From: an uncultured Chryseobacterium sp.
GTDB taxonomy: Bacteria > Bacteroidota > Bacteroidia > UBA10329
Assembly (NCBI GenBank): GCA_964457245.1
Contig: CAYWET010000009.1
Location: 25,284-89,283 of the forward strand
Direction of reading: 5' to 3'
Length of the DNA: 64,000 nt
Shown here: piece after piece, positions 1 to 64,000 of the stretch
Layout of the letters: each line of letters starts with the position of its first letter
Position numbering within the stretch: position 1 is the first letter of the stretch
The notes under the pieces: generated by a model
What the model saw: the letters and a program-made list of their open reading frames with translations, nothing else
What the model was told of the DNA's origin: nothing
The model's database searches: none
Translations under genes and position numbers: made by a program

Positions 1-429
1 TGGGGTTACTCGTTAGCGAGTACGGGAGGTTGGTCAGACAATTACCACACGGGCTACGTTTTGGATTGTCTACATGAATTCCAACGATTGAGCGGAGTTG
101 AAACCTATTCCGATAACCTTAAAAGAGGCTACGATTTCTACCTGAAGCATTTCATCACAGAAGAAGGCGCTCCGAAATTCTATTACAATAATCCTTATCC
201 GTTCGATTGCACGGCAGCTTCGCAGACAATACTTACTACCGTTCGGTTCGGAGATACGGAATTGGCCTCAAAGGTGGCGGATTGGATGACCCGCAACATG
301 CAAAAGAAGAATGGTAGTTTCGCGTTCAGAAAGTACCGCAGGTACACCGAAAAAACCTCGTTTATGAGATGGTCTGACGCATGGATGTTTGCCGCCTACA
401 GTTACCTGTTATCAAGCTTGAGTAAATGA
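1..429 (+). CDS. C-terminal fragment of a polysaccharide-locus protein (5' end lies upstream of window); possibly heparinase II/III-like or other sugar-modifying enzyme
   Basis: Frame 1 is open from nt 1 (WGYSLASTGGWSDNYHTGYV...) into the listed ORF and stops at 427-429; W/Y-rich; first gene of a capsule-type locus; product assignment is a guess. Confidence 0.5.
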   Translation, partial: WGYSLASTGGWSDNYHTGYVLDCLHEFQRLSGVETYSDNLKRGYDFYLKHFITEEGAPKFYYNNPYPFDCTAASQTILTTVRFGDTELASKVADWMTRNMQKKNGSFAFRKYRRYTEKTSFMRWSDAWMFAAYSYLLSSLSK

Positions 430-1481
430 AAGTTCTCTTCCATTTAGGACATCCAGCGCATTTTCATTTGTTCAAGAATGTCATTTCGCAATTGAAGGAA
501 AATGGGCATTCAACCGTTATCGCGATCAAGAAGAAAGACGTGCTCGAAAATCTGCTGATTTCTTCTGGGTTCGATTATGTGAACATCCTTCCAGATGGGA
601 GAAAGGATGACAAATTCAGCATTGCACTCGGTCAGTTAAAGCAAGATTTTCAGTTGCTGAAACTGAGTTTGAAAGAAAAACCTGATGTCTTGGTAGGAAC
701 ATCGGTTGCCATATCGCATGTCGGCAAATTGCTTGGCATTCCTTCAGTAAACTTGAATGAAGACGATGCCGAAGCCGTGCCGCTTTACGCAAAGCTGGCG
801 TACCCGTGGGCAACCAAAATACTTGCTCCAAATGTTTGTTCCGTTGGGAAATGGCAAGCGAAGAAAGTCGGATATGAAGGCTATCACGAGTTGGCTTACC
901 TGCACCCTGAGAATTTTACGCCAAACAGAGAGATCGCATCAGAGTATATGTCGTTGGAGAAGCCTGTAACGCTTATCCGTTTCGCGAAGTTGGGAGCACA
1001 CCACGATACAGGTATATCAGGAATTACCGATGATTTGGCGTTGCAGATTATCGACTTGCTGAAAAATCATTCTGATGTCATCATCACATCGGAAAGAACG
1101 TTTTCAGCCGAGCTTGAACCGTACAGAAAATCCATCGATCCAAAAGATATGCATCACGTAATGGCACGCGCGCGTTTCTACATTGGCGATAGCCAGACCA
1201 TGGCTGCCGAGGCGGGTGTGCTCGGAGTGCCATTTGTTCGTTTCAACGATTTTGTGGGAAGAATCGGCTATCTCGATGAGTTGGAAAACAAGTACCAACT
1301 TGGCGTTGGAATCAAACCTGCTGAACAGGAACGGCTCTTAGAAACCATCAAGGAAATCGATTTTTCGGAGCAAGAACTTCAGAATCATCAGGAGAAAAAG
1401 ACCCGTATGCTTGCCGAAAAGGTTAACCTTGCAGCGTATTTGTACAATTATCTCGTCAACCAGGAATACTTGAAGTCGTAG
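426..1481 (+). CDS. DUF354-family protein (glycosyltransferase/epimerase-like fold, capsule locus)
   Basis: 351 aa; N-terminus MKVLFHLGHPAHFHLFKNVISQL matches the characteristic HPAHVHFFK start of DUF354 proteins; 4-nt overlap with upstream gene and 3 nt before wecB. Confidence 0.65.
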   Translation: MKVLFHLGHPAHFHLFKNVISQLKENGHSTVIAIKKKDVLENLLISSGFDYVNILPDGRKDDKFSIALGQLKQDFQLLKLSLKEKPDVLVGTSVAISHVGKLLGIPSVNLNEDDAEAVPLYAKLAYPWATKILAPNVCSVGKWQAKKVGYEGYHELAYLHPENFTPNREIASEYMSLEKPVTLIRFAKLGAHHDTGISGITDDLALQIIDLLKNHSDVIITSERTFSAELEPYRKSIDPKDMHHVMARARFYIGDSQTMAAEAGVLGVPFVRFNDFVGRIGYLDELENKYQLGVGIKPAEQERLLETIKEIDFSEQELQNHQEKKTRMLAEKVNLAAYLYNYLVNQEYLKS

Positions 1482-1484
1482 GGA

Positions 1485-2630
1485 ATGAAGATCATTTCAG
1501 TAGTTGGAGCTCGCCCGAATTTCATGAAGATCGCCCCGTTTATCCGCGCGATCGGTACGCATAATTCAGGTTCTTCGGACAAGATTGAGCATGTGTTGGT
1601 TCACACGGGTCAGCACTATGACGACCGCATGTCCAAGGCCTTTTTCGAAGCCTTGAGCATTCCTGAGGTCGACATCAACTTAGAGGTTGGTTCAGGTTCT
1701 CATGCTGAGCAGGTTGGCCAGACCATGATTGCTTTTGAAAAGGTGCTTTTGGAAGAAAAACCCGATTGGGTTGTGGTTGTCGGAGATGTGAATGCTACGT
1801 TGGCGTGTTCGGTTACTGCCAAAAAACTGCACATCAAAGTGTGCCATATTGAAGCAGGACTTCGTTCTGGAGACATCAGAATGCCTGAGGAGGTCAACCG
1901 CTTGGTAACCGACCGACTTTCCGACCTTCTTTTGGTTCCCGATCGGCTTTCCATCAAGAATTTGGAAAAGGAAGGAGCTGAAGCCGAATCGATTGTGTTT
2001 GTCGGCAACATCATGATTGATACGCTGGAGTCGAATCGAGCTAAAGCCGAAGCTTTAGATTTGGCCAAAATTCTTTCGGACAATGCTTTGGATGGTCAAA
2101 ATCCAGTTGATCTTGAGATTGGATTTGCATTGGTAACGCTGCACAGACCATCAAATGTGGACGACAAGACCATTCTTACTGCCATTGTTGATTTTCTCGC
2201 AAATGAAGTCACAGAGGATATGCCAATTGTTTGGCCTGTGCATCCAAGAACCATCAAACAACTGAAGAAGTTTGGTCTTTGGGATAAGCTTGCCAGCAAC
2301 ACGAATGTGGTGCTTCTTCACCCTTTGGGTTATCATGAAATGCTCCGTATGAACATGGCCTCGCGCATTGTACTGACCGATAGTGGTGGTTTGCAGGAAG
2401 AGTGTACTGTTCTCGGTTCTCCATGTCTAACGTTGCGCTGGAATACTGAACGTCCGATTACGCTCAAAGAAAACGGTGGCGTAAGCGTGCTTGTTGGTAA
2501 TAATATCGAGCGCATTAAAGCCGAATATGCCAATACTTTGAAGGAAAAGGCAAGCCCAAACCGTCCAGAACTTTGGGATGGCAAAACTGCAGAGCGATGC
2601 GTTAAAGCAATACTTGAACACAAAGCCTAG
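1485..2630 (+). CDS. wecB: UDP-N-acetylglucosamine 2-epimerase (non-hydrolysing)
   Basis: 381 aa; MKIISVVGARPNFMKIAP...HTGQHYD...LTDSGGLQEE hallmark motifs of WecB/MnaA family. Confidence 0.9.
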   Translation: MKIISVVGARPNFMKIAPFIRAIGTHNSGSSDKIEHVLVHTGQHYDDRMSKAFFEALSIPEVDINLEVGSGSHAEQVGQTMIAFEKVLLEEKPDWVVVVGDVNATLACSVTAKKLHIKVCHIEAGLRSGDIRMPEEVNRLVTDRLSDLLLVPDRLSIKNLEKEGAEAESIVFVGNIMIDTLESNRAKAEALDLAKILSDNALDGQNPVDLEIGFALVTLHRPSNVDDKTILTAIVDFLANEVTEDMPIVWPVHPRTIKQLKKFGLWDKLASNTNVVLLHPLGYHEMLRMNMASRIVLTDSGGLQEECTVLGSPCLTLRWNTERPITLKENGGVSVLVGNNIERIKAEYANTLKEKASPNRPELWDGKTAERCVKAILEHKA

Positions 2631-2663
2631 AACCTTCTTCACATTCTAGCGTACCTTTGCGCT

Positions 2664-4328
2664 GTGATTACAACTATGAGGCGTTTACTCGCGGCTTTAC
2701 TATTCAGCTCCCTTGCTTTTTTAGCACAAGCTCAGGTGGTGTTTGAGCATGTTTCCAACAGACCGGTCTACGATTATCTGGATGAAGCGGCCAACCGTGG
2801 TTTCATTGAACTGAATTCGGCAGTAAAGCCCTATTCAAGAATGTTCATTTACGAGAAACTGAAGGAGATTGAACGGGTCAAAGACCAATTGAACAAGCGC
2901 CAAGCAGGCGAATTGGAATTCTTCATGCGCGAGTACATCAAAGAATCGCGAAGTGCCGAAAAACGATTGGATTTCCTAGGCAAAGGACTGCGCTCCAAAA
3001 AAGTGTTTCCGTATAAGAATCGGGATAAACGCTACGACCTCTTTTTCTATTCAGACACCAATTTTACCGTTTCGCTCAATCCGATTTTAGGCGGAACGGG
3101 TTGGTACAATCAGAACGGGTTTAACATGCATCGTTTCTTCGGAGCCGAAATGCAAGGCTACGTTTGGAAATTTGGTTTCTACGGTAGCTACCGTGATAAC
3201 TCAGAACTCAAGTACCTGTCTGACCCCATGTTTCTAAATCAGCGTTCAAGTGCTTTTACCAAAAGAAGCGGACAGTCTGGAGATTACAGCGAAGCTCGTG
3301 GAGGATTGACCATTAGCTACAAAGGAGTTACGCTGGGTGTGATAAAAGATCATGTTCTGTGGGGAAATAATTACAATGGATCAAACATTCACGGTGGCAG
3401 AAACCCTTCGTTTCCGATGGTGTTTTTGCAGATAAAACCTGTAAAATGGTTTGAGGTTAACTACTTCCACGGCTGGTTGTCTTCTGATGTTTTGGATAGC
3501 GCAAGAACGGTTCAGTATCCAACAGGAAGACAGAAGAACTTCATCCCGAAATACATTGCAGCCAATCTCTACACATTCAGACCATTCAAGAAGTTCTACG
3601 TTTCGGTCGGTAATTCTGTGGTTTATTCGGAAAGGGTAAATCCTGTGTACTTCATTCCGTTCCTATTCTATAAATCAGTCGATCATAGTGGAGATAGAAA
3701 CACAAATGCTCAGCTATTTCTCGACATCAGTTCGAGAAACATCAAGAAGAACCATTTGAGTTTTACCATGTTCGTGGATGAAATTTCCTTCGCACGAATG
3801 ACAGACAAGGATCTTCACAGTAATTGGTGGAGCTTCAAGGGCTCGTGGCGGTTTTCTGATTTCGTGCCTAACTTCTTCTTCACGGCAGAGTACACCTACA
3901 CCGCACCAATGGTGTACAAACATTTTATTCCAACAACTACTTACGAGACCACGGGTTTCAACTTAGGTCATTACCTCAGAGACAACTCGCAGGAGGTTTT
4001 CGTGATGTTGGAATGGCGACCGCTGCCACGATTGCGCACCTACATCGACTATGTTTTCGCCAATAAGGGAGAAGACAATCCAGATGATAGGGTAACGATA
4101 AACCCGAACACAGGTCAGTCGGTTTCTTTGGGAAGGTCATTTCAGGAAATGGTCATTTATGAAAAACATGAGGTTGGAATTGGCGTCAATTACGAAATAG
4201 TCAATGGGGTTTCCACTTCGTTCAGATACTGGTATTTGAAGCTGGATGACGTCACTGGCGTTTACACCCCAGCGTATTTTCTTAATTCTCAACACAACGT
4301 TTCCTTCGGCCTAAACATCGGGCTTTAA
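2664..4328 (+). CDS. secreted aromatic-rich outer-membrane protein, possibly capsule assembly Wzi-family
   Basis: 554 aa, signal peptide (LAFLAQAQ), Y/W/F/N-rich beta-strand-like composition, position between wecB and sugar transferase in a Wza/Wzc locus; family call tentative. Confidence 0.5.
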   Translation: MITTMRRLLAALLFSSLAFLAQAQVVFEHVSNRPVYDYLDEAANRGFIELNSAVKPYSRMFIYEKLKEIERVKDQLNKRQAGELEFFMREYIKESRSAEKRLDFLGKGLRSKKVFPYKNRDKRYDLFFYSDTNFTVSLNPILGGTGWYNQNGFNMHRFFGAEMQGYVWKFGFYGSYRDNSELKYLSDPMFLNQRSSAFTKRSGQSGDYSEARGGLTISYKGVTLGVIKDHVLWGNNYNGSNIHGGRNPSFPMVFLQIKPVKWFEVNYFHGWLSSDVLDSARTVQYPTGRQKNFIPKYIAANLYTFRPFKKFYVSVGNSVVYSERVNPVYFIPFLFYKSVDHSGDRNTNAQLFLDISSRNIKKNHLSFTMFVDEISFARMTDKDLHSNWWSFKGSWRFSDFVPNFFFTAEYTYTAPMVYKHFIPTTTYETTGFNLGHYLRDNSQEVFVMLEWRPLPRLRTYIDYVFANKGEDNPDDRVTINPNTGQSVSLGRSFQEMVIYEKHEVGIGVNYEIVNGVSTSFRYWYLKLDDVTGVYTPAYFLNSQHNVSFGLNIGL

Positions 4329-4360
4329 CCAACCGTTAAGGCATTGATGCGTACTTTAGC

Positions 4361-5476
4361 ATGAATACCCTGCTCACGTTGGACCTGAAAGAAGCCATCG
4401 AAACCCAGCCGCTCATTGATGGAGAAATTGATGAGAATGTTGCGGAACTTGTTGAAAAACAGGTTGGTCCGCAGGGTATTGAGTTTCTGCTAAAGTATGT
4501 TTCTGACCTTTCAGATGCGAAGACGATTCTCATTGATACGCGTCACGAGTTTAATATTCTGAAGCAATCTGGTAGGGACTACAAAAGCATTGTAAACCTT
4601 GCCATGATCAACGAAATGCGGTGGATCAATAACGTGTTCCTTGCCGCAAACAAGAAATTGGAGATTGGTGGTATGTTCTTGGGCAGAGCAGAGACGATTA
4701 CCGAAAGGGAAAAGCGCGCATACAGCAGAAGGAAGCGGCCTATTGCAGATGTCTACTACTTTTTGGATTTCCTATTCCATAGAGTCTCTCCCAAAATAGG
4801 TGGGCTGAAACGCGTTTATTTCTTTATGACCAAGGGGAAAAGACGGGTGCTTTCGAGAGCAGAGATATTGGGAAGGTTGATCAGTTGTGGCTTCAAAATC
4901 GTGGAGGAAGTGGAGATTGACAACAAGCTGTTTTTCGCGGTTAAGAAAGTTGAGGAGGGAAAGGCTGCTGAGAACCCGAGTTACGGGCCACTTTTCCGAA
5001 TGCAACGAGTTGGAAAAGGAGGCAAGGTCATTGGTGTGTACAAGATGCGGACAATGCATCCTTACTCCGAGTATTTGCAAGAATATCTGTATGAGCTGAA
5101 CAGCTTACAGGAAGGCGGAAAGTTTGCAGATGATTTCAGAATTAGTGGAATCGGGCGCTTTTTCAGGAAGTTCTGGATAGACGAACTTCCAATGATATTT
5201 AATCTTCTGAATGGTGACATGAAGCTGGTGGGTGTTCGTCCGCTTAGCAAACATTACCTCAGTTTGTACTCTGACGAACTCAAGGACCTAAGGCTTAAAG
5301 TAAAGCCAGGTTTGGTACCTCCCTATTATGCAGATCTGCCAAAAACCTTGGATGAAATTCAGGATTCGGAGAGACGATATTTGGAGAGTTACACGAAGGC
5401 TCCTATCCGTACGGACATCAAGTACTTCTTTAAGGCCTTTTACAACATATTCTTCAAGAAGGCAAGGAGTAACTAA
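4361..5476 (+). CDS. sugar transferase (bacterial polyprenyl-phosphate glycosyl-1-phosphate transferase, Bac_transf domain)
   Basis: 371 aa; C-terminal half has KMRTM...DELPMIFNLLNGDMKLVGVRP motifs of WbaP/WcaJ-type initiating transferases; N-terminal half appears soluble. Confidence 0.85.
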   Translation: MNTLLTLDLKEAIETQPLIDGEIDENVAELVEKQVGPQGIEFLLKYVSDLSDAKTILIDTRHEFNILKQSGRDYKSIVNLAMINEMRWINNVFLAANKKLEIGGMFLGRAETITEREKRAYSRRKRPIADVYYFLDFLFHRVSPKIGGLKRVYFFMTKGKRRVLSRAEILGRLISCGFKIVEEVEIDNKLFFAVKKVEEGKAAENPSYGPLFRMQRVGKGGKVIGVYKMRTMHPYSEYLQEYLYELNSLQEGGKFADDFRISGIGRFFRKFWIDELPMIFNLLNGDMKLVGVRPLSKHYLSLYSDELKDLRLKVKPGLVPPYYADLPKTLDEIQDSERRYLESYTKAPIRTDIKYFFKAFYNIFFKKARSN

Positions 5477-5488
5477 GGCGAGTTTTTT

Positions 5489-7894
5489 TCACTTTCCTAT
5501 TGCAGCGCGGAGCTTCCCGATCAGACCTGTTGGCTTCTGTTCCGAGTAATAACCATACCCGTAACCATACCCGTAACCGTAACCATACCCGTAACCATAC
5601 CCGAACTTGGACATTCTTACGTCATTGAAAAGCGTTGCAATATGCTGCACTTTCTTCTGTCGGTACAGGTCGTTAACGAACTCCAAATTGTTGCTTCTAG
5701 TAACGCCTTGTCGAACAACATAGATCGTTGCATCTGCGTATTCCGAAAGAATCAACGAATCGGTAACTAGTGCAATAGGTGGAGTATCGAGAATAATGTA
5801 CTCATACGTTTTACCGAGCTCTTCAAAAAGGTCTAAAATGGTCTGGCCGATAAGGAGTTCTGAAGGGTTTGGAGGAATCGGGCCACCTACGATCACGTCC
5901 AAGTTTGGAACAACCTCCTTAACGGTGGCTTCTTCAATGCTTGACATTCCCGCAAGGATTGTACTAGCACCGATATTGTTCGGCATCTCGAAGTACTCGG
6001 CCAGTTTTGGCTTTCGAAGGTCAAGACCGATTATAACCGTTTTGGAACCCGCCAGCGCCAACGAAGCTGCAAGGTTAATAGAGCAGAAAGATTTTCCTTC
6101 GCCCCCAACCGAAGAGGTAACCTGAACGATTTTGTATGGTTTCTTTTCCGCATTTGGATCGCCCAAGAAGCCAATGTTCGTTCTTATTGAACGGAAAGCT
6201 TCTGCAATAGGCGAGTTCGATTTCTCAGTTACAACGATTTTCTCGGTGCCTTTATGATGCGGCACAATTCCCAAGAATGGAATCTTGGTGGCACTTTTCA
6301 AGTCTTGTTTATCGTTGATTACTGTGTCAATCATTGAATAGACAAAAAGCAAAGCAATGGGGAGTCCGATTCCTAACAGAAAACCGATTAACAGAATCTG
6401 ACTTTCCTTGGGGCTTACTGGTTTGCCTGACTTACGAGGGGCGTCAAGCACGGAGTTGTCGGAAACGGTAGATGCCAACATGATGGCATTTTCAGATTTC
6501 TTTTCGAGAAGAAGTAGATATAGATTCTCTGTCATTGCATACTTCCGTTGTAGTGCAAGCAGTTCGTACTGCGCCTTCGGAATGGCCCCAACGCGTGACT
6601 CCAATTTTTTTAGCTGAGCATTAACCTCTTTTTTAGAAGCTTCCAATCCACTTCTAATACTTTTCACGTTTTCCAATAGAGAAGTTTCGGTCTCCTCAAT
6701 CTTAGACTCGAGCGTAGTAATGATAGGGTTGTCAGCCTTGGTTAGCTTCAATTCATTTACCCGCTTGGCACGCAGCTCAGAAAGCCTTGTAATCAGAAGT
6801 TGAAGCAACGGGTCGTCTATACCTAGACTTGATGGGGCGTTGCCGTCAAGCTTTTTCCCGCTGCTTACGTAATCTTCCAGGTATTGCAAAAAGCTCAACT
6901 GAATATCAATCTCTGAAACCTTCTTATCCAACTCGCCTACCTGAGACAGAAAGTATTGAGCTTCGGTATCGAAACTTGTAAGTCCCCCTTTCGATTTCTG
7001 ATCTTGGATCTGCTCCTCAATCTTGTTCATCTCTTCAAGATTGTTGGACAGTTGTGTATCAATGAACTTCAAGGAGTTGGAGGCCAATTGATTCTTCTTC
7101 TCAATGTTGCCTTGGATGAAGGCTTGAAGAACAGCGTCCAGAATATCAACGCCTCTTTCTGGAACCAGGTCCGTCAGGGTCAAACGAAGAATTGAAGCCC
7201 TGTCTCGCTCAGGCTCCACCTGCAACGAACCTAGGTATTGTGATGTAAGGTTATCGTTGTTGCGGTAAACGAGCGTGTAACTTGGGCTTTTAATGTCTCC
7301 ATCTTTGGAAACAATGGACGAGAAATTTTCGGCCTTTTCCAAGGTAAACGAACCATACTCGTTAGTAATGGTTTCTCCGAACGATGCCTTAACCGTGGTG
7401 GGTTCATCGTTTCGTGTTTCAAACGTCCATGTTACAGATTCTTCGGAATCAATGTTAAGATCAAAGCTTGCGGTTTGAGGGCAGTTTTCAGAAGGCTCAA
7501 AGTTCAACCGAACAGGGCTTTGCTTGTAAAGTTCGCGCCACCTGTATCCGTCATTAACCCGATAGAAAATATTCAGGTTGAGAGACTCCATTGCCTTGGC
7601 CATCTGACTTCTGGAACTGAGTACCGCAATGTCGTTCTGAATATTTCGCTTACTGCTAACCACACCAACTTCTTCCAGTATGGCACTCGAAACATCGTTC
7701 GATTTATCGTCAACCATTACAGTTGCGGAAACCCGATAAACAGGGTGTTTGTACCAAACATACGCATAAGCAACACCCATTGAAACAATGAGACTAATTG
7801 CAATGAAAAGCCAATTTTCCAATATCACTCGGAGAAACTTCCCAAAGTCAAAGTCTTCCTCGTTAGCTGTAGTTTCTAAATCGTTGTCAAACAT
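5489..7894 (-). CDS. wzc: Wzc-type polysaccharide co-polymerase / tyrosine autokinase
   Basis: 801 aa; N-terminal TM + coiled-coil chain-length-determinant region, Walker A GGEGKS, C-terminal tyrosine cluster (GY)x9-Y. Confidence 0.9.
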   Translation of the reverse strand: MFDNDLETTANEEDFDFGKFLRVILENWLFIAISLIVSMGVAYAYVWYKHPVYRVSATVMVDDKSNDVSSAILEEVGVVSSKRNIQNDIAVLSSRSQMAKAMESLNLNIFYRVNDGYRWRELYKQSPVRLNFEPSENCPQTASFDLNIDSEESVTWTFETRNDEPTTVKASFGETITNEYGSFTLEKAENFSSIVSKDGDIKSPSYTLVYRNNDNLTSQYLGSLQVEPERDRASILRLTLTDLVPERGVDILDAVLQAFIQGNIEKKNQLASNSLKFIDTQLSNNLEEMNKIEEQIQDQKSKGGLTSFDTEAQYFLSQVGELDKKVSEIDIQLSFLQYLEDYVSSGKKLDGNAPSSLGIDDPLLQLLITRLSELRAKRVNELKLTKADNPIITTLESKIEETETSLLENVKSIRSGLEASKKEVNAQLKKLESRVGAIPKAQYELLALQRKYAMTENLYLLLLEKKSENAIMLASTVSDNSVLDAPRKSGKPVSPKESQILLIGFLLGIGLPIALLFVYSMIDTVINDKQDLKSATKIPFLGIVPHHKGTEKIVVTEKSNSPIAEAFRSIRTNIGFLGDPNAEKKPYKIVQVTSSVGGEGKSFCSINLAASLALAGSKTVIIGLDLRKPKLAEYFEMPNNIGASTILAGMSSIEEATVKEVVPNLDVIVGGPIPPNPSELLIGQTILDLFEELGKTYEYIILDTPPIALVTDSLILSEYADATIYVVRQGVTRSNNLEFVNDLYRQKKVQHIATLFNDVRMSKFGYGYGYGYGYGYGYGYGYYSEQKPTGLIGKLRAAIGK
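5549..5602 (-). repeat. hexanucleotide tandem repeat (ataccc/gtaacc x9) encoding (GY)9 tail of Wzc
   Basis: ataaccatacccgtaaccatacccgtaaccgtaaccatacccgtaaccatacccgaa. Confidence 0.7.
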
Positions 7895-7912
7895 AGGTTG
7901 CGGTTGAGCGGC

Positions 7913-8704
7913 TTAAAATGCGTTCCCCAATCTTATGAAAAGCGCAATGGTGGACAGACCACTAAGCACAATCGGTATGATGCGATACCAAGCATCGGCA
8001 GAAGCAATCTTGCCTTTACCTGGCTCAACATATACGATGTCGTTACTGTGTAGATAATAGAAATCGGACTCAAACAATTCTTTCGACCTCAAGTCTACTT
8101 TGAAGAATTTACGTTCTGCTCCATCTTCCCTTACAATCAGCACATCTATCCGCTTTCCGAAAATGGTCAGGTCTCCTGCCAGGCCTAAGGCCTCAATCAA
8201 GGTAATTTTCTCATTCGGAATGGTGTAAACCCCTGGGGCTTTCACTTCGCCCAGCACCGTCACTTTGAAGTTTCTGATACGAACGTTAACCGTTGGGTCT
8301 ACCAAGTATTTGTTCAGTTTCTCCTTGATGGCATTCTTGGCTTCAATGCCTGTTTTCCCTCCAACGTCAACGGAACCGATCAGCGGCATTTCAATCCTAC
8401 CATTGGCATCTACCAAATAGGTGTTGGCTACTTGCTGATCCGATTCTTCTCCAACCACATTGAAGAAGCTACTTGCCTCCGCACTTAAACTTGAAACGTG
8501 GATTGAAAGAATATCTCCTGCAGCAATTCGTGCCTCAAAACCTTTGGTGATCTGTTGGATGCTTAACGAATCCGAGATATCCTGAAAGTAAGATATATCT
8601 TTCCTCGTCATGCATGATTCAGAAAGAATTAGAATTGAGCTGAGTAAGAACAGCAGAACCGCTGGTCGAAATTTCATGGGCGCAAATATACGTGTAAAAA
8701 TCAC
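7913..8704 (-). CDS. wza: polysaccharide export outer-membrane protein (Wza-like, Poly_export + SLBB)
   Basis: 263 aa, signal/lipoprotein-like N-terminus, directly upstream of wzc on same strand. Confidence 0.8.
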   Translation of the reverse strand: MIFTRIFAPMKFRPAVLLFLLSSILILSESCMTRKDISYFQDISDSLSIQQITKGFEARIAAGDILSIHVSSLSAEASSFFNVVGEESDQQVANTYLVDANGRIEMPLIGSVDVGGKTGIEAKNAIKEKLNKYLVDPTVNVRIRNFKVTVLGEVKAPGVYTIPNEKITLIEALGLAGDLTIFGKRIDVLIVREDGAERKFFKVDLRSKELFESDFYYLHSNDIVYVEPGKGKIASADAWYRIIPIVLSGLSTIALFIRLGNAF

Positions 8705-8710
8705 CTGAGA

Positions 8711-10468
8711 TCAGGCTTCTTTTGAAGCTAAAACCTTGATGTTCAACTCATCTAATTGTTCATCATCAATAACAGATGGAGAATCAATCATCATGTCTCT
8801 TCCAGCATTGTTTTTCGGGAAGGCAATGAAGTCACGAATATCTTTCTGACCACCAAAGATGGCCGAAAGTCTATCGAAACCGAATGCGATACCTCCATGA
8901 GGTGGAGCACCGAACTCAAAAGCATCCATCAAGAACCCGAACTGAGCTTTTGCTTCTTCTTCTGTAAACCCAAGAAGGTCGAACATACGCTTTTGCTGTC
9001 CTTTATCATGGATTCTGATAGAGCCACCACCCAATTCTGTTCCGTTTATAACCATATCATAGGCATTGGCCCGAACCTTACCTGGGTCGGTTTCCATCAA
9101 TGGAACATCTTCTGGCTTGGCCGATGTGAACGGATGATGCATGGCGTGGAAACGCTCAGATTCCTCATCCCATTCCAACAGCGGGAAGTTCACAACCCAA
9201 AGTGGAGCAAATTCTTCAGGGTTCATCAGCCCTTGCTCTGAAGCCACATGCAATCGAAGTTCAGAAAGCTGCTTTCTCACTTTATCAGTTGCGCCAGCCA
9301 TAATGAGCATCAGGTCGCCAGCTTCAGAACCAAAAGCGGAACTCCAATCAGCCAGTTTTTCTGGTGCGAAGAACTTATCTACTGAGCTCTTGAAAGTACC
9401 GTCATCATTGTGACGACAATAGATCATGCCAGTCGCACCGATCTGAGGACGCTTGACAAAATCAGTTAATGCATCAATCTGCTTTCTTGTGAACGCGTTA
9501 CCCCCTTTCACGTTAATGCCGACAACCAATTCTGCATTGTCGAATACTCCAAAACCTTGTCCTTGAACTACGTCATTCAACTCAATGAATTCCATCCCGA
9601 AACGAAGGTCTGGCTTGTCTGAGCCATACAAACGCATGGCATCTGCATATTCCATTCTTGGGAAATCTTTCAGTTCAATGCCTTTTACGGTTTTGAACAG
9701 ATGACGAACCAATCCTTCGAACATGTTCAGAATATCTTCCTGCTCCACAAAAGCCATTTCGCAATCTAGCTGCGTGAATTCTGGCTGACGGTCTGCACGT
9801 AGATCTTCATCGCGGAAGCATCGAACGATCTGGTAATACTTATCAAAACCAGAAACCATCAGCAATTGCTTGAAGGTTTGCGGACTTTGCGGAAGCGCAT
9901 AGAATTGACCTTCGTTCATCCGTGACGGAACAACAAAATCTCGCGCGCCTTCTGGTGTGCTTTTGATCAAATAAGGAGTTTCCACCTCCAAGAAACCCTG
10001 CTCGTCCATAAATTTTCTCGTTTCGATGGAAAGACGATGGCGCAATTCCATGTTGCTGCGCATTTTGTTTCTGCGAAGGTCCAGATAACGGTATTTCATT
10101 CTGATTTCCTCACCACCATCTGTTTCGTTTTCGATGGTGAATGGAGGTGTTTTCGATGGGTTTAATACTTCCAACGATGCAGCAATAATCTCAATATCGC
10201 CCGTAGGGTTATTCTTGTTCTTGCTTTCGCGCTCAACAACTTTACCGTTCACTTTTACCACGAACTCACGACCCAATTCGCGTGCTTTCATGCAAAGCGA
10301 TTCGTTCACTTCCATATTGAAAGCGATCTGTGTAATTCCGTAACGATCACGAAGATCAATGAAGGTCATACCACCGAGGTCGCGGCCACGCTGAACCCAA
10401 CCGCTTAATGTCACTTCTTGGCCGATGTGTTCGGCACGCAATTCTCCGCAAGTGTGTGAACGATGCAT
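8711..10468 (-). CDS. aspS: aspartate--tRNA ligase
   Basis: 585 aa; N-terminal OB fold ([19 protein letters not shown]), class II aaRS motifs, [24 protein letters not shown]. Confidence 0.95.
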
Positions 10469-10603
10469 TTGTGCTTGATTTTGAGCGCGCGAAGGTAAGG
10501 GCTTTCTGAGGAAAGAAGCACGAAATCCGAAAAATGGAAATTCGAAACGGTATGCCCGTCTAGGGCTTGCAGCTTTCTACTTGCGACTTTCTACTTTCGC
10601 AAC

Positions 10604-11050
10604 ATGGAACTCAGCGTTTTCTCAGACGAACATTTTATGAAAGAAGCACTGAAGGAAGCCAATAAGGCTTTCGATAAGGATGAAGTGCCTGTTGGGGTAG
10701 TAGTGGTTTCAAAGCAACGCGTTATTGCAAGAGCGCATAACCTTACCGAGATGCTTAATGATGTAACTGCTCACGCGGAAATGCAAGCAATTACTTCTGC
10801 GGCAGATTTCATTGGTGGCAAATACCTGAAAGGCTGTACTGTTTACGTCACGCTCGAACCGTGCGTAATGTGCGCTGGTGCGCTTTTCTGGAGCCAGGTG
10901 GATAAAGTGGTTTTTGGTGCCTCTGATGAAAAACGCGGTTTCTCCAAAGTCGGCAATCTCCTTCATCCAAAGACAAAAGTGAAAGGTGGCGTTATGGCCG
11001 ATGATTGTGCCGACCTGCTGAAAGTCTTCTTTCAGAAGAAGCGGAAATAA
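10604..11050 (+). CDS. tadA: tRNA-specific adenosine deaminase
   Basis: 148 aa; HAEMQAI and PCVMCAGAL zinc-binding deaminase motifs. Confidence 0.9.
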   Translation: MELSVFSDEHFMKEALKEANKAFDKDEVPVGVVVVSKQRVIARAHNLTEMLNDVTAHAEMQAITSAADFIGGKYLKGCTVYVTLEPCVMCAGALFWSQVDKVVFGASDEKRGFSKVGNLLHPKTKVKGGVMADDCADLLKVFFQKKRK

Positions 11051-11082
11051 AAAAGCCGCTCAGTTTCCCGAACGGCTTTCTA

Positions 11083-11120
11083 GGAAACCTGCTAGGTTTT
11101 CAAAACCTAGCAGGTTTAGT
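11083..11120. terminator. bidirectional intrinsic terminator between tadA and M16 peptidase
   Basis: Perfect 15-bp palindrome aaacctgctaggttt-tca-aaacctagcaggttt followed by T-run. Confidence 0.6.
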
Positions 11121-11121
11121 T

Positions 11122-14013
11122 TTAATCGTTAGCTACATCCATATTCAGGTTCACTACCTCAATTTCGTAAGGCAGTTTGCTCAAGCCTTCGTAGACAGTG
11201 GCTTTATCGCCAACAACTACTATTGCCATGTTTTCCGTGTCGATGTGTTTGGCCGCCAATGCATTCACTTCTTCAACCGTCAGGTTTTTCAGAATCTCGT
11301 TCTGTTTGTCAGTGAAGTCTTTATCGAGGTTAAATCGAAGAATCTTGTTCAAGAATCCGGTTTTCTGGTAACCAGCTTCGTATTTCAAAGCATCTTTTTG
11401 ACCAACGGCACTCTGGGTAAACTCAAGCTCTTCAGCAGTAATTCCATTTTCGCTGTAGTCTTTCATAATGTTGATGAACTCAACAACAGAGCTGTCAGTT
11501 GCTTCTTTCTTCACACCTGCTTGCGCGGTGAACGGACCTTCGTTCTCGCTACCATTGAAGTAAGAGAATGCTCCATATGTCCAACCGTGCTTCTCGCGAA
11601 GACTTTGGTTGATACGGCTGTTGAAGTTTCCGCCAAGTGGGAAGTTCATCAACTTCGATTTGTAGTAATCACCAGTTGCATCGTAAGGCATTGATAGATA
11701 TCCCATTCTCACCTCACTCTGCGCAGCGCCTGGTTTGTCTACCAAGAAAATCTTGGTTGATCCAGCCTCTGGCGTTGCTGGCTCTTCTGGGAAAGAAATG
11801 TCCTTTTTCTCCCAAGCTTTAAGGAACTCCAACTTCGGAAGGATTTCATCCTTTTCAACATCTCCCACAATTACCAAGTTGGTAATGTTCGGTGCGAAGC
11901 TATTGTCGTAATAATTCTGAACGTCTGTTAGCGTTACACCTTCAAGTGTTTCTGCAGTTCCAATACTTGGAATTGCTAAAATGTGACCTTCTCCATAAAG
12001 CACTTTATCGAATTGGTTGTTGGCCAGAACAGTTGGCTCATTCACTTGATTTGCGATGGATTCCATCTGCTGGTTTTTCAGACGGTTGAAATCGTCTTCC
12101 GTAAAGCGCGGTTTCATGAGCACTTCTTCCAACAGCGCAAGCGTTGCATCAATGTTTTTGGTCAATGAGCTCACATTTACAACCACTTCATCGTCAGTTG
12201 AATACACATCAATTGAACTGCCTAATTTTTCCAACTCACCTGATAGCTCCTCCGTAGAGTAGCTTTGAGTTGTTTCTCCAAGCATAGAACCGAAAAGATT
12301 CGACAGGCCTGCTTTCTCGATATTCTCGTAACGATGACCTGCTTTAACGCCCAATCGGATGTAAACCTTCGGAATTTCATCATTCTTAGCTCCGATCACT
12401 TTCATGCCATTGGCAAACGATTCTTTCCAATAATCTGGAACATTGATAACTGGGCTTGGGCCAGAAGCTGGCTTTTGGCTTCGGTCAAATCCATCTTCTT
12501 CCGCAGTTGGTTTTGTGTAGGTCAGGCCTTCGTACTGCGCCATGTTTGCCTCCAAAGTGGTGTCACGTTCGTAAACGAATGTGTCATCTTTCGCCTTCAG
12601 TTGACCTTGACCTTTAGGAACCACGCTTAGAATAATAGCTGGTTTGTCTTTGATGTACGTTTTGAAAACGCGCATAACGTCTTCGGCAGTTACGTCCATG
12701 TATCGCTTCAGGTCTTTAGCAACATAGTTCGGGTTGTTGTGAACGTACTGGTATTGAGCTAGTTGACGTGCCTTGCCAGAAACAGTCTCCAGACCGCTTA
12801 TGGTTTGACTTTCGAAAGAAGATTTGAATCGTTTCAGGTCATCTTCATTTACGCCTCGCTCTTCAAACTCAACCAAGGTTTCGCGGATTTTTTCTTCCAT
12901 TTCAGCCAATGTTTTGCCAGGGAAAGGAAGAACGGTAAGTTGAAACTGACCAGCCAACTCTTGGCAAGGATGGAACACGGAAGCTTGTATTGCTGTCTGG
13001 TTTTTCTCGAAATTCTTGTAGAAAAGTGAGTTTTTGCTTCCACCCAAAATGTCAGACAGAACGTCTAGCGGAGCTTCATCTGGATGAAAATTCGGAACTG
13101 TTGGATACGCGAATTGAATCAGTGGGAAACGAATGTTGTCTTCGTAAGAAATGTAGCGGTCTTCGGCAAGTTTTACCGGCTCAACCGATTGATTTTCAAC
13201 CTCAGCACCGCGCGGAATGGTGCCAAAATATTTCTTCGCAAGCTCCAATACTTCGGTTGGATCAACATCTCCAGCAACCGTCAAAGCCGCATTGTTTGGA
13301 CCATACCAACGAAGGAAAAAGCGCTTCAGGTCATCAACATCGGCAGCATCAAGATCTTCCAAATAACCGATTGTTGGCCAGTGATATGGGTGGTCTTGCG
13401 GATAAAGCGCCTGCATTACCTTCTCGCCAACCAAACCGTAAGGGCGGTTATCGTAGCTCTGCCCACGCTCGTTCTTAACTGTAGCACGTTGCACTTCAAA
13501 TTTCTCTTGCGTTACTGCATCAAGCAAGAAACCCATTCTGTCTGCTTCTAACCACAAAGCACGCTCCAGCTGATTACTTGGCAGTGTTTCGAAGTAGTTT
13601 GTTCTGTCTTTGTTGGTAGTTCCATTCAATGTTCCACCAGACTCCGATACCGTTTTGAAGTGTTCTTCATCGGCCACGTTGTCCGATCCTTGGAACATCA
13701 TGTGCTCAAAGAAGTGCGCAAAACCAGAACGAAGCGGTTCTTCACGAGCTGAACCAACGTGGTAAGTCACGTCTACATGTACAATTGGGTCAGAATGATC
13801 TTCGTGAATGATGATCTGTAGACCATTCTCCAACTCGTATTTCTCGTATGGAATGGAAAGTCCGGTTGCCGGCTTCTCAACTTTCTCAACAAGTTTGATT
13901 CCTTCTGGAAGCTTTGTGTCCTTGGTTCCTTGGTTACAGGCTGCGAGGAAGGAAATGGTCGCAACCGCTAATAGTAATCGCTTCATATGATTTTTGGTTT
14001 TGAGAGACGCCAA
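11122..14013 (-). CDS. secreted M16-family (pitrilysin/insulinase-like) zinc peptidase, double-domain
   Basis: 963 aa, signal peptide, inverted zinc motif HFFEHMMFQG (HxxEH), two M16 active/inactive halves. Confidence 0.9.
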   Translation of the reverse strand: MASLKTKNHMKRLLLAVATISFLAACNQGTKDTKLPEGIKLVEKVEKPATGLSIPYEKYELENGLQIIIHEDHSDPIVHVDVTYHVGSAREEPLRSGFAHFFEHMMFQGSDNVADEEHFKTVSESGGTLNGTTNKDRTNYFETLPSNQLERALWLEADRMGFLLDAVTQEKFEVQRATVKNERGQSYDNRPYGLVGEKVMQALYPQDHPYHWPTIGYLEDLDAADVDDLKRFFLRWYGPNNAALTVAGDVDPTEVLELAKKYFGTIPRGAEVENQSVEPVKLAEDRYISYEDNIRFPLIQFAYPTVPNFHPDEAPLDVLSDILGGSKNSLFYKNFEKNQTAIQASVFHPCQELAGQFQLTVLPFPGKTLAEMEEKIRETLVEFEERGVNEDDLKRFKSSFESQTISGLETVSGKARQLAQYQYVHNNPNYVAKDLKRYMDVTAEDVMRVFKTYIKDKPAIILSVVPKGQGQLKAKDDTFVYERDTTLEANMAQYEGLTYTKPTAEEDGFDRSQKPASGPSPVINVPDYWKESFANGMKVIGAKNDEIPKVYIRLGVKAGHRYENIEKAGLSNLFGSMLGETTQSYSTEELSGELEKLGSSIDVYSTDDEVVVNVSSLTKNIDATLALLEEVLMKPRFTEDDFNRLKNQQMESIANQVNEPTVLANNQFDKVLYGEGHILAIPSIGTAETLEGVTLTDVQNYYDNSFAPNITNLVIVGDVEKDEILPKLEFLKAWEKKDISFPEEPATPEAGSTKIFLVDKPGAAQSEVRMGYLSMPYDATGDYYKSKLMNFPLGGNFNSRINQSLREKHGWTYGAFSYFNGSENEGPFTAQAGVKKEATDSSVVEFINIMKDYSENGITAEELEFTQSAVGQKDALKYEAGYQKTGFLNKILRFNLDKDFTDKQNEILKNLTVEEVNALAAKHIDTENMAIVVVGDKATVYEGLSKLPYEIEVVNLNMDVAND

Positions 14014-14113
14014 ATATAGAAAACCACTTAGCCTCCAATTCTAAAGGTGTTGTAATAACTGTTAAAACAGTGGGTTTGCATGATTTCCGTTTCTTCACGG
14101 TCAAATCACGTTT

Positions 14114-15760
14114 ATGAGAAAACTACTAACGTTTAAATGGACCCTCGTTGTTCTGGGTTTGGCTTTCATATCAAATCAGAGTTGGGCTCAGAGAAAAACA
14201 GGTCGGTCAGAGAATATTGATGTTTACATGGGAATGGCCATAAAGAAGACGGCCGGAAAGTCTGTCGACCAATTCCTGATATCAAATGATAATGGATTCA
14301 TTACCCACAGTTTTTTCAATCAGCAGGATATCTATACGGTTTATGATACCACACTGCAACCGGTGTCAAGCAATGGAATAGACCGACTTCAGAGTGATGC
14401 TGCGTTTGTTAGAAAAGGGTTTATCCGACTGAAAGAGAAAGCGGTTCTGTTGACGGGTCAAACGCTTCATTTTGATGAGGCCAATGTTGTTTATCTGTCG
14501 GAATTCGACCAAGAAAAGCTAGACACAAAAGACCCAAATGAGGTTACGCGGGTGCAGGGAAATGGCTTTCATCCCAATTTCAATGATGGGCATTTGAGTT
14601 ATGCGGTATCTCCTGATAAGAGAAAGTTCGTGGTCTATTTTATCAAGGCAAGAAGAGCAGATAAGAAAGACGATCCCACGCCACATTTTCAATTCTTAGC
14701 GTTTAATGATGACCTAAAATTACTTTGGAAGCAAGATGTTGTTTTCGATTCTGACAACACGTATTACTTGGGCGGCAGCGATTGGCAAGAAACGGCAGCA
14801 GAAAATGCTGTTGGAATCGATAACGCTGGTAATGTTTACTGCTGGGGAAGAACGGATAAAGGAGATGGATTCGACAACGATGCCAGATACAATGTAAAGT
14901 TGTCTAAGATCAATGCCAATGGGCATGAAATGGTGTCGGTTGCTGGAGATCAAGAGCACAAGATCCGTAACTGGACTTTGGAAGGAATGGAGACGGGAAT
15001 GATCATGGCTGCCAACTACATGGATTGGGAGAACACCTCTAAAAGTTGGGTCGAAAAATCAGACGGACTTGCGTTCTTATCGTGGTCTGGAGCGGTAAAG
15101 CAACGCCCTGTGTTCAAGTACGTTGAGTTCAGCGATGAGTACATGAGCATGAATCAATCGAAAGGAACCAAGAAGCGCGTTCAAAAGGATTCAAAAAGTC
15201 AACCAGCGGGTGCTTTTGAGGAAAGTTTTGTGGTTAAAGGGTTTGAGAAACTGGATGACGACAATTACCTGATTTTGGCAGAAACCCACCACGATTCCAC
15301 TAGATACAATGCGCATTTGGAGGTAGACATTACCACCTACATGCGGGGAGATGCCCAGTTCTTTTCGGTGAATGCCAGAACGGGTGAACTGAACTGGGAC
15401 TTACGTATTCCTAAACTTCAAGAGAATAAAACCAACCAAGGAATGGGGTATCTGTGTAGGGTTGTGGGCGATAAGATGTACGTCCTTTTCAACGACCATT
15501 TTAACAACATTGAGAAAGAATGGACGCCAGAATCTGGTGTAAGTAAATTCACCAAAATGGATAACCCTGTGGTAATGCTTGCCATTGACATGAACGATCC
15601 AACCGAACCAGTTAAGCGGGAAAAGCTTTGGAAATCTGAAAAAGTGAAAACGTACTTCGAACCAACCAACTTCTTTTCCGGTCCGAACCCTAACGAAGGC
15701 GTTCTTTATCTGGACGATAAAGGTGGGAAAGACATCTTTGTAAAGATGATTTTCAAGTAG
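14114..15760 (+). CDS. hypothetical secreted protein
   Basis: 548 aa with signal peptide (LGLAFISNQSWAQ); no recognisable motif. Confidence 0.6.
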   Translation: MRKLLTFKWTLVVLGLAFISNQSWAQRKTGRSENIDVYMGMAIKKTAGKSVDQFLISNDNGFITHSFFNQQDIYTVYDTTLQPVSSNGIDRLQSDAAFVRKGFIRLKEKAVLLTGQTLHFDEANVVYLSEFDQEKLDTKDPNEVTRVQGNGFHPNFNDGHLSYAVSPDKRKFVVYFIKARRADKKDDPTPHFQFLAFNDDLKLLWKQDVVFDSDNTYYLGGSDWQETAAENAVGIDNAGNVYCWGRTDKGDGFDNDARYNVKLSKINANGHEMVSVAGDQEHKIRNWTLEGMETGMIMAANYMDWENTSKSWVEKSDGLAFLSWSGAVKQRPVFKYVEFSDEYMSMNQSKGTKKRVQKDSKSQPAGAFEESFVVKGFEKLDDDNYLILAETHHDSTRYNAHLEVDITTYMRGDAQFFSVNARTGELNWDLRIPKLQENKTNQGMGYLCRVVGDKMYVLFNDHFNNIEKEWTPESGVSKFTKMDNPVVMLAIDMNDPTEPVKREKLWKSEKVKTYFEPTNFFSGPNPNEGVLYLDDKGGKDIFVKMIFK

Positions 15761-15770
15761 AATATTTTAT

Positions 15771-15810
15771 ACTCAAAAGGGCAGACCATTTGGTCTGCCC
15801 TTTCAAAAGA
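15771..15810. terminator. bidirectional intrinsic terminator between convergent hypothetical genes
   Basis: aaagggcagacca-ttt-ggtctgcccttt perfect hairpin flanked by A/T runs. Confidence 0.6.
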
Positions 15811-15829
15811 TTATTGATTTAAAAGTGGT

Positions 15830-16495
15830 TTACTTCTTAAATGCTTTTTTGAGCACTTTCGCATACAGGCTTTTGGCCATTTTCTCGAAAGACTCACCCA
15901 GACGCTTTTCGAAAGTGGCACCTTCAATTGCCGCAACTACTGCCATTCCAGGAATGCTCTTTGCCGCACTGGCTCCTTTGATTTGATCCATTGTAAGAGA
16001 AGAAGTAACGTTGTCCGAACCCGTTTCAACCACTTCGATGATTCCGCTTAACCATGCGTCAGACGCTGAAACACCAATGCTGTACCCTGGATCCATATAG
16101 GTTACCTTGACACGAATAGTGTACTTGGCGTTGTCCAGCCCTCGCTTAACAAGAGCACCTTCCCACATTTCGGCCATTTTTGTTTCAAAGCTTGACTCAA
16201 AGTTGCCAGGCTTAGCTGCCTCCCAACGCTTTTTCCAGTCATCTCCCGTTCCAGCTTCTTTTTCGTTTTTCTTGTCAACGATCTGCTGAAGCCAATCTTG
16301 TTCTGGTTGAGCTTTCCATTTGGCAAACGGAGCACCACCACGTGCCTGAGCTTCAGAATAATCCCAAACGACATTTACTTCTGTTTGTCCTTTCAACTCT
16401 TTGAAATCTCCCTTGGTGATCTTTGTTTTCTGCGCAAAAGCGACAGATGTAGCACCAACAAGAAGTGCCGTTGCAATTAATTTAATTGTTTTCAT
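15830..16495 (-). CDS. hypothetical secreted protein
   Basis: 221 aa, signal peptide (GATSVAFAQ); convergent with previous gene and shares a terminator hairpin. Confidence 0.6.
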   Translation of the reverse strand: MKTIKLIATALLVGATSVAFAQKTKITKGDFKELKGQTEVNVVWDYSEAQARGGAPFAKWKAQPEQDWLQQIVDKKNEKEAGTGDDWKKRWEAAKPGNFESSFETKMAEMWEGALVKRGLDNAKYTIRVKVTYMDPGYSIGVSASDAWLSGIIEVVETGSDNVTSSLTMDQIKGASAAKSIPGMAVVAAIEGATFEKRLGESFEKMAKSLYAKVLKKAFKK

Positions 16496-16603
16496 GATTA
16501 TTGAATTTGGTTAATGTAAGGTGATACAAAAGTGTTGCCGAAATTTGACGTGGTTCTAAGTAGAACTTCGTAATCTTGACATTGGTCAACATCAAAATGC
16601 CGA

Positions 16604-17629
16604 ATGAACCAGAATCTGGATCCAACTTCTGAAGGACAACTTCCAATAGACAGAGAAACCGAACGTGCACTACGCCCTGTCGGTTTTGATGAATTCAGTG
16701 GGCAAGACAAAGTGGTGGAAAACCTGAAGGTGTTTGTTCAGGCTGCGCAACAGCGGGATGAGGCGTTGGACCATGTTCTGCTTCACGGTCCTCCTGGATT
16801 GGGCAAAACCACCTTGGCGAACATTATTGCCAACGACCTAGGCGTGAGCCTTAAACTCACATCAGGTCCTGTTTTGGATAAGCCAGGAGACCTTGCTGGT
16901 TTGCTTACCAACCTTGAACCGAACGATGTTCTTTTCATCGATGAGATACATCGGCTTTCCCCTGTGGTTGAAGAGTATCTCTACTCGGCAATGGAAGATT
17001 ATCGGATTGATATAATGATCGAGACGGGGCCGAATGCGAGGTCGGTTCAGATCAATCTCAATCCGTTCACATTGGTTGGGGCCACAACCCGTTCAGGTTT
17101 GCTGACCGCGCCACTTCGTGCGCGTTTTGGAATTACTTCTCGCTTGCAGTATTACGATGCAAAGGTCCTATCTGGAATTGTGAAACGTTCTGCAAGTATT
17201 CTTGAAGTTCCGATTGAAGAAAGTGCTGCTGTTGAAATTGCCCGAAGAAGCCGTGGTACGCCACGTATCACCAATGCTTTGCTCAGAAGGGTTAGAGATT
17301 TTGCGCAGATAAAAGGCGATGGGACAATCAACAAGGAGATTACTCAATTTGCGTTGGATGCTTTGAACGTTGACAAACATGGACTGGACGAAATGGACAA
17401 CCGAATCCTTCGAACTATAATCGAGAAATTCAAGGGAGGGCCAGTCGGTTTGACAACCGTTGCAACAGCAGTTGGTGAAGAAGCGGGAACCATTGAGGAA
17501 GTTTACGAGCCATTCCTCATTATGGAAGGATACATCTCAAGAACACCTCGAGGACGGCAAGCCACGGAACGAGCCTACGAGCATTTGGGAAAAATCAGTC
17601 CGGGCCGAGAAGGTACACTCTTCGAATAG
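16604..17629 (+). CDS. ruvB: Holliday junction branch migration ATPase RuvB
   Basis: 341 aa; AAA+ Walker [12 protein letters not shown], Walker [10 protein letters not shown], sensor motifs. Confidence 0.95.
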
Positions 17630-17636
17630 GGGTTTC

Positions 17637-17657
17637 GCGCGAAGACGCAAAGACGCC
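17637..17657. repeat. left arm of inverted repeat bounding the GxxExxY cassette (partner 18113-18133)
   Basis: gcgcgaagacgcaaagacgcc vs downstream ggcgtctttgcgtctttgcg-type complement (17/18 core match aagacgcaaagacgc). Confidence 0.6.
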
Positions 17658-17675
17658 AAGAGTTAAGTTTATGAA

Positions 17676-18053
17676 ATGAATGAGAACGATATAGCAAAGA
17701 TTGTGGTCGACACCTCACTTATGGTTCATCGTGAATCGGGTCCTGGACTTTTGGAAAGTGTTTACGAAGAAATCTTGGCTTACGAACTTGAAAACCGTGG
17801 TTTAACCGTTGAGCGGCAACGCGGCATTGAGGTTGAATGGGATGGACGAAATCTTGGAAAAGCATTTGTGGCAGACCTCGTCATTAACTCGTTGGTAATT
17901 ATCGAATTGAAGTCGGTGAAGAAGTTAGAGCCAGTTCATTTCAAACAACTATTGACCTATTTGAGATTAGCCGATATGAAGTTGGGTTTGCTGATCAACT
18001 TCAACGAAACACTCATCAAGGATGGAATCAAACGCGTTGTAAATGGTCTTTGA
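17676..18053 (+). CDS. GxxExxY family protein (23S rRNA intervening-sequence-type protein)
   Basis: 125 aa; G-L-L-E-S-V-Y-E-E motif (GxxExxY) near N-terminus, size and composition typical of the family; flanked by inverted repeats (see repeat feature). Confidence 0.8.
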   Translation: MNENDIAKIVVDTSLMVHRESGPGLLESVYEEILAYELENRGLTVERQRGIEVEWDGRNLGKAFVADLVINSLVIIELKSVKKLEPVHFKQLLTYLRLADMKLGLLINFNETLIKDGIKRVVNGL

Positions 18054-18112
18054 ATCTCTTTTCAAGTCTCTGTGCCCTAGCCAGATTTTCTTCAAAGCAT
18101 CCGTCAATTCCT

Positions 18113-18133
18113 TTGCGTCTTTGCGTCTTTGCG
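18113..18133. repeat. right arm of inverted repeat bounding the GxxExxY cassette
   Basis: ttgcgtctttgcgtctttgcg is the reverse complement of the upstream arm; contains direct tctttgcg x2. Confidence 0.6.
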
Positions 18134-19052
18134 AGAAATGAAAAACGAAGCCCTCATAAAACAAGAAGCCAAGCGATTGGGGTTTCTACAATGCGGTATC
18201 TCCAAAGCTGATTTTCTTGCGGAGGAAGCCCCGCGCCTCGAACGTTGGCTCAACGCCAATATGCATGGCGAAATGGGCTATATGGCCAACCATTTTGATA
18301 AACGATTGGACCCACGGAAGTTGGTTAATGGTGCCAAATCGGTTATCACGGTTCTGCTGAATTACTACCCTTCAGAAACGCAAAAAGACCCAGAAGCCCC
18401 AAAGATTTCCAAGTATGCTTACGGCAACGATTACCATCATGTGATCAAAGGAAAGCTGCGTGAGCTGGTCAATTACATCAACGAGGAAATCGGTGAAGTA
18501 GGAGGCAGGGCGTTTGTAGATAGCGCGCCTGTTATGGACAAAGCTTGGGCAGCCAAAGCAGGTCTGGGTTGGATAGGAAAGAACACCAATCTCATCAACT
18601 CAAAAACGGGTTCGTTCTTCTTTATTGGAGAATTGATTCTCGATATTGAATTGGAACCCGATGGCCCAACTACTGACCATTGCGGCACCTGCACGGCTTG
18701 CATTGATGCTTGTCCCACAGAAGCGATTGTTGAACCGTACGTGGTAGACGGTTCTAAGTGTATTTCCTATTTCACCATTGAGTTGAAAGATGCCATTCCA
18801 ACCAATATGAAAGGCAAATTCGACAACTGGGCTTTTGGTTGCGATGTGTGTCAGGATGTTTGCCCGTGGAATCGTTTCTCAAAACCACATTCGGAACCGC
18901 AGTTCAATCCGCATCCAGAAATGCTGGAAATGACCAAACATGATTGGGAAGAACTGACTGAAGACGTCTTCAAAAAAGTGTTTCAGAAATCGGCTGTAAA
19001 ACGCACTAAGTACAGCGGGCTGAAGCGAAATATTGCTTTTTTCAATCGGTAA
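18129..19052 (+). CDS. queG: epoxyqueuosine reductase
   Basis: 307 aa; two 4Fe-4S ferredoxin motifs ([24 protein letters not shown]), HEAT-like C-terminus; real start may be ATG at 18138. Confidence 0.9.
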
Positions 19053-19067
19053 TAGAATCTACAATAA

Positions 19068-20048
19068 CTACCCCAAACTACTAGGGGCCTTTCTGATTGA
19101 TTCAACATCCTTTGTAAGGTGAATCACCGCATCTCCCTGATTGATGATAGGGTTGTGGTTCACACAGATAATAAAGCCATCCCATGGAGCTTTCACCACT
19201 TTTTCAAAATCACCAAACGGGTCGGTAATAGTTCCTATTCGTTCGCCCTTTTCTACGTGAGAGCCGTTTGCTCTATCCGAACGGAACATGCCCGAATATT
19301 TTGCACGAACCCAAGATGAAGCACCCACAATGATTTGCTCATCGGTATCGGGTTTCTTATCCAATTTGTCTTTGAAATCGGTTACTCCAAGATGGTGGAG
19401 AACGCGCATGGTCCCCGTAATTCCAGAGCGAGTTACAAATCGGTCCAAATGCATGGATTTTCCACCCTCGAACATCAGCACTTTCTTGCCCATTTCAGAC
19501 GCCTCGTCTCTAAATGAATGGTCTCGGGTGTTGGCCCGCATCACAAACTTGGTTCCGAATATCAGCGCAAGCTCTTCGCATTCCTTGTCTTCAGGATTGT
19601 AGCGTACCTGAGAGAAATTGAATCGACCCGCACCACCTGTGTGAAAATCAATAATGTAATCGGTGTGCGGTACTATTTCTTTCATGATGAAATTTGCAAA
19701 ACGGGCAGCCAAAGAGCCTTTTGCACTTCCAGGAAAGGAGCGATTGAGGTCGCGGCCATCAGGAAATTTTCGCTCTTGATTCAAGAAACCAAACACGTTG
19801 ACAACAGGAATGCAAATAATCATACCGCGTTGTGGCTTGTTGTAGCCTTTCGATATCAGTTGTCTTACGATTTCAACTCCGTTCACCTCATCGCCATGTA
19901 TACCAGCAGTTATCAATACCGTTGGGCCTTCTTCCTTAGCGCGTTCAACAATAATGGGTATCGAAAGTGGTGTTCGGGTATGGAGCTTCGCGATTTCGAA
20001 GTTGACCACGGTTCTTCCCACATTGATCTGCGTGTCAAATATTTCCAT
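19068..20048 (-). CDS. succinylglutamate desuccinylase/aspartoacylase family zinc hydrolase
   Basis: 326 aa; ITAGIHGDEVNG and downstream H/E zinc-ligand pattern of AstE/AspA family. Confidence 0.8.
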   Translation of the reverse strand: MEIFDTQINVGRTVVNFEIAKLHTRTPLSIPIIVERAKEEGPTVLITAGIHGDEVNGVEIVRQLISKGYNKPQRGMIICIPVVNVFGFLNQERKFPDGRDLNRSFPGSAKGSLAARFANFIMKEIVPHTDYIIDFHTGGAGRFNFSQVRYNPEDKECEELALIFGTKFVMRANTRDHSFRDEASEMGKKVLMFEGGKSMHLDRFVTRSGITGTMRVLHHLGVTDFKDKLDKKPDTDEQIIVGASSWVRAKYSGMFRSDRANGSHVEKGERIGTITDPFGDFEKVVKAPWDGFIICVNHNPIINQGDAVIHLTKDVESIRKAPSSLG

Positions 20049-20155
20049 TTTGCCATTATTTCAAGCATCGTTTTGCGGTAGTTTTTTGATGCTCATTGGT
20101 GGCAATGAAGGTATTATTTGGCTACATCATTTTCACGCTTTGTTCGTAGAAGGTT

Positions 20156-21523
20156 TCAATTTAGCGAAGCCAACTCAGCTTCCATTTGCTGTTTGGTGGT
20201 GGCTGCCAGTTTCAGGTTGTGTTGTAGTTGTTCGGAAACAACCACGTTGCGATTATCCATGTATGCTGTTCCGTCCATAATAGAGTAGCCCACCAACCGA
20301 ACCGATTCTCCAACGGGAACATCGCGGAAAGTTACCGTGCCAGAACGGTGGTTGTAATCTCCGCCCATCACCGAATTAATGTTGTCGAAGACCATCCTTA
20401 CCGAAGGCCGATACATGGTGTCAACATGCACAATAACGTCTGTTTTGTTTTCCACGTCATAAAACTCATCGCAGTTTATCCATCCAAGCTGGTCAGATTG
20501 CAATAAGTAGGCATCCATGACTTCAGCATTAGCGGCAACTTCGTTGCTGATTTCCTGTTCTTTGGCCCATTCTGCTTCCTGTCGTTCGCGTTCTGCTTTG
20601 CGGTCTTCCCAAGCCTGCATTCTTGCTAGATATTCTTCCTTGCTCACCTTCACATCGTTGATGTAGAACTCTTCGCGAACACGCGATTCCAATTGCATAA
20701 TTCCATTTTTCGGAACCCAGTCGAAGTTGCCATTTCGGTCAACGCGACCATTGAACACTTCCATGTTATGGGTAACTTCATCGCCATGTGGAAACTCCAG
20801 ATTGAGGTGCTTGCCGCGTGCAACCTGCGCAGGTTTTCCGTTGGTATTAGCATCAATATGTACGGTTCCACCAGAGCGCAGCATCTTTCCGCCCGAAGCC
20901 GTATGAAGGTTGGCCTGAACTAGCTGACCGCCACCATAAACCTCTTTCAGTTCAACCGTCATTTCAGATGGCGTGGTGCCGTTTTGTAACGAAAGGGTAT
21001 AAGCAGGGATATTGATGACTGTTCCCTGCTCGCCCACTAAACGGTTGTCTTCCTGCGGATTGATGCTGAAAGTCTGAACAGGCAGCGGTAAAAACTCGTC
21101 AATGGAAGTGAATTCAGGGGCTATCCAAGCTGGTGCTTTTGTCAATAAGATTTCCAATTCGAAGGGCTGTCTCGAAGCTAATTCTGCCTGCAAATGAAAA
21201 CTCGGATTGTTGGCGTCTGTTACAACAAATACATCGCCTTCTGAGGCTATGGTTTTGAGAAGCTGTAGAATACTGTGCGCCCTTGCCGCTGTAATTCGGT
21301 TTTGATCAATTAGGCTATGATGACGCGCAATTGGCCCTGTAATTCCAAAGCGAATCTGATTGTCTGCTGGGAGCTTAGCGTAAATGGATTCAACCACCCG
21401 AGCAGAAGAGTATTTGAGTTCGGAACTGTTGGCCGCAAAGAACACGTTATGCCGTGGAATGGTTTGGCTGTAAGCCGAAGACAATAGCGCAATACTTAGA
21501 AAAGTGGTGAGAAGCGTTTTCAT
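20156..21523 (-). CDS. hypothetical secreted protein with C-terminal coiled-coil
   Basis: 455 aa, signal peptide (LLSSAYSQ), ERERQEAEWAKEQE charged helix near C-terminus. Confidence 0.6.
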   Translation of the reverse strand: MKTLLTTFLSIALLSSAYSQTIPRHNVFFAANSSELKYSSARVVESIYAKLPADNQIRFGITGPIARHHSLIDQNRITAARAHSILQLLKTIASEGDVFVVTDANNPSFHLQAELASRQPFELEILLTKAPAWIAPEFTSIDEFLPLPVQTFSINPQEDNRLVGEQGTVINIPAYTLSLQNGTTPSEMTVELKEVYGGGQLVQANLHTASGGKMLRSGGTVHIDANTNGKPAQVARGKHLNLEFPHGDEVTHNMEVFNGRVDRNGNFDWVPKNGIMQLESRVREEFYINDVKVSKEEYLARMQAWEDRKAERERQEAEWAKEQEISNEVAANAEVMDAYLLQSDQLGWINCDEFYDVENKTDVIVHVDTMYRPSVRMVFDNINSVMGGDYNHRSGTVTFRDVPVGESVRLVGYSIMDGTAYMDNRNVVVSEQLQHNLKLAATTKQQMEAELASLN

Positions 21524-21662
21524 GATTTCTGGGTTTAGACATTCGAGACCTAAACGCCAGTAGCGCGCTGGAAATTATTGGGCGTAACGTTTATACAAAT
21601 ATTTGAGACAGTCGAGTAGGGGCATATGGCCCATACACCCTCACATCAATGCGGACACGTCT

Positions 21663-22226
21663 TTACGAGTTCCAACGGAACGAATCCAGTTCAAATCCAG
21701 CCAGATCGAGCACACGGTCAACAACGGTTTTGGCCAATGCTTCAAAATCTTGCGGGTTGCTGTAGAACGATGGGCTTGCTGGCGCGATAATGCCACCAGC
21801 CTCCGTAATCGTTTTCATGTTATTGATGTGAATGAGGCTGTAAGGTGTATCTCGAGGAATGAGAATCAGCTTGCGCCTTTCTTTCAGGATAACATCTGCC
21901 GCGCGGGTCATCAAATCGTTGGAAATACCTGAGGCGATGCGCGCCATTGTACCCATGCTACATGGAGCAATTATCATCGTCTCATACTTGGCAGAACCCG
22001 AAGCAAACGGAGCCATGAAATCTTTCGCATCGTAAACCTTGAAAGGTAGGTTCTCAAAATCAGAATTTCCAAGCTCAATTTTCCAAACGTCTCTGGCGTT
22101 ACTGCTGAAAACGATACCAACATCTTGAATTTGACCTTGTAACTCAAACAAACGGTCGAATAGAACTTTTGCGTAAATGGATCCGCTAGCTCCTGTAACT
22201 CCAACAACGATTTTCTTCTTGGTCAT
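21663..22226 (-). CDS. ubiX: flavin prenyltransferase UbiX
   Basis: 187 aa; IVVGVTGASGSIYA flavoprotein signature, typical UbiX length. Confidence 0.9.
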   Translation of the reverse strand: MTKKKIVVGVTGASGSIYAKVLFDRLFELQGQIQDVGIVFSSNARDVWKIELGNSDFENLPFKVYDAKDFMAPFASGSAKYETMIIAPCSMGTMARIASGISNDLMTRAADVILKERRKLILIPRDTPYSLIHINNMKTITEAGGIIAPASPSFYSNPQDFEALAKTVVDRVLDLAGFELDSFRWNS

Positions 22227-22254
22227 CAGTCGTTTTCTTTACCCGTTTCCACCT

Positions 22255-22884
22255 TCAATCAATGGCGTTCTTTTTCTTGGTTGCATTGATTTTATCTTGG
22301 TCGAGCGTTGTCTTGAACCAGAACCTAACAGAAAAAGCAAACAAGTGGTTCAACCACATTCCTCTGGTTTTTAAAGAGTACAATGAGTTGGCATAGCGTG
22401 CATTGACCTCGACCTTACCTTTCCAGAAGTAGTAACTCAGACCAGCAGCACCACTGAATTCAGCTTTTCTAAAAAGTGGGTTGTTCCGAGTGTCGGGCTG
22501 ATTGGTCTCACGGTCAATGGTGCTGAGAATGATGCCTGTCTGAACGCCCAATTCCACACTCATGTTCTTAATACCATACCATCTATACATTAATGGAATC
22601 TCTAGCATATTATGGTTGTGGTAGATCAAGGTGTTGTTGTTCTTATCCGTTGGCGCCAACCTGCTTCCTTTCTGAATAAAGGAAAGCTCTAGCTGAAGTG
22701 TTGATCTTGGGGTGAAGCGATAATCCGTAAACGCACCACCCCAAGCGCCCACTTTGTGAAAACCTGTAATGGCATCACCAGTTACTTGTGACGTGCTGAT
22801 TCCCGCGTAAAGACCACCACCGAAGCCTTGACTAAAGCCAAGTATCGGAATGAGTAACAGGAAGAGTGTCGTCAGTTTCCGCAT
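22255..22884 (-). CDS. small outer-membrane beta-barrel protein
   Basis: 209 aa, signal peptide, alternating hydrophobic pattern, Gly/aromatic rich. Confidence 0.55.
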   Translation of the reverse strand: MRKLTTLFLLLIPILGFSQGFGGGLYAGISTSQVTGDAITGFHKVGAWGGAFTDYRFTPRSTLQLELSFIQKGSRLAPTDKNNNTLIYHNHNMLEIPLMYRWYGIKNMSVELGVQTGIILSTIDRETNQPDTRNNPLFRKAEFSGAAGLSYYFWKGKVEVNARYANSLYSLKTRGMWLNHLFAFSVRFWFKTTLDQDKINATKKKNAID

Positions 22885-22897
22885 GTGCGGAGCGAAG

Positions 22898-23881
22898 TTA
22901 GTGTTCCATCACGGGTTTGTACTCCGCTTGAATCACTTCTTTGGTGTCATCACGATAGATAAATGCGACCACGTTGCAGTTATGATCCACAAACTCTTGG
23001 TCGATTGTCAAATTGTGTGTGGTCGTTTCAGAATCACCAGCCGCGATGCTGGCTCCACCGTTGATTGCGTCTCCCCAAGCAGCCGTAAACCCATCGCGAA
23101 GTACATGCATATGCACGTAATCCTCAATCTCCGGTGGGGTAGCCGCGTTGTCCAACTGCCAATCGACCACACTATCTTCCGACAGAAGTACAACTAAGCG
23201 GTAAGGTGAATTGGTTAGGTCGTTAAGAGCGGAAATTTTTACAGAAGCGGTTGCTTCGCGACTTCCTTCATTATATGTTACGTCAAGATCAACCAGTGCG
23301 GTGGGAGGTTGAGCTAATACGTCATCCACAAGAGTTTCCCAATTGGTGTGCCCATGAGAATAACTGTCATTTACCTTCTTCCTATTCACCATACCATTAG
23401 GCAGAAACAGCCCTGTTTCAAACGCTGTTTCGTATAAGTCTCCATAATCCGTAGTTCTGAAATCAGTGCTGAAACTACCATCCGAATTGGTTTCGGGCCC
23501 CGCAAACGTTTCTGTAATATGAACTGCCAGCGGTACTACGCGTGCTCCATACTTACATTCGAGATCCTTTAACGCCTCAGCTGCTCGCGGACAGTTTGCA
23601 CATCTGAAACCTGTGTAGTCTTCCACCAGAACGGTTCGAACACTATCGTAGCGGCAATGGCAATCTTCCACTACCGCAAGTGGGTTGTAATTAGATGCAG
23701 TGGAGTCGGTACAACCTCTAACAAGCGATGGGTCATATTCACAGTTTCCATCATCTAAGGTGGCTTCTGGGTTGTAGTTCAAGGCTATCGGGTCGGTGCA
23801 ACCATAATCAGGTGGACTGACCTTATCGCAAGCTGCATAAGTCAGTGTAATAGCGAATAGTATGAGAGCAATTCGATTCAT
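22898..23881 (-). CDS. lipoprotein with CxxC motif (thioredoxin-like, possibly Omp28-related)
   Basis: Start chosen at internal Met (MNRIALILFAITLTYAAC, lipobox) because the upstream ATG at 24001 overlaps the preceding gene; CANCPRAAE motif; sits between OM barrel and TlpA genes. Confidence 0.55.
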   Translation of the reverse strand: MNRIALILFAITLTYAACDKVSPPDYGCTDPIALNYNPEATLDDGNCEYDPSLVRGCTDSTASNYNPLAVVEDCHCRYDSVRTVLVEDYTGFRCANCPRAAEALKDLECKYGARVVPLAVHITETFAGPETNSDGSFSTDFRTTDYGDLYETAFETGLFLPNGMVNRKKVNDSYSHGHTNWETLVDDVLAQPPTALVDLDVTYNEGSREATASVKISALNDLTNSPYRLVVLLSEDSVVDWQLDNAATPPEIEDYVHMHVLRDGFTAAWGDAINGGASIAAGDSETTTHNLTIDQEFVDHNCNVVAFIYRDDTKEVIQAEYKPVMEH

Positions 23882-23888
23882 TCTGCTT

Positions 23889-25607
23889 TTAAAAACTCGT
23901 TGAAATGCTAAGTGCAACTCCGTTGGAAGAAGGAACATTTCTACACACACCTCCAACGCAGAAAATACCCGCTCGTTGTCTTCCGTATTGTAACGTAACA
24001 CGGGTTGCGTCTTTAATATAACCGACCTGAACCGTAGGGTAGAAGAGACGCTTTTCTGGTTCTGGATTGGAGTAATTATACTGGCCTATAAAAGAGACGA
24101 ATACATGAGGAGACCACGTGTATTCCAGCAGAACTGCGGCCCAATCATGCTGATCTTGCTTGGTGAAGAGCCCTTGAAGTTCCCACCTTATCGCATGTTT
24201 TGCAGATATTTTGTGCGTCATTTCTGCAATGATGATGTTCGATTTGACTGGTTCCTCGCCAGGGTGCCCTTGGATCACATCAATATCGAAGAACATGTTC
24301 AAGTACTTGATGGTGAACTTGTGGTTCTTGTTGATTTTCTTGTTGATTTCGATGTTGAAGTCTTGGAAGTAGAGTTTTCCTAGTCCAAAGTAGTTTGAGG
24401 TATATCCCGTACCATTTTCGTTAATGGTTGTGTCCAGATTGTGAACACGCGAGTAATTAACGGAAATGTTCATGCCGTATTTACCACCGAGCAATGATTT
24501 CCTCGGAATAGTGTAGCTACCATCAAACTGAAAAGCCCATTCCCCGTTTGGTTGCGTGGCATATGGGTAAAGTCCAGCAGCAAGTAGATAAGTGTGTTGC
24601 TTGGTCAATGCTGGAAGAAAATTGATGTTCAGGTCAAACAGGGTTGCATCTCGCTGCGAGCGGAAATTCATGTTATCCGTGCGTTTAACGCTGGCTACCA
24701 GACCGAAGCCTTTTTTTGTGTACGAAGCAGTTACCAGCACCGCATCCCCATAATTGTAATTGGGGCGTTGGTCGCCACCTTGGAGTGTAATGATATTCGA
24801 AGCTTGAGGGTCTTGACCCTTTCTCACGTATTCTCCACTGATGTTAAAACCTCCATGAAGTAGATTGAAACGCGCGGCCCAAGCTCCAACGTTTTCGGGA
24901 AGCTCAAGATCAGTGTCGTTATCTTCTTCGTACTTACTTACGAACGACCCTCCCAGAGTTAATCGTGTTTTCTTCTCGGCAAGTGCTTTGAATGTTTCGT
25001 TCAGTGAGATCTCACCATCAAATGCTCTGATAAGCGCTTCGCCATGACTGAAGTAAAACCGTTGCTTTCCTACCAATGCTTTCAGGTAAATTCCGCCAAG
25101 AATATGAGATTTGATGCGAGCACCTTCAATCAAGTTATCGAAGCCAAGCCCGCGTTCTTCATACGCTCTCAGAATCATTCCTGAGCCGAACTGCTCGTAA
25201 AAACCACCAACGGTTATGTGCAGAAAGTCGAGGTCGTAGCTGGCAAATCGGTATGGAACACCTTGACCATCATATCGCTGGTCAAAACCTTGCAATACAT
25301 TGTAATAGCCTTCGTATCGTAATCCTGCGGTGAATTTGCCTTTCGTGTAGATGATATTGGCATAGCCATTCATCAAGAACTTTTCAGGAACGGGCGGGGC
25401 ATCAATGGCAGAATCAGGATTGTAGATCTGTGCATCGAATTGGAAGCTACCGTGCACCTCGCCCCATTTGCCTTTAATATTGGTGCTGTTCTGTTCCTGA
25501 CCGAATGATGAATTCACCCATCCGAAAACGAACAGAACAAGAAAGAACGATCTAAGCGTAGAATGCATCCAGAAAGATGGGTGGAACTTATTTTTTAGAG
25601 GCTTCAA
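23889..25607 (-). CDS. outer-membrane beta-barrel protein (uncharacterised), probable start at Met 25568
   Basis: 572 aa; signal peptide after MHSTLRSFFLVLFVFGWVNSSFGQ, C-terminal ...ISTSF aromatic terminus typical of OM barrels. Confidence 0.6.
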   Translation of the reverse strand: MKPLKNKFHPSFWMHSTLRSFFLVLFVFGWVNSSFGQEQNSTNIKGKWGEVHGSFQFDAQIYNPDSAIDAPPVPEKFLMNGYANIIYTKGKFTAGLRYEGYYNVLQGFDQRYDGQGVPYRFASYDLDFLHITVGGFYEQFGSGMILRAYEERGLGFDNLIEGARIKSHILGGIYLKALVGKQRFYFSHGEALIRAFDGEISLNETFKALAEKKTRLTLGGSFVSKYEEDNDTDLELPENVGAWAARFNLLHGGFNISGEYVRKGQDPQASNIITLQGGDQRPNYNYGDAVLVTASYTKKGFGLVASVKRTDNMNFRSQRDATLFDLNINFLPALTKQHTYLLAAGLYPYATQPNGEWAFQFDGSYTIPRKSLLGGKYGMNISVNYSRVHNLDTTINENGTGYTSNYFGLGKLYFQDFNIEINKKINKNHKFTIKYLNMFFDIDVIQGHPGEEPVKSNIIIAEMTHKISAKHAIRWELQGLFTKQDQHDWAAVLLEYTWSPHVFVSFIGQYNYSNPEPEKRLFYPTVQVGYIKDATRVTLQYGRQRAGIFCVGGVCRNVPSSNGVALSISTSF

Positions 25608-26097
25608 CCACCTTTTCGTATAGTTCTATTTCGTCTCCAGGGCTGTAAGAGTTGTGAGAATAGATCACCTCTCGATCTCCGTTCAACAGAAATGTATGCG
25701 GAACTGTATTGACATTCATGGCGCGTTTCAGATCACCGTTCGGATCAATGTAAACTTCGTATTCCCAACCTTTTCCGTTCACAAATGGAGCAACTTTTTG
25801 CATGTTCCGCGCATCATCAATGGAAATGGCCACAAGCTTTACGTTTGTCTCGTCTTGCCAATCGATGTATTCATCTGCGATGGTACTTAACTCTTTAACA
25901 CATGGTTTGCACCAAGTAGCCCAAAAACTTACAATGATGGGATTGCCATCGTTCTGAATGTCTGAAGTATTGAAATTGCGACCATCTGTTGTTTTGATAT
26001 CGACATCAGGCAAGGCCCAATCCTTTTTGGCAATTTGGCCGAAAGTCGGGTTTGCAATCAGATAGGTGAAAAGTGATAGAATGAGTACAGAGCGCAT
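25588..26097 (-). CDS. TlpA/ResA-family thiol-disulfide oxidoreductase
   Basis: 169 aa, signal peptide, WATWCKPCVKE thioredoxin CxxC motif. Confidence 0.85.
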   Translation of the reverse strand: MRSVLILSLFTYLIANPTFGQIAKKDWALPDVDIKTTDGRNFNTSDIQNDGNPIIVSFWATWCKPCVKELSTIADEYIDWQDETNVKLVAISIDDARNMQKVAPFVNGKGWEYEVYIDPNGDLKRAMNVNTVPHTFLLNGDREVIYSHNSYSPGDEIELYEKVVEASKK

Positions 26098-26110
26098 GTT
26101 AGGTGGTTAA

Positions 26111-26155
26111 GTAAAAAACCACGGGTCAATAACCGTTCCGATATATTGACCCGTG
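26111..26155 (-). terminator. intrinsic terminator downstream of T9SS cargo gene
   Basis: 13-bp perfect stem ccacgggtcaata/tattgacccgtgg with T-run on minus strand. Confidence 0.55.
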
Positions 26156-26181
26156 GAGTAAAACTAATTGTTTGCTACGGC

Positions 26182-28074
26182 TTATTTCTGAACAACAACT
26201 CTTTTAGAGTGCATGTGTCCGTTGGCCAACACGTTTACGTTGTAGATACCGTTTTTCAAAGCGCTAACATCCACAGTACGCTTGTTTACACCAGCAGCAA
26301 ACTTTCCGAATGCTTCTGAGAGAACTACTGCTCCTTTGATGTCCGTGATGGTCAAAACAGCGTCTTCTTTGGTTTCAGTCTCAAGAACTACTGTCAGTTG
26401 GTCGTTAGAAACAGGGTTAGGATATACACCGATTGCCGTGTTGTTGTCGTAATCTGTAAGGCCTGTCAATTGGCTAGTGCCCGTAGAGATAGCGGAGTTG
26501 TGAACAACATTGTCCGAAGACTGCAAGAAAACAACGACTTCAAACTCAACACCAGCATGGAAATCAAATGAGCCTTGGCTAGGCAAGTTTGGATTAACCG
26601 TGGCAGTGTAAGACTGTTGATTAGTATACTGCGTACCTGCAGTTAGGTTAACAGACGCTCCATTAGCGCTTGGCAGCATTTTTCTGAAGATATGGTGGAA
26701 CTCTGTTTCACCGTTACTGAAGGATGCATCACTGGTTTTATCGTATTTCTTCTCCACAAGGGCTATGTAAAGCCGTGCATTTAGATTAACATAAGGGTCC
26801 ACAACAACATCAACCGTAATTTCATTATCGCTGGTAACAGTATGCGTTGCTGAGATGTCAACCACTGCAACGTCATCTTGATGTGACGCTACGTCCGAAG
26901 CGTTAAATGTATTGAACGAATATTGAGTCCCATCCGCTACAGGCGTTGGTGCACCTGTCACTCCGTAATAAGCTCTACGCGTCTCTACCTCTGAATTCCA
27001 TGCATGATCACCATTTCCTGGCCAGTTAACTGGATATTTTACAACGGAAACTTGCGCTGTATTCTGGTCGTTAGCGTTCAATGCTGCTAAGCCAGCGTTG
27101 ATTCCGTTTCCTCCGTATCCATTGTTACTCAACCATTCGCATGGAGGACACGTGGAACTGGTAAAATCTTCTACCAAGGTTAGGCGCGTACCAAGCTGAG
27201 TGGCAACAACCACCTCACCTGACAGAGTGTTGTTGCTTGTGTTGGCATCGCCAGAGGTTGTAACTGTAACATCAATATTATACGTGGTTCCCGCAGCTCC
27301 AACCAATGGGTCGGAATGAACAAAGTTGTACGTTTCTCCAAATTCAAGACCCAAACCGGTTAGGTTTTCAGAACCTGAGTTCGTTCCATCGGTCCAATCG
27401 ATTGTCACATCATTCAAGGTGCTTGAGCCATTATTGGTTATTGTACCCGCAATATTGATGTTTCCGGGTGCAGCAAATGCAGGAAGACTTAAGGACACCA
27501 ATTCAACGTCAGTAGGTGCTGGTTCAAAAACCTCTACATTGTCAAGTGCCATACCATAAGTCCAGCCATCATTATCAGTATAAAGCCAAGCAAACTGAAC
27601 AGTCGAACTTCCAGCTGCCGAAGACACATCTACAAAATACCCATCCTGCCAATCGGCTGAACCAGAAAACTCAGCTAACGCGGTCCAGTTTCCGTCCACA
27701 TTCATCTCCAGATGGCCTTCCTCCTGAATTCCTTGGTAAGAGCCGTCTAAATAAAACAAGTCGAACCGCAATATTGCGCTCGTTGCACCGGAAAGGTCAA
27801 TTACAGGTGATACCAAATGGTCAAAATACTTATCGCAGTTACAGTCGTCATCATTGGTCGCAACAAACGAACCATGTGCTGGAATGTCGAAAGAAGATGA
27901 TGAAAGTGAAGTTGCGTCACCTCCTAACCATCCACCATCGGAGGCACTGGTTGTTTGAGACCATGTTCCAGGAACTCCAGATGAGAATTCTTCTTGTAAA
28001 AAATAAGTCTGGGCAGAGGCCGAGAGACTGAAGACTCCAGCAGCGACCAGAAGGCTAAGTAGTTTTGTTTTCAT
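26182..28074 (-). CDS. T9SS type A sorting-domain cargo protein
   Basis: 630 aa, signal peptide, C-terminal ~80 aa (GVYPNPVSNDQLTV...NGIYNVNVL...) matches Por secretion C-terminal domain. Confidence 0.85.
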   Translation of the reverse strand: MKTKLLSLLVAAGVFSLSASAQTYFLQEEFSSGVPGTWSQTTSASDGGWLGGDATSLSSSSFDIPAHGSFVATNDDDCNCDKYFDHLVSPVIDLSGATSAILRFDLFYLDGSYQGIQEEGHLEMNVDGNWTALAEFSGSADWQDGYFVDVSSAAGSSTVQFAWLYTDNDGWTYGMALDNVEVFEPAPTDVELVSLSLPAFAAPGNINIAGTITNNGSSTLNDVTIDWTDGTNSGSENLTGLGLEFGETYNFVHSDPLVGAAGTTYNIDVTVTTSGDANTSNNTLSGEVVVATQLGTRLTLVEDFTSSTCPPCEWLSNNGYGGNGINAGLAALNANDQNTAQVSVVKYPVNWPGNGDHAWNSEVETRRAYYGVTGAPTPVADGTQYSFNTFNASDVASHQDDVAVVDISATHTVTSDNEITVDVVVDPYVNLNARLYIALVEKKYDKTSDASFSNGETEFHHIFRKMLPSANGASVNLTAGTQYTNQQSYTATVNPNLPSQGSFDFHAGVEFEVVVFLQSSDNVVHNSAISTGTSQLTGLTDYDNNTAIGVYPNPVSNDQLTVVLETETKEDAVLTITDIKGAVVLSEAFGKFAAGVNKRTVDVSALKNGIYNVNVLANGHMHSKRVVVQK

Positions 28075-28263
28075 TTTCTGTTGAGTTTGTAGGTTATTAC
28101 TGAATGAGGGTCGTCACTTCGTGAATACACAACTTCAAAGCAAATTGGGTTGCCGTCTTCAATGTGTAGTAACAAAGACAGATTACGAAATTATGAATAA
28201 GTTCCAATCAATTCTTAAAGGGTTTCCATACTTTCGTTCTTGCTGATTCTTAAAATTCATTAG

Positions 28264-29001
28264 ATGAAAAATCTTTTACTCGGAACCTTGACTTTGGTAA
28301 CCTGTTTTGCGGTTAGCGGTTTGAATGCTCAGTCATTGGTGATTTCTGAACTTGATTCAATTGTCTATGGTGATCCAACCGCAAATGTAATTACCGCCCA
28401 TGCCACGGTAACCAACACTGGCAATTCTCCAATTGATGTCTTTCTATTCGGTGAACATGATGCGGGGGCTCCCGCAACTGCAAACTATTATTACTGCTGG
28501 TTTGTATGTTACAGTCCCATCCCGGTTGCAGATGTTTACAGTTGGCCTAACTCACACATCTTGACATTAGATGCTGGGGCATCAAACACTTCATCTTTTG
28601 CTGCCTACTACGAGCCTGAAGGTCTGGCGGCTGTGGCTACGTTCGATTACTGTTTCTATGATGTAAACAATCCATCGGACGAAACTTGTGTGCAGATTAC
28701 GTTCGATACTCAAAATGTTGGAATTGAAGAACTTGAAGAAGGAACAAGTGGTATTTCTGAGGCTTATCCGAATCCGGCAAAGTCGGTTGCCAAGATTAAT
28801 TATTCAATAGCAGCTGATAGTAAAGACGCAAAGCTGGTTGTTTACAGTATGCTTGGGTCTAAAGTGAGAGAGGTTGCACTTACTGAAGAGCGCGGAACAT
28901 TGAAACTGGACGTGTCTTCTCTGCCTAGCGGAATGTACTTCTATTCGCTTTTGGTGGAGGATAAGGCCATCAGCACCAAGAAGATGTTGGTTACAAAGTA
29001 A
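28264..29001 (+). CDS. T9SS C-terminal-domain cargo protein (small)
   Basis: 245 aa, signal peptide, C-terminal AYPNPAKSVAKINYSI...SGMYFYSL CTD. Confidence 0.8.
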   Translation: MKNLLLGTLTLVTCFAVSGLNAQSLVISELDSIVYGDPTANVITAHATVTNTGNSPIDVFLFGEHDAGAPATANYYYCWFVCYSPIPVADVYSWPNSHILTLDAGASNTSSFAAYYEPEGLAAVATFDYCFYDVNNPSDETCVQITFDTQNVGIEELEEGTSGISEAYPNPAKSVAKINYSIAADSKDAKLVVYSMLGSKVREVALTEERGTLKLDVSSLPSGMYFYSLLVEDKAISTKKMLVTK

Positions 29002-29692
29002 TTTCTCCTTCTAGAAAGGAATTGACAAGCCGGGGCAATGCTGCTCCGGCTTTTTCATTTATAGGCGTTATGTGACTGGGATAATAAAGCTCGTTGGCCT
29101 TTGGGTCAATGATCCAAATGGGCGCATTAGCTTTTGCATACTGGTAGAGCCCCGCTGCCGGATAAACGTTGAGTGATGTGCCTACAATGATTACCGCATC
29201 GGCCTCAGATACCATCTGCGCGGCCACAGGCAGATTCGGAACCTCTTCTCCAAACCAAACAATATGAGGTCGAAGTTGATGTCCGTTCTCGCAAACATCT
29301 CCCAGCAGCAGTTCCCAGCCTTCTAGATCATAAACTGTATGAGGATAGCCCGTACTTCTTACCTGTGTTAATTTACCATGGAGGTGTAGCACATTCGTGT
29401 TGCCAGCTCGCTCATGCAAGTCGTCCACATTTTGGGTAATGACCTGAACATGAAAAGCTTCCTGAAGCTTGGTAATGGCTAAGTGCGCAGGATTGGGATT
29501 CACTTCCATCAGTTGTTTTCTGCGGAGGTTGTAAAAATCCAGTACCAGTTCGGGGTTTCTTTCAAACGCCTCGGGCGTGGCAACCTCTTCAATGCGATGG
29601 TTCTCCCAAAGGCCGTCTGCATCTCTGAATGTTTTAATGCCGCTCTCGGCACTTATTCCTGCTCCTGATAGAATGGCGATGGTTTTTTGCAT
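28991..29692 (-). CDS. cobB: NAD-dependent protein deacylase (Sir2 family)
   Basis: 233 aa; GAGISAESGIKTFR, Zn CxxC...CxxC pair, HG motif. Confidence 0.9.
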   Translation of the reverse strand: MQKTIAILSGAGISAESGIKTFRDADGLWENHRIEEVATPEAFERNPELVLDFYNLRRKQLMEVNPNPAHLAITKLQEAFHVQVITQNVDDLHERAGNTNVLHLHGKLTQVRSTGYPHTVYDLEGWELLLGDVCENGHQLRPHIVWFGEEVPNLPVAAQMVSEADAVIIVGTSLNVYPAAGLYQYAKANAPIWIIDPKANELYYPSHITPINEKAGAALPRLVNSFLEGEITL

Positions 29693-30026
29693 GGGTAGTG
29701 TAATGGCATTTGAAGGTGCGAAAGATATAGGTGAATCAATACCTGACGAATCAAACTATAGATTTTCGATGGTTGCATGTTAAAAAGTGATGCCAGTGAA
29801 AATTAATATTTAGCGAAAACCCATGTTTTTCTGCGGATTCAATCAAGAAAACATGGAAGGATTTTGAATGGGTTTTCGGATTCAAAAACACGCTGTATAC
29901 CATGTCAGAAAAAAGGGTTCAGTGAATGTTAATTTACCTCGTTTAATGGACTGTTTCCCAGTCCGATAGAGTGAAAATCTGACTTTAAATGCGAGTACCT
30001 TTAATCTAACTTTTGATAACTATGAA

Positions 30027-33000
30027 GTGAAGAAGTCATTTTTACTCCTAGGTGCCGTCATCTACGGCACGGCCTGCTACTCACAGAATGTGGGTGTTGA
30101 TGTGGCCAACCCAGTGCAAAAATTAGATGTTGCCGGAGGTATTAAAATTGGAAATACTACTAATAATGTTGCTGGATCGCTCCGTTGGAACGGAACAGCA
30201 TTTCAGTTTTATGACGGTAGCCAATGGATAACTCTCGGAGCCAATACCGATGATCAGAGAATAGATCAATTCTCGCTTGTCGGAAACAGTTTACAGCTGT
30301 CTATTGAAGATGATGGACAGGGACCGTTATCGGTTGACTTAAGTTCTTATTTGGATAACACGGACGACCAACGTTTTGACGTGGTGCAACTTACTGGTAA
30401 TAACTTGATGTTGTCCATAGAAAATGATGGGCAACCAACCCATAGCATTGATTTCAGTGGTTATTTAGATAACACCGATGACCAGAAGATCGATGCGTTC
30501 AGCATTGCGTCTGGTAACCTGCTTCAGATTTCGATTGAAGATGATGGACAGGCACCGCTAACGGTTGACCTAAGTTCTTATTTGGACAACACAGACGACC
30601 AACGTTTTGACGTGGTGCAGATGAGTGGCAATAGCCTATTGTTATCTATCGAGAACGATGGCCAAGCAACGCATAGCATTGATTTCAGCGGCTATTTGGA
30701 TAACACGGATGACCAGCAGATCGATGCCTTCACGATTGCGCCTGGAAACCTACTTCAGATTTCGATTGAGGCTGACGGTGTAGGACCCTTATCGGTTGAC
30801 CTTAGCCCGTATCTTGATGATACAGACGACCAACGCTTTGACGTGGTGCAACTTTCAGGTAATAATCTGTTGTTGTCTATTCAAGATGACGGTCAGCCTA
30901 CGCACAGTATTGACCTTAGTGGCTATTTGGATAATACCGATGACCAGCAGATCAGCAACTTCTCTCTGTCAGGAACTACGCTTACCCTCGAAATAGAGAA
31001 TGATGGTCAGTTGCCACAGACGGTAAACCTTGACCCATTGAGACGACAATTGATCGATGCTGATCTAGACACATGGATTCGTGTTGCGCAAGACAACGGT
31101 TCGGATAATGACATCATTCGTATGTCAACCAACGCCACTGAACGCTTAAGAGTTACCGCTGCCGGTAACTTGGGTATTGGTACAACAACCCCTGGCACTA
31201 AGCTGACCGTTGCTGGAACAAACACTGATGCTGTTTCCATCTTAGGACTTACCAGTGGTAATGACCTCACCACATTTAATGATGGTGCGCAGATTGCTTT
31301 TGGTTACAACGGAACGCATAGCTACCAGCACTTTGTGCACACACGCCACAACAGTGGTGGTGCGGCCAATAACGCCATGGATTTCTATGTAAGTAATGGT
31401 GTGGTGGGTAACAACACTGTAACTAACGGAAGCACGCATGCCATGACGCTTAACGCTGGTAACATGGGTGTGGGAACTACGTCTCCTGCGCAGAAACTAC
31501 ATGTGCTTGGAACAGGACGTTTCAGTTCTTTGGCAAGCAGTGGTAACGACCTTGTCTATGCCAATGCTAACGGAGACCTTGTGGTCAGCTCAATAGACCC
31601 TGCATCTATTCATAGCGGTACAGGAACAGCCAACTACTTGGCAAGATGGACCTCTGCCACCGCCTTGGGTACAGGTACAACTTACGATAACGGTACCAAC
31701 GTGGGTCTTGGTACTACTTCGCCAGCGTTTAAGTTGCATGTTACTGGAGATATTCATCCTGATGGAAAGTTTGTTGTACAGAACTCAGTTGATGGAGGTA
31801 ACTCTAGAGGTATCTGGATGTGGAATGCTGGTGATTCAAACTGGGGTATTTACATGGGCCAATCTGGCGGTGGAAGATCACTCGGTGGAGGTACAGCCGC
31901 AGCTGGTGCTGGCTTTTCAGCACATGCTATTCGTTTCAGGGTGGCGAATTCATCTAGTCAAGGTTTCATCTTTGAGAACAGTTTGGAGTCAAACCTCTTC
32001 AGCTTAAGAGGTAGCGATGGCTTGGCATACTTTGCAGGAAGCATGGGTGTTGGCACAACCAGCCCAGCAGAAAAACTTCACGTAAACGGAAGTTTGCGGG
32101 TGGAGGATGGAACCATCAACTCTGGTTCAGACAATATTCGTTTGATGGAAGGCGTACGCGCCAACGATAACAGCTACGAGTGGGTGGGTTATTACTCAGG
32201 CACCACTCGTCAAGGTATTATTCTATACGATGGTGCTTGGTCTGGAGCAAATGGTCTTACCAATGAGTTTAGCATCACGGCAGAAAACTCGAACCTGCTT
32301 ACGTTGAACACCAATGGCAACCACATTGCGCTGATGCCTGATGGTAGTGGCAACGTAGGTGTGTCAACTACTTCGCCTTCACAGAAGTTGGATGTAAATG
32401 GAGCCATCCGTTCTACCGACTATCACTACATCAACCATTCGAGCCCATCTATCATTTTTCAAGATACGGATCATCGTTCTGGAGTAATCCATGTGAACAG
32501 CAACTTGATGTACTTCCTTTCGGGAAATGGTACGAACGGCACAAGCTGGAGCAGCAATGGCTCATACTGGCCACTTACTATTAACATGACCAATGATGAA
32601 GCCATCTTCGGTGGACCGGTTCAGTTGAGAGAAGGCGACCTTACAGCAAATGACCATGACATTTGGGATGTGGAGAACCTGACGGTGAACACCATTTCTG
32701 ATGGAGAGGACAGCCGCATAGACATACGGGATTATGTGTGGTTCGATAACCCGGCCGGAGCACAGGATATGTGGTTCGATAGCTACGCCAATGAGCCGCA
32801 CCTACGTCCTGGTAGCGCTGGTTGGGGATATCTTGGCCGCGTACAGAACTGGTGGAGGTATGTGTATGCTACCAGCCACATTACTATGTCGCAAAGGAGC
32901 TTGAAACGGGATATCAATCCATTGGATGAGAACCGAGCTGTTCAGGAGCTGATCGTTAGTGATATTGACAGGCTGCGACCATCGTTGTACAAGTACAATA

Positions 33001-33593
33001 ACGAGACCGATGACCTTGAAAGCGGCAACGAAACCAGTTACCGCCCACAGTATCACCTTGGTTTTATTCTGGATGAGACGCCCGATTACATTCAAGACAA
33101 CGAGTTTGGTGGTGTAGATAACTACGCACTGGCATCGATGTCGATGGTGGGTGTGAAACAGAATCGTGAGGACATTAAAGCCTTGAAGGAGGGCCGTGGC
33201 CTTAGCAAGATCTCTGATTTCGGTTCTACGGTGATTACCGAAGAGACGCTGTGGGTCGATTTCGACCCTGAATTCTCAAGCTTACTGACCAACGGAGAGC
33301 TACCTGTAGTGAATATTACTGCGCACGAAATGGGTGCAGAGTTGGCCTTGGTAGAAAAGACGGCCCTTGGTTTCAGAGTGAAACGTTTAGGTACCCAACC
33401 TTTGGGTATTGAGTGGATTGCTAACGCTAAGGTGAGGTCTGCAGCTCAAGTTGCAGGTCAAGATGCTGTTGGTGGTAGTATCCCACAGGATATGATGAAC
33501 CAATTAGCGGTTCCTCAAGCAGCCAAAGACAAGATCGCTCTAATACGAGAGGTTGATAAGAATATCCATCAGAAGCTAGGCGTTACTGAATAG
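30027..33593 (+). CDS. tail-fibre-domain protein with N-terminal tandem repeats and C-terminal endosialidase-type intramolecular chaperone (peptidase S74-like) domain
   Basis: 1188 aa; 7 x 38-aa repeats (NTDDQ.ID...LSIEDDGQ...LSSYLD); C-terminal SQRSLKRDINPLDE...LRPSLYKYNNE...HLGFILDETPDYI...YALASMSMVGVKQ matches the CIMCD consensus. Confidence 0.75.
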   Translation: MKKSFLLLGAVIYGTACYSQNVGVDVANPVQKLDVAGGIKIGNTTNNVAGSLRWNGTAFQFYDGSQWITLGANTDDQRIDQFSLVGNSLQLSIEDDGQGPLSVDLSSYLDNTDDQRFDVVQLTGNNLMLSIENDGQPTHSIDFSGYLDNTDDQKIDAFSIASGNLLQISIEDDGQAPLTVDLSSYLDNTDDQRFDVVQMSGNSLLLSIENDGQATHSIDFSGYLDNTDDQQIDAFTIAPGNLLQISIEADGVGPLSVDLSPYLDDTDDQRFDVVQLSGNNLLLSIQDDGQPTHSIDLSGYLDNTDDQQISNFSLSGTTLTLEIENDGQLPQTVNLDPLRRQLIDADLDTWIRVAQDNGSDNDIIRMSTNATERLRVTAAGNLGIGTTTPGTKLTVAGTNTDAVSILGLTSGNDLTTFNDGAQIAFGYNGTHSYQHFVHTRHNSGGAANNAMDFYVSNGVVGNNTVTNGSTHAMTLNAGNMGVGTTSPAQKLHVLGTGRFSSLASSGNDLVYANANGDLVVSSIDPASIHSGTGTANYLARWTSATALGTGTTYDNGTNVGLGTTSPAFKLHVTGDIHPDGKFVVQNSVDGGNSRGIWMWNAGDSNWGIYMGQSGGGRSLGGGTAAAGAGFSAHAIRFRVANSSSQGFIFENSLESNLFSLRGSDGLAYFAGSMGVGTTSPAEKLHVNGSLRVEDGTINSGSDNIRLMEGVRANDNSYEWVGYYSGTTRQGIILYDGAWSGANGLTNEFSITAENSNLLTLNTNGNHIALMPDGSGNVGVSTTSPSQKLDVNGAIRSTDYHYINHSSPSIIFQDTDHRSGVIHVNSNLMYFLSGNGTNGTSWSSNGSYWPLTINMTNDEAIFGGPVQLREGDLTANDHDIWDVENLTVNTISDGEDSRIDIRDYVWFDNPAGAQDMWFDSYANEPHLRPGSAGWGYLGRVQNWWRYVYATSHITMSQRSLKRDINPLDENRAVQELIVSDIDRLRPSLYKYNNETDDLESGNETSYRPQYHLGFILDETPDYIQDNEFGGVDNYALASMSMVGVKQNREDIKALKEGRGLSKISDFGSTVITEETLWVDFDPEFSSLLTNGELPVVNITAHEMGAELALVEKTALGFRVKRLGTQPLGIEWIANAKVRSAAQVAGQDAVGGSIPQDMMNQLAVPQAAKDKIALIREVDKNIHQKLGVTE
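30243..31040 (+). repeat. seven in-frame tandem 114-nt (38-aa) coding repeats, alternating A/B subtypes (228-nt supra-repeat)
   Basis: Unit starts at 30243, 30357, ... with period 114 nt; repeats begin aataccgatgaccag (NTDDQ). Confidence 0.8.
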
Positions 33594-33630
33594 GTTTCGC
33601 TATGGATTCAAACTAAAATTGAGATGGATC

Positions 33631-33672
33631 GGGCCCTGCCAGCAATGGTGGGGCTTTTTCTTTTTGGATCCT
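33631..33672 (+). terminator. intrinsic terminator downstream of tail-fibre-like gene
   Basis: ccctgcc-agcaat-ggtgggg stem then ctttttcttttt. Confidence 0.45.
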
Positions 33673-33744
33673 CGGCTCCTAAAATTTATGATTATTAGCC
33701 TGAGCCAACAAATGACGAGTATTGGAACCGAGTTGGTTGGATGG

Positions 33745-34509
33745 TCAATTGAAGCTGATGCCTGCGGATCCCGAACGAAGCTTCCCGATGTACTCAATGA
33801 GTACCATGCGAGAGCAGAATTCTGACCAAACATTCTGTTGGCCTTCAATTTTGGCCAATAGCATGTCGTATTGATGAATAACGTCCAAGCAATAGCTCAA
33901 TAGCGATGCTATTCGCTGACCATTCACTGAAAAAACCGCCTTCGACTGTTCTTCGGCCATGTCATAGCTTTCAATGTCCGTGGCCAATTCATCCATCTCC
34001 GCGGCTTTCTTAAATAGAGGATAATACTGCCGAGCCAACTCATCGAGTTCTTGTTCATGTTTGTCCTGTAGTTCATTATGGTCGGCAATCAATTGCTCGT
34101 ATTGTTTGTGGTATTTACGTGCTGCAGCATTCTGTTCTTGAATAGCCCCATTGGCTTTATTGACCGCTTTAGAAAGTTCTTCGGCTATACTAAACTGGCC
34201 TAACTCCAGAGCTCCAACATACCCACTGGCCACATCTTGTGCATCTTTTAGCGCTGCGGCTGTTTCTTCAAACTTTACTGTTCTGTCCGCAATCCACTTT
34301 GAAATTTTTGTGGCTCGCTTCCCCATTTCTTCAGCCTGATCAAGATGGCCTTCAACGGTGAGGATTTTTTGAGCCAGATGGTCCGCCAACTCCTGATCGG
34401 TTTCTGTCCAAGCGCTGTCTGAGTTATACCTGTAGGCTACCTTTCCCAGCTTGTGTATTATTTCTCTTGTTTCTTCCATAACATCCATAAGATAAGAAAT
34501 GGTTGGCAC
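33745..34509 (-). CDS. hypothetical alpha-helical/coiled-coil protein
   Basis: 254 aa, no signal peptide, charged heptad-like segments. Confidence 0.5.
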   Translation of the reverse strand: MPTISYLMDVMEETREIIHKLGKVAYRYNSDSAWTETDQELADHLAQKILTVEGHLDQAEEMGKRATKISKWIADRTVKFEETAAALKDAQDVASGYVGALELGQFSIAEELSKAVNKANGAIQEQNAAARKYHKQYEQLIADHNELQDKHEQELDELARQYYPLFKKAAEMDELATDIESYDMAEEQSKAVFSVNGQRIASLLSYCLDVIHQYDMLLAKIEGQQNVWSEFCSRMVLIEYIGKLRSGSAGISFN

Positions 34510-34843
34510 TTAGTTGAACGTAGAGGGTCGTTGAGTTATTGCTGAAATCATCACCAATTATTTAAGTGGTTGGGGTGGTACGTGTTGCATGACTGGTGGC
34601 TCGTATTATTTCGAATTATCGTATAAATTGAGTTGGATTAGGCTTGTTTTCCCTTTTGTCTTGATACAAAAGGGAGAAAAAATCAAGCCTGCCTAAACCC
34701 AATTGAGAAATACTACGGACCCCGCCTGCGCTGATGAAAAGAAACTCATCGCCTTCGGCTCTTCAAACACCTTTTCATCTTTCGGCCTGCCCTGCGTCCT
34801 TGATTTCCGCATTTGGGTTTAGTAGGGCGGTGGGGTGGATGCC

Positions 34844-35803
34844 TTAAGGCTCCACAACAGGTGTAAGGGAAAAGTTGAATTCGTAGCTGTTGCCAGCTTC
34901 TACTTCAATGGGAGTGGAAGAGGGTTCGAAGTTTTCTGCTGTGGCTTCCAGCGTTGCGGAAAATGTGGTAGCTGGCGGGACATCGGTAAATTCCATTTCA
35001 TAGCTGCCATCATCTGTAGTTGTGGTTATTATCGGGTCGCCCCCATCACTTGGTATGAGCGTTACCGTTGCGCCAACTATTGGGGAGGATGTGCTATTGT
35101 CGGAGACGTTACCTGAAATGGTGATGGAGTTATCTGGAGTTGGTGGCGTGGTGGAGCCTCCGCGGTCAATGATGATACGTGCCTGCTTGTAAGCTGCATA
35201 AAGGTCTGGGTCTGAGAGTTTGAAGACCATCATGAGCGGGTCGAGTTGTGATTTGAATAGGCTTCCCGTATTGGAGAAGAGCGTTTTGAGGGCTTCGGTA
35301 TGAAGGTGGCGAGCGTTGATGGCTTCTCTGGGTGTTTCGAGTACGGCCGTGTAAGCATCTAAGGCGTCTTGCCATGCGGTGACGGCCGCTGCATCTATAC
35401 CATAATCAGCAAGGCTTGCGATGTTATCGTTTACGAGGGAGATGCGATAATCGCAGAACCCTTGCATGGTATCATCTTTTATGCGTTGGATGTCACTGAG
35501 GGAGTAATCGAACTCTGCGGCCAAGGTGTTGTTTTCTGTGGCCAGCGCCCATGCCTTGGCGGCTGCGAGTGTTACGGCCGTGATATTATCTAATGTGATT
35601 CTGATGGCGGACTTATCCTGCGCTACACCAGTTGTGTTGGTGGATTGACCCGCTATTTCTGCGTTGATGGCGGTAATGTTGGTGTTGAGTTGGCCGAAGG
35701 CGGTTGCACGAGCAGCCACCAGATCTATGGTAGCTTGATTGTCTTCGTAAAAATCCTGTACCACGAGGTACATATCCAGTCTGTTTGATTGTGAATCTGT
35801 CAT
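34844..35803 (-). CDS. hypothetical protein (helical N-domain + Thr/Ser-rich beta-sandwich-like C-domain)
   Basis: 319 aa; C-terminal VTLIPSDGGDPIITTTTDDGSYEMEF resembles a carboxypeptidase-regulatory/Ig-like module. Confidence 0.55.
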   Translation of the reverse strand: MTDSQSNRLDMYLVVQDFYEDNQATIDLVAARATAFGQLNTNITAINAEIAGQSTNTTGVAQDKSAIRITLDNITAVTLAAAKAWALATENNTLAAEFDYSLSDIQRIKDDTMQGFCDYRISLVNDNIASLADYGIDAAAVTAWQDALDAYTAVLETPREAINARHLHTEALKTLFSNTGSLFKSQLDPLMMVFKLSDPDLYAAYKQARIIIDRGGSTTPPTPDNSITISGNVSDNSTSSPIVGATVTLIPSDGGDPIITTTTDDGSYEMEFTDVPPATTFSATLEATAENFEPSSTPIEVEAGNSYEFNFSLTPVVEP

Positions 35804-36182
35804 GATTTCTCTGTTTTATGCCGACCGACCCGCTGAGCAGGCCGATCGGCTGGTTACTGTATTTAAAACATGGGGTGGATGGCTGAAATTGCAAGTGGGC
35901 TGAGATACCCTTTTTGTGAAGACCATGAAGCGACACTTGCGATTCTTGAAGCGGTTGTGGTGCTACTGTAAGCTGATGGTGAATAACCGAAAGCTGTTGT
36001 TGCGATACCATAAGCTGTGTTTGACCAACTATAAGTAGTGTTTGAGTTGCTGGAAGTGGTTGTGAGGAAACCGTTAGTGGTAGTTTGAGAACCAGAAGCT
36101 GCCATTGCTTCACATTTTTTGGCTTTTGGTAAACACTAAGCACGCGTTTATGCCGTTCTACATGGTGTTGAATTGAGGAATT

Positions 36183-36506
36183 ATGCTGATTTTGAACTTA
36201 AAACGGTTAATTGAGATGCGCGGAGTGAAGCATTTGCGCACGTACCTCGTAAATCATGGGTTTACGGACGGGGAGGCCCGAAATCTGGTAAGTGGTGAGA
36301 CGCGCTTGCTGCGTTTGACGCTGATAACGCGGTTATGCGAGGTGTTTGATTGCACCCCGAATGAGCTATTGGATTGGCAAGGCGACCCAACTCATGTACT
36401 GGCTGCTGTTAGCAAGAGTAAAGCACCCGATATCTGGAAGATGCTGGAGGGTAAGAGTGCTGAGGAGTTGGAGGAGGTTTTGAGGAGGCTTTCTGAGGGG
36501 GATTGA
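36183..36506 (+). CDS. XRE-family helix-turn-helix transcriptional regulator
   Basis: 107 aa; Cro/C1-type HTH (LRTYLVNHGFTDGEARNLVSGETRLLRLTLITRLCEVFDCTPNELL). Confidence 0.7.
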   Translation: MLILNLKRLIEMRGVKHLRTYLVNHGFTDGEARNLVSGETRLLRLTLITRLCEVFDCTPNELLDWQGDPTHVLAAVSKSKAPDIWKMLEGKSAEELEEVLRRLSEGD

Positions 36507-36598
36507 TGTCATACTAATGCGCTTGATGATTCTGATTGAGACCTATAGGTTGACAAAACATATTTTATTTGTAAATTTGTCAACCAATTATTTACACC

Positions 36599-37672
36599 AT
36601 GGCAGAAAGTGAAAATCTTTTCGGGATTAGGTTGAAACTGGCTCGCAAGAGAGCTGGTCTTTCGCTTAGGGAATTATCTGAATTGCTGGGAGGACGAGTC
36701 TCGAAACAAGCCCTAAACAAATATGAACAGGGTCAAATGAAGCCGTCAAATGAAGTGCTTCTTTATTTGTCAAGGAGCCTTGGTGTCAAACCGGATTATT
36801 TCTTGCAATCCATGCCCGTTGATTTAGGTCAGATTTCCTTCAGGAAGCGGTCGGATTTAAGCAAGAAGGATGAAGAAGTAATTATTGAAAAAGCACGAGA
36901 CTATGTTGAGCGATGTCTGAATGTTGAAAGCTTATTGTCGATTAAACGACAGTTCGAAAACCCTATTAAAAACTTAACTGTCTCTACTAAGAAAGAGGCG
37001 GAACAAGCTGCCGATGCTCTAAGAAAAGCGTGGGAATTAGGAGTAAATCCAATTTCAAACCTAACTGAGATGCTTGAACTGAAAGGCGTTAAGGTTATGT
37101 TGATTGAGGCTACTGATAAGTTTGATGGACTAGCTGTATACGCGGAATCGAATACTCCCATAGTTGTGGTCAACCTTAAGAATAAACCGATTGAAAGACT
37201 ACGGTTTACCATTGTACATGAACTTGCTCACATTTTACTGACCATTCATGATTCAATTAAAGGCAACGATAAATTCATAGAGAAGCTTTGTCATCGTTTT
37301 GCGAGTGCATTTCTGATTCCTTCGGTTAAGCTGATTGAGCTTATCGGTAGTGTCAAAAGAAAGTACATCCAAATAAAAGAGCTCATTTCAATAAAGGAGT
37401 ATTATGGAATTTCGATTAGAGCGATTGTTCATAGACTGAAGGAATTGGAAGTAATAAGTGAAACTTATCATCGGAGGTGGTCAATCTGGCTGAATAAAGA
37501 GTTTGGAAGTAAAAGTGAACCTGGGGACTACATTGGTAAAGAAGAGTCCATGGTATTGCTTAGCCATGTCAACCATGCGCTAGCTGAAGAGATAATCTCC
37601 ATGAGCAAAGCAGCATTTCTCTTGGATGTTAATGTAGCAGATATTCGAAGGTGGCATTTTGAAGAGCAATAA
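36599..37672 (+). CDS. XRE HTH + ImmA/IrrE-family zinc metallopeptidase fusion regulator
   Basis: 357 aa; N-terminal HTH (IRLKLARKRAGLSLRELSELLG...SKQALNKYEQG), C-terminal HEXXH (TIVHELAHILL) M78-type peptidase domain. Confidence 0.85.
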   Translation: MAESENLFGIRLKLARKRAGLSLRELSELLGGRVSKQALNKYEQGQMKPSNEVLLYLSRSLGVKPDYFLQSMPVDLGQISFRKRSDLSKKDEEVIIEKARDYVERCLNVESLLSIKRQFENPIKNLTVSTKKEAEQAADALRKAWELGVNPISNLTEMLELKGVKVMLIEATDKFDGLAVYAESNTPIVVVNLKNKPIERLRFTIVHELAHILLTIHDSIKGNDKFIEKLCHRFASAFLIPSVKLIELIGSVKRKYIQIKELISIKEYYGISIRAIVHRLKELEVISETYHRRWSIWLNKEFGSKSEPGDYIGKEESMVLLSHVNHALAEEIISMSKAAFLLDVNVADIRRWHFEEQ

Positions 37673-38195
37673 GGAAATACTGATACAAGATGCCTGCATC
37701 CTCATTGACCTAATTGAAGTTGGGTTGATTGAAGAGTGTTTCCAACTCGGATATGAGTTCATTACAACGCGAAATGTGGTGTTTGAAATAGAGGATGATT
37801 ATCAATCCCGAATACTTACACAAGTAATTGGCGACCATAAACTTTTTGTTCGCGCTACCAGTGACAGTCAAGTGAATGGTCTTCAAAGCCAATTCTCCGG
37901 CCTGTCTCTTGCAGATTGCTCGGTCATGTCGTTAGGAATTAGCTTGAAATGTCGGGTTTTGACTGCGGATGGGGCATTGAGAAAAATTTGTCAGGAAAAA
38001 GGGGTTAGGGTAGGTGGTTTTTTATGGGTGCTCAACCAACTTGTTAAATCAAATACAATTTCGCCCAACCGCGGTATAACCGCTTTAGACAAATACTCGA
38101 TGGTTAACCAAAGACCCGCGCCTAAGCATGCCGTTCAGGGACTCCGGAAAGAGTTTGTTATATTGGCAGATGAAACTAACAACACCAAGATTTGA
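37659..38195 (+). CDS. PIN-like domain nuclease (DUF4411-like)
   Basis: 178 aa; acidic residues in PIN pattern (ILIQDACILIDL ... EIEDD ... SLADCS ... VLTADGAL); 14-nt overlap with upstream ImmA gene. Confidence 0.6.
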   Translation: MKSNKEILIQDACILIDLIEVGLIEECFQLGYEFITTRNVVFEIEDDYQSRILTQVIGDHKLFVRATSDSQVNGLQSQFSGLSLADCSVMSLGISLKCRVLTADGALRKICQEKGVRVGGFLWVLNQLVKSNTISPNRGITALDKYSMVNQRPAPKHAVQGLRKEFVILADETNNTKI

Positions 38196-38963
38196 ATGGA
38201 TTATAGCTCGGAGTTTCCAGTATTCCTTGCATTTGCAGCCTTGACTTGGGGAGCATTTTTTGGTGCCTTGGGTAACAAACTGGTTGCGATTAACTACAGT
38301 TCTAGATGGAGAAATGCTTACTACGCATTGGGCGGGGTTTCTATGTTGGTTGGCGTTGCTGGTTTTTTAGTGATTGAGGAGCTAAAACTTTTGGATTGGG
38401 GTGTCCTTATCATGTTGGTGATATCTGGATTGGTCATACTTTACTTTACCTGGAAAGTACTCCACACAAAGGATGTTTTTCAGACGGCTGAATTGGCCTC
38501 CAAAATAAATGGGTTTACAGAACTAGCGGATAGAGGTAAGATATGTTTGCTTGGAGGAGACTTAGACTTCTTCGGTGAGACAGAATCGGACATGGATGAT
38601 AATGACCAATACAAGTTTTTGAAGAATAAAAATTTCACTAGTGTGTCAATTCTATGTGAGGAGCCAATCCATCCAAATACAAAGACCAGATATGGCAAAA
38701 TTCTACGCGATATAAGAGGAACAGAACTGGGTTTTTATAACCCTAAGAATGCAGACTTGAATATCCGAGGTCGGATAACAACAAGGCAAGGAGTACCTAA
38801 GATGCTGATTTATTCTAAGCTTGAAACAAATCAATACAAAGCCATTGAAACTGACACGGCAAATTCTAATGGGGCGTTGTACTCAAATATATGGGGTTTG
38901 GCTTGGAGCCTCGCTACTAAAATGACACCCGAAGAAGTCCAGAGACTAAAGGATAACAGTTGA
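38196..38963 (+). CDS. membrane protein with N-terminal 3 TM helices and uncharacterised cytoplasmic C-terminal domain
   Basis: 255 aa; TM helices at ~8-30, 45-65, 70-90; starts 1 nt after PIN-like stop. Confidence 0.6.
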   Translation: MDYSSEFPVFLAFAALTWGAFFGALGNKLVAINYSSRWRNAYYALGGVSMLVGVAGFLVIEELKLLDWGVLIMLVISGLVILYFTWKVLHTKDVFQTAELASKINGFTELADRGKICLLGGDLDFFGETESDMDDNDQYKFLKNKNFTSVSILCEEPIHPNTKTRYGKILRDIRGTELGFYNPKNADLNIRGRITTRQGVPKMLIYSKLETNQYKAIETDTANSNGALYSNIWGLAWSLATKMTPEEVQRLKDNS

Positions 38964-40354
38964 TGTTGGATTCGCTCGAAATAGTAATTGTTAATTCTCC
39001 GTTGTTCAGGGAGTCTAGTGATAAGTATGACGAAGATTCACTACCTCCCTTAGGCTTGGGCTACATCGCAACAGAGTTAAAAATAAGAGGTTTCAAGGTT
39101 AGGTTAATTGATGCTGTAGACCAGAGAATTCCATTGGTGGATTTATTGAAATCCTTGAACAAGAACAAGCCAAGGTTCGTTGCTACGAACATATTTACCA
39201 CGAACTACGAATTGGTAAAGGAACTTATAGAGGGATTAGATTTTCAATCTCACATTATTGTCGGTGGGCTAGCAACGAAGGATCTCTACGAAAAAATATT
39301 TTCATGGAATACCATGAACAATATTGATGTTGTTGTTGGGGATGGCGAGTTTATAGTCCCGGCTATTGTTGGGCGGAATGTGGAGCAACAACCAGTCGCT
39401 TCTCAGCCTTACCGTAGAGCTTTTCAGGTGGATAAGAATTCTCCCTATGTAGTTGAAGACATTTCCCAGGTGTCATTAGATCGTTCGTTCTTTAAAAATG
39501 AGCCTATTCGCCACCCATTTGGCTTTTCTGAGGCAAATATTGTTGCGAGTAGAGGCTGTATTTACAACTGTGCTTTTTGTGCGGCTGCTCGAAGCCTAAA
39601 CCTTGACTACCCTGTCAGAGAACGTTCTGTTCAATCAATTAAGAATGAATTAAGAGAAATTGCTGCAGACTACCCGGAAGTTAGTTCAATTCGGGTGCTG
39701 GATGATTTGTTTTTAAAAAACTCAAAGAGCGTTAATACAGCAATTCAGGTATTTCAAGGGGAAGGTTTCCAATGGCGATCAATGGCCCATGTCATGACAT
39801 TTGACAAGCTGGATGCAGAACCTTTAGCAAGATTAAAGGATAGTGGCTGCAAGGAGTTGTTCATTGGTGTCGAATCTGGATCTCCTAAGGTTCTAAAATC
39901 AATCAGAAAGACCCCAGACCGCAATAGAATCACAACCAACATATTGAAAGTTTTTAAAGCTGGAATTGATGTGAAAGGGTACTTTATTTACGGTTTCCCA
40001 GAAGAGACCGAGGCTGATATGAAGCTGACACTCGACTTAGCCAAAGAGTTAGTCAAACAGGCAGAAGCCAATGGTGTTTCCTTCAGGACAAGTGTGTTTC
40101 AGTATCGACCGTATCACGGAACGGAAATTCACCGTTCGTTAGCAAATCAAGGTAAGGAGCTTGACGTGAAACGAGTTCAACAGAATGATGAACTTTCTGA
40201 ATTGGTCGGCAGACTTCAATTCAATTTCCATAGTGGGAATTATTCGAAAGTGTCTGACCAAAGACTGCATGATTATATTTACCGGACAACTTTGCTAAAT
40301 GATCCGGAACTCTTCTCAGGAAAAGCCTTTAAGACTGAATCCAAGAGAGCGTAG
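38960..40354 (+). CDS. B12-binding-domain radical SAM protein (class B)
   Basis: 464 aa; N-terminal Rossmann-like cobalamin-binding domain (GLGYIATELKIRGFKVRLIDA), CxxxCxxC (RGCIYNCAFCAA), TIM-barrel rSAM core; 4-nt overlap with upstream gene. Confidence 0.85.
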   Translation: MMLDSLEIVIVNSPLFRESSDKYDEDSLPPLGLGYIATELKIRGFKVRLIDAVDQRIPLVDLLKSLNKNKPRFVATNIFTTNYELVKELIEGLDFQSHIIVGGLATKDLYEKIFSWNTMNNIDVVVGDGEFIVPAIVGRNVEQQPVASQPYRRAFQVDKNSPYVVEDISQVSLDRSFFKNEPIRHPFGFSEANIVASRGCIYNCAFCAAARSLNLDYPVRERSVQSIKNELREIAADYPEVSSIRVLDDLFLKNSKSVNTAIQVFQGEGFQWRSMAHVMTFDKLDAEPLARLKDSGCKELFIGVESGSPKVLKSIRKTPDRNRITTNILKVFKAGIDVKGYFIYGFPEETEADMKLTLDLAKELVKQAEANGVSFRTSVFQYRPYHGTEIHRSLANQGKELDVKRVQQNDELSELVGRLQFNFHSGNYSKVSDQRLHDYIYRTTLLNDPELFSGKAFKTESKRA

Positions 40355-40928
40355 TGCGTGTAAGGCGTGTGGCCTTTATTTGAATCAACTTCCATTACTA
40401 GACAAGACTAAAAAAGGTCAGGTATTCTGGGTTGGTCTATCGGCTGTTCAAATGGAAGAAGATCAGCCTCCATTATCGTATGACACAAGGTCGGGTTCTC
40501 TAGTTGCAGAAGTAGAAAATCCCTTCGTCAAAGAACTTTCGTTCTATAGAACCAACGTGGTGAAATGCTTGCCATTAAATTTGGATGATAAGATTCGATA
40601 TCCACTAAAGGGTGAGATGGAGAAATGTTTTCCAAATCTTGAAGAAGAAATCGATTTTTTGCAACCCTCGATTATTTTTTTGCTAGGTAGGCAAGCTGCT
40701 GATTTTGTCATGCGGAAATACGGCTTTGGTTCTTGGAGTCTTAATGCTGAGTTTAATTACGAAGCTTATCATTCTTCTGGAATGACTTTTATTCCAGTGC
40801 ATCATCCATCATATATACTTGTTTACAAGAGGAAGCGACTGATAGATTATGTTCAAGGAATTCAAAAACATCTGACCCAATTAGTAGCAAAACCTATTAG
40901 TTTGAGCGAGCATGTCGAGCAACCATAA
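40299..40928 (+). CDS. uracil-DNA glycosylase superfamily (family-4-like) protein, divergent active site
   Basis: 209 aa; C21-x2-C24...C90...C110 like the family-4 4Fe-4S ligands, C-terminal VHHPSYIL (HPS motif B), but motif A GE(A/G)PG replaced by VGLSAV; start uncertain (56-nt overlap with rSAM gene). Confidence 0.65.
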   Translation: MIRNSSQEKPLRLNPRERSACKACGLYLNQLPLLDKTKKGQVFWVGLSAVQMEEDQPPLSYDTRSGSLVAEVENPFVKELSFYRTNVVKCLPLNLDDKIRYPLKGEMEKCFPNLEEEIDFLQPSIIFLLGRQAADFVMRKYGFGSWSLNAEFNYEAYHSSGMTFIPVHHPSYILVYKRKRLIDYVQGIQKHLTQLVAKPISLSEHVEQP

Positions 40929-41710
40929 TGAAACCCGGTCAGAGATTATGGACACGAGAAGAGTTGATACTTGCTGTCAACCTGTATTCAAAACTCCCTT
41001 TTGGGAAGTTCCATAAGAGCAATCCTGAAGTAAAGAAGTTGGCGGATCTGATTGGAAGAACGCCTTCATCTGTTGGTTTTAAACTTGGGAATTTGGCAAG
41101 CTTTGACCCGATGCTTCAAGCAAGGGGCATTAAAGGTGCGAGTAACGCCAGCAAGCTTGACCGCGAGATATGGGATGAGTTTTACGGCAACATTGACTCG
41201 CTGGCATTTGAAAGTGAGTTGCTTCGCGCAAAGAAGGAGTTACGTTCGCCTGATTCCATTTTAGAGAACGAACCTGATTTGAATGAAATTCTTGCTAAGA
41301 AAGGGAAGGAGAGAGAAGCACTGGTCAAGGTGAGGGTGAATCAGAATTTCTTCAGGCAAATGGTGCTTGCTGCATATGACAGCACATGCTGCATCACGGG
41401 TTTGCAGCAGGAGGAATTTCTAGTGGCGGGTCATATTAAGAGATGGGCCGATGATGAAAAGAACCGAATGAATCCGCACAATGGAATTGCCATTAACGCA
41501 CTTCATGACAAAGCTTTTGAGAAAGGCTATATCACAATAACCCCTGACTACTTAATCAAGGTTTCTTCCAAATTGAAAAAGAAGGCGGCTTCGGAAAAGG
41601 TAGAAGAGCTTTTCCTTCAATATGATGGGAAACCGATTCATGAGCCGAAGAAGTTTTGGCCTGAACCAGAGTTTTTGAAATATCATAACGATAGCATCTT
41701 CTTGAACTAG
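40928..41710 (+). CDS. HNH endonuclease (HNH_2 / restriction-type) with N-terminal helical domain
   Basis: 260 aa; CCITG...AGHIKRW...NPHNGIAINALHDKAFEKGYITI matches HNH_2 nuclease signature; start ATG overlaps stop of UDG-like gene. Confidence 0.8.
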   Translation: MKPGQRLWTREELILAVNLYSKLPFGKFHKSNPEVKKLADLIGRTPSSVGFKLGNLASFDPMLQARGIKGASNASKLDREIWDEFYGNIDSLAFESELLRAKKELRSPDSILENEPDLNEILAKKGKEREALVKVRVNQNFFRQMVLAAYDSTCCITGLQQEEFLVAGHIKRWADDEKNRMNPHNGIAINALHDKAFEKGYITITPDYLIKVSSKLKKKAASEKVEELFLQYDGKPIHEPKKFWPEPEFLKYHNDSIFLN

Positions 41711-41715
41711 TTAGT

Positions 41716-41937
41716 ATGATGAAATTGTCGAACAAGAGTGTGCCGAAACTTTATGCCATTTACAAGAATGGCAATCATTTGGGTAATGAAAGAGGTGCAA
41801 CACCACAGGATGCGATTGAAAATTATGTCAAGGCAGCGTTACTTGGTGAGTTCTTAATTGATAAAGAATTCATGCAATTGTATTCAGCAAAGGTTGCAAA
41901 GCCTGGAAAGCATTTTATTGCAAGCACTTTGCGCTGA
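41716..41937 (+). CDS. small hypothetical protein (last ORF of operon)
   Basis: 73 aa; begins 6 nt after HNH stop; no motif; could be spurious. Confidence 0.35.
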   Translation: MMKLSNKSVPKLYAIYKNGNHLGNERGATPQDAIENYVKAALLGEFLIDKEFMQLYSAKVAKPGKHFIASTLR

Positions 41938-42023
41938 GAGATTCCGTAACGAGTTCAGTGTGACGAGTAGAATGGGGTTCTGAATTATGATATGGAGGAA
42001 GGGTTTTGGTTTGTGGTGGCGGC

Positions 42024-42069
42024 CGTCCTTCGATACGATTCTTCCTTTGTCAGAATCACTCAGGATGAC
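42024..42069. repeat. 46-nt structured repeat element copy A (conserved arms cgtccttcgatac / aatcactcaggatgac around a hairpin)
   Basis: Arms identical to copy B; central hairpin gattct...agaatc differs from copy B hairpin atttcgat...atcgaaat, so base-pairing is preserved with different sequence. Confidence 0.55.
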
Positions 42070-42319
42070 CTTTGCGGAGGTGGATGGTTGATTCAATGGT
42101 GATGTCGAGAGACAATTTATTCGAATTTGATACTGCGTTTGTTTGTTAACTGAGAAATTGAAACGACAATTGTGAGATTCTTTGGTTTTGTGAGCGAAAA
42201 GCATTGTGGACATTGCACCCTAAATAATCCATGAGGATGCAGTGACCTAGAAGGCTTACGCCTTTCTTGAATCGCTTTCTTCATCAACAGTTTGTTAAAT
42301 TGCGCCAAATTCAACCCCT

Positions 42320-43729
42320 ATGAAATCGCTTATCTCCTTCGTTGCGGCTTTGCTGCTTACTGGTGTTTCTTTTCAGTCCTTTGCTCAAGGATGTTCTCCT
42401 AACCCTGTTTTTGCCAACTCAGGTGTTGGTGTTTACCCGTCTGGTATTCAGATGGATTGCAGTGGCACCAACGCCAGTGCAACCGTTATCGGGTTGACGG
42501 ATACCACGCTGGGTGGTCTTTCTACTGCCTATTTTGATGCCATGCGCGTTCTTGCTGTAGAGGGGCTTCCTGCTGGGCTTGTTGTAGAAACAGATGTGAT
42601 GAACAGTGCCACCGCAGGTTCTCCGTTTGGAGTGTGGGCTTACTCTGGTTCGCAACCCGTGTTCGACCCTTCTGTTGGATGTCTGAATATTTCCGGTACG
42701 GCTGTTGATTGGGCCGCGGCAGCTATCGGAGGTCCAAACAACGATGGTGTATTCCCATTGAAGATTATAGCAGATTATCGGATTGCATACACCGATCCCG
42801 ACATGACCCCGCTTGGGGTGACTAATGGAGAATGGCTTGTCAATACGGCTTTGTCGATTCCAGCTGACACGATTCAGGCCCACCTTTACGTAAACCAATC
42901 TTCTTGCGGGGCTACGCTTTTTGTTTCCACTCAGGTTACGGCCAATACCGATACAACGCAAGGTTGTGACGGTTCGGCAACGGTTGAGGTCTATAACGGC
43001 CAGCCGCCTTACACTTACTCATTCTCTAATGGAGTGGTAACTCCAACTGCTTCAGGACTTTGTCCGGGAACGTACACGGTAGATGTGGTAGATGCCAACG
43101 GAGAAGTGGGTACAGCGGCTTTTGCGGTGGGAGTTGCTTCTAATGTTTACTCCAATGTGAATCCGATTGGATTTCCTCCTGGATTGGACTCGATATTTGG
43201 TTCTTATCAAACCTGTGACCTAGACTATTCTCTTCCAATTGACTCGTTTATGGTCACCCAAGCTTTTACCGGTGGAACAGACACGCTACTTGTGGAGTGG
43301 GTTGTTTATCAGCTTGGTCAGCCATACACGCTTCTAAGCTTTTATCCTGCATTGGGGAATAATCAGGCAGTTGTATCGCTTACATTGTTCTGCGAGAATG
43401 GACGTTCGGAAGCAGGTGTTTTCCAGCTATACGATTACGTAGACCTAGATGCAACGGGTGTTGAGGAGCAAGCGCAGCAGTTGCAGTTCTCGGTTATGCC
43501 GAACCCAACAAGTGGTTTGCCTACGTTGCAATTAGATGCATTGGTGCAACAAGCTCGGGTTGATGTGTTCGACCCTACTGGTAAGCGGGTGCTATCACAG
43601 AACCTATCAGTAGCTGGGAACAATCAAATTGACCTTCAGCACCTCGCAGATGGGTTGTACACGCTTCGGGTTTCTACCCAGCATGGTTTTGGTGTGAAGC
43701 GGATTGTGAAAGCGGGTGGTGTGAGGTAG
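42320..43729 (+). CDS. T9SS sorting-domain cargo protein (paralogue A)
   Basis: 469 aa; signal peptide, C-terminal ...NPTSGLPTLQLDA...DGLYTLRVSTQHGFGVKRIVKA CTD. Confidence 0.85.
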   Translation: MKSLISFVAALLLTGVSFQSFAQGCSPNPVFANSGVGVYPSGIQMDCSGTNASATVIGLTDTTLGGLSTAYFDAMRVLAVEGLPAGLVVETDVMNSATAGSPFGVWAYSGSQPVFDPSVGCLNISGTAVDWAAAAIGGPNNDGVFPLKIIADYRIAYTDPDMTPLGVTNGEWLVNTALSIPADTIQAHLYVNQSSCGATLFVSTQVTANTDTTQGCDGSATVEVYNGQPPYTYSFSNGVVTPTASGLCPGTYTVDVVDANGEVGTAAFAVGVASNVYSNVNPIGFPPGLDSIFGSYQTCDLDYSLPIDSFMVTQAFTGGTDTLLVEWVVYQLGQPYTLLSFYPALGNNQAVVSLTLFCENGRSEAGVFQLYDYVDLDATGVEEQAQQLQFSVMPNPTSGLPTLQLDALVQQARVDVFDPTGKRVLSQNLSVAGNNQIDLQHLADGLYTLRVSTQHGFGVKRIVKAGGVR

Positions 43730-43778
43730 ATTATGTTCCATCCGGCCATTTTCCGACCTTGCGACAAATTCAACCCGT

Positions 43779-45209
43779 ATGATATACCTACTGCGTCTTA
43801 GTTGTGCCATTGCTATTCTATTTGTTTCGGCAAGTGCATTCGGTCAGTGTAACCCCGATCCCGCCTTTGCCTCATCGCCATTCGGTATTTATCCGGTAGG
43901 GCCAATGCAGATGGATTGCAGCGGAACCAACTCCAACGTAACTGTTGTTGGCCTTTCAGATACAATTATCGAAATTATACCCAACGGATCAAGCGCAACC
44001 GTGTATTTTGATGCCACCCGTGTTGATACGGTCATCGGGTTGCCCACAGGGCTTTCTGTTGAAACAGATGTAATGGACAGTGCCAATGCGGAGTCGCCTT
44101 ACGGCTTTTGGACCTACACTGGGGTCAACCCGAATTTTACACCAAGCATAGGATGTATGAATATCACGGGTTCAGCATCTGCTTGGAATACTGCTGCAAC
44201 AGGAGGTCCGAACAACGATGGAGAGTACCCGCTTACCATTACTATAGATAGAAGGGTTGCGTATTCAAATCCGGACATTGCGTTTATTGTTCCGAATGGT
44301 TCTTGGGTTTCGGTTACTGGCAATGCAGAGCTTAGCGCTGATACCGTAGAGGTGTTGCTTCGGGTAAATGAATCCGCATGTTCTGGAGACCTGTCTTTGG
44401 TCCCTGCGGTTACCGCAAGTGCTGATACCTCACAGGGCTGCACTGGGTCTGTAACGGTTGACGTGTATTACGGTCAACCACCATACACGTACCTGTTCTC
44501 TAATGGGACATCGGGCTCTTCTAGTGTTACAGGTCTTTGCCCGGGAGTTTATTCGGTACAGGTATCAGATGCCAATGGCGCATCAGGATATGCCGAGTTT
44601 GCAATAGGCATGGAGGCCAATGTTTATACGAATGTTCCTCCTGGTCCAGTTCCACTAGGAACGGACTCACTGTTCTTCACTTCAGGTAATTGCGATCTGG
44701 ACTATAACCTGCCAGTGGATTCGTTTTCGGTTGTTGATGCATTTGCCTTTGGTAATGATACAATTGCCGCCACATGGGTTATTTATCAGCTGGGTAACCC
44801 TTATACCGTGGTTTCATTTTATCCAGATGGGAACCCCCAGCCAACTGTATTGTCGTTAGTGGTTTTTTGTGAGAATGGCCGCGCTGCAACAGGTGTCTTT
44901 CAATTATTTGAATACGTTGACCTCTCTGTTGTAACAGGAATAAGCGATAACGTACATTCGATTGACTTCTCTGTTGTGCCGAACCCGTCCAATGGTCTAT
45001 TCCGCTTGGTTCTCGATAATAATGCTGGCTTAAATTCGGTCGATGTGTTTGACCCAACAGGCAAGTTAGTGCTAACGCAGAACCTGTCGATAGCTGGGAA
45101 CAATCAAATTGACCTTCAGCATCTCGCAGATGGCTTGTACACGCTTCGGGTTTCTTCCCAGAATGGTTTTGGCGTAAAGCGGATTGTGAAAGCTGGTGGG
45201 TTGAGGTAG
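43779..45209 (+). CDS. T9SS sorting-domain cargo protein (paralogue B)
   Basis: 476 aa; ~55-60% identical to paralogue A throughout, last ~120 nt nearly identical at DNA level. Confidence 0.85.
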   Translation: MIYLLRLSCAIAILFVSASAFGQCNPDPAFASSPFGIYPVGPMQMDCSGTNSNVTVVGLSDTIIEIIPNGSSATVYFDATRVDTVIGLPTGLSVETDVMDSANAESPYGFWTYTGVNPNFTPSIGCMNITGSASAWNTAATGGPNNDGEYPLTITIDRRVAYSNPDIAFIVPNGSWVSVTGNAELSADTVEVLLRVNESACSGDLSLVPAVTASADTSQGCTGSVTVDVYYGQPPYTYLFSNGTSGSSSVTGLCPGVYSVQVSDANGASGYAEFAIGMEANVYTNVPPGPVPLGTDSLFFTSGNCDLDYNLPVDSFSVVDAFAFGNDTIAATWVIYQLGNPYTVVSFYPDGNPQPTVLSLVVFCENGRAATGVFQLFEYVDLSVVTGISDNVHSIDFSVVPNPSNGLFRLVLDNNAGLNSVDVFDPTGKLVLTQNLSIAGNNQIDLQHLADGLYTLRVSSQNGFGVKRIVKAGGLR

Positions 45210-45344
45210 GCCGCGGCAGGCCTCCTTCTCTTATGCTGTAGGCTTTAGTTACGGCCCTTGGCCGTGAGCTCCCTCTGGTCGGTTCGACTCCGCTCAGCCT
45301 ACGGGCCACTTACTCCTCCGAGTTCAGGCCCTGTACCCTTCGTT

Positions 45345-45390
45345 CGTCCTTCGATACAATTTCGATTACATCGAAATCACTCAGGATGAC
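45345..45390. repeat. 46-nt structured repeat element copy B
   Basis: cgtccttcgatacaatttcgattacatcgaaatcactcaggatgac. Confidence 0.55.
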
Positions 45391-45445
45391 ACTCAGGGCA
45401 CAGCTTATTCCAGCGCTGTAGGCTTCGAGTGCCTCAGCCTACGGC

Positions 45446-46057
45446 TCACTCCTCAGAATCCTCCCCGTCTTCAGGGCCGGTTTCTTCCTCGAGTTCCTCT
45501 TCTTGGTCTTGCTCTTGTTCAATGGCCAGTTTCGGGAACTTGATCTCATCGCGTACCACAAACGCACCTGGCCATCGGTATTCCAGTTCGCGTTGGAGTT
45601 TAATGGCTTCCAGTTCTGTACGGTAATCGCCTACGCGCACTTTAAAGTTGGGCGCTTGGTAAATGAGATATGCCGGAACATTGGGGTTACGCGCCATGAA
45701 ATCTGCCCGTAACTGATTGGCCTCTTGCCGTGCGGTAGTTCCTGAGCCAGAGAAGAGTTGCAGTCGGTAGCCATTCAAGCCATCGCGCAGCGCATTGACC
45801 CGAATATGCCGCATTACCAAAGAGTCGATTCGTACATCGCGCTGTATGGTAAGTGTGGAATCGATGACATCATTGATGGTCTGTTGAGCATGGCTCTGTT
45901 GGAAGCTGAAGAGGAGGAGGAATGCGAGCGTGATGGATGTCAAGCTCACACACAAACCGTCATGCTGAACTCGTTTCAGCATCTCAAGCGGTATGGTCGT
46001 AGACCCTGAACTGAATTCAGGGTGACGGGTGCTAGACGTTGTGGTAATCCTTCTCAT
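45446..46057 (-). CDS. SPOR-domain (peptidoglycan-binding) protein with acidic C-terminal tail
   Basis: 203 aa; YRLQLFSGSG...RVGDYRTELEAIKLQRELE SPOR fold motifs; probable real start at Met 45982 giving a signal/TM segment. Confidence 0.75.
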   Translation of the reverse strand: MRRITTTSSTRHPEFSSGSTTIPLEMLKRVQHDGLCVSLTSITLAFLLLFSFQQSHAQQTINDVIDSTLTIQRDVRIDSLVMRHIRVNALRDGLNGYRLQLFSGSGTTARQEANQLRADFMARNPNVPAYLIYQAPNFKVRVGDYRTELEAIKLQRELEYRWPGAFVVRDEIKFPKLAIEQEQDQEEELEEETGPEDGEDSEE

Positions 46058-46127
46058 ATATATGCGGCAGCCAAGTAACTAAAAAAGGCGATTACGGAGG
46101 TATTACGCGAACATCATTCCGAAGTTA

Positions 46128-46144
46128 TTTAGAACGGTTCTAAA
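46128..46144. promoter_or_regulatory. perfect 17-bp palindrome tttagaacGgttctaaa upstream of actA (candidate operator)
   Basis: 8+1+8 dyad about 110-145 nt upstream of actA start candidates. Confidence 0.35.
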
Positions 46145-46251
46145 TTGTATGATTTTAGTAAAAATTAGATCGCCCTATGGTTCCGTTACTATTTTTGCAG
46201 CAGCCAAAAAATGGCCTTTGAGGGCCGTATAAAGTCAATAAAAACAAGGCT

Positions 46252-47514
46252 TTGGTAAAGGACAGAATATTAAAGAGAAGTAGCTCCATGAGACTGGCTT
46301 CAATTCTATTTTCTTCGCTCATTCTCCTCAGTAGTTTTGGGGCGTTTGCACAGGATGGCGAAAAGCTTTTCAAGCAAAATTGCTCTAGTTGTCACCGTAT
46401 AGATGGCCAAAAGGTTGTAGGGCCTGGTCTGGCGGGCATCGAAGACCGCGCACCATCCAGAGAGTGGATTGTGAAGTGGGTTCAGAACCCAGACGGTATG
46501 GTTGCCAGTGGCGATGAGTATGCAAACAGCATCAAGGATTTCAGTCCTACTGCCATGACTGCTTTCGGTTACTTGGAAGAGGCACAGATTTTTGCCATTC
46601 TTGATTACATCAAAAACCCTCCAGTAGAGGAGGTTCCTGCTGAAGTGGCTGATGCTGGTGCTGGCGATGCTGCTGGTTCAGGTTCTGGAAAATTGGATGA
46701 GAATGTTCTAAGAAACATCTTGATTGCCATTGCTGCCCTATTGGTGGTGTTGGTGATGATTTTGAGCAGTGTGCGCAAGTCGCTCACCGTTTTGGTTGAT
46801 GCCAAAACCGGTGAGACCACTATTGAGCGTGGAACTTGGGGTTCTATCGGTCATTGGATGAATACACACCGTGGTTGGACAGGTGTCATTCTTCTTGGAT
46901 GTACTCTTGCGTTCCTTCGTTGGGGAGTTGGTGAGTTGATGGATAACGTTGGTGTTTACCAAGGTTATAAGCCAGAGCAGCCAATTGCATTCTCGCACAA
47001 GATTCATGCTGGACAGAACGGTATCAACTGTGTTTACTGCCACACTAGCGCTGAGAAAGGAAAAACTGCTGGAATTCCATCATTGAACGTGTGTATGAAC
47101 TGTCATACTTACGTGCAGGAAGGGCCAAGTGGTAAAACTGAGATCGCTAAGATCTACGCGGCATTGGATTACGACCCGGTAAATCAGGTTTATGGAGATA
47201 ACCCTAAGCCAGTTGAATGGGTACGCGTTCATAACCTTCCAGACCTTGCTTACTTCAATCATTCACAGCACGTGGTGGTAGGTAAGATCGAGTGTCAGCA
47301 ATGTCATGGTGAGATTGAGGAGATGGGTGTTGCAGAGCAGCATTCTCCATTGACCATGGGATGGTGTGTGAACTGTCACCGTGAGACATCTGTACAGGTG
47401 GCCAATAACGAATACTACGAAGACCTACACGAAAGAACTCCAGACTGGCACAACGGTGAAGCTATCACGGTTGAGAAGATCGGAGGGCTGGAATGTGCGA
47501 AGTGTCATTATTAA
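46252..47514 (+). CDS. actA: alternative complex III subunit ActA (multihaem cytochrome c)
   Basis: 420 aa; six CxxCH motifs (CSSCH, CVYCH, CMNCH, CQQCH, CVNCH, CAKCH); probable start at Met 46288. Confidence 0.85.
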   Translation: MVKDRILKRSSSMRLASILFSSLILLSSFGAFAQDGEKLFKQNCSSCHRIDGQKVVGPGLAGIEDRAPSREWIVKWVQNPDGMVASGDEYANSIKDFSPTAMTAFGYLEEAQIFAILDYIKNPPVEEVPAEVADAGAGDAAGSGSGKLDENVLRNILIAIAALLVVLVMILSSVRKSLTVLVDAKTGETTIERGTWGSIGHWMNTHRGWTGVILLGCTLAFLRWGVGELMDNVGVYQGYKPEQPIAFSHKIHAGQNGINCVYCHTSAEKGKTAGIPSLNVCMNCHTYVQEGPSGKTEIAKIYAALDYDPVNQVYGDNPKPVEWVRVHNLPDLAYFNHSQHVVVGKIECQQCHGEIEEMGVAEQHSPLTMGWCVNCHRETSVQVANNEYYEDLHERTPDWHNGEAITVEKIGGLECAKCHY

Positions 47515-47550
47515 TAGAATCGAACTAAGATTTTTGGAAAAGCCTCTAAC

Positions 47551-50500
47551 ATGAGCAACACCAAAAGATACTGGAAAGGGCTAGACGAACTGCACAACAC
47601 ACCTGAGCATCAGGAGTTGATGGAGAACGAGTTCATGCCTGAAGCAACTGGAAATTTGCTTGAGAGAGAAGATCTTGACGAGGGTAAGACCAAGCGAAGA
47701 GATTTTCTGAAGTTCTTGGGATTCAGTGTGGGAGCTGCCACTATGGCCGCTTGCGAAACACCTGTTACCAAGTCCATCCCTTACTTGAACAAGCCTGAGG
47801 AGATTACTCCAGGAGTTCCTAACTTTTACGCATCTACCTACTTTGATGGTACTGACTATGCAAGTGTTCTTGTAAAGACACGTGAAGGTCGCCCGATCAA
47901 GATTGCTGGAAACAAACTTTCTACGCTTTCTAAAGGTGGTGTGAATGCCCGAATCAACTCTTCTGTATTGGGATTGTATGATTCTGCTCGTGCAACTGGA
48001 CCATTGAAAGGTGGCGAAGCGAGCGATTGGGCAACTGTTGATGCTGAGATTGCTGCAGGATTGCAGAAAGCTGCTGATGCAGGTTCGCAGATTGTGATTT
48101 TGACAGAGACCATCATTAGCCCATCTACTAAGAAGGCTGTTGCTGAGTTTGCTGCCAAGTATGGTGAGAATGTGAAGCACGTAACGTACGATGCCATTTC
48201 TGCATCGGGTATGTTGGAAGCCAATGAGGCTTGCTTCGGAGTAAAGGCGCTTCCAGCAATTGATTTCGCGAAAGCAGAAGTAGTTGTTGGTGTAGGTGCT
48301 GATTTCCTTGGTACGTTCCCGAATGCTATTTCAAACTTGAACGGATACGGACAGGCACGCGACCCTAAGGGTGGTAAGATGTCTCGTCACTTCCAGTTCG
48401 AGACCAATATGACATTGACAGGTAGTAACGCTGATGTTCGTAAGGCCATTAAGCCAAGCGAAGCTGCATCGGTTGTTGTTGCTCTATATAATAAGGTAGC
48501 GAGCGCTACAGGTGGTAACACCATCAGTGGTGGAAGCACCGAGTATGACGAAGTTGTAGCGAAAGCGGCCAAGGAATTGGTTGCCGCTAAAGGCAAGAGC
48601 GTGGTTGTTGCAGGTTCAAACGACCCGGCAGTTCAGACCATCGTGAATGCCATCAATAATCTATTGGGTAACTACGGTGCTACACTAGACCTTGCCCGTC
48701 CGTTGAACTTGAAAGCGGGAGTTGATGCTGATATGGCACAACTTGTTGCTGATATGAAAGGCGGAAAAGTAGGTGCATTGCTTATCCACGGAGTGAATCC
48801 AAGCTACTCTTACGCGAAGGCTGCTGATTTTGACGCTGGTCTTGGTAAAGTTGGATTGACTGTTTCTTTCGGAGACCGTTTGGATGAGACAGGTTCTAAG
48901 GTAACTTACCTTACTCCAGACAATCACTACTTGGAAAGCTGGAACGATGCTGAGCCTCGCACTGGTTCTTACAGCTTGGTTCAGCCAGCCATCAGTCCAT
49001 TGTTTGACACACGTCAGTGGCAAGAGTCTCTATTGACTTGGGCTGGTAACAGTAGTGATTTCTATTCTTATGTGAAAGCCAATTGGTCTGAGTTGCACTC
49101 AGCCAACGGAAATACAGAATTGCTTTTCAGCGATTTCTTCAACACGGCTCTTTTCAATGGCGTTTACGATGCTGATGCATCTGGCGAAGCTCCTGTTTTT
49201 GCAGGTGATGTTGCCGCTGCAGCTGGTGCTATTAAGAAGGTTCCTGCAGGAGATTTCGAATTGGAGCTTTATGTGAAGGCCGGTATCGGTGATGGTAGCC
49301 ACGCCAACAACCCTTGGTTGCAGGAGCTTCCAGACCCAATTAGCCGTGTGACTTGGGATAACTACGTTACCATGTCGCCAGTGCAGATGAAGGAGATGGG
49401 CTTGAGCCGATTGGAGCGTGGTGATTTCATGGCCAATATCGTTGAGGTAACTGTCAACGGAACAGTGATCAAGGCGCCAGCTTATCCTTCTCCAGGTCAG
49501 AAGTATGGAACCATTGGTTTGGCCGTAGGTTACGGACGTGAAGGTGGCGGGAAATGTGCAGATGGTGTAGGTGTGAACGCCTTCCCATTGGCTAATGGCG
49601 GATTCAGCGTTGGTGCTGCATCAGTAAGTGCTACTTCAGAAGAGTATGAGATTGCTCAGTTGCAATCGCACCATACCTTGATGGGACGTGATTCCATCGT
49701 TAAGGAAACAACACTAGAAGAGTACAAGCACGACCCTAAGGCGGGTAATCCAGACGAGAAACTTTATGTTTCAAGCGCTGGTGCATCTAGCCATGGTGGT
49801 GGTCATGGTGACGCACATGGTGGCCATGGTGATGCTCACGCAGAAGAAGGACACGGACACGAAGAAGCTGCACATGGCGAAGGTCATGAAGAGGGTGGTC
49901 ACGATTCTTTCCTCCCTGTAACAGACGTTAACCTTTGGGATGACCATGCTATTGAAAGCGGTCATCGTTGGGGAATGGCAATCGACTTGAACAAATGTGT
50001 GGGTTGTGCTGCCTGTGTAACGTCTTGTACTTCTGAGAACAACGTTCCGGTTGTAGGTAAAGAAGAAATCAGAAGAGGTAGAGATATGCACTGGTTGCGT
50101 ATTGACCGCTACTATTCTTCTGACATGACAGAAGAGAAAGCCGAAGCAGAAGGCATCGGTGCTATCGATAAGTTCAGCTTGATGGAAGAAGCTGCTGAGG
50201 CGCCTCAGGTGGCTTACCAACCTGTTATGTGTCAGCACTGTAATCATGCTCCATGTGAGACGGTTTGTCCGGTAGCTGCAACTACGCACAGTGATGAAGG
50301 TTTGAACCAGATGACGTACAACCGTTGTATCGGTACGCGTTACTGTGCAAACAACTGTCCTTACAAAGTGAGACGATTCAACTGGTTCCAGTACCACAAT
50401 GGTTCTGAGGACTTCAGTAAGAACCCAGCTAATGATGACCTAGGTCGTATGGTATTGAACCCAGATGTGGTTGTACGCGACAGAGGTGTGATGGAGAAGT

Positions 50501-50766
50501 GTAGCTTCTGTATGCAGCGTATCCAAGGAGCCAAATTGCAGGCTAAGAAGGATGGACGTAAAGTTGCTGACGAGGAAGTTGAAAGTGCATGTGCTGAGGC
50601 TTGTCCTACCAACGCTATTGTATTCGGTGACCTGAATGACAAAGCAAGTTGGGTTGCAGGACGTGCAAGAGATGAAAGAAGTTACCACCTATTGGAGACT
50701 GTAGGCGTTCAACCGAACGTGTACTACATGACCAAGGTGAGAAACGTAGAAGTAAACGAAGCTTAA
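47551..50766 (+). CDS. actB: alternative complex III subunit ActB (molybdopterin-oxidoreductase-like + 4Fe-4S ferredoxin)
   Basis: 1071 aa; twin-arginine signal (RRDFLKFLGFSVGAATMAA), multiple CxxCxxCxxxC clusters in C-terminal third. Confidence 0.9.
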   Translation: MSNTKRYWKGLDELHNTPEHQELMENEFMPEATGNLLEREDLDEGKTKRRDFLKFLGFSVGAATMAACETPVTKSIPYLNKPEEITPGVPNFYASTYFDGTDYASVLVKTREGRPIKIAGNKLSTLSKGGVNARINSSVLGLYDSARATGPLKGGEASDWATVDAEIAAGLQKAADAGSQIVILTETIISPSTKKAVAEFAAKYGENVKHVTYDAISASGMLEANEACFGVKALPAIDFAKAEVVVGVGADFLGTFPNAISNLNGYGQARDPKGGKMSRHFQFETNMTLTGSNADVRKAIKPSEAASVVVALYNKVASATGGNTISGGSTEYDEVVAKAAKELVAAKGKSVVVAGSNDPAVQTIVNAINNLLGNYGATLDLARPLNLKAGVDADMAQLVADMKGGKVGALLIHGVNPSYSYAKAADFDAGLGKVGLTVSFGDRLDETGSKVTYLTPDNHYLESWNDAEPRTGSYSLVQPAISPLFDTRQWQESLLTWAGNSSDFYSYVKANWSELHSANGNTELLFSDFFNTALFNGVYDADASGEAPVFAGDVAAAAGAIKKVPAGDFELELYVKAGIGDGSHANNPWLQELPDPISRVTWDNYVTMSPVQMKEMGLSRLERGDFMANIVEVTVNGTVIKAPAYPSPGQKYGTIGLAVGYGREGGGKCADGVGVNAFPLANGGFSVGAASVSATSEEYEIAQLQSHHTLMGRDSIVKETTLEEYKHDPKAGNPDEKLYVSSAGASSHGGGHGDAHGGHGDAHAEEGHGHEEAAHGEGHEEGGHDSFLPVTDVNLWDDHAIESGHRWGMAIDLNKCVGCAACVTSCTSENNVPVVGKEEIRRGRDMHWLRIDRYYSSDMTEEKAEAEGIGAIDKFSLMEEAAEAPQVAYQPVMCQHCNHAPCETVCPVAATTHSDEGLNQMTYNRCIGTRYCANNCPYKVRRFNWFQYHNGSEDFSKNPANDDLGRMVLNPDVVVRDRGVMEKCSFCMQRIQGAKLQAKKDGRKVADEEVESACAEACPTNAIVFGDLNDKASWVAGRARDERSYHLLETVGVQPNVYYMTKVRNVEVNEA

Positions 50767-50786
50767 TAAAGACCAAAGCGAGATAA

Positions 50787-52163
50787 ATGGCGAGTCAAGA
50801 AGCTTGGATACGGGAACCTCTCATTTTAGGAGAGAAATCCTATCACGATATCTCCAACGATATCGCGAAGCCAATAGAGGGTAAGGCCAATAAACAATGG
50901 TGGTTGCTGTTCACCATTTCGCTCATAGCTATGCTGTGGGGAGTTGGTTGTATCATGTACACTATCGGTGTTGGTATCGGTACATGGGGATTGAACAAGA
51001 CCGTAGGTTGGGCTTGGGATATCACCAACTTTGTTTGGTGGGTTGGTATCGGTCATGCGGGTACACTTATCTCTGCGGTATTGCTATTGTTCCGTCAGAA
51101 GTGGAGAATGGCCATTAACCGTTCTGCAGAGGCGATGACCATTTTTGCGGTCGTCTGTGCGGCTCTTTTCCCAGGAATTCACATGGGGCGTATCTGGATG
51201 GCGTATTGGGTACTTCCATTGCCAAACCAATTCGGGTCACTTTGGATCAACTTTAACTCACCGCTTCTTTGGGACGTATTCGCGATTTCAACTTACTTCA
51301 GCGTTTCGTTGGTGTTCTGGTACATCGGTCTTATTCCAGATTTTGCTACCATTCGTGACCGTGCTGAAAGAGCAGGTCGTCCGATTACGCAAGCGGTTTA
51401 CGCTATCATGTCTTTCGGATGGAGTGGTACAGCACGTAACTGGCACCGATTTGAAGAAATTTCTTTGGTACTTGCTGGATTGGCAACGCCACTTGTACTT
51501 TCTGTACACACTATTGTATCCATGGACTTTGCAACATCTGTGATTCCTGGATGGCACACCACGATTTTTCCACCATACTTCGTTGCTGGTGCGATCTTCT
51601 CGGGATTTGCCATGGTACAGACGCTTATGTTGGTAATGAGAAAGGTGGTGAACCTAGAAGAGTACATCACTTTGAATCACATTGAGCTGATGAATAAGAT
51701 CATCATGCTTACAGGTTCTATCGTAGGTGTGGCTTACATTACTGAGTTGTTCATTTCTTGGTACTCGGGAGTGGAGTATGAGCAGTATGCGTTCTTGAAC
51801 AGAGCTTCTGGTCCTTACTGGTGGGCTTACTGGGCAATGATGAGCTGTAACGTTATCAGCCCACAGGTATTCTGGTCTAAGAAGTTGAGAAGAAACATCT
51901 GGTTCACATTCATCCTTTCGATTGTAGTGAACATCGGTATGTGGTTCGAGCGATTTGTGATCATCGTAACCTCATTGCACCGAGATTATCTTCCATCTAG
52001 CTGGAGCATGTTCTACCCAACTTGGGTTGATATAGGTATCTACGTTGGTACATTCGGTATCTTCTTTACGTTCTTCCTTCTTTATGCTAGAACGTTCCCA
52101 GTGCTACCAATTGCAGAGGTGAAGTCTATTTTGAAATCATCAGGAGATCAATACAAGAAATAA
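50787..52163 (+). CDS. actC: alternative complex III subunit ActC (NrfD/PsrC-like quinol-binding membrane subunit)
   Basis: 458 aa polytopic membrane protein following ActB. Confidence 0.9.
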   Translation: MASQEAWIREPLILGEKSYHDISNDIAKPIEGKANKQWWLLFTISLIAMLWGVGCIMYTIGVGIGTWGLNKTVGWAWDITNFVWWVGIGHAGTLISAVLLLFRQKWRMAINRSAEAMTIFAVVCAALFPGIHMGRIWMAYWVLPLPNQFGSLWINFNSPLLWDVFAISTYFSVSLVFWYIGLIPDFATIRDRAERAGRPITQAVYAIMSFGWSGTARNWHRFEEISLVLAGLATPLVLSVHTIVSMDFATSVIPGWHTTIFPPYFVAGAIFSGFAMVQTLMLVMRKVVNLEEYITLNHIELMNKIIMLTGSIVGVAYITELFISWYSGVEYEQYAFLNRASGPYWWAYWAMMSCNVISPQVFWSKKLRRNIWFTFILSIVVNIGMWFERFVIIVTSLHRDYLPSSWSMFYPTWVDIGIYVGTFGIFFTFFLLYARTFPVLPIAEVKSILKSSGDQYKK

Positions 52164-52176
52164 TCGGACTGATATA

Positions 52177-52701
52177 ATGAGTACGAAAGAAATACACGGT
52201 CTGTTTGGAGATGAAGAGGTGCTGAAGACCTCCGCCAAGAAATTGGTTGAGAAAGGCGTCCACATCAAGGATGTGTTCTCTCCGTTCCCGATTCATGGCA
52301 TCGACCCTATTATCGGAGTGCCGCCAACACGCTTGCATATTGCAGGTTTTATTTACGGCCTTTGCGGAACTTCGCTAGCCTTGTTCATGGTGTACTTCAC
52401 CATTATCATGGATTGGCCAATGAACATCGGTGGTAAACCGAACTTCTCGCTATTGGAGAACCTCCCATCGTTTGTTCCTATTGCATTTGAGATGACCGTA
52501 TTCTGTGCTGCGCACGGAATGGCAGTTACCTACATGATCCGAAACACGATCTACCCAGGTAAGAAGAACTGGAATCCTGACCTTAGAACAACTGACGACA
52601 AGTTCTTGATTCAGATCGATCTTGACGAGAACAGTGTTTCTGTGGAGGAGATTGAAGGAATTTTGAAAGAAACTGGAGCAGAGGAAATTTCTAAAAAATG
52701 A
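52177..52701 (+). CDS. actD: alternative complex III subunit ActD (DUF3341)
   Basis: 174 aa, two TM helices, conserved operon position. Confidence 0.75.
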   Translation: MSTKEIHGLFGDEEVLKTSAKKLVEKGVHIKDVFSPFPIHGIDPIIGVPPTRLHIAGFIYGLCGTSLALFMVYFTIIMDWPMNIGGKPNFSLLENLPSFVPIAFEMTVFCAAHGMAVTYMIRNTIYPGKKNWNPDLRTTDDKFLIQIDLDENSVSVEEIEGILKETGAEEISKK

Positions 52702-53297
52702 AGGCTTTGAAAGACAATATATCGCTGGTTGGAAGCGCATTGGTTTGCATCGCCATTCTTATGAGCTCCTGTACCAAAGACCCGAACAGTCCTGGTGTTG
52801 AGTATATGCCAGATATGTATCGTTCTCCGTCTTACGAGACGTATAGTGAGAACCCAATTCTGCCAGATAGCATGACGGCACAGAAGCCAGTTGCTGGAAC
52901 CATTTCACGTGGTGAGTGGCCATACAGCGCTAGCTTGGTAAATGCACTTCCTTACCCATACGAGAATACCTTGGAAGGATATGCTAAAGCTGGAGAAGAG
53001 TTGAAGAGTCCGCTTGAAGTAAATGACGCTAACAAGGCTGAAGGAAAAGTGATCTTTGAGAAGATGTGTATGCACTGCCACGGTAAAGAGGGGGCTGGTG
53101 ACGGTCAATTGATCGGTACTGGAAAATTCCCACCACCACCAGCATACAACGGACCTGCATTGAAAGAACTTCCTGAAGGAAAGATGTTCCACACGATTAC
53201 TTACGGAAAAGGTTTGATGGGGTCACACGCATCTCAGCTTACTAAAGAAGACCGTTGGAAAGTGATTCAGTACATCCAAGAGCTTCAGAAGAAATAG
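52698..53297 (+). CDS. actE: alternative complex III subunit ActE (monohaem cytochrome c)
   Basis: 199 aa; lipoprotein-like N-terminus (MSSC), CMHCHG haem motif. Confidence 0.8.
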   Translation: MKALKDNISLVGSALVCIAILMSSCTKDPNSPGVEYMPDMYRSPSYETYSENPILPDSMTAQKPVAGTISRGEWPYSASLVNALPYPYENTLEGYAKAGEELKSPLEVNDANKAEGKVIFEKMCMHCHGKEGAGDGQLIGTGKFPPPPAYNGPALKELPEGKMFHTITYGKGLMGSHASQLTKEDRWKVIQYIQELQKK

Positions 53298-53320
53298 AAT
53301 TAGAGAAACAGTAGCCAGAA

Positions 53321-54514
53321 ATGGATTATACATTCAAATCAAGCACTAAAAAGTTGACACTTGGCCTTGTGGGTCTTGGTGTCTTGGCCATAGTGTATGC
53401 GGTTCTTACGCATGTTCCTGGTCAGCGTATCTGGGCCAACTTGTTGGTCAATTCCTACTTCTTTGTAGGCATTGGATTGATGGGAACGCTCTGGATGGCT
53501 ATTCAATACGCATCTGAAGCAGGTTGGTCTTCAGGTTTCAAGCGTGTGCCAGAAGCAATTTCTCAGTTCCTATTGGTTGGTGGACCGATTCTGTTGATCA
53601 CGTTGATCGCAGGTAGCCACAGCTTAGGATGGCATCACATCTATCACTGGATGGATCCTGAGATCATGAATCCAGAGAGTTCACACTATGATTCAATCAT
53701 TGCTGGGAAAGCGGCTTACTTGAACGAGCCATTCTTCTACCTACGTGCATTGCTTTACGTTGGTATTTGGATTCTATTCACCATGTACTTCCGTAAAGTT
53801 TCTTTGAAAGAAGATATGGAAGGCGGTGTTGCTATCCACAAGAAGAACTACGGCTTTGCTGCTGCATTCCTTGTGTTCTACGGAGTTACTTCATCTACCG
53901 CTTCTTGGGATTGGATGATGTCTATTGACACACACTGGTTTAGTACACTTTTCGGATGGTACAACTTCGCTACGTTCTTCGTAACAGGTATCACGTTCTT
54001 TGCACTGTTTGTGATTTCATTGAAGCGTAACGGCTACTTGCCAGATGTAAACGAAGAGCACTTGCAGGATCTTGGAAAGTTCATGTTCGGAGCAAGCGTT
54101 TTCTGGGGTTACCTATGGTTCTCTCAATTCATGCTGATCTGGTACGCAAACATTCCTGAGGAAGTAACCTATTTCCAAGACCGTTGGAAGAACTACAAAG
54201 TGGTTTGGGGCGCATTGCCGGTCCTTAACCTGTTCCTTCCAATGTTATTGTTGATGGATAAAGCGGCTAAGCGAAACTTCAACATGATGACAATCACTGG
54301 TGTGATCATCATTTTGGGCCACTGGTTGGATGTTTTCCAAATGGTAATGCCGGGTTCAGTAAAAGCTGACTGGGGAATTGGAATCTTGGAGATCGGTATG
54401 TTCCTAGGATTCCTTGGATTGTTCTTATTCGTTGTACACAGTTCTTTGGCTAAAGCACCGCTTGTTGCTAAGAACCACCCATACCTCGATGAGGCAAAAC
54501 ACCATCACGTTTAA
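53321..54514 (+). CDS. actF: alternative complex III subunit ActF (second NrfD-like membrane subunit)
   Basis: 397 aa polytopic membrane protein after ActE. Confidence 0.75.
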   Translation: MDYTFKSSTKKLTLGLVGLGVLAIVYAVLTHVPGQRIWANLLVNSYFFVGIGLMGTLWMAIQYASEAGWSSGFKRVPEAISQFLLVGGPILLITLIAGSHSLGWHHIYHWMDPEIMNPESSHYDSIIAGKAAYLNEPFFYLRALLYVGIWILFTMYFRKVSLKEDMEGGVAIHKKNYGFAAAFLVFYGVTSSTASWDWMMSIDTHWFSTLFGWYNFATFFVTGITFFALFVISLKRNGYLPDVNEEHLQDLGKFMFGASVFWGYLWFSQFMLIWYANIPEEVTYFQDRWKNYKVVWGALPVLNLFLPMLLLMDKAAKRNFNMMTITGVIIILGHWLDVFQMVMPGSVKADWGIGILEIGMFLGFLGLFLFVVHSSLAKAPLVAKNHPYLDEAKHHHV

Positions 54515-54550
54515 TCTGGCGCTAAGTATTCGGTAAAAGAGAACTGAGAA

Positions 54551-55639
54551 ATGATCAATCTGCTTATTGCAATAGTTATAATCCTTGCCATCGTAGTGTT
54601 GGCCAAGGTGGCCCGTGTGTTTGAGCTGAGTACGGAGCTGAAAGGAGAGAACCCAGCAGAAGTCACCGCTAGCGATAACCGTACACAGTCTACGCTGTTC
54701 CTCGTTATGGGGCTTGCTTACTTGGCGTTTGCTGTATACTCATACATCGCTTGGGGAAAACACCTTCTTCCACCATCTGCATCTGAGCATGGTGCTGAAA
54801 TCGACAACTTGATGGGAATTTCATTTGGGGTTATCACTCCAATGTTCTTTATCACGCATTTGGTGCTTGTATTCTTCGCATTCAAATATTACCACAGAAA
54901 ATCTCGTACAGCAACCTTCTTCGCTCACAGTAATAAGTTGGAGATGATCTGGACGGTTGTACCAACCATGGTATTGACCACCTTGATAATCTATGGTTTG
55001 AGTGTATGGAATGATGTAACAAGCCCTGAGCCAGACGATGCGATTGAAGTGGAGCTTTACGCTAAACAATTCGATTGGACAGCCCGTTACGCAGGTGAGG
55101 ATAATGTACTTGGAAAGTCAGGTTATCGTCTTATCACTGCACAGAATACTCTTGGTGTTAGCGAGGAAGATCCAGCTAGCGCAGATGATAAAGTTGTTCG
55201 TGGTGAGATTCACTTACCAGTTGGTAAGCCAGTGGTGTTCAAATTTCACTCTCGTGATGTAATTCACAGTGCCTACATGCCGCACTTCCGTTTGCAAATG
55301 AACTGCGTGCCTGGTATGACCACGCAATTCCACATGGTTCCTAGAACCACTACTGCCGAAATGCGCAAAGAAACAGGCAACGATGAGTTCAACTACATTC
55401 TCCTTTGTAACAAGATCTGCGGTGGAGCCCACTACAACATGCAAATGGACATTATTGTAGAGTCTGAGGATGACTACGAAGCTTGGTTGGCCGAGCAGAA
55501 GACATTTGCTCAGACCAACGGAAATGCTCCAACAGTTACTGAAGCTGTTGAAGTTGAGGTACAAGAAGCAGAAGAAGGCGCTGAGGAAGTTGAAGAAGAG
55601 GGTGCCGAAGAAGAAACCGAAGAACCAGCTCATAGCTGA
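54551..55639 (+). CDS. coxB: cytochrome c oxidase subunit II
   Basis: 362 aa; 2 N-terminal TM helices, CuA cupredoxin motif H...C.KICGGAHYNM; acidic C-terminal tail. Confidence 0.9.
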   Translation: MINLLIAIVIILAIVVLAKVARVFELSTELKGENPAEVTASDNRTQSTLFLVMGLAYLAFAVYSYIAWGKHLLPPSASEHGAEIDNLMGISFGVITPMFFITHLVLVFFAFKYYHRKSRTATFFAHSNKLEMIWTVVPTMVLTTLIIYGLSVWNDVTSPEPDDAIEVELYAKQFDWTARYAGEDNVLGKSGYRLITAQNTLGVSEEDPASADDKVVRGEIHLPVGKPVVFKFHSRDVIHSAYMPHFRLQMNCVPGMTTQFHMVPRTTTAEMRKETGNDEFNYILLCNKICGGAHYNMQMDIIVESEDDYEAWLAEQKTFAQTNGNAPTVTEAVEVEVQEAEEGAEEVEEEGAEEETEEPAHS

Positions 55640-55663
55640 TCAATAGATTATTAAAGATTAGAG

Positions 55664-57448
55664 ATGTCAGATCACGCAGAACACGCAGAGCACGCGCATC
55701 ATCATCACGGGAAACCTGATTTCTGGACACATTACGTGTTCAGTTTTGACCATAAGATGATCTCGAAGCAATTCTTGGTCACCGCCATTGTAATGGGTTT
55801 TATCGGGATGGCGCTTTCCATGTTATTCCGACTTCAGTTGGGATGGCCAGGAGAGTCTTTCGCTATTCTTGAAACCGTTCTTGGCAAATGGGCTGAGGGT
55901 GGTGTCTTAGACCCGAATATGTATCTCGCTTTGGTTACTATTCACGGTACCATTATCGTTTTCATGGTATTGACAGGTGGATTGACAGGTACGTTTGCTA
56001 ACCTGCTTATTCCATTGCAAGTTGGGGCGCGAGATATGGCTTCTGGTTTTATGAATATGCTCTCTTACTGGTTCTTTGCAGCTTCTTCAGCGGTTATGGT
56101 GGCTTCATTGTTCATCGAGTCAGGGCCAGCATCTGCAGGTTGGACTGTTTATCCTCCATTGAGTGCACTTCCTGAAGCTATTCCTGGTTCAGGACTGGGT
56201 ATGACGCTTTGGTTGGTAAGTATCGCTCTGTTCATTGTATCGTCATTGCTTGGTGGTATCAACTACATCGTTACCATCATTAACCTTCGTACAAAAGGAA
56301 TGTCAATGGATAGAATGCCATTGACCATGTGGGCCATCTTCATCACTGCGATTCTTGGTCTACTTTCTTTCCCAGTACTTCTTTCTGCAGCGTTGTTGTT
56401 GATTTTCGATAGAAGTTTCGGAACAAGTTTCTACCTGTCAGATATCTTTATCGGTGGTCAGGCGTTGGAGCACACAGGTGGTAGCCCGATTCTTTACGAG
56501 CACCTTTTCTGGTTCCTTGGTCACCCAGAGGTTTACATTATTCTTCTGCCAGCATTGGGTATCACTTCTGAAGTGATCTCTACTATGAGCCGTAAGCCGA
56601 TTTTCGGTTACAAAGCCATGGTACTTTCCATGTTGGCGATTGCATTCCTATCGTTCATTGTTTGGGGACACCACATGTTCGTGACGGGTATGAATCCATT
56701 CTTAGGTTCTGTCTTTACGTTCACTACACTTTTGGTGGCCATTCCATCTGCGGTTAAGGTGTTCAACTACCTCACAACGTTATGGAAAGGGAATATTGTT
56801 TACTCGCCTGCCATGATGTTTGCCATCGGTATGGTTTCGACCTTCATTACCGGTGGTCTTACAGGTATCATCCTTGGTGACTCTGCATTGGATATCAACG
56901 TTCACGATACCTACTTCGTAGTTGCTCACTTCCACATTGTAATGGGTGCTTCGGCCATCTTCGGAATGTTTGCCGGTGTTTATCACTGGTTCCCTAAGAT
57001 GTACGGCAAGATGATGAACAAGAAGATGGGTTATGCTCATTTCTGGTTGACTATCGTATCAGTTTACGGGGTGTTTTTCCCAATGCACTACATTGGACTT
57101 TCAGGTGTTCCAAGACGTTACTATACCAACGAGGCATTCCCATTGTTCGATGCACTGCAGGATATTAACGTGAGCATCAGTTTGTTCGCATTCCTTGGAG
57201 GTATTGCTCAGTGCATCTTCTTCGTGAACTTCTTCTACAGTGTATTCAGAGGTTCTAAGGCTTCTAAGAACCCTTGGAAATCTAATGCACTTGAGTGGAC
57301 AACTGAGATTGATCCAGGTCATGGAAACTGGCAAGGTCCTATTCCAACAGTTCACCGTTGGGCATACGATTACAGTAAGCCAGGTGCTGACGAAGACTTT
57401 ATTCCTCAGACAACTCCACTTAAACCTGGAGAGGAAGAAGTCCACTGA
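55664..57448 (+). CDS. ctaD: cytochrome c oxidase subunit I
   Basis: 594 aa; 12 TM helices, haem/CuB histidines (WFFGHPEVY, HHMF). Confidence 0.95.
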   Translation: MSDHAEHAEHAHHHHGKPDFWTHYVFSFDHKMISKQFLVTAIVMGFIGMALSMLFRLQLGWPGESFAILETVLGKWAEGGVLDPNMYLALVTIHGTIIVFMVLTGGLTGTFANLLIPLQVGARDMASGFMNMLSYWFFAASSAVMVASLFIESGPASAGWTVYPPLSALPEAIPGSGLGMTLWLVSIALFIVSSLLGGINYIVTIINLRTKGMSMDRMPLTMWAIFITAILGLLSFPVLLSAALLLIFDRSFGTSFYLSDIFIGGQALEHTGGSPILYEHLFWFLGHPEVYIILLPALGITSEVISTMSRKPIFGYKAMVLSMLAIAFLSFIVWGHHMFVTGMNPFLGSVFTFTTLLVAIPSAVKVFNYLTTLWKGNIVYSPAMMFAIGMVSTFITGGLTGIILGDSALDINVHDTYFVVAHFHIVMGASAIFGMFAGVYHWFPKMYGKMMNKKMGYAHFWLTIVSVYGVFFPMHYIGLSGVPRRYYTNEAFPLFDALQDINVSISLFAFLGGIAQCIFFVNFFYSVFRGSKASKNPWKSNALEWTTEIDPGHGNWQGPIPTVHRWAYDYSKPGADEDFIPQTTPLKPGEEEVH

Positions 57449-57468
57449 CAACACAATATTTGAACAGG

Positions 57469-57500
57469 AAATGTCCTTAAGTAATTAAGGACATTTTTTT
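57469..57500 (+). terminator. intrinsic terminator ending the act-cox operon
   Basis: aaatgtccttaa-gtaa-ttaaggacattt perfect 12-bp stem followed by T7. Confidence 0.65.
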
Positions 57501-57518
57501 TGCTTTGAAGTTTGGTCG

Positions 57519-58244
57519 ATGGGATTGCAGAATAAACATCATTTAGCCACAGATGCACAGATTTGCACAGATGGTTTCACAGAGAATAGAATGAATATTC
57601 GCATTTCTACGTTTCTCCTAACTCCTAGCTTCTGGTTCCTTTTCTCGTTTTTCCTTTTTTCCTCTTTCATCTCGTCAGCTCAGCCAAGAGAGAATGAGAA
57701 GGTGAAATTCCTAGCGAAGATTGAGACGCGCAATTCATTTGTGCAGACGCACCATGCAACGTTTCTTGGTGTTCGAGCGGGTTTTGAATTCAAGTTTCCT
57801 ATTAGATGCGGTATCGGTTACTATTGGATGCTCACAAACTTTAATTCCAACTTCTATAAGCCATCTGATCATGGTCAGGCCGACCCAACAGCACAGCCCA
57901 AACTTCGATATGCAATTGGCTACATAGATTACAGTTTCTACGAAGAAGACGATTGGACGCTTTCTGTTCCTGTTCAGATAGGGGTAGGAGAGACGTTTTA
58001 TCGTACCGAAGAGGCCAATAAATTTGCTAATGGTCTTGTGGTGCCCATGGAGGCTGGAATTGCCGTAGAGTACCTGTTTACGCGTTGGGTTGGCTTTGGT
58101 GTTGGTCTCGGTTACCGTGTAATGCTCAAAGGCAATAAACAGGTAAAAGAGAACTTCAATTCACCGTATTACCAGATTCGATTGAATATTCTGTTTACCG
58201 AGATATTTAGAGGACTTAAGAAAAAGAAGAAAGATCAATCGTAA
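57519..58244 (+). CDS. hypothetical secreted protein, probable start at Met 57591
   Basis: 241 aa as listed; hydrophobic signal after [31 protein letters not shown]; possible small OM barrel. Confidence 0.5.
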
Positions 58245-60922
58245 TTCAGATTCGGGCTTAACCAACGTTCAACGTCCTTAACTTCCATTCCTTTCCGTTT
58301 CGCATAATTCTCCACTTGGTCTTTTTCAATTTTGCCGAGACCGAAATACTTGCTTTCTGGATGCCCGAAGTACCAACCGCTCACAGATGCTGCTGGCATC
58401 ATGGCCAAACTGTCGGTAAGGCTCATTCCTGTAATTGAAGAAGCATTAAGCAACTTGAATAATTCAGGTTTTTCGGTATGGTCTGGACAGGCTGGATAAC
58501 CAGGCGCAGGACGAATACCACGATACTTTTCACGTATCAACTCCTCGTTGGAAAGAGCCTCTGAAGGCTCGTAACCCCACGTTTCCTTTCTCATAATCTC
58601 ATGAAGCTTTTCTGCAAACGCTTCAGCCAAACGATCGGCCAATGCTTTAAGCATGATGGATTGGTAATCATCATGGTCGGCTTCAAACTCCGCCAATTTC
58701 GTTTCAATACCAAGACCAGTAGTTACTGCAAATCCACCCATGTAATCCTTCAAACCGGTTTCCTTTGGAGCGACAAAATCAGCCAAAGCTATGTTTGGAA
58801 CACCATCAGCTTTTTTGGTCTGTTGTCTAAGCGAATGGACTACTGAAAGAGTCTCAGATCTACTTTCATCTGAGTAAAGTTCAACATCATCACCAATTGC
58901 ATTAGCAGGCCAAATACCAACCACGCCACTTGCTTGTAGCCACTTTTCAGAAACGATTTTCTGAAGCATGGATTGAGCGTCATTGAACAGTTTGGTAGCT
59001 TCTGTTCCTACAACCTCATCTTCCAGAATTTTCGGATAACGGCCAGCTAATTCCCATGTTTGGAAGAAAGGAGTCCAGTCGATGTAGTCAACCAGTTCGG
59101 ATAGTGGAAAATCTTTGAATTCAGTCAGCCCAAGTTTATTCGGTTTAGCGATGTCTTCCACTTTCCAATCAATTTGGAATTTGTTAGCTCTTGCTTCATC
59201 CAACGAAACGAACTGCTTTACACCCCGCTTCTTGGCGTGCATTTCACGCAGCTTTTCATACTCCTCTTGGATGCCATCCACAAAGGTTTCCTTCTTCTGT
59301 CCAAGAAGACTTTCAACTACCGTAACCGATCGCGAAGCATCGAGAACATGCACTGTTTGACCTTTCGTGTACCGCTGATCAATCTTCACAGCTGTGTGAA
59401 CTCTAGAAGTTGTTGCTCCTCCTATCAATAGCGGAATCTCAAACCCATCGTGCTCCATTTCCTTTGCCAAATGAACCATCTCATCAAGCGATGGTGTGAT
59501 CAGTCCACTCAAGCCAATGACATCCACCTTTTGTGCTTTGGCTTCCGCGAGGATTTTCTCCGCAGGAACCATCACACCAAGGTCAATGATCTCGTAATTG
59601 TTGCAGGCCAATACCACGCCTACAATGTTCTTTCCGATGTCGTGAACATCGCCTTTTACGGTGGCAAGCAATACTTTACCCGCTTTGCTTGAAGCACCAT
59701 CAGCTTCTTCTTCCATATACGGAAGAAGGTATGCCACGGCCTTTTTCATAACGCGCGCACTCTTAACCACCTGTGGCAGGAACATTTTTCCTTCTCCAAA
59801 CAGGTCTCCCACTACGTTCATGCCGTCCATCAACGGACCTTCAATCACATGCAACGGACGCTCCGCTTTCAGACGCGCTTCTTCTACGTCTTCTTCTACA
59901 TAATCTGCAATTCCTTTTACCAAGGCATGCGAAAGGCGCTCTTCAACAGGTGCTTCGCGCCAAGTGAGGTCCTCTTTCTTCTCCTTGGCCTTGCCAACCA
60001 CGGTTTCCGCAAATGACAAAAGCCTTTCGGTAGCATCTTCTCGCCTGTTCAATAGAACATCTTCAACATGTTCGAGAAGGTCCTTCGGAATCTCATCATA
60101 AACCTCCAACATGGTGGGGTTCACGATTCCCATGTCCATTCCATTTTTGATTCCGTGATATAGGAATGCCGAATGCATCGCTTCGCGTACAGGATTGTTT
60201 CCTCGGAACGAGAATGAGACGTTACTCACACCACCGCTGACCTTGGCTCCAGGCAGATTCTCCTTGATCCATTTGGTGGCATTGAAAAAGTCGAGCGCGT
60301 TATTGTTGTGCTCTTCCATTCCCGTTGCCACAGGAAAGATATTCGGGTCGAAAATGATGTCTTGAGGCGGGAATCCAACCTTATTGACCAAGACATCATA
60401 AGAGCGTTTACAGATTTCAATTCTTCGGTCGTAGCTATCTGCTTGGCCTTGCTCGTCAAACGCCATGACAACGGTTGCGGCACCATAACGCTTTATCTTT
60501 TTCGCATGGTCAATGAACTCGGCTTCGCCTTCTTTCAGGCTGATTGAATTGACCACACATTTTCCTTGGACACATTGCAAACCCGCTTCAATGATTTCCC
60601 ATTTGGAGCTATCAATCATGATTGGAATTCGGGCAATGTCTGGCTCAGCCGCCAATAGATTGAGGTATTTGACCATGGCTTCTTTACCATCGATCATACC
60701 CTCATCCATGTTTATATCAAGCACCTGCGCACCACCTTCTACTTGGTCGCGCGCCACCGATAATGCTTCATCAAACTGCTCTTCTTTGATCAGTCGAAGG
60801 AACTTCCGCGAACCCGTTACGTTGGTTCGTTCTCCAACATTTATAAAGTTGGAGCCTTCGTAAATGAGTAATGGCTCAAGGCCTGAGAGTTGTAAAGGGG
60901 GTATGGATAAGATTTCAGACAT
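58235..60922 (-). CDS. metH: methionine synthase, pterin-binding + cobalamin-binding + AdoMet-activation modules (C-terminal 3/4 of MetH)
   Basis: 895 aa; starts with pterin-binding module, B12-binding DxHxxG-type region ([11 protein letters not shown]), activation domain. Confidence 0.9.
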
Positions 60923-60943
60923 GAGATTTCAGATGTCAGAATT
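60923..60943. repeat. inverted-repeat arm flanking four-helix-bundle cassette (partner 61308-61328)
   Basis: tgagatttcagatgtcagaat vs reverse complement of cttctgatttctgaaatctcg = cgagatttcagaaatcagaag (19/21). Confidence 0.55.
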
Positions 60944-61298
60944 AGTTGTTTTTCAATGTTCTGCGGAATCCGAAAATCATCTTTTCGAGTTCAGACAAAC
61001 GTGTTAATAATGGATTGACCTTGTCTTTATGGGTGTAATTCAGTTCAACTGCAATCAATAGCTGAGTCCTTACTTCAAACGAAGAACCCGAAGCGATGCT
61101 CAGAAACTGCGCAAACTCCTTGTCAGAGTATCTGCCTGCACCTTCGGCAATGTTGCTGGCAATGGAAACCGCTGCCCTTCTGATTTGAGCTGTCAATCCG
61201 AATTTTTCATCAGAAGGGAAATCATTGGTCAGAACGTAAATCTCTTTCGCAACTTCCATTGCCAATTGCCAAACCTTAAGCTGTTCCAAATTGTGCAT
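60942..61298 (-). CDS. four-helix-bundle protein (23S rRNA intervening-sequence-type family)
   Basis: 118 aa; MHNLEQLKVWQLAMEVAKEIY...IASNIAEG...FEVRTQLLIA typical of the family; ATG immediately follows TAA of upstream metH fragment. Confidence 0.8.
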   Translation of the reverse strand: MHNLEQLKVWQLAMEVAKEIYVLTNDFPSDEKFGLTAQIRRAAVSIASNIAEGAGRYSDKEFAQFLSIASGSSFEVRTQLLIAVELNYTHKDKVNPLLTRLSELEKMIFGFRRTLKNN

Positions 61299-62342
61299 TT
61301 ACAGAGCTTCTGATTTCTGAAATCTCGTGTCTGATATCTGCCTAGGCGCATAGCGCGAGGCAACTTCCGCAATTGCCTTGATGTGCGGTGGAGTTGTGCC
61401 ACAACAACCACCGATGATATTGATGAGATTCTCCTTCAAGAAATCCTCAATCTGCGCGGCCATCATTTCGGGGGTTTCGTCATATTCTCCGAATTCGTTT
61501 GGCAAACCAGCATTCGGATGGGCGCTTACGTTGTATTGAGATTTTCCTGCCAAAACTTGAAGGTGTGGCCGCAGCTGCGAAGCTCCCAACGCACAATTAA
61601 AGCCGACACTCAGTAATGGAATGTGAGAAACCGAGATTAAAAACGCTTCAGCGGTCTGGCCTGAGAGCGTTCTTCCGCTGGCATCGGTAATAGTGCCTGA
61701 AACCATGATCGGTAATCGATACCCGATTTCTTCGTACAATTCTTCAATAGCAAACAAGGCAGCTTTCGCGTTGAGCGTGTCAAATACGGTTTCAACCAAA
61801 AGAATGTCTGCCCCACCATCAACCAATGCCTTTGCTTGCTCCTTGTAAGCAATCCTCAGATCATCGAAAGTCACAGCACGAAAACCAGGGTCGTTTACAT
61901 CTGGAGAAAGCGATGCAGTTCTGTTTGTCGGACCCATTGAACCCGCTACAAAACGTGGTTTGTGTGGTTCTTTGGCGGTCATTTCATCGGCAACTTCGCG
62001 CGCAATCTTGGCCGATTCATAATTGATGTCGTAAACCGCATCTTCCAAACCGTAATCTGCTTGTGCAATGGTCGTTCCGCTGAACGTATTTGTTTCGGCA
62101 ATGTCCGCGCCTGCTTCGTAATACTGACGATGGATGTCTTTGATAATCTCAGGGCGCGTGATGGAGAGCAGATCGTTGTTTCCTTTCAACGGTTTTTCTG
62201 CATCCATGAATCGTTCGCCACGATAATCTTCCTCTTCCAACTTATGGCGCTGGATCATGGTTCCCATGGCGCCATCCAGAATGAGAATGCGTTCTTTGAT
62301 AGCCGCTTCGAGTAGTTCTGTTCTATTGCTCATTTGTCGCAA
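61299..62342 (-). CDS. metH: methionine synthase homocysteine-binding module (N-terminal 1/4 of MetH as separate ORF)
   Basis: 347 aa; Hcy S-methyltransferase domain ([21 protein letters not shown] zinc-binding). Confidence 0.9.
61308..61328. repeat. inverted-repeat arm flanking four-helix-bundle cassette (inside 3' end of metH Hcy-module ORF)
   Basis: see partner at 60923-60943. Confidence 0.55.
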
Positions 62343-62344
62343 TT

Positions 62345-62376
62345 AAAAAGCCTCCAACAATTTCTTGCTGAAGGCC
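62345..62376 (-). terminator. intrinsic terminator (riboswitch expression platform)
   Basis: RNA ggccuucagcaagaaauuguuggaggcuuuuu: 6-bp stem then U5, just upstream of metH start. Confidence 0.5.
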
Positions 62377-62404
62377 CTGTGTTTTCCGTTAAAGGTTCTC
62401 ACTC

Positions 62405-62520
62405 TCAACTTATCTTTTCCCGATTACTATCGGAATAGGATTTGGCACCTTTCCCGATAGCTATCGGGAGGTTGCCAAGACTTCGTAGGGCCTTTTCCCT
62501 CCGTCTTTCTTGATAAGCAA
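62405..62520 (-). promoter_or_regulatory. SAM-I (S-box) riboswitch in metH leader
   Basis: Minus-strand RNA reads cttATCAAGAaaGacGGAGGGAaaaGGCCCtacGAAgtcttGGCAACC...GGTGCCAAATCC...AAGATAAG, matching conserved S-box core elements. Confidence 0.7.
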
Positions 62521-62571
62521 TAAGTTTAAGAACGTGATGCGAAGGTAATTACTAACCTTCAGAGTTCAAAC

Positions 62572-63423
62572 TTAGAAGTCGTACTCGCTGTAATCTTCGG
62601 TAAACTCTTCTGGTTTGAAAGTCGGGTTGATCTTGAGTTTAGAGTACTCATACGTTGCCATCAAACCTTTCTCATCAAATAGTTTCTGATAGAGTGGCAG
62701 GTACGTTTCCTGATCGATGTACATCTCAATTTGCTTGCAAAGCGAGTTCTGAACCTTGATGGTCTGACCAGCTTTCACATCGTCAAAATCTTTAATGCCA
62801 TTTAGTTCGAGAAGCGAATATTCATCCAAGCGAAGTTTGCGCGCAATTTTCAGAATATCCTCGCCAGCCTGAACGGTGTAGCTCTCAATCTTGTATTCCT
62901 TATTGGTCAGCGTCACGTTCCAGCATTTTCGGCCATCGTAAGTCACTTCGCCATTGATGGTCACGTAATCGTTGATCTTGTCCTTGTACTTCAGATAAAC
63001 GTGGTTGAGCAGATCGCCTGTGTAACCGAAACCAAGCTCCTTAACGCTATGATGCTGGTCCTTTCGGAGGATGTCTCCATCAGGATCCAAGTTCAACGTC
63101 ATGAATGGAAACGCGTTCGGGTTAACCTTGGCATTGCCTTTGTTTTCGCCTTCGCGATAAAGCACTTCTGCGCCTTTGTTCGGAACCTGAACCTTCAGAT
63201 AAACTTGGAAAGGCTTGACGTTCAGCTTCACATCTTGCGATCCAGGGGCCATTTTTCCCTTGATGCGTTCGGTTTTGTCTAGATGAAAACTCAGAGTTTT
63301 GATGCCATCAATAGTTGACATCATCTTGCGGAAGATCTCGTGCTTGTCGAGGTCTTGAGCGTTGATCGGTTGAACGAGGACAAGTGCTGAGAATAGGAAT
63401 AAAACGGTTCTTTTCATTTTCAA
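62572..63423 (-). CDS. secreted LysM-domain protein
   Basis: 283 aa; signal peptide; LysM (YTVQAGEDILKIARKLRLDEYSLLELNGIKDFDDVKAGQTIKV). Confidence 0.75.
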   Translation of the reverse strand: MKMKRTVLFLFSALVLVQPINAQDLDKHEIFRKMMSTIDGIKTLSFHLDKTERIKGKMAPGSQDVKLNVKPFQVYLKVQVPNKGAEVLYREGENKGNAKVNPNAFPFMTLNLDPDGDILRKDQHHSVKELGFGYTGDLLNHVYLKYKDKINDYVTINGEVTYDGRKCWNVTLTNKEYKIESYTVQAGEDILKIARKLRLDEYSLLELNGIKDFDDVKAGQTIKVQNSLCKQIEMYIDQETYLPLYQKLFDEKGLMATYEYSKLKINPTFKPEEFTEDYSEYDF

Positions 63424-63439
63424 ATTTTGCGGTTCGAAT

Positions 63440-64000
63440 TTACGGAAGGATGGTTAGCGAAATGGCGTAATGATCGGACAGATGTTTCCGTTTTTTCGAC
63501 CATTGTTGCGTGTAAGTTTTCAGGTCTCGTCTGAGCTTGAAAGGATAGCCCGTTTCGCGTTGCAGAACGTAATCCAACAACTGAACCTGACCCTTCCACT
63601 TTTTCTTGATGAGGTCGTTATTGGCACACCCCCAAGTTATCGGATGGTCAACACTTAGCTCATCAGCTTCGAGAGTCGATACTTTGCCGTCTGAAGCGTT
63701 CAGCGTTGTCAGCATTCCTGAATATTCTTCCTCAACCTGCATGGCGGTATTGAGGTCGCCAAGAATGAATTGTGGCGTTTCAGGTTTTTGGTTCTTATCG
63801 AGCAATTCGGCTATCATTTTAAACTGAGTTGCTCGCACCAAGGCAAACTTCTTGCCATCTTCTGCCTGAACGTGGGTATTGATGAATTGATACGGCTGAC
63901 CGTTGATCTCAACCTCGATGAGCACAGCACCTTTGGCCGATTGGCAATCGCTGACCAGACAATCATCAAAAAAGATGAATTCGGCCTTTTTGATCTCATG
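63440..64000 (-). CDS. endonuclease/exonuclease/phosphatase-family protein (3' part; 5' end beyond window)
   Basis: Frame stays open to window edge (HEIKKAEFIFFDDCLVSDCQ...); C-terminal SDHYAISL motif of EEP family. Confidence 0.7.
   Translation of the reverse strand, partial: HEIKKAEFIFFDDCLVSDCQSAKGAVLIEVEINGQPYQFINTHVQAEDGKKFALVRATQFKMIAELLDKNQKPETPQFILGDLNTAMQVEEEYSGMLTTLNASDGKVSTLEADELSVDHPITWGCANNDLIKKKWKGQVQLLDYVLQRETGYPFKLRRDLKTYTQQWSKKRKHLSDHYAISLTILP

Follow-up and report, generated by a model that had tools for sequence, protein, structure and literature searches.

Intervening sequences (IVS) in 23S rRNA genes occupy helix 9, 25 or 45, and those that carry an ORF (Leptospira, Coxiella burnetii; S23p/PF05635) are excised by RNase III. 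Their origin has been a question since about 1990. The PF05635 protein is a four-helix bundle homologous to Avd of diversity-generating retroelements; neither PF05635 nor GxxExxY/PF13366, both of them very large bacterial families, has an assigned biology. In the Coxiella 23S IVS, three tandem GACAGAT heptamers lie upstream of the S23p ORF and RNase III cuts at the first of them; the ORF is reportedly in decay and probably untranslated (PMC4990558). Genes flanked by short inverted repeats are also found in the REPIN-RAYT system, in which the gene for a REP-associated tyrosine transposase lies between inverted REP sequences (PMC3116915). The short tandemly repeated repetitive (STRR) heptamers of cyanobacteria and the GGGAATC heptamer pairs of Xanthomonas have been reported as free-standing motifs, of simple-sequence or G-quadruplex type (PMC4692102), and we found no paper that ties either of them to PF05635 or GxxExxY genes. 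The literature on GxxExxY, PF13366, TIGR04256 and IVS-like elements yielded no description of cassettes of the kind reported here.

We identified a GxxExxY gene in such a repeat-bounded cassette between ruvB and queG on a 64-kb stretch of DNA (the window). The cassette is one of a widespread and apparently undescribed class, to which the genes for “23S rRNA intervening-sequence” proteins also belong. It resembles the 23S IVS in being a unit of 0.4-0.5 kb with one small ORF inside pairing terminal inverted repeats, in having short tandem repeats within its arms, and in lying in sense orientation inside what would be the host transcript, without a promoter of its own. A second cassette, elsewhere in the window, has a gene of the same family as the IVS (PF05635), and its repeat unit, NTCAGAN, is close to that of Coxiella. 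The ruvB-queG cassette differs from the IVS in standing at a junction of protein genes and not in a 23S rRNA helix, in having an ORF of the unrelated PF13366 PD-(D/E)xK family, in having octamers as arm units, and in the strong purifying selection on its ORF, whereas that of Coxiella is reportedly in decay. The window contains no rRNA, and its only Rfam match is a SAM riboswitch.

Anatomy of the ruvB-queG cassette

The features of the locus are as follows.

16604..17629, + strand: ruvB, the upstream host gene (NF000868, E 9e-153; TIGR00635; Pfam RuvB_N, AAA_lid_4, RuvB_C)
17633..17660, unstranded: left (5′) arm, TTTCG-CGCGAAGA-CGCAAAGA-CGCCAAG, inverted repeat I1
17676..18053, + strand: GxxExxY ORF, 125 aa (PF13366, TIGR04256)
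18054..18110, + strand: non-coding stretch from the ORF stop to the right arm (orthologue alignments)
18111..18138, unstranded: right (3′) arm, CTTTGCG-TCTTTGCG-TCTTTGCG-AGAAA, inverted repeat I1
18138..19052, + strand: queG, the downstream host gene (TIGR00276, E 1e-109; QueG_DUF1730, Fer4_16)

A reading of the sequence alone, made before this analysis (the sequence-only reading), had proposed that inverted repeats surround the GxxExxY gene. These are real and longer than it claimed, with arms of 28 nt each that are 89% complementary and 450 nt apart in a unit of 505 bp (17633-18138). As read from the sequence, each arm consists of three tandem CGCNAAGR octamers. Those of the left arm, CGCGAAGA-CGCAAAGA-CGCCAAGA, follow an outer terminus TTTC(N)CGC, and the right arm is their complement. 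The unit is tightly packed: the left arm begins 3 nt past the ruvB stop codon (TAG, 17627-17629), 15 nt separate it from the ATG of the GxxExxY gene, and the last base of the right arm doubles as the first base of the queG start codon, the A at 18138.

The 15-mer AAGACGCAAAGACGC has two sites in the 64-kb window, both in the arms and one per strand. By chance 0.14 matches are expected, and at least two occurred in 3 of 100 shuffles. The window contains no copies of the arms beyond these two. The remaining long-range inverted repeats of the window, among them 43576/44221 and 29096/29596, are not cassettes; the first of these two falls within two paralogous surface-protein genes. When 17620-18150 is folded, left and right arm form a stem in the predicted minimum free energy structure (z = -2.2). 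The cassette itself has no Rfam match, whether the gathering or the E-value threshold is applied. Between 17300 and 18400 we detected no terminator-like site, and the right arm lacks a T-run. Over the same interval a sigma-70-type promoter model, which is not that of Bacteroidota, gave one weak match inside ruvB and none downstream.

The GxxExxY ORF is predicted to encode a minimal PD-(D/E)xK nuclease fold with its catalytic residues intact. It matches TIGR04256 with 138.3 bits (cut-off 35; E 1.4e-40, residues 6-122) and PF13366 PDDEXK_3 with 135.4 bits (cut-off 22; E 1.5e-39), and G24-x-x-E27-x-x-Y30, D67 and E77-x-K79 are invariant in a family alignment of 22 sequences. The AlphaFold2 model (pLDDT 94) has only generic PD-(D/E)xK nucleases as structural neighbours; the nearest PDB folds, lambda exonuclease, Cas4 SSO0001 and a splicing endonuclease, are weak matches with E-values of 2e-3 or worse. 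PDDEXK_3 is the sole domain in the cassette, which contains no transposase or recombinase domain (DDE, HUH, Y1_Tnp, serine or tyrosine). The gene had been assigned to the family known from 23S IVS. This was mistaken, as that family is the four-helix bundle PF05635/TIGR02436, and no similarity is detectable between the GxxExxY and PF05635 proteins of the window. The two families are not phage-borne: viral contigs scanned for both gave one weak GxxExxY locus and zero four-helix-bundle loci.

Related cassettes in the window and in other genomes

A PF05635 gene does occur in the window, in a second cassette that spans 60910-61339 between two metH genes (host span 58235..62342). Its features are as follows.

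61299-62342, - strand: metH-N, the homocysteine-binding domain (PRK09490 model positions 4-341)
61308..61339, - strand: 5′ arm of heptamer units NTCAGAN (whole-window inverted-repeat scan)
60942..61298, - strand: four-helix-bundle ORF, 118 aa (PF05635, E 3e-41; TIGR02436, E 5e-39)
60910..60941, - strand: 3′ arm (inverted-repeat scan; empty-site comparison)
58235-60922, - strand: metH-C (PRK09490 model positions 344-1232)

The 118-aa ORF also matches PDB 2gsc (XCC0516; E 2e-23) and is a true member of the 23S rRNA-IVS protein family. The 5′ arm falls inside the final 14 codons of metH-N and is conserved in relatives, the metH-N stop abuts the ATG of the four-helix-bundle gene (TAAATG), and the metH-C ATG (60922-60920) lies inside the 3′ arm. 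Insertions of this kind can change the sequence where essential genes begin and end: here the C-terminal tail of MetH-N is arm-encoded, and arm sequence provides the start codons of both MetH-C and QueG, in the latter case through the last arm base.

We considered whether this cassette had split metH and rejected the idea. All of the 120 best MetH-N homologues stand alone, at 316-374 aa, and in the cassette-free relatives L178 and L180 the metH-N and metH-C ORFs are 1 nt apart. The split is older than the cassette, and the two genes are separate throughout the clade with or without it. The cassette is patchy among close relatives, and the empty L178, whose MetH-C is 96% identical to that of the window, is nested among filled lineages. 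At its one close empty site the insertion replaced ~34 nt of target, without duplication.

We surveyed 70 non-redundant, diverse GxxExxY genes from metagenomes. Flank complementarity exceeded the 99th percentile of shuffled flanks in 53 of the 70 (~75%), and 43 of the 70 had at least two sense CRCNRRG units upstream together with at least two antisense units downstream. Cognate arms of one element pair better than arms of different elements (Mann-Whitney p = 8e-13). The unit drifts from CGCAAAG through CGCAGAG to CACAGAG, yet it is conserved across phyla between proteins of 45-67% identity, and the outer terminus, TTC(T/A)CGC, is likewise defined and conserved in the family. Arms of the same kind flank GxxExxY genes at fabD|fabG in Sphingomonas (S. 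parapaucimobilis), next to radA in Bacteroides finegoldii, next to ade in Bernardetia, and at HAL|rmuC in Ignavibacterium. Neighbouring genes are mostly co-directional with the GxxExxY gene, both upstream (51 of 57) and downstream (45 of 53), and the usual gaps to them, 30-70 nt, are about one arm length.

The PF05635 genes examined on eight plasmids also stand in operon junctions, for example cmr2|cmr3 (Picosynechococcus PCC 7003), cas6|cas4 and nrdB|nrdA; inverted heptamer arrays are clear at five of the eight. Such arrays flank the PF05635 genes in the cyanobacterial plasmids examined. The heptamer sequence varies element by element, so both arms of an element change together. GxxExxY and PF05635 genes alike usually travel in cassettes of this repeat-bounded kind, without promoters and wedged into tight housekeeping junctions such as ruvB|queG, metH-N|metH-C, fabD|fabG, cmr2|cmr3 and nrdB|nrdA. 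The sequence-only reading had suggested that the unit is no rRNA-specific feature, and this is supported: the stem-bounded design recurs at most of the GxxExxY genes examined and at PF05635 genes in protein-coding contexts.

Insertion, inheritance and selection at ruvB-queG

At ~20 GTDB Bacteroidota loci without the cassette, the ruvB-queG spacer is 8-60 nt long and contains no arm motif; the closest relative in the GTDB RuvB scan is 78% identical, and the empty sites compared are thus distant ones. Gene and arms are missing together from the ancestral junction at these loci and form a single unit. On this comparison the cassette is an ancient insertion in a junction that is tight elsewhere.

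The sequence-only reading had allowed that the arms could be ordinary terminator-like sequence that is present even where the gene is absent, and the arm-free spacers overturn that objection. The same spacers bear on the view that the inverted repeat arose by chance, or is terminator-like spacer sequence of an ordinary kind with no relation to the gene. We consider this view already refuted and attach almost no credence to it. In its favour, genes are often followed by short GC-rich inverted repeats, and covariation across the five orthologous loci is not significant, with 2 compensatory stem pairs, a number not above that in shuffles. The arms here, however, are 28 nt long, lie 450 nt apart without a T-run or a terminator-like site, carry a motif expected 0.14 times by chance, are missing from cassette-free spacers, and are of a kind that recurs at most GxxExxY genes of unrelated genomes.

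The cassette is present at the same locus in relatives whose RuvB is 91-98% identical. Among these orthologues the GxxExxY ORF has a dN/dS of 0.04-0.06, and the arms, with a p-distance of 0.11-0.21 versus synonymous differences of 0.3-0.8, are much better conserved than synonymous sites. In all five orthologues 91% of arm positions are able to pair. Both the ORF and the arms are under purifying selection. The stretch between them (18054-18110) is poorly conserved and is mostly deleted in the relatives L005, L006 and L196. In L196 the ORF is frameshifted and the arms are intact.

These results divide the proposal that the unit is a mobile or selfish element. Related cassettes do occur in unrelated contexts, which agrees with it; at ruvB-queG, by contrast, the cassette is old, vertically inherited and under purifying selection. 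We infer that elements of this class have changed sites and hosts in the past and that the one at ruvB-queG is now a stable resident.

Possible roles of the arms as RNA stem, DNA site or operator

Our best reading, to which we give a probability of about 0.45 and which is tentative to that degree, is that the unit is an IVS-like GxxExxY cassette without promoter or terminator that is transcribed together with ruvB and queG, its arms looping it out and forming an RNase III-type site. The cassette would be transcribed within the ruvB-queG message and the arms would pair in the transcript as a duplex of ~28 bp. This duplex would loop the cassette out, bringing the ruvB stop beside the queG start, and may form an RNase III-type processing site by analogy with the ORF-carrying 23S IVS, for which such processing is demonstrated. 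If the arms are processed in this way, a foreign gene could therefore sit in an operon junction or at the tip of an rRNA helix without re-ligation and leave host expression unbroken. The RNA-processing explanation assigns no role to the strongly conserved GxxExxY nuclease, which counts against it.

Mismatches between the arms of 39 cassettes are split evenly, with 35 of G·U type versus 34 of A·C type. This lack of G·U bias counts against a selected sense-RNA stem, because such a stem should favour G·U. The compensatory changes in the orthologues, limited to 2 stem pairs and no more than in shuffles, count against it as well. The conservation of the octamer across phyla, which RNase III would not need, suggests that the arms are recognised by sequence or evolve in concert. 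The mismatches and the octamer bear on a serious rival, namely that the arms act as DNA. They would be terminal inverted repeats with multiple 8-bp sites, used by the cassette nuclease or by a recombinase acting in trans for excision and integration, homing or maintenance, and the RNA duplex would be incidental. We consider this possible, if on balance unlikely.

A DNA role accounts for the symmetric mismatches, for the unit sequence conserved across phyla within the GxxExxY family, and for the defined and conserved outer terminus. It also fits the catalytic residues that are intact in a protein with very low dN/dS. In other metagenomic contigs we found ORF-less mini-hairpins and tandem hairpin arrays with the same arms, clustered near the gene in a MITE- or REPIN-like manner, and cassette copies at 79-86% nucleotide identity occupy unrelated genomic contexts. 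Moreover, the sister four-helix-bundle cassette is patchy among close relatives, with the empty L178 nested among filled lineages, and between the window and L004 synonymous divergence is lower in the cassette (pS 0.30) than in ruvB (0.71), a hint of a recombination tract centred on the cassette. Weighing against a DNA role, target-site duplications are absent from the 38 cassettes checked, in which the longest direct repeat at the boundaries averages 1.84 nt versus 1.81 nt for non-cognate boundaries. The cassette has no transposase or recombinase domain, and the four-helix-bundle cassettes share the design and encode no nuclease. Extra arm copies were found neither in the 64 kb here nor in 20 kb around the Ignavibacterium cassette. 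Co-orientation with the flanking genes is not predicted, save through a need for read-through expression, and the cassette has a long vertical inheritance.

Known DNA elements share some of these features. As in REPIN-RAYT, a short repeat brackets a single gene in two inverted copies and recurs as ORF-less hairpin doublets in other genomes, and the gene is long vertically inherited under purifying selection. In contrast to that system, the cassette encodes a 125-aa PD-(D/E)xK protein and not an IS200/IS605-like Y1 HUH transposase, its arms are arrays of tandem 7-9-mers with no REP palindrome, its repeat is not dispersed within the 64-kb window, and cassettes of this class lie inside operon junctions, co-oriented with host genes. 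MITEs and small insertion sequences likewise end in inverted repeats whose outer terminus is conserved, and have gene-less miniature derivatives and copies in unrelated contexts. They differ from the cassettes in the absence from the latter of target-site duplication and of a recognisable transposase, and in the ~34 nt of target replaced at the sole close empty site (metH). Like integron (attC) and pdif (XerC/D) modules, the cassettes are promoter-less single-gene units with imperfect inverted-repeat bounds, some of them in tandem. However, their repeat is split to both sides of the gene where integrons have a single 3′ attC, no attI or Xer-type core was identified, no integrase domain is present in the cassette, and they are scattered in housekeeping operons, the one here solitary between its host genes, and not gathered in one array. 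Homing endonucleases, inteins and group I introns offer a nuclease-type ORF at conserved sites of housekeeping loci, presence and absence that depart from the phylogeny of the flanks (as for the metH cassette), and ORF decay in one lineage, but the cassettes are intergenic and without splicing, and homing elements lack inverted-repeat arms.

An improbable alternative is that the arms are DNA or RNA operators, to which the cassette protein binds to autoregulate or to tune the downstream host gene, with their complementarity a by-product. The arms are indeed tandem short units of conserved sequence, arms and protein are both under purifying selection in place, and the right arm covers the downstream start codon in both cassettes of the window. 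The intact arms of L196, despite its frameshifted ORF, fit arms that matter to the host operon. Independent arrays, however, do not predict that cognate arms match each other best even at variable positions of the unit. ORF-less hairpins exist, and the private unit of each PF05635 element would call for repeated switches of protein specificity.

The RNA-processing reading has a wider form, which we regard as doubtful. The 23S IVS may be only the most familiar part of a large, unrecognised class of cassettes, selfish or domesticated, each with a PF05635 or GxxExxY gene between inverted arrays of 7-9-nt units, that colonise rRNA helix tips and intercistronic junctions where continuity of the RNA is dispensable. 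Host RNase III would replace splicing, and homing or addiction, driven by the GxxExxY nuclease, would lead to gain or retention of the cassette. The STRR and Xanthomonas heptamer pairs would be arms of such cassettes or their gene-less relics; like the arms, they are tandem short units, in their case heptamers, often in convergent inverted pairs, and are intergenic between co-oriented genes. The cassettes may explain a class of enigmatic tandem heptamer repeats. They also offer a testable framework, in rnc-dependent processing, binding of the protein to the arms, and homing.

Two other arrangements were seen. At L107, L097, L117 and L125 cassettes stand in tandem, with arm-spacer-arm junctions between the units, and in some distant family members (L184, L192 and L193) the flanking repeats are direct and not inverted, which counts against the RNA-processing reading.

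The ruvB-queG cassette and its sister at metH

The sequence-only reading described inverted repeats around a GxxExxY gene between ruvB and queG. An inverted-repeat scan bore this out, with arms longer than stated there (28 nt each) and 89% complementary. The unit is laid out as follows.

16604-17629, plus strand: ruvB, stop TAG; upstream host gene, unambiguous by family match
17633-17660: left arm, 28 nt, starting three bases past the ruvB stop
17676-18053, plus strand: GxxExxY ORF, 125 aa, starting fifteen bases past the left arm
57 nt from ORF end to right arm: non-coding stretch
18111-18138: right arm, its final base serving as the first (A) of the queG ATG
18138-19052, plus strand: queG; downstream host gene, unambiguous by family match

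Each arm comprises an outer terminus, TTTC(N)CGC, followed by three tandem octamers, CGCNAAGR. The core 15-mer is expected 0.14 times by chance in the 64 kb window, and a search for further copies there found none beyond the two arms. Structure prediction for 17620-18150 pairs the arms with one another. Rfam and scans for terminators and sigma-70-type promoters (a model not fitted to Bacteroidota promoters) tied no RNA family, promoter-like or terminator-like site to the cassette. Chance matches and terminator sequence are excluded as explanations of the arms.

The ORF encodes a full-length PF13366 (PDDEXK_3) and TIGR04256 (GxxExxY) protein. Across the family alignment E27, D67 and E77-x-K79 do not vary, the AlphaFold2 model has a pLDDT of 94, and its structural neighbours are generic nucleases only; no solved structure was found among its sequence homologues. 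By sequence and model, the protein is a predicted PD-(D/E)xK nuclease fold. The earlier label "23S-rRNA-IVS-type" belongs to another family, the four-helix-bundle PF05635/TIGR02436 (S23p). A whole-window scan for long-range inverted repeats identified a cassette carrying a gene of that family.

60910-61339, minus strand: second cassette, inverted-repeat-bounded, between metH-N and metH-C
60910-60941 and 61308-61339: its arms, 32 nt, 88% complementary
60942-61298, minus strand: four-helix-bundle ORF, 118 aa, true PF05635/TIGR02436
58235-62342, minus strand: metH (methionine synthase) as two genes, for a ~340-aa homocysteine-binding domain and a further ~890-aa protein
62407-62519, minus strand: SAM riboswitch (RF00162, 90 bits), upstream of metH-N

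The arm units here are heptamers, NTCAGAN, and no similarity was detected between the GxxExxY and PF05635 proteins of the window. Since a true PF05635 cassette of the same design lies in the window and the two proteins are dissimilar, the likeness to intervening sequences (IVS) of 23S rRNA holds for the stem-bounded architecture and fails for the gene family. By analogy, the ruvB-queG cassette is classified as an IVS-type element outside rRNA with a different gene family. Overall, the initial observation was confirmed and its interpretation partly supported. One long-range repeat match is unrelated to the cassettes; it reflects the near-identical C-terminal tails of two tandem paralogous genes for secreted proteins of ~470 aa at 42320-45209.

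Insertion and age

Every relative located through its GxxExxY protein (RuvB 91-98% identical) has the cassette in this position, and their outlying genes differ. In GTDB, where ruvB-queG adjacency is common, the best RuvB identity to the window is 78%. Comparison with empty sites had been set beforehand as the test able to refute insertion. At ~20 more distant Bacteroidota loci the spacer is 8-60 nt, with no room for arms and no arm motif; because empty spacers are short and lack the motif, gene and arms form one inserted unit rather than ordinary spacer, and the insertion claim passes that test. Insertion at this junction appears to recur. Other Bacteroidota (L019, L021, L025, L030, L042, L049, L054, L062 and L068, all database loci) have different inserts: a cytochrome P450 gene in several Flavobacteriaceae, a response regulator gene and, by ORF reading only, a PIN/antitoxin-like gene pair and an NAD(P)H-oxidoreductase-like gene.

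Synonymous sites are saturated between the window and two cassette-bearing relatives, L005 and L006 (pS 0.72-0.74), so the insertion is old. For the cassette ORF dN/dS is 0.04-0.06, and the arms show differences at just 16-21% of positions; judged from these comparisons, ORF and arms are both under selection. Across the five orthologues, 91% of arm positions are able to pair in all, and compensatory changes were limited to two pairs, which is not significant. One lineage shows ORF decay: in L196 (2990-3480), a relative with the cassette at this junction, a 1-nt deletion, present in 11 contigs, shortens the ORF to roughly its first 97 codons, and both arms are intact. Against another relative, L004, nucleotide identity rises to 93-94% over the cassette gene's 3' two-thirds (17804-18100), compared with 79-86% for ruvB and queG, and pS for that gene is 0.30 versus 0.71 for ruvB. 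A recombination tract with the cassette at its centre may explain this stretch.

At metH, the two-gene state occurs throughout the clade with or without the cassette, and all 120 best MetH-N homologues are stand-alone proteins. Some relatives keep the cassette, with four-helix-bundle proteins 69-92% identical. In the close relatives L178 and L180 the junction is empty, a single nucleotide (1 nt) separating stop from start; relative to it, the cassette replaces ~34 nt, and its arms encode a new MetH-N C-terminal tail and stop, and a new MetH-C start. Presence and absence are discordant with the flank phylogeny, the empty L178 being the window's closest relative (96%).

Arms across genomes and their role

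A metagenome scan with the GxxExxY alignment gave 80 loci (52-67% protein identity). Most have TC(T/A)CGCAAAG-(N)CGCAAAG-(N)CGCAAAG upstream and its reverse complement downstream, so the stem-bounded design is, as first proposed, not specific to rRNA. The motif forms 194 runs across 196 kb at these loci and 21 across 526 kb at control loci. For 53 of the 70 non-redundant genes, the two flanks are more complementary than the 99th percentile of shuffled flanks. Despite the common motif, the two arms of one element pair better than arms taken from different elements (p = 8e-13); the cognate arm is the best-matching partner in 13 of 70. Arm-flanked genes lie between fabD and fabG in Sphingomonas, downstream of radA in Bacteroides finegoldii, between a HAL (histidine/phenylalanine ammonia-lyase-family) gene and rmuC in an Ignavibacterium genome, and downstream of ade in Bernardetia, where units drift to CACAGAG. 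Distant genes (36-40% identity) on plasmids of a Fusobacteria bacterium (L192) and Prevotella nigrescens (L193) have direct ~50-nt flanking repeats, not inverted arms.

Several contigs also carry gene-less hairpins near GxxExxY genes, with CGCAAAG-type arms and loops of 10-110 nt, some in tandem arrays. They resemble MITEs/REPINs.

L135: 105-250
L142: 2025-2185
L121: 2355-2460
L108: 825-935
L117: 1-800
L167: 1895-2086
L099: 420-565

These hairpins, the patchy metH cassette and the locally lower pS against L004 support a DNA-level role, in which the arms would serve the conserved nuclease, or a recombinase, as terminal repeats or sets of binding sites in mobility, homing or retention. This is the main rival explanation, rather less probable than an RNA-level role. 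Against it, no target-site duplication was detectable at GxxExxY cassette boundaries, the cassette lacks any recombinase domain, and four-helix-bundle cassettes encode no nuclease. Cassette copies at 79-86% nucleotide identity occupy unrelated contexts.

An RNA-level role is tentatively the best explanation, with a probability of about 0.45; an operator or autoregulatory function is a weaker third option. The RNA-level role is favoured by five design features together: sense orientation within host transcription units (upstream neighbours are co-directional in 51 of 57 cases, downstream in 45 of 53), the missing promoter and terminator, arms that abut the upstream stop and cover the downstream start (gaps to neighbours, 30-70 nt, have space for little more than one arm), a predicted duplex of 22-30 bp, and the architecture of intervening sequences known to be RNase III-cut. 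In the Coxiella 23S IVS, three tandem GACAGAT heptamers lie upstream of the S23p ORF, the first being the RNase III cut site (PMC4990558). ORF-carrying rRNA IVS and the operon-junction cassettes thus share one design, a small ORF with tandem-repeat arms; the IVS host is an rRNA gene and its ORF S23p, and at ruvB-queG the host is a protein-gene junction and the ORF GxxExxY. Pairing of the arms would loop out the cassette from the polycistronic transcript and form an RNase III-type site, so that an insert would be tolerated wherever RNA continuity is dispensable. Two observations argue for caution. Mismatches in 39 cassettes are equally often G·U-type (35) and A·C-type (34), giving no visible sign of selection on a sense-RNA stem, and the octamer is conserved across phyla within GxxExxY, which RNase III would not require.

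PF05635 genes on plasmids

In a full-text literature search, GxxExxY had passing mentions only. We found no work linking PF05635/GxxExxY genes to flanking tandem-repeat arms, operon-junction insertion or STRR-type repeats, in a literature coverage that is incomplete, so that an earlier description is possible; published accounts of heptamer repeat pairs in Xanthomonas and Nostoc treat them solely as simple-sequence or G-quadruplex motifs (PMC4692102). It is a real possibility that the cassette marks a broader unrecognised class of elements.

On eight plasmids (L181-L188) of the cyanobacteria Nostoc, Calothrix, Pseudanabaena, Stanieria, Geminocystis and Picosynechococcus and of Riemerella, PF05635 genes occupy operon junctions such as cmr2|cmr3, cas6|cas4, nrdB|nrdA and hlyD|ABC transporter. 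Inverted heptamer arrays are clear in five of the eight. These look like classical cyanobacterial STRR repeats, being tandem heptamers whose unit differs per element (TAGGGAG, CAGAGGG, GGTTCAA, AAGGGAA, AGGAGAT). No convincing array pair was found around the Calothrix gene, the Nostoc PCC 7120 gene has an array on its downstream side only, and in Pseudanabaena (L184) the arrays, (AAAGCTA)n and (AAAGCCA)n, are direct rather than inverted.

Follow-up and report, generated by a model that had tools for sequence, protein, structure and literature searches.

Does the run of eight same-strand open reading frames (o1 to o8) between positions 36,183 and 41,937 of the window, by which we mean the whole 64,000-nucleotide stretch of DNA analyzed here, encode a single defense or DNA-modification system? 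A preliminary description made from the sequence alone had proposed as much, and all eight reading frames are present as it described them. Comparison with other loci, however, reveals that the conserved unit comprises the five genes o2 to o6 (36599-40928), not eight, and that the segment 36549-40928 represents a horizontally mobile operon, conserved across loci, with a core of four genes plus an optional one (Table 1).

Table 1. Coordinates of the operon, its upstream elements and the adjoining HNH gene within the window.
Feature	Coordinates	Strand	Remarks
Operator, inverted repeat GTTGACA-N22-TGTCAAC	36549..36584	.	Presumed site for the o2 HTH domain
Candidate -7 box TAnnTTTG (here TAAATTTG)	36572..36579	+	Overlaps right operator arm
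o2, fused Xre-type HTH, Zn-metallopeptidase M78 (ImmA/IrrE-like) and C-terminal domain	36599..37672	+	
o3, PIN-like DUF3368-type nuclease	37659..38195	+	Presumed toxin/effector
o4, optional membrane protein	38196..38963	+	Three helices at the N-terminus, PLD-fold domain at the C-terminus
o5, radical SAM protein with N-terminal B12-binding-type domain, class-B architecture	38960..40354	+	Likely start ATG 38963
o6, Fe-S UDG-superfamily protein near family 4	40299..40928	+	Motif A replaced by W-V-G-L-S-A-V
o7, HNH restriction-type endonuclease	40928..41710	+	Abuts o6 (TAATG) in this genome only

The close packing of o2 to o8, from which translational coupling had been proposed, is evident at every junction. 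The o2 and o3 genes overlap by 14 nt, o3 and o4 abut, o4 and o5 share 4 nt (or 1 nt with the ATG at 38963 as the o5 start), o5 and o6 overlap by 56 nt, o6 and o7 overlap by 1 nt, and o7 and o8 lie 5 nt apart. The first gene, however, is uncoupled, being separated from o2 by a 92-nt gap that holds the predicted promoter and operator of the operon. The drop in GC content noted by eye (30-40% against 45-50% in neighboring genes) is also real but smaller than had been estimated, with o2-o6 having 40.6% GC versus 45.6% in the rest of the window. This is the lowest value of all 4.3-kb windows (minimum elsewhere, 43.8%), and the GC3 z-scores of the five genes lie between -1.3 and -3.5; o1, on the other hand, stands out as GC-rich (GC3 0.59, z = +3.1), and the GC3 of o7 (0.49) resembles that of the host. 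The low GC of o2-o6, and the fact that the genes around the module are mostly unrelated from locus to locus, bear out the earlier proposal of horizontal acquisition in a variable region.

Scanning 185,579 species genomes with the radical SAM (rSAM) protein as seed gave 49 family loci, 48 of which have the UDG-like gene. RmrA and PIN genes are found in 43 and 42, respectively, of the 45 evaluable loci. The membrane protein o4 is encoded in 23 loci. The order RmrA-like HTH/M78, DUF3368 PIN, optional membrane protein, B12-domain radical SAM, and Fe-S UDG-family-4-like protein is common to about 45 species-level genomes and about 17 metagenome contigs. The o2-o6 operon is found in Bacteroidota, with Xanthocytophaga agilis, Chryseolinea sp. 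H1M3-3 and Flavitalea sp. BT771 as cultured candidate carriers. No copy of o1, the HNH gene o7 or the small reading frame o8 accompanies the module in any of the 49 genome or 80 metagenome loci. The HNH protein is therefore not the conserved nuclease arm of the system, as had been suggested, but a lineage-specific neighbor, that is, a separate restriction-type gene outside the conserved module. Profile searches did recover the domains assigned earlier, namely HTH_26 (o1), HTH_3 with Peptidase_M78, a PIN-like domain, B12-binding with Radical_SAM, UDG and HNH_2, and gave no family match for o4 and no match for o8.

An exact copy of the inverted repeat GTTGACA-N22-TGTCAAC precedes the o2 homologue in 39 of the 42 genome loci, and all 42 have one if one-base variants are allowed. 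The repeat is also found in 29/30 same-clade metagenome loci and is essentially absent elsewhere across 698 kb of loci. Distant RmrA-PIN pairs have a like operator architecture with altered half-sites (e.g. GGTTTACA-N22-TGTAAACC). We infer that the HTH domain of o2 binds this repeat. Its left arm is located at about the -33 position, and its right arm overlaps a motif, TAnnTTTG, which we take to be the Bacteroidetes-type -7 promoter consensus; TAnnTTTGTCAAC is present in 41/42 loci, in most of them 12-17 nt ahead of the start codon, and the box in the window presumably acts as the promoter. Only this one promoter-operator is conserved in the module, and no internal promoter region shows such conservation.

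Rather than the CapH/CapP-like pair of regulators described previously, o2 is a single protein in which HTH and M78 domains are fused; it belongs to the RosmerTA antitoxin family and matches PADLOC RmrA over its full length (E = 6e-60) as well as PHROG 2439 (1e-68), HTH_3 (4.5e-13) and Peptidase_M78 (3.3e-11). The HELAH motif (H207, E208, H211) is invariant, and o2 is probably a RosmerTA-type antitoxin and autorepressor. Although the o3 sequence in the window scores weakly (PIN_6, 17 bits, below cut-off; PADLOC PDC-S70, 1.6e-6), its homologues carry PF11848 (DUF3368), and the acidic residues D11, E43, D86 and D104 are kept in at least 93% of 43 homologues. In 41/41 loci, the PIN gene overlaps the RmrA gene (-8 to -23 nt). 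A name already exists for part of the system, ImmA-type antitoxins, including RmrA, having been paired with PIN-like partners (PMC10440598). The earlier view of an undescribed candidate under HTH-ImmA-type control holds for the o2-o6 operon, of which no published description was found in the literature, but not for this pairing.

In o4, the PLD-fold domain is without the catalytic HKD histidine. Pfam matches for o5 include Radical_SAM (5.7e-20) and B12-binding (4.5e-12), its C200-x3-C204-x2-C207 motif is invariant, and no NCBIfam family reaches its cut-off with this protein. The nearest folds to the AF2 model (pLDDT 81) are MgmA, OxsB, AprD4 and TsrM. Cobalamin binding by o5 is putative; AprD4, among its closest solved relatives both by sequence and by fold, is not known to use B12.

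The description of o6 as catalytically atypical applies to motif A only, where G-L-S-A stands in place of the canonical UDG sequence GE[A/G]PG, the pocket Asn, H-P-S and all four Fe-S cysteines being retained. Its G-[LI]-S-A, N86, K-x-R-Y-P and H-P-S elements are near-invariant in 104 representative clusters. The protein matches Pfam UDG (3.1e-17) and scores 58 bits against TIGR00758 (cut-off, 125), and its best PDB match is the family-4 UDG of S. tokodaii (4zbx; 2e-10), with all four Cys aligned. Lacking a canonical motif A, o6 may be a binding protein and not a glycosylase. The linkage of the rSAM and UDG-like proteins in the preliminary description has stood up well, o6 being an obligate partner of o5: beyond their co-occurrence, the two genes have about 50 nt in common (overlaps of -38 to -83 nt) in the loci scored, L048 being left out, and at least one metagenomic protein (P0344; PF02310, PF04055, PF03167) fuses the two. 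P0344 is a single full-length fusion, and a frameshift introduced during assembly might in principle account for it.

Apart from the HNH gene, no other defense or mobile-element genes were found near the block in this window. Elsewhere, the variable flanks of the module frequently contain defense or mobile-element genes. Its neighbors include Shedu and Thoeris (L060) and HicA, HEPN-RES and Mrr (L143), and among 140 immediate neighbors there are AbiEii, Gabija, SduA, SoFic, MADS and restriction-modification genes, all of these being raw occurrences. Integrases, relaxases, T4SS coupling proteins, ArdC and SSB are encoded near some modules. In addition, a Tmk-like kinase adjoins the module in 6 loci (about 12%) belonging to four separate clades, among them a Bacillota locus with a tmk-rSAM-UDG operon.

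Our favored reading, which we hold tentatively and at a little less than even likelihood, is that o2-o6 form an inducible anti-phage or abortive-infection operon in which the enzyme pair acts on DNA pyrimidines. In this scheme, o2 would behave like the RmrA of RosmerTA, a validated defense system (10.1101/2022.05.11.491447), repressing the operon and neutralizing the PIN toxin until phage infection or DNA damage inactivated it via the metalloprotease domain, so releasing or inducing the effectors. The o5-o6 complex would then work on DNA, with the UDG-like subunit flipping out a pyrimidine (of uracil, thymine or 5-substituted type) and the radical SAM subunit performing radical chemistry on the flipped nucleotide or the resulting site. 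Damage to invading DNA would be the favored outcome, analogous to that caused by Brig1, a UDG-family-4-like anti-phage glycosylase (PMC11078745), and the enzyme pair, PIN nuclease and, where present, membrane protein might together provide anti-phage defense or abortive infection. A self-repressed operon with a toxin-antitoxin pair would, however, fit addiction-stabilized cargo, for example for DNA modification or repair, equally well, and the Tmk-like kinase beside six modules points to nucleotide rather than DNA chemistry.

It is unlikely, in our judgment, that o5-o6, with the Tmk-like kinase where present, instead installs a modified pyrimidine in host or mobile-element DNA, as a self-mark or for anti-restriction, leaving RmrA-PIN as only a regulator and addiction module. 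Class-B radical SAM enzymes are mostly methyltransferases, and many loci lie on conjugative or mobilizable elements with ArdC and SSB, both of which would suit such a role. Moreover, phage thymidine hypermodification draws on the same three enzyme categories (P-loop kinase, glycosylase-like transferase and radical SAM; PMC8989533), and the kinase recurs in separate clades, including the Bacillota operon. Nevertheless, the phage pathway has an HhH fold and an M6 gp53-type radical SAM where the module has a UDG fold and a class-B enzyme, the kinase is present in only a small minority of loci, and the module lacks a conserved companion nuclease of the modification-dependent or modification-blocked kind (HNH in 0/129 loci); nor were copies of the module found on IMG/VR viral contigs, or PHROG matches for o3-o6. 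The kinase could alternatively activate a chain-terminating or toxic analogue that the radical SAM protein makes from a (deoxy)nucleotide, with the UDG-like protein clearing host DNA for self-protection. OxsB acts on deoxyadenosine phosphates, and viperin makes chain-terminating or toxic nucleotide analogues. Among solved B12-radical SAM enzymes, OxsB alone matches o5 by sequence across both domains, besides being among its top folds. In the PADLOC candidate PDC-M51, a radical SAM protein related to o5 (A; 2e-14) is partnered by a Tmk-like B that is matched by 5 neighbors of the module. We consider this very unlikely, however, given that the OxsB similarity is weak (E = 9e-4, 17% identity), that most loci, this window included, are missing the kinase, and that fusion and obligate coupling to a DNA-glycosylase fold better suit a joint DNA substrate.

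A reciprocal scan seeded with RmrA bears on whether the operon is instead two independent units, a RosmerTA-like RmrA-PIN pair with unrelated rSAM/UDG-like cargo hitch-hiking behind it in one clade. Homologues 41-47% identical to RmrA have the PIN gene in 29/35 cases and the enzyme pair in 0/27 evaluable loci, and the genes that follow these lone pairs are miscellaneous (AbiH, Fic, HsdS, Bro-N, aldehyde dehydrogenase); conversely, L032, L043 and L048 carry rSAM-UDG without RmrA-PIN. Yet the in-clade linkage is near absolute both ways, homologues at least 50% identical having the rSAM gene in 16/17 and the UDG-like gene in 17/17 cases. Gaps within the module are also minimal (median 0-2 nt), the promoter-operator is shared, and linkage persists between proteins that have diverged to ~52% identity, in different families and in two phyla, which makes independence decidedly unlikely. 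The enzyme-free pairs among distant relatives imply that the module is a RosmerTA-like toxin-antitoxin pair that gained the rSAM/UDG-like pair. A further, very unlikely reading is damage-inducible repair, with the module as a mobile counterpart to the pair of COG1573 (UDG-like) and COG4277 (radical SAM) genes under SOS control and HTH-M78 taking the place of LexA as an IrrE/ImmA-like damage sensor. The M78 protease IrrE responds to DNA damage. So does ImmA (PMC10440598), and a LexA-controlled UDG-like and radical SAM operon exists in Bacteroidetes, Verrucomicrobia and Alphaproteobacteria (PMC8565304). On the other hand, o5 and o6 fall outside these two families (TIGR03914, 25 bits versus a cut-off of 190; no TIGR03916-type match among the 25 NCBIfam families listed of 35), the PIN toxin and membrane protein have no obvious repair role, and the patchy, island-like distribution, variable flanks and low GC are unlike housekeeping repair. 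Scarcely credible, finally, is the original eight-gene system in which rSAM and UDG-like proteins mark DNA for a cognate HNH nuclease. Co-transcription of o7 with o6 is possible in this genome, and no methyltransferase was found among the ten scanned genes flanking the block (26182-35803 and 42320-47514), so that an orphan HNH enzyme would need some protection or modification dependence. Against this stand the absence of o1, o7 and o8 from all other module copies, the composition of o1 and o7, which differs from that of o2-o6, and the location of the promoter-operator downstream of o1. The o7 protein itself matches PADLOC HNH (PDLC04132; 1.4e-91) and Pfam HNH_2 (1.1e-8), and its homologues are found singly on a Hymenobacter plasmid or, in N. 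gonorrhoeae, next to vsr and a truncated dcm.

The eight same-strand ORFs (o1-o8) that a preliminary description had assigned to one system, with the HNH protein as its nuclease arm, are all present where it had placed them, but the eight-gene system is contradicted by co-occurrence data. Homologues of o5, the B12-type radical SAM protein, number more than 1000, the best 120 all being full-length with about 58-64% identity. A scan of 185,579 species, each represented by a single genome, in which aligned o5-type radical SAM proteins served as the query, yielded 49 family loci, nearly all in Bacteroidota, together with one in Ignavibacteria and one in Bacillota. When gene presence was scored at each locus by tblastn with all eight window proteins, the UDG-like gene (o6) was found after the radical SAM gene in 48 of the 49 loci, the RmrA-like HTH-M78 gene (o2) and the PIN gene (o3) in 43 and 42, respectively, of the 45 evaluable loci, and the membrane protein gene (o4) in 23 loci. 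The HTH gene o1, the HNH gene o7 and the small ORF o8, on the other hand, accompany the o2-o6 module in none of the 49 genome loci. Remaining flanking ORFs vary among loci, and the next commonest neighbour cluster is present in only 8. In a reciprocal test, metagenomes were scanned with the RmrA-like protein as the query, and only homologues with enough downstream sequence were evaluated. Homologues that are at least 50% identical are accompanied by the radical SAM gene in 16/17 cases and by the UDG-like gene in 17/17; at 41-47% identity the PIN gene is present in 29/35 cases and the enzyme pair in 0/27, the genes beyond the PIN gene being mixed (AbiH, Fic, HsdS, Bro-N, aldehyde dehydrogenase). 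The block is composite, therefore: its two-gene RmrA-PIN backbone also stands alone, and these comparisons indicate that one RmrA-PIN clade gained the enzyme pair, in some cases together with the membrane protein. o1 and o7-o8 are unrelated genes that flank the module in the present genome only.

The tight coupling proposed for all eight genes holds from o2 through o8 but not for o1, which lies 92 nt away from o2. The o2/o3 overlap is 14 nt and o3 and o4 abut. The overlap of o4 with o5 is 4 nt; it shrinks to 1 nt when the ATG at 38963, with which the database protein P0001 begins, is taken as the o5 start codon. In the window o5 and o6 overlap by 56 nt, o6 and o7 have one base in common (TAATG), and o7 and o8 are spaced by 5 nt. 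The proposed domains are also borne out, with HTH_26 in o1, HTH_3 and Peptidase_M78 in o2, B12-binding and Radical_SAM domains in o5, UDG in o6, and HNH_2 in o7. For o3 there is a weak PIN signal of its own and PF11848 (DUF3368) in its homologues, and the domain search gave no family match for o4 or o8. The block had been described as markedly AT-rich; the direction of this difference is correct but its size was overstated, GC content being 40.6% for o2-o6 versus 45.6% for the remaining window. The o2-o6 segment has the lowest GC of all 4.3-kb windows, with per-gene GC3 z-scores of -1.3 to -3.5, and the GC3 of o7 (0.49) is host-like. Of the flanking genes, o1, which encodes a 107-aa HTH_26 protein, has an unusually high GC content (GC3 0.59, z = +3.1); it precedes the module promoter and is missing from every other module copy. 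Similarly, o8 is a putative 73-aa ORF that has no homologue beside any other module copy and is overlapped by a putative minus-strand ORF.

Coordinates of the features discussed, in the window or in the locus named
Feature	Sequence	Position	Remark
Same-strand ORFs o1-o8	window	36183-41937	
o1	window	36183-36506	
Inverted repeat	window	36549-36584	downstream of o1, upstream of o2
Module, o2-o6	window	36599-40928	
o8	window	41716-41937	
Putative ORF overlapping o8	window	41884-42213	minus strand, 109 aa
Por_Secre_tail gene	window	26182-28074	
Por_Secre_tail gene	window	28264-29001	
Repeat protein gene	window	30027-33593	1188 aa
T9SS cargo gene	window	42320-43729	first of tandem pair
T9SS cargo gene	window	43779-45209	second of tandem pair
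Fusion protein P0344	L146	478-2415	metagenomic
Region with Tmk-like gene beside radical SAM gene	L048	126-2308	Bacillota MAG
Region with Tmk-like gene beside module	L013	9929-12350	PADLOC PDC-M51B
Region with Tmk-like gene beside module	L028	4130-6545	PADLOC PDC-M51B
o6 homologue and neighbours	L059	3798-9636	Mangrovibacterium MAG
o7 homologue and neighbours	L058	2950-4741	N. gonorrhoeae

An inverted repeat, GTTGACA-N22-TGTCAAC, is located 5' of the RmrA-like gene, being exact in 39 of 42 loci and present in 42/42 if one-base variants are allowed, and is essentially absent elsewhere in the 698 kb of loci. Its left arm lies at about -33 and its right arm sits within TAnnTTTGTCAAC in 41 of the 42 loci; we take TAnnTTTG to be the Bacteroidetes -7 promoter box. 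This arrangement is as expected of an operon autorepressed through the HTH domain of o2, which would bind the repeat. Because the repeat is downstream of o1, o1 falls outside the transcription unit. Scans for sigma-70 promoters and terminators gave counts close to shuffled expectation (15 versus 13.4 expected; 8 versus 5.6), such scans being uninformative for a Bacteroidota genome, and no RNA family reached the Rfam gathering threshold between 33000 and 44000. As to insertion boundaries, the window holds no tRNA genes, and neither direct nor inverted repeats were found convincingly at the flanks. The operator architecture is also kept in stand-alone RmrA-PIN(DUF3368) pairs (L093-L140), in which the half-sites co-vary, for example GGTTTACA-N22-TGTAAACC, and these variants constitute a natural series for studies of repressor-operator specificity.

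The controller, o2, matches PADLOC RmrA over its full length (residues 11-355, 6e-60) and the phage family phrog_2439 (1e-68), exceeds the Pfam cut-offs for both HTH_3 and Peptidase_M78, and has an invariant HExxH motif (H207-E208-x-x-H211). It also matches the capP (1e-16) and capH (5.5e-10) models, but the CapH/CapP-like regulator pair that had been claimed does not exist as such, both functions being fused in o2, a single protein which, like RmrA, carries an additional C-terminal domain. RmrA is the antitoxin in validated RosmerTA defence systems, and ImmA-type antitoxins have been reported to be paired with PIN-like domains and with membrane-depolarising toxins (10.1101/2022.05.11.491447; PMC10440598). 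Although o3 itself scores below the Pfam PIN_6 cut-off (17.2 versus 27), the PIN-typical acidic residues D11, E43, D86 and D104 are kept in at least 93% of 43 homologues, and we assign it as a putative PIN-like nuclease on the basis of these residues and its DUF3368 homologues. The membrane protein o4 scores as a PLD fold. No histidine is conserved in 41 o4 sequences, however, the HxK(x)4D catalytic motif is missing, and R191-G-R193 occupies the strand on which, by eye, the H-x-K motif would be placed, which sets o4 apart from the canonical nucleases and lipases of the PLD superfamily. Loci with and without o4 are intermingled on the radical SAM tree, and in three loci the o4 gene is located downstream on the opposite strand; o4 is an accessory yet genuinely linked component.

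In the radical SAM protein o5 the CxxxCxxC motif (C200, C204, C207) is invariant, and the match to PF04055 (72.6 bits versus a cut-off of 29.5) is preceded by an N-terminal B12-binding-type Rossmann domain (PF02310, 46.3 bits versus 32.1). Its motif and domains give o5 the class-B architecture, making it a putative cobalamin-using enzyme. The 25 NCBIfam families listed, of 35 found, all fall well short of their cut-offs. An AF2 model (pLDDT 81) is nearest to MgmA, OxsB, AprD4 and TsrM, with MgmA, OxsB and TsrM matched over both domains, and the substrate of o5 cannot be read from this set of nearest folds. AprD4, one of the top matches, has a B12-type domain but does not use B12.

The partner protein o6 aligns with family-4 UDGs (4zbx, 2e-10), and its Fe-S cysteines (C21, C24, C90, C110), which align with those of 4zbx and 1l9g, are kept in at least 93% of 43 homologues. 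It remains below the curated family-4 cut-offs, scoring 58.5 versus 125.3 bits for TIGR00758 and 54.3 versus 250 for NF040953, and motif A reads W-V-G-L-S-A-V in place of GE[A/G]PG. An exhaustive search of 1.84 billion representatives returned 54 clusters at E <1e-30. Across 104 representative clusters of the o6 family G-[LI]-S-A, N86, K-x-R-Y-P and H-P-S are near-invariant, motif B (H169-P170-S171) and the pocket residue N86 being kept in about 96-99% of representatives, and the canonical GExPG is found in none of the best 149. This change in motif A is no proof that o6 is inactive, since family-5 UDGs are active although their motif A lacks a polar residue. The o5 and o6 genes overlap by a median of about 53 nt in the loci scored, and the 645-aa protein P0344 is a head-to-tail fusion of PF02310, PF04055 and PF03167 domains, with an identity of 38% to o5 (across 441 residues) and of 42% to o6. 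Gene overlap and fusion support a physical o5-o6 complex with a shared substrate, with the proviso that P0344, the sole full-length fusion, may be an assembly frameshift. A truncated protein, P0384, resembles a second fusion in which the UDG-like part has lost its Fe-S cysteines, and an apparent rSAM-UDG fusion in a Bacillota MAG (L048) was rejected because the two are separate ORFs there.

Strong PADLOC matches are limited to the RmrA-like protein and to o7, which matches the HNH model PDLC04132 (1.4e-91) and PDLC03546 ('Type II restriction enzyme', 9.6e-42). The nuclease domain of o7 resembles the HNH endonuclease 6yex, presumably the modification-dependent enzyme VcaM4I. A methyltransferase domain is missing from o1-o8 and from ten scanned flanking genes, within about 10 kb on the upstream side and 6 kb on the downstream side, leaving o7 with no cognate methyltransferase nearby; the ten flanking genes also include no mobile-element gene. 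An o7 homologue on a Hymenobacter plasmid is likewise solitary. No other copy of the module has o7 alongside, and so the best interpretation of o7 is a separate defence gene which, in the present lineage, ended up at the operon's 3' end. An intact ORF for an o7 homologue (44% identity) lies between pheS and pheT in N. gonorrhoeae, where it adjoins ORFs for a Vsr-like endonuclease and an apparently truncated (133 aa) C5-methyltransferase (dcm).

Defence genes recur around the module. Shedu and Thoeris lie beside it in a Xanthocytophaga agilis isolate, and HicA, HEPN-RES, Mrr and HEPN/NTase genes in another locus (L143), while 140 immediate neighbours include AbiEii, Gabija, SduA, SoFic, MADS, type I/IIG restriction-modification and several PADLOC candidates. 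Integrases, relaxases, T4SS coupling proteins, ArdC, SSB and RadC are also encoded nearby. We rejected the reading of the module as an immunity region of an ICE or prophage because integrases and relaxases are merely occasional, variable neighbours; a scan of IMG/VR viral contigs with the radical SAM alignment found no relatives, and o3-o6 have no matches in PHROGs. A RiPP or natural-product cluster was likewise rejected, the top NCBIfam match being ApyD at 98 bits versus a cut-off of 750, with no extra conserved gene on clustering ORFs of at least 70 aa, a minimum below which a short precursor-peptide ORF could still be present, and no recurrent transporter or other tailoring genes. A Tmk-like kinase gene adjoins the module in 6 of 49 loci, drawn from 4 clades and in differing orientations. 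In the Bacillota MAG the tmk, rSAM and UDG genes are co-directional and the Tmk-like gene overlaps the start of the radical SAM gene, and in two Bacteroidota loci the Tmk-like gene is followed by one for a conserved 600-aa protein without a Pfam family. In the Mangrovibacterium MAG an o6 homologue (54% identity) is found with the radical SAM gene missing, directly after genes for a BrxC/BrxD-like ATPase and a DEAD/Lhr-like helicase and near that for a UvrD/DUF559 protein; this locus is possibly a second system that uses the same glycosylase-like protein.

The module is a RosmerTA-type operon with unprecedented enzymatic cargo, and a literature search found no description of the o2-o6 gene set. 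As in RosmerTA, a full-length RmrA-family gene overlaps that of a downstream putative toxin in defence-island and mobile-element contexts, and the NetFlax network pairs ImmA-type antitoxins with PIN-like domains (PMC10440598). RosmerTA systems have two genes, however, whereas the o2-o6 clade has four or five, with the radical SAM and UDG-like genes obligately attached and the membrane protein optional, and o3 falls outside the PADLOC RmrT models, its only match in PADLOC being PDC-S70 (1.6e-6). The CapH/CapP and ImmR/ImmA systems also combine an HTH repressor with an M78 metalloprotease, which is thought to lift repression upon infection or DNA damage. As for o6, the closest parallel is Brig1, a UDG-family-4-like glycosylase that is a proven anti-phage effector (PMC11078745). 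Both belong to the UDG superfamily, have the S. tokodaii family-4 UDG (4zbx/4zby) as their nearest solved relative and are found in defence loci, and the o6 homologue beside BrxC/BrxD-like and helicase genes echoes the association of Brig1 with BREX. Whereas Brig1 acts by itself, o6 has a radical SAM enzyme as its obligate partner or fused to it, and, set against Brig1 by description, o6 has four Fe-S cysteines and its own G-L-S-A motif. PDC-M51, a phage-defence candidate for which we found no publication, is weakly matched by o5 (PDC-M51A, 2e-14, 51 bits), and Tmk-like module neighbours in 5 loci match PDC-M51B (down to 8.6e-17), but the window contains no Tmk-like gene and no PDC-M51 model matches o6, o2 or o3.

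We tentatively favour an anti-phage role, at somewhat short of an even chance, because the controller family is validated in defence, Brig1 provides a precedent (PMC11078745), and the distribution is island-like. On this model o2 would repress the operon and neutralise the PIN toxin, infection or DNA damage would inactivate o2 via its protease domain, and the radical SAM/UDG-like complex would act on a flipped pyrimidine in DNA. A more specific proposal, in which the B12-type radical SAM enzyme and the UDG-fold, base-flipping Fe-S protein form a complex, fused in some lineages, that carries out radical chemistry directly on a pyrimidine in polymeric DNA, as an immune effector against invading DNA or to install a new mark, seems to us less likely than not. 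Phage thymidine hypermodification, which employs a 5-HMUDK kinase, a glycosylase-like amino-acid:DNA transferase and a radical SAM isomerase, provides a precedent in which a DNA modification is installed with the help of a radical SAM enzyme (PMC8989533), and the module might instead be a DNA-modification system with analogous enzyme categories. The three categories are shared, and in the phage pathway they act on a pyrimidine in polymeric DNA, but the folds are unrelated (HhH versus UDG), the phage enzyme lacks a B12 domain, the module has no hmU-generating enzyme, and the pathway is phage-encoded whereas the scan of viral contigs revealed no copy of the module.

A damage-inducible repair module would resemble the SOS-regulated COG1573-COG4277 pair, two genes for a family-4-like UDG and a radical SAM protein that are presumed to act on DNA (PMC8565304). 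The subfamilies are distinct, however, in that o5 has a B12-binding domain, o6 scores 25 bits against TIGR03914 versus a cut-off of 190, and TIGR03916 is absent as an o5 match among the 25 NCBIfam families listed of 35. Control is by LexA in the SOS pair but would be exerted by its own HTH-M78 repressor in the module, which is mobile, patchy in distribution and tied to a PIN toxin. Synthesis of nucleotide analogues by viperin- or OxsB-like chemistry is suggested by the Tmk link, as seen in a minority of loci. Finally, the RmrA-PIN backbone and the enzyme pair could be two independent units travelling together, a reading to be set beside both the stand-alone backbones and the obligate attachment of the enzymes in this clade.

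To our knowledge, radical SAM enzymes in defence are so far limited to viperins, and glycosylases to Brig1. If the module under its anti-phage reading is a defence system, it would extend bacterial immunity by a novel effector chemistry that couples a radical SAM enzyme with a protein of glycosylase fold, and would illustrate how a two-gene toxin-antitoxin controller recruits enzymatic cargo. [quoted passage not shown] The enzyme pair also gives well-defined, testable access to the question of why radical SAM and UDG-like proteins recur together, a link that has long lacked an explanation, the COG1573/COG4277 pair being, as far as we know, still uncharacterised. Cultured Bacteroidota carry the module and its operator is sharply delimited, so that both genetics and biochemistry are feasible.

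Within the window, the module lies among T9SS cargo, SIR2 and cytochrome genes. Two of the cargo genes are tandem paralogues with near-identical C-terminal sorting domains (Por_Secre_tail) and an SprB repeat, and two more Por_Secre_tail genes lie upstream of the module. Between these and the module is a gene for a large protein with about eight tandem repeats of about 40 residues ('...LDNTDDQ...') and no significant Pfam family.

Follow-up and report, generated by a model that had tools for sequence, protein, structure and literature searches.

The window analysed here is a stretch of 64,000 nucleotides from an uncultured Chryseobacterium species, in which a block of forward-strand genes encodes a radical SAM enzyme (rSAM) and a uracil-DNA glycosylase-like (UDG-like) protein. 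The features of this block are the following.

36549..36586, no strand: operator/promoter with the perfect inverted repeat GGTTGACAAA-N18-TTTGTCAACC, which lies 13 bp ahead of the HTH-M78 start
36599..37672, + strand: HTH(XRE)-Peptidase_M78 fusion protein, 357 aa, RmrA-like (Pfam, PADLOC)
37659..38195, + strand: PIN-like nuclease of the DUF3368 type, 178 aa, overlapping the HTH-M78 gene by 14 nt
38196..38963, + strand: membrane protein, 255 aa, optional; hydropathy gives three hydrophobic segments near the N-terminus and a soluble domain at the C-terminus
38963..40354, + strand: radical SAM enzyme with a B12-binding domain, 463 aa (Pfam, AF2, Foldseek)
40299..40928, + strand: 209-aa UDG-fold, putative [4Fe-4S] protein from a new clade related to family 4, overlapping the rSAM gene by 56 nt
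40928..41710, + strand: HNH_2 restriction-type endonuclease, 260 aa (PF13391), a lineage-specific passenger co-transcribed in the window
41716..41937, + strand: small ORF after the HNH gene, 73 aa, without a family match

The rSAM and UDG-like genes make up the conserved core of a mobile bacterial operon that is widespread and uncharacterised; no description of it was found in the literature searched. A total of 155 related loci was examined, 80 from genomes and 75 from metagenomes. The UDG-like clade spans 189 species representatives. In 77 of 80 species-representative loci the rSAM gene lies directly upstream of the UDG-like gene and overlaps it, a recurrence that places the pairing far beyond chance. 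In addition, the metagenomic protein P0269 is an rSAM-UDG fusion (PF02310 + PF04055 + PF03167). The two genes do form a conserved functional unit, and the co-occurrence in other genomes that was expected in the sequence-only reading of this DNA is borne out. The distribution is patchy over distant phyla, one viral contig in 2.9 million carries the pair, and about one quarter of the loci consist of the bare pair without a regulator. The coordinates first given for both ORFs were also correct; the rSAM ORF (38960-40354) opens on a TTG, and the ATG one codon in (38963), which overlaps the stop of the preceding gene as TGATG, gives the 463-aa product of the public databases.

The UDG-like protein is matched by PF03167 (E 3.1e-17, Pfam). 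The structure nearest to its AlphaFold (AF2) model (pLDDT 81.6) is the family 4 UDG 4zbx (Foldseek E 8e-11, TM 0.61), and the Foldseek neighbours are all DNA glycosylases, UdgX or polymerase-fused UDG. The match to the family 5 structure 2d3y is much weaker (E 6.5e-6), and no UDGb chain was recovered by a phmmer search with the protein. The protein shares with family 4 UDG (4zbx from Sulfolobus tokodaii, 1ui0 from Thermus thermophilus) the alpha/beta fold, four aligned Cys, T-N-x-V-K-C and H-P-S. The four-Cys arrangement noted earlier, C21, C24, C90 and C110, was confirmed by counting and aligns with the cluster Cys of 4zbx, 1l9g and 1ui0; these residues are kept in every untruncated sequence of an alignment of 79 homologs and the window protein, and are predicted to ligate a [4Fe-4S] cluster. 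The C-terminal HPS motif is likewise present, as VHHPSYIL. The clade differs from family 4 UDG in its W-x-G-L-S-A-V motif A, its extra His (HHPS), its private K-I-R-Y-P and Y-K-R-K motifs, the lack of Phe54 and Asn89, and its rSAM partner (77/80 loci). The protein stays below the curated cutoffs of TIGR00758 (58.5 vs 125.3 bits), NF040953 (54.3 vs 250 bits) and the UdgX model TIGR03914 (25 vs 190 bits). It lacks a KRRIH-like R-loop, the region reading L-N-L-D-D-K-I-R-Y-P; the UdgX motif is described as a KRRIH R-loop with the crosslinking His109 (PMC10359453). The motifs that are invariant in the family are W-x-G-L-S (motif A), P-L...T..G, T-N-x-V-K-C-x-P, K-(I/L)-R-Y-P, E...C, H-H-P-S and Y-K-R-K. 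The family is also basic, with a median pI of 9.1 and invariant KIRYP and YKRK patches, and both traits span Bacteroidota, Bacillota, Nitrospirota, Ignavibacteria and DPANN archaea.

The sequence VGLSAV stands in the place of motif A, as had been stated before. It aligns to VGEAPG/VGEGPG, with G46-L-S-A-V50 replacing G-E-(A/G)-P-G. L47 and S48 are invariant across the clade, which makes the non-canonical motif A a fixed trait of the family. In UDGb, motif A is GLAPG, without a polar residue, and we take the G-L-S-A of the clade to resemble its G-L-A-P. Relative to family 4, E41 is replaced by L47 and G42 by S48; through an alignment that crosses a 4-residue insertion, the water-positioning Asn89 (Tth numbering) becomes I/L99 and the stacking Phe54 (Tth) is not kept, residue 61 varying between P, S, A and Y. 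Invariant in the family are N86, the uracil-reading Asn of T-N-x-V-K-C, and H169 of the motif-B H-P-S; apart from these two residues the pocket has been rebuilt and then frozen. In family 4 UDGa, the Asn reads the N3/O4 edge of uracil or thymine, the motif-B His contacts O2, and the E41 main chain touches uracil O2; catalysis depends mainly on the motif-2 His and less on Asn89, E41Q alone causes a loss of about 900-fold, and Gly/Ala already occupies the position that corresponds to the catalytic Asp of family 1 (PMC5387724). The absence of an acidic residue in motif A had been taken to indicate a binding-only module. This is not supported, because H169 and N86 are invariant and UDGa already has Gly/Ala at the Asp position; judged from these residues, loss of glycosylase activity is possible yet not predicted. 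From the fold, the charge and the precedent of the characterised members of the UDG superfamily, which to our knowledge all act on DNA, we infer that the UDG-like protein binds DNA.

The partner enzyme has a radical SAM domain (PF04055, E 5.7e-20) with the CxxxCxxC motif C200/C204/C207, invariant in 72 sequences, among which C297 is the sole further conserved Cys. PF02310 matches residues 28-136 (E 4.5e-12, 46.3 bits vs a cutoff of 32.1), and the AF2 model (pLDDT 82) contains a five-stranded Rossmann-like beta-alpha domain (residues 7-127) next to the rSAM barrel. The Foldseek matches are OxsB (2.4e-14), AprD4 (9e-14), MgmA (1.8e-13) and MiaB (1e-11), with insignificant differences among these E values, and the top match is an OxsB structure with cobalamin. 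The B12-binding-like fold claimed earlier for this enzyme is real, with agreement between Pfam, the predicted structure and the fold search. The loop after beta-3 (N77-I-F-T-T-N82), in which N77, F79 and N82 are at least 95% conserved in the 72 sequences, is suggestive of cobalamin binding; in class-1 Cbl rSAM enzymes it is the loop following strand 3 that supplies the residue beneath the corrin (PMC13331322). The domain does not imply methylation, although it had been read as the architecture of methylating class-B enzymes. Among the nearest folds, MgmA is a methylase and AprD4 a 1,2-diol dehydratase, the latter having a similar B12-type domain and not being known to use cobalamin. None of the curated NCBIfam methylase models is reached, and the equivalog cutoffs lie far above the scores of the enzyme (ApyD 98/750, HpnJ 93/578, PhpK 87/600, MgmA-type 75/360 bits). 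OxsB itself has been called a non-methyltransferase (PMC13331322). The enzyme resembles class-1 Cbl rSAMs such as OxsB of the OxsB/OxsA system (oxetanocin A) in combining an N-terminal Rossmann Cbl-type domain with the rSAM barrel. It differs in having about 18% identity to OxsB, a best curated class-B score of 98 vs 750 bits (ApyD), and a UDG fold as partner in place of an HD phosphohydrolase, and its use of cobalamin is putative. OxsB needs a nucleotide-binding partner protein.

A genetic coupling between an rSAM and a family-4-type UDG fold has been described before for an SplB-like rSAM with DUF4130 and a UdgX-type UDG. This association was predicted to act on thymine/nucleic acid (PMC3765255) and was still uncharacterised in 2026 (bioRxiv 10.64898/2026.08.19.745780). 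Its rSAM carries an HhH domain, lacks a B12-type domain and is accompanied by DUF4130; the window rSAM has PF02310 and no HhH, its UDG belongs to another clade, and no DUF4130-like gene is conserved in the 80 loci. The distinction drawn in the sequence-only reading, that a B12-type domain sets the window pair apart from the recognised one, is therefore correct, and partners such as HTH-M78, PIN and dTMP kinase separate the two further.

In Bacteroidota, the operon partners are the predicted HTH-M78 autorepressor with its conserved operator, the PIN nuclease and the optional membrane protein; all three genes, and the dTMP kinase found elsewhere, were overlooked in the earlier note. The HTH-M78 protein matches PF01381 (E 4.5e-13) and PF06114 (E 3.3e-11) and, in PADLOC, RmrA over its full length (E 6e-60) and capP (E 1e-16), and a HELAH zinc motif is read in its translation. 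The gene accompanies the pair in 45 of the 80 genome loci, and divergent downstream copies occur in two loci (L057/L059). Its operator overlaps the best sigma-70-like match of the block (36550-36577, 10/12) and a TAAATTTG box, which fits the Bacteroidota -7 consensus TAnnTTTG. When 42 other loci were searched for exact arms, 15 had the palindrome GTTGACAA-N18-20-TTGTCAAC upstream of HTH-M78. The protein is predicted to be the autorepressor and trigger switch of the operon. The matches to RmrA and capP and the palindromic operator on the promoter recall RosmerTA and CapH-CapP. The cargo, however, consists of PIN, the membrane protein in some loci, rSAM and UDG-like protein rather than a lone RmrT toxin or CBASS genes, and the RmrT models of PADLOC are unmatched by any gene downstream of HTH-M78.

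The PIN-like protein has a weak match to PF17146 and, as its sole PADLOC match, PDC-S70 (1.6e-6); its homologs are assigned to PF11848 (DUF3368). All 39 sequences compared keep D11, E43, D86 and D104, and the nuclease active site is intact. In a reciprocal metagenome search with the PIN family, 43 of the 44 loci with at least 2.9 kb downstream also have rSAM and UDG. The membrane protein has zero matches in Pfam, NCBIfam, PADLOC, PHROG and PDB; homologs occur in 22 of 80 genome loci and in roughly every second metagenome locus, and their place is almost always between the PIN gene and the rSAM gene.

A dTMP kinase scoring above the curated cutoff of TIGR00041 accompanies the pair in 16 of the 80 genome loci, which represent two phyla and two gene arrangements, and it is also present on the single viral contig and in 2 metagenome loci. 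In Bacillota it lies upstream and is translationally coupled to the pair, and in Bacteroidota it is downstream and convergent, with differing flanks. Gabija GajA+GajB is directly upstream in L047 and GajB occurs in L069, a Type I REase is present in L061 and L056, integrases/recombinases are found in 19 loci, and a RES toxin adjoins an orphan copy. There is a GC dip to about 41%, against 45-50% in the window. A CYTH protein comes after the pair in L080. From the association with defence-island neighbours we infer a defence role, which is supported by Gabija, the Type I REase, integrases, the RES toxin, the GC dip, the patchy spread over phyla and the near absence from phages.

The operon probably performs radical chemistry on a thymine/uracil-type nucleotide within anti-phage defence. 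From the interpretation first proposed, the conserved pair, the family-4 fold and the B12-type domain are kept, while the HNH, the binding-only role and the methylating architecture are not. Our tentative first choice, held at somewhat under even confidence, is that rSAM and UDG-like protein are two subunits of one enzyme on a mobile defence-island operon. The UDG-like subunit would bind DNA, turn a base of the thymine/uracil type (perhaps a modified phage pyrimidine) out of the helix, and hold it with the C5/C6 side exposed. The rSAM would then alter the base via a 5'-deoxyadenosyl radical, with or without cobalamin, by methylation, other C-C or C-H chemistry, or formation of a lesion/crosslink; cleavage of the glycosidic bond by the UDG-like subunit may or may not follow. 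The HTH-M78 protein may repress the operon until infection or DNA damage inactivates it, a switch modelled on ImmR/ImmA, DdrO/IrrE and CapH/CapP, and once derepressed, the rSAM/UDG enzyme and the PIN nuclease would jointly attack invading nucleic acid. A DNA base as target is supported by the fold, the cysteines, the basic patches and the Foldseek neighbours. Two observations count against it: the linkage to dTMP kinase, for which a DNA target gives no obvious need and which points to a free thymidine nucleotide, and the top rSAM fold OxsB, whose substrate is a free deoxynucleotide. In addition, the bare pair without a regulator in about a quarter of the loci argues against indiscriminate toxicity to host DNA. 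The independent rSAM + UDG association, for which thymines in DNA have been predicted as the substrate (PMC3765255), also supports a DNA base as target. A wider formulation, which we hold with more reserve, leaves the target as either phage DNA or a free thymidine nucleotide: the UDG-fold Fe-S subunit, with its glycosylase chemistry given up or repurposed, would hold an extrahelical T/U nucleotide while the cobalamin-type rSAM rewrites the base, as an inducible antiviral enzyme switched by HTH-M78. If true, phage DNA as the target would make the system the first case of a radical-SAM/B12 enzyme that acts on a DNA base, and a free nucleotide as the target would mean a previously unknown antiviral nucleotide analogue.

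An antiviral nucleotide-analogue synthase of the viperin/oxetanocin type is possible, at somewhat lower confidence than the first choice. Here, the UDG fold would bind a free dT/dU nucleotide, the rSAM would rearrange or alkylate it, a dedicated or host-encoded dTMP kinase would drive substrate or product toward the triphosphate, and the product would poison phage DNA synthesis. The dTMP kinase linkage (16/80 genome loci, the viral contig and 2 metagenome loci) fits this scheme, as does the fact that about 12% of bacterial viperins adjoin an NMP kinase and some are fused to triphosphatase/cyclase domains (10.1101/2023.09.13.557418). The CYTH protein of L080 and OxsB as the top fold match are in line with it, UdgX crystallised with dUMP (6ajp) shows that a UDG pocket can hold a mononucleotide, and the defence-island context fits equally. 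The pair resembles pVips in its rSAM, its occurrence in defence islands and an adjacent NMP kinase in a minority (12% of pVips, about 20% of the window-type pair), but the window rSAM has no viperin sequence relationship and has an extra B12-type domain and an obligatory UDG-fold partner. Moreover, the kinase is missing in 80% of loci, the fold-score differences among OxsB, AprD4, MgmA and MiaB are insignificant, and the basic family, with its invariant Lys/Arg patches and a DNA-scanning-type Fe-S cluster, exceeds what a mononucleotide site needs. We also know of no UDG-fold enzyme that works on free nucleotides.

Damage-inducible direct DNA repair, in which the pair would reverse or remove a pyrimidine lesion like spore-photoproduct lyase under an IrrE/DdrO-type HTH-M78 switch, is improbable. 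The uracil/thymine-reading residues retained in the UDG-like protein agree with it, and HTH + M78 switches such as IrrE/DdrO and ImmA/ImmR respond to DNA damage. There is also a precedent for rSAM DNA repair, and the SplB-like rSAM + UDG linkage has been discussed in an SOS context (PMC3765255). However, the rSAM is not SplB-like, the dedicated PIN nuclease and the membrane protein have no repair role, and the scattered horizontal distribution with integrase, Gabija, R-M and toxin neighbours is the pattern of a conflict system.

A restriction-modification-like system, in which rSAM and UDG-like protein would mark host DNA and the HNH would cut unmarked or foreign-marked DNA, is largely refuted and has very little chance of being right. 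The HNH gene was thought to be attached to the pair, and physically it is, its start overlapping the UDG stop codon in the window (ATGA). PADLOC also groups it with restriction enzymes (HNH model, E 1.4e-91, full length), and no conventional methyltransferase was found in the block with Pfam. As part of the system the HNH does not hold up: it is present in none of the 155 related loci (0/80 genome, 0/75 metagenome) and is missing from L161, the closest relative of the window operon. The family has more than 4300 matches, and its relatives stand in unrelated contexts, alone or beside ordinary methyltransferases. In addition, protective self-modification would require the reverse of a repressed and inducible operon. 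The HNH is an independently mobile restriction-type gene outside the conserved system, which would have entered the window operon at its 3' end. It shares an HNH_2 nuclease domain with the PT-DNA restriction enzymes (NF045808) and with the structure 6yex, which we take to be VcaM4I and which is matched by the nuclease domain alone, but its N-terminal ~125 residues match no known reader domain.

The view that the pair consists of unrelated genes lying side by side, with an ordinary uracil-DNA glycosylase beside a metabolic B12-rSAM as the public annotations suggest ('uracil-DNA glycosylase family protein', 'radical SAM protein / BchE-like'), is refuted by the 77/80 adjacency across phyla and the natural fusion P0269 and is hardly credible given the private invariant motif set and scores under every UDG and rSAM equivalog cutoff. 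The small ORF after the HNH gene is found in 0/80 loci; both it and the HNH are present on the identical contig L001.

The radical SAM enzyme (rSAM) and the UDG-like protein are encoded in a low-G+C block of the window, in which eight closely packed ORFs are found on the + strand.

Closely packed ORFs of the block, with window positions, strand and assignment
36183-36506, +, small HTH_26 protein, 107 aa
36599-37672, +, HTH_3 + Peptidase_M78 fusion (HTH-M78), 357 aa; PADLOC RmrA, E 6e-60
37659-38195, +, PIN-like protein, 178 aa
38196-38963, +, membrane protein, no family, 255 aa
38960/38963-40354, +, B12-binding + Radical_SAM protein (rSAM), 464/463 aa
40299-40928, +, UDG-superfamily protein (UDG-like), 209 aa
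40928-41710, +, HNH_2 endonuclease (HNH), 260 aa; PADLOC HNH, E 1.4e-91
41716-41937, +, ORF without assignment, 73 aa

The HTH-M78 and PIN genes overlap by 14 nt, the rSAM gene starts at a TGATG in which its ATG is shared with the stop of the preceding gene, the rSAM and UDG-like genes overlap by 56 nt, and the UDG-like stop is overlapped by the HNH ATG. These junctions, read from the sequence, indicate that the operon genes form one transcript. The G+C content is ~41% over 36000-42000 versus 45-50% in the flanks, and the GC skew is strongly positive there, which fits a horizontal acquisition. No att repeats, flanking direct repeats or tRNA delimiting an island were found in the window.

The predicted structure of the UDG-like protein (pLDDT 81.6) has the UDG fold, with family 4 as the nearest match (4zbx, E 8e-11), followed by UdgX, and with family 5, SMUG and TDG as distant matches only. 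The sequence-only reading had claimed four cluster cysteines, an odd motif A and a C-terminal HPS motif, and these are borne out by alignment: C21, C24, C90 and C110 align with those in solved structures of family 4 UDGs, VGLSAV falls on VGEAPG/VGEGPG, and HHPS on motif B. Relatives (n=452 after 90% clustering) are mostly 55-64% identical. In 79 homologs, which have a median pI of 9.1, the four Cys, W-x-G-L-S, P-L, T63, T-N-x-V-K-C-x-P, K-(I/L)-R-Y-P, E106, H-H-P-S and Y-K-R-K are near-invariant in all clades. Given this near-invariant motif set, the unusual motif A is a trait under selection in a separate clade, which scores under the curated family 4 UDG and UdgX cutoffs.

In Tth UDGa, a mutational study has identified E41, G42, E47, F54, N80 and H155 as the uracil pocket (PMC5387724). 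The O2 is contacted by the E41 main chain, N3/O4 are read by N80, and a water is positioned by N89 (6-fold effect); the main catalytic residue is H155, of which the H155S substitution leads to a ~10^4-fold loss, and E41Q alone costs ~900-fold (PMC5387724). The position of the family-1 catalytic Asp is occupied by Gly/Ala in active family 4 enzymes (PMC5387724). Mapping of these residues by sequence alignment suggests that N80 and H155 are kept in the new clade, as N86 and H169, that E41 and G42 are replaced by L and S, and that F54 and N89 are lost. Since the equivalents of N80 and H155 are kept, the UDG-like protein is predicted to be still equipped for recognition of the uracil/thymine ring and stabilisation of the leaving base. 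The pocket side toward C5/C6 and the sugar appears to be rebuilt, and any glycosylase activity of the protein may be poor or altered. The earlier prediction of a binding-only module from the missing acidic residue is therefore only partly upheld: the acid is absent at motif A, but a binding-only role does not follow, as family 4 catalysis rests mainly on H155, which is kept as H169. In addition, N-terminally extended UDG-like proteins without an rSAM are encoded in the fetched loci L037 (240 aa) and L064 (307 aa). The protein P0256 (248 aa) consists of an N-terminal fragment of the UDG-like clade and an eCIS_core domain (PF13699, E 4e-23); either the gene call is chimeric, or this may be a true fusion to a contractile-injection-system cargo/toxin domain.

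In the rSAM model (pLDDT 82), the N-terminal domain is Rossmann-like with five strands and is accompanied by an rSAM barrel, in agreement with the real B12-binding fold that had been claimed. Relatives (n=1240 after 90% clustering) are mostly 55-64% identical. The conserved Cys of this clade are limited to the CxxxCxxC triad and C297, and the enzyme is therefore predicted to contain no auxiliary cluster. The loop after beta-3 (N77, F79, N82) is also conserved; in OxsB and TsrM, the residue under the corrin comes from this loop (PMC13331322). The nearest structures, with indistinguishable scores, are OxsB, which is described as a non-methyltransferase in a review (PMC13331322), the 1,2-diol dehydratase AprD4, the methyl-coenzyme M reductase glutamine methylase MgmA, and the tRNA methylthiotransferase MiaB, which has been solved with RNA. 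No curated methylase family is reached by the rSAM. The B12-type domain in the proposed methylating class-B architecture is thus real, but methylation is not implied by it, with the nearest folds being mixed, and is one option of several for the chemistry.

When one genome of each species was scanned, relatives of the UDG-like protein were found in 189 species, covering Bacteroidota, Ignavibacteria, Nitrospirota, Lachnospiraceae/Oscillospiraceae, a Zetaproteobacterium, Victivallales and DPANN archaea. A cultured carrier is Roseburia inulinivorans DSM 16841, in which the thymidylate kinase (Tmk), rSAM and UDG-like genes form one locus (L075). Co-occurrence of the pair in other genomes, the lack of which had been named as refuting, was observed in 77 of the 80 fetched loci, which are from species-representative genomes, with the rSAM gene directly upstream on the same strand. 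In P0269, a protein of 645 aa from a metagenome, the B12-binding, Radical_SAM and UDG domains are joined in one chain. The minimal unit consists of two genes. Among 2.9 million viral contigs a single match was found, on a contig that holds the Tmk-rSAM-UDG trio, and no PHROG matches were observed; a phage origin or phage hypermodification cluster is thereby ruled out.

Other partners are less constant. In the same 80 loci, HTH-M78 with the PIN-like protein is present in 45, plus L057 and L059, in which a divergent pair is located on the downstream side and not upstream; the membrane protein is present in 22 and Tmk in 16, and the HNH, the 73-aa ORF and the small HTH_26 gene in none. The active-site set D11/E43/D86/D104 of the PIN-like family is invariant. 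In a reciprocal test, metagenomes were scanned with this family, and rSAM and UDG-like genes were present in 43 of the 44 loci that extend 2.9 kb or more downstream, with HTH-M78 upstream in nearly all. The closest relative of the window operon, locus L161, has the same five genes. The 255-aa membrane protein matches no family or PDB entry. In three loci that lack it, a member of the '8xMP' octameric membrane protein family (PF24838, below cutoff) is encoded beside the pair (L052 8109-8606, L067 4476-4964, L081 10548-11030), and the slot may be taken by membrane proteins of different kinds.

A perfect palindrome, GGTTGACAAA-N18-TTTGTCAACC, is located at 36549-36586, thirteen bases 5' of the HTH-M78 start, and overlaps the best promoter-like match of the block. 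An exact-arm search of 42 other loci found the element GTTGACAA-N18-20-TTGTCAAC 5' of HTH-M78 in 15 of them. Because the palindrome lies on a promoter-like match and recurs at this position, it is very probable that HTH-M78, encoded by the first gene, represses its own operon. This protein has an intact HExxH peptidase motif and resembles RmrA and CapP in PADLOC. It also resembles ImmA/IrrE, and switches of this kind lift repression upon infection or DNA damage.

In taxa that are not related to each other, the pair adjoins genuine defence genes. In a Paludibacter MAG (L047 3142-7247), GajA (E 1e-201) and GajB (E 6e-166) of a complete Gabija system are found directly upstream, with two genes without known function (188 and 242 aa) between Gabija and the pair. 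A Thomasclavelia MAG has GajB upstream of its Tmk-rSAM-UDG trio (L069 540-2492), Type I restriction R subunits lie beside the pair in L061 and L056, and an orphan UDG-like copy, with no rSAM, comes immediately after a gene for a HEPN/RES-domain toxin (L012 1692-3312). Recombinases (tyrosine or serine) are present in 19 loci.

We tentatively favour, with somewhat less than even confidence, a reading in which the rSAM and UDG-like proteins would be a single two-subunit enzyme with a putative role in defence. The basic Fe-S UDG-fold subunit would bind DNA and flip a base of the thymine/uracil type, perhaps a phage pyrimidine that is modified, out of the helix, and the rSAM would then act on this base by radical chemistry. 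In Bacteroidota, inactivation of the HTH-M78 repressor would unleash this enzyme together with the PIN nuclease. Gene linkage, fusion, folds, motifs, operator and neighbourhoods are direct observations, and the DNA binding, the kind of base, the chemistry, the trigger and the role in defence are inferences.

The main rival, in which the pair would make a thymidine-nucleotide analogue in a viperin/oxetanocin-like synthesis, is a doubtful but serious possibility. It is favoured by the recurrent dTMP kinase, by the viperin-kinase precedent and by the resemblance of the rSAM to OxsB. The kinases (PF02223 E ~1e-33) score above the TIGR00041 dTMP-kinase cutoff. In Bacillota loci, the kinase gene lies upstream of and is translationally coupled to the rSAM gene, and in four Bacteroidota loci it lies immediately downstream and convergent. 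Beyond the Bacteroidota kinases, the flanks vary between a 600-aa protein without known function, a NOV_C protein and a helicase-REase giant, and the kinases of the two phyla are 37-47% identical to each other. Inherited synteny with housekeeping tmk is therefore ruled out, given the differing flanks and the likeness of pair-linked kinases across the two phyla. A CYTH (triphosphate tunnel metalloenzyme) gene directly after the UDG-like gene in a Woesearchaeota MAG (L080 10536-11237), which also favours this rival, recalls the triphosphatase/cyclase domains fused to some viperins.

A damage-inducible repair role is less likely still and is considered improbable, and a restriction-modification-like role with the HNH is the least likely, to the point of being very improbable. 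The sequence-only reading had treated the HNH as attached to the system; this is ruled out, as it occurs in 0 of the 155 related loci, is absent from L161 and has its kin in unrelated contexts. It was also not found in the PIN-identified metagenome loci. The HNH family has >4300 matches of ~257 aa, annotated as 'putative restriction endonuclease'. The window HNH has the nuclease domain alone in common with PT-DNA restriction enzymes and with 6yex, which we take to be VcaM4I, a modification-dependent enzyme. Close relatives are found after a 183-aa ORF, beside an N6/N4 methylase and a HATPase protein, or near a Dam-class methylase. The window HNH is thus an independent mobile defence gene, inserted at the operon end in this lineage. 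The 183-aa ORF (L162 2014-2565, L163 1510-2061) has no family match, is not UDG-like, and is translationally coupled to HNH kin with 83% identity to that of the window; it could be a partner of this HNH subfamily, such as an immunity or specificity factor.

The recognised rSAM-UDG association differs from the pair described here, as had been claimed: its SplB-like rSAM has HhH and no B12-type domain and is accompanied by DUF4130, and the association is itself uncharacterised (PMC3765255; bioRxiv 10.64898/2026.08.19.745780). Identity with this TIGR03914/TIGR03916-type pair is ruled out by domain content, curated-model scores and literature comparison. PADLOC PDC-M51A was also rejected as the same system, with a weak match to the rSAM only (2e-14) and none to the UDG-like protein. 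No description of a B12-rSAM and UDG pair or operon was found in the full-text literature searched. The UDG clade, the rSAM architecture in a UDG-coupled role and the operon organisation are new, whereas an rSAM coupled to a UDG fold was already known. If the favoured reading is true, a cobalamin-type rSAM would receive its substrate from a DNA-glycosylase fold, which would be new chemistry for bacterial immunity and radical SAM enzymology, and WxGLS / KIRYP / HHPS would mark a new, sharply conserved UDG-superfamily clade. With at least 189 species in several phyla, the function bears on many genomes with misleading names ('uracil-DNA glycosylase', 'BchE-like cyclase'). A new thymidine analogue or an enzymatic DNA base modification, whichever it might be, would be of value as a tool. 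The cultured carrier and the two-gene unit make the proposal directly testable, and the question of DNA versus free nucleotide has a clean biochemical readout.

Around the operon, the HTH_26 (Cro/C1-type) gene just 5' of the operator may be left over from a different mobile element, or may act as a regulator locally. Between a CarboxypepD_reg protein gene and the island, the ORF at 35613-36143 (-) and the nested ORF at 35863-36105 (-) have Q/S/T-rich, low-complexity translations and are probably non-coding or a decayed gene. Directly downstream of the island, two tandem paralogous genes at 42320-43729 and 43779-45209 (+) encode secreted proteins of 469 and 476 aa that carry a T9SS sorting domain (PF18962) at the C-terminus; these domains and the taxonomy of the homologs place the host in Bacteroidota. 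The two proteins are near-identical over a C-terminal stretch (...NQIDLQHLADGLYTLRVS.Q.GFGVKRIVKAGG), a SprB repeat is present in one, and the arrangement looks like a recent tandem duplication.
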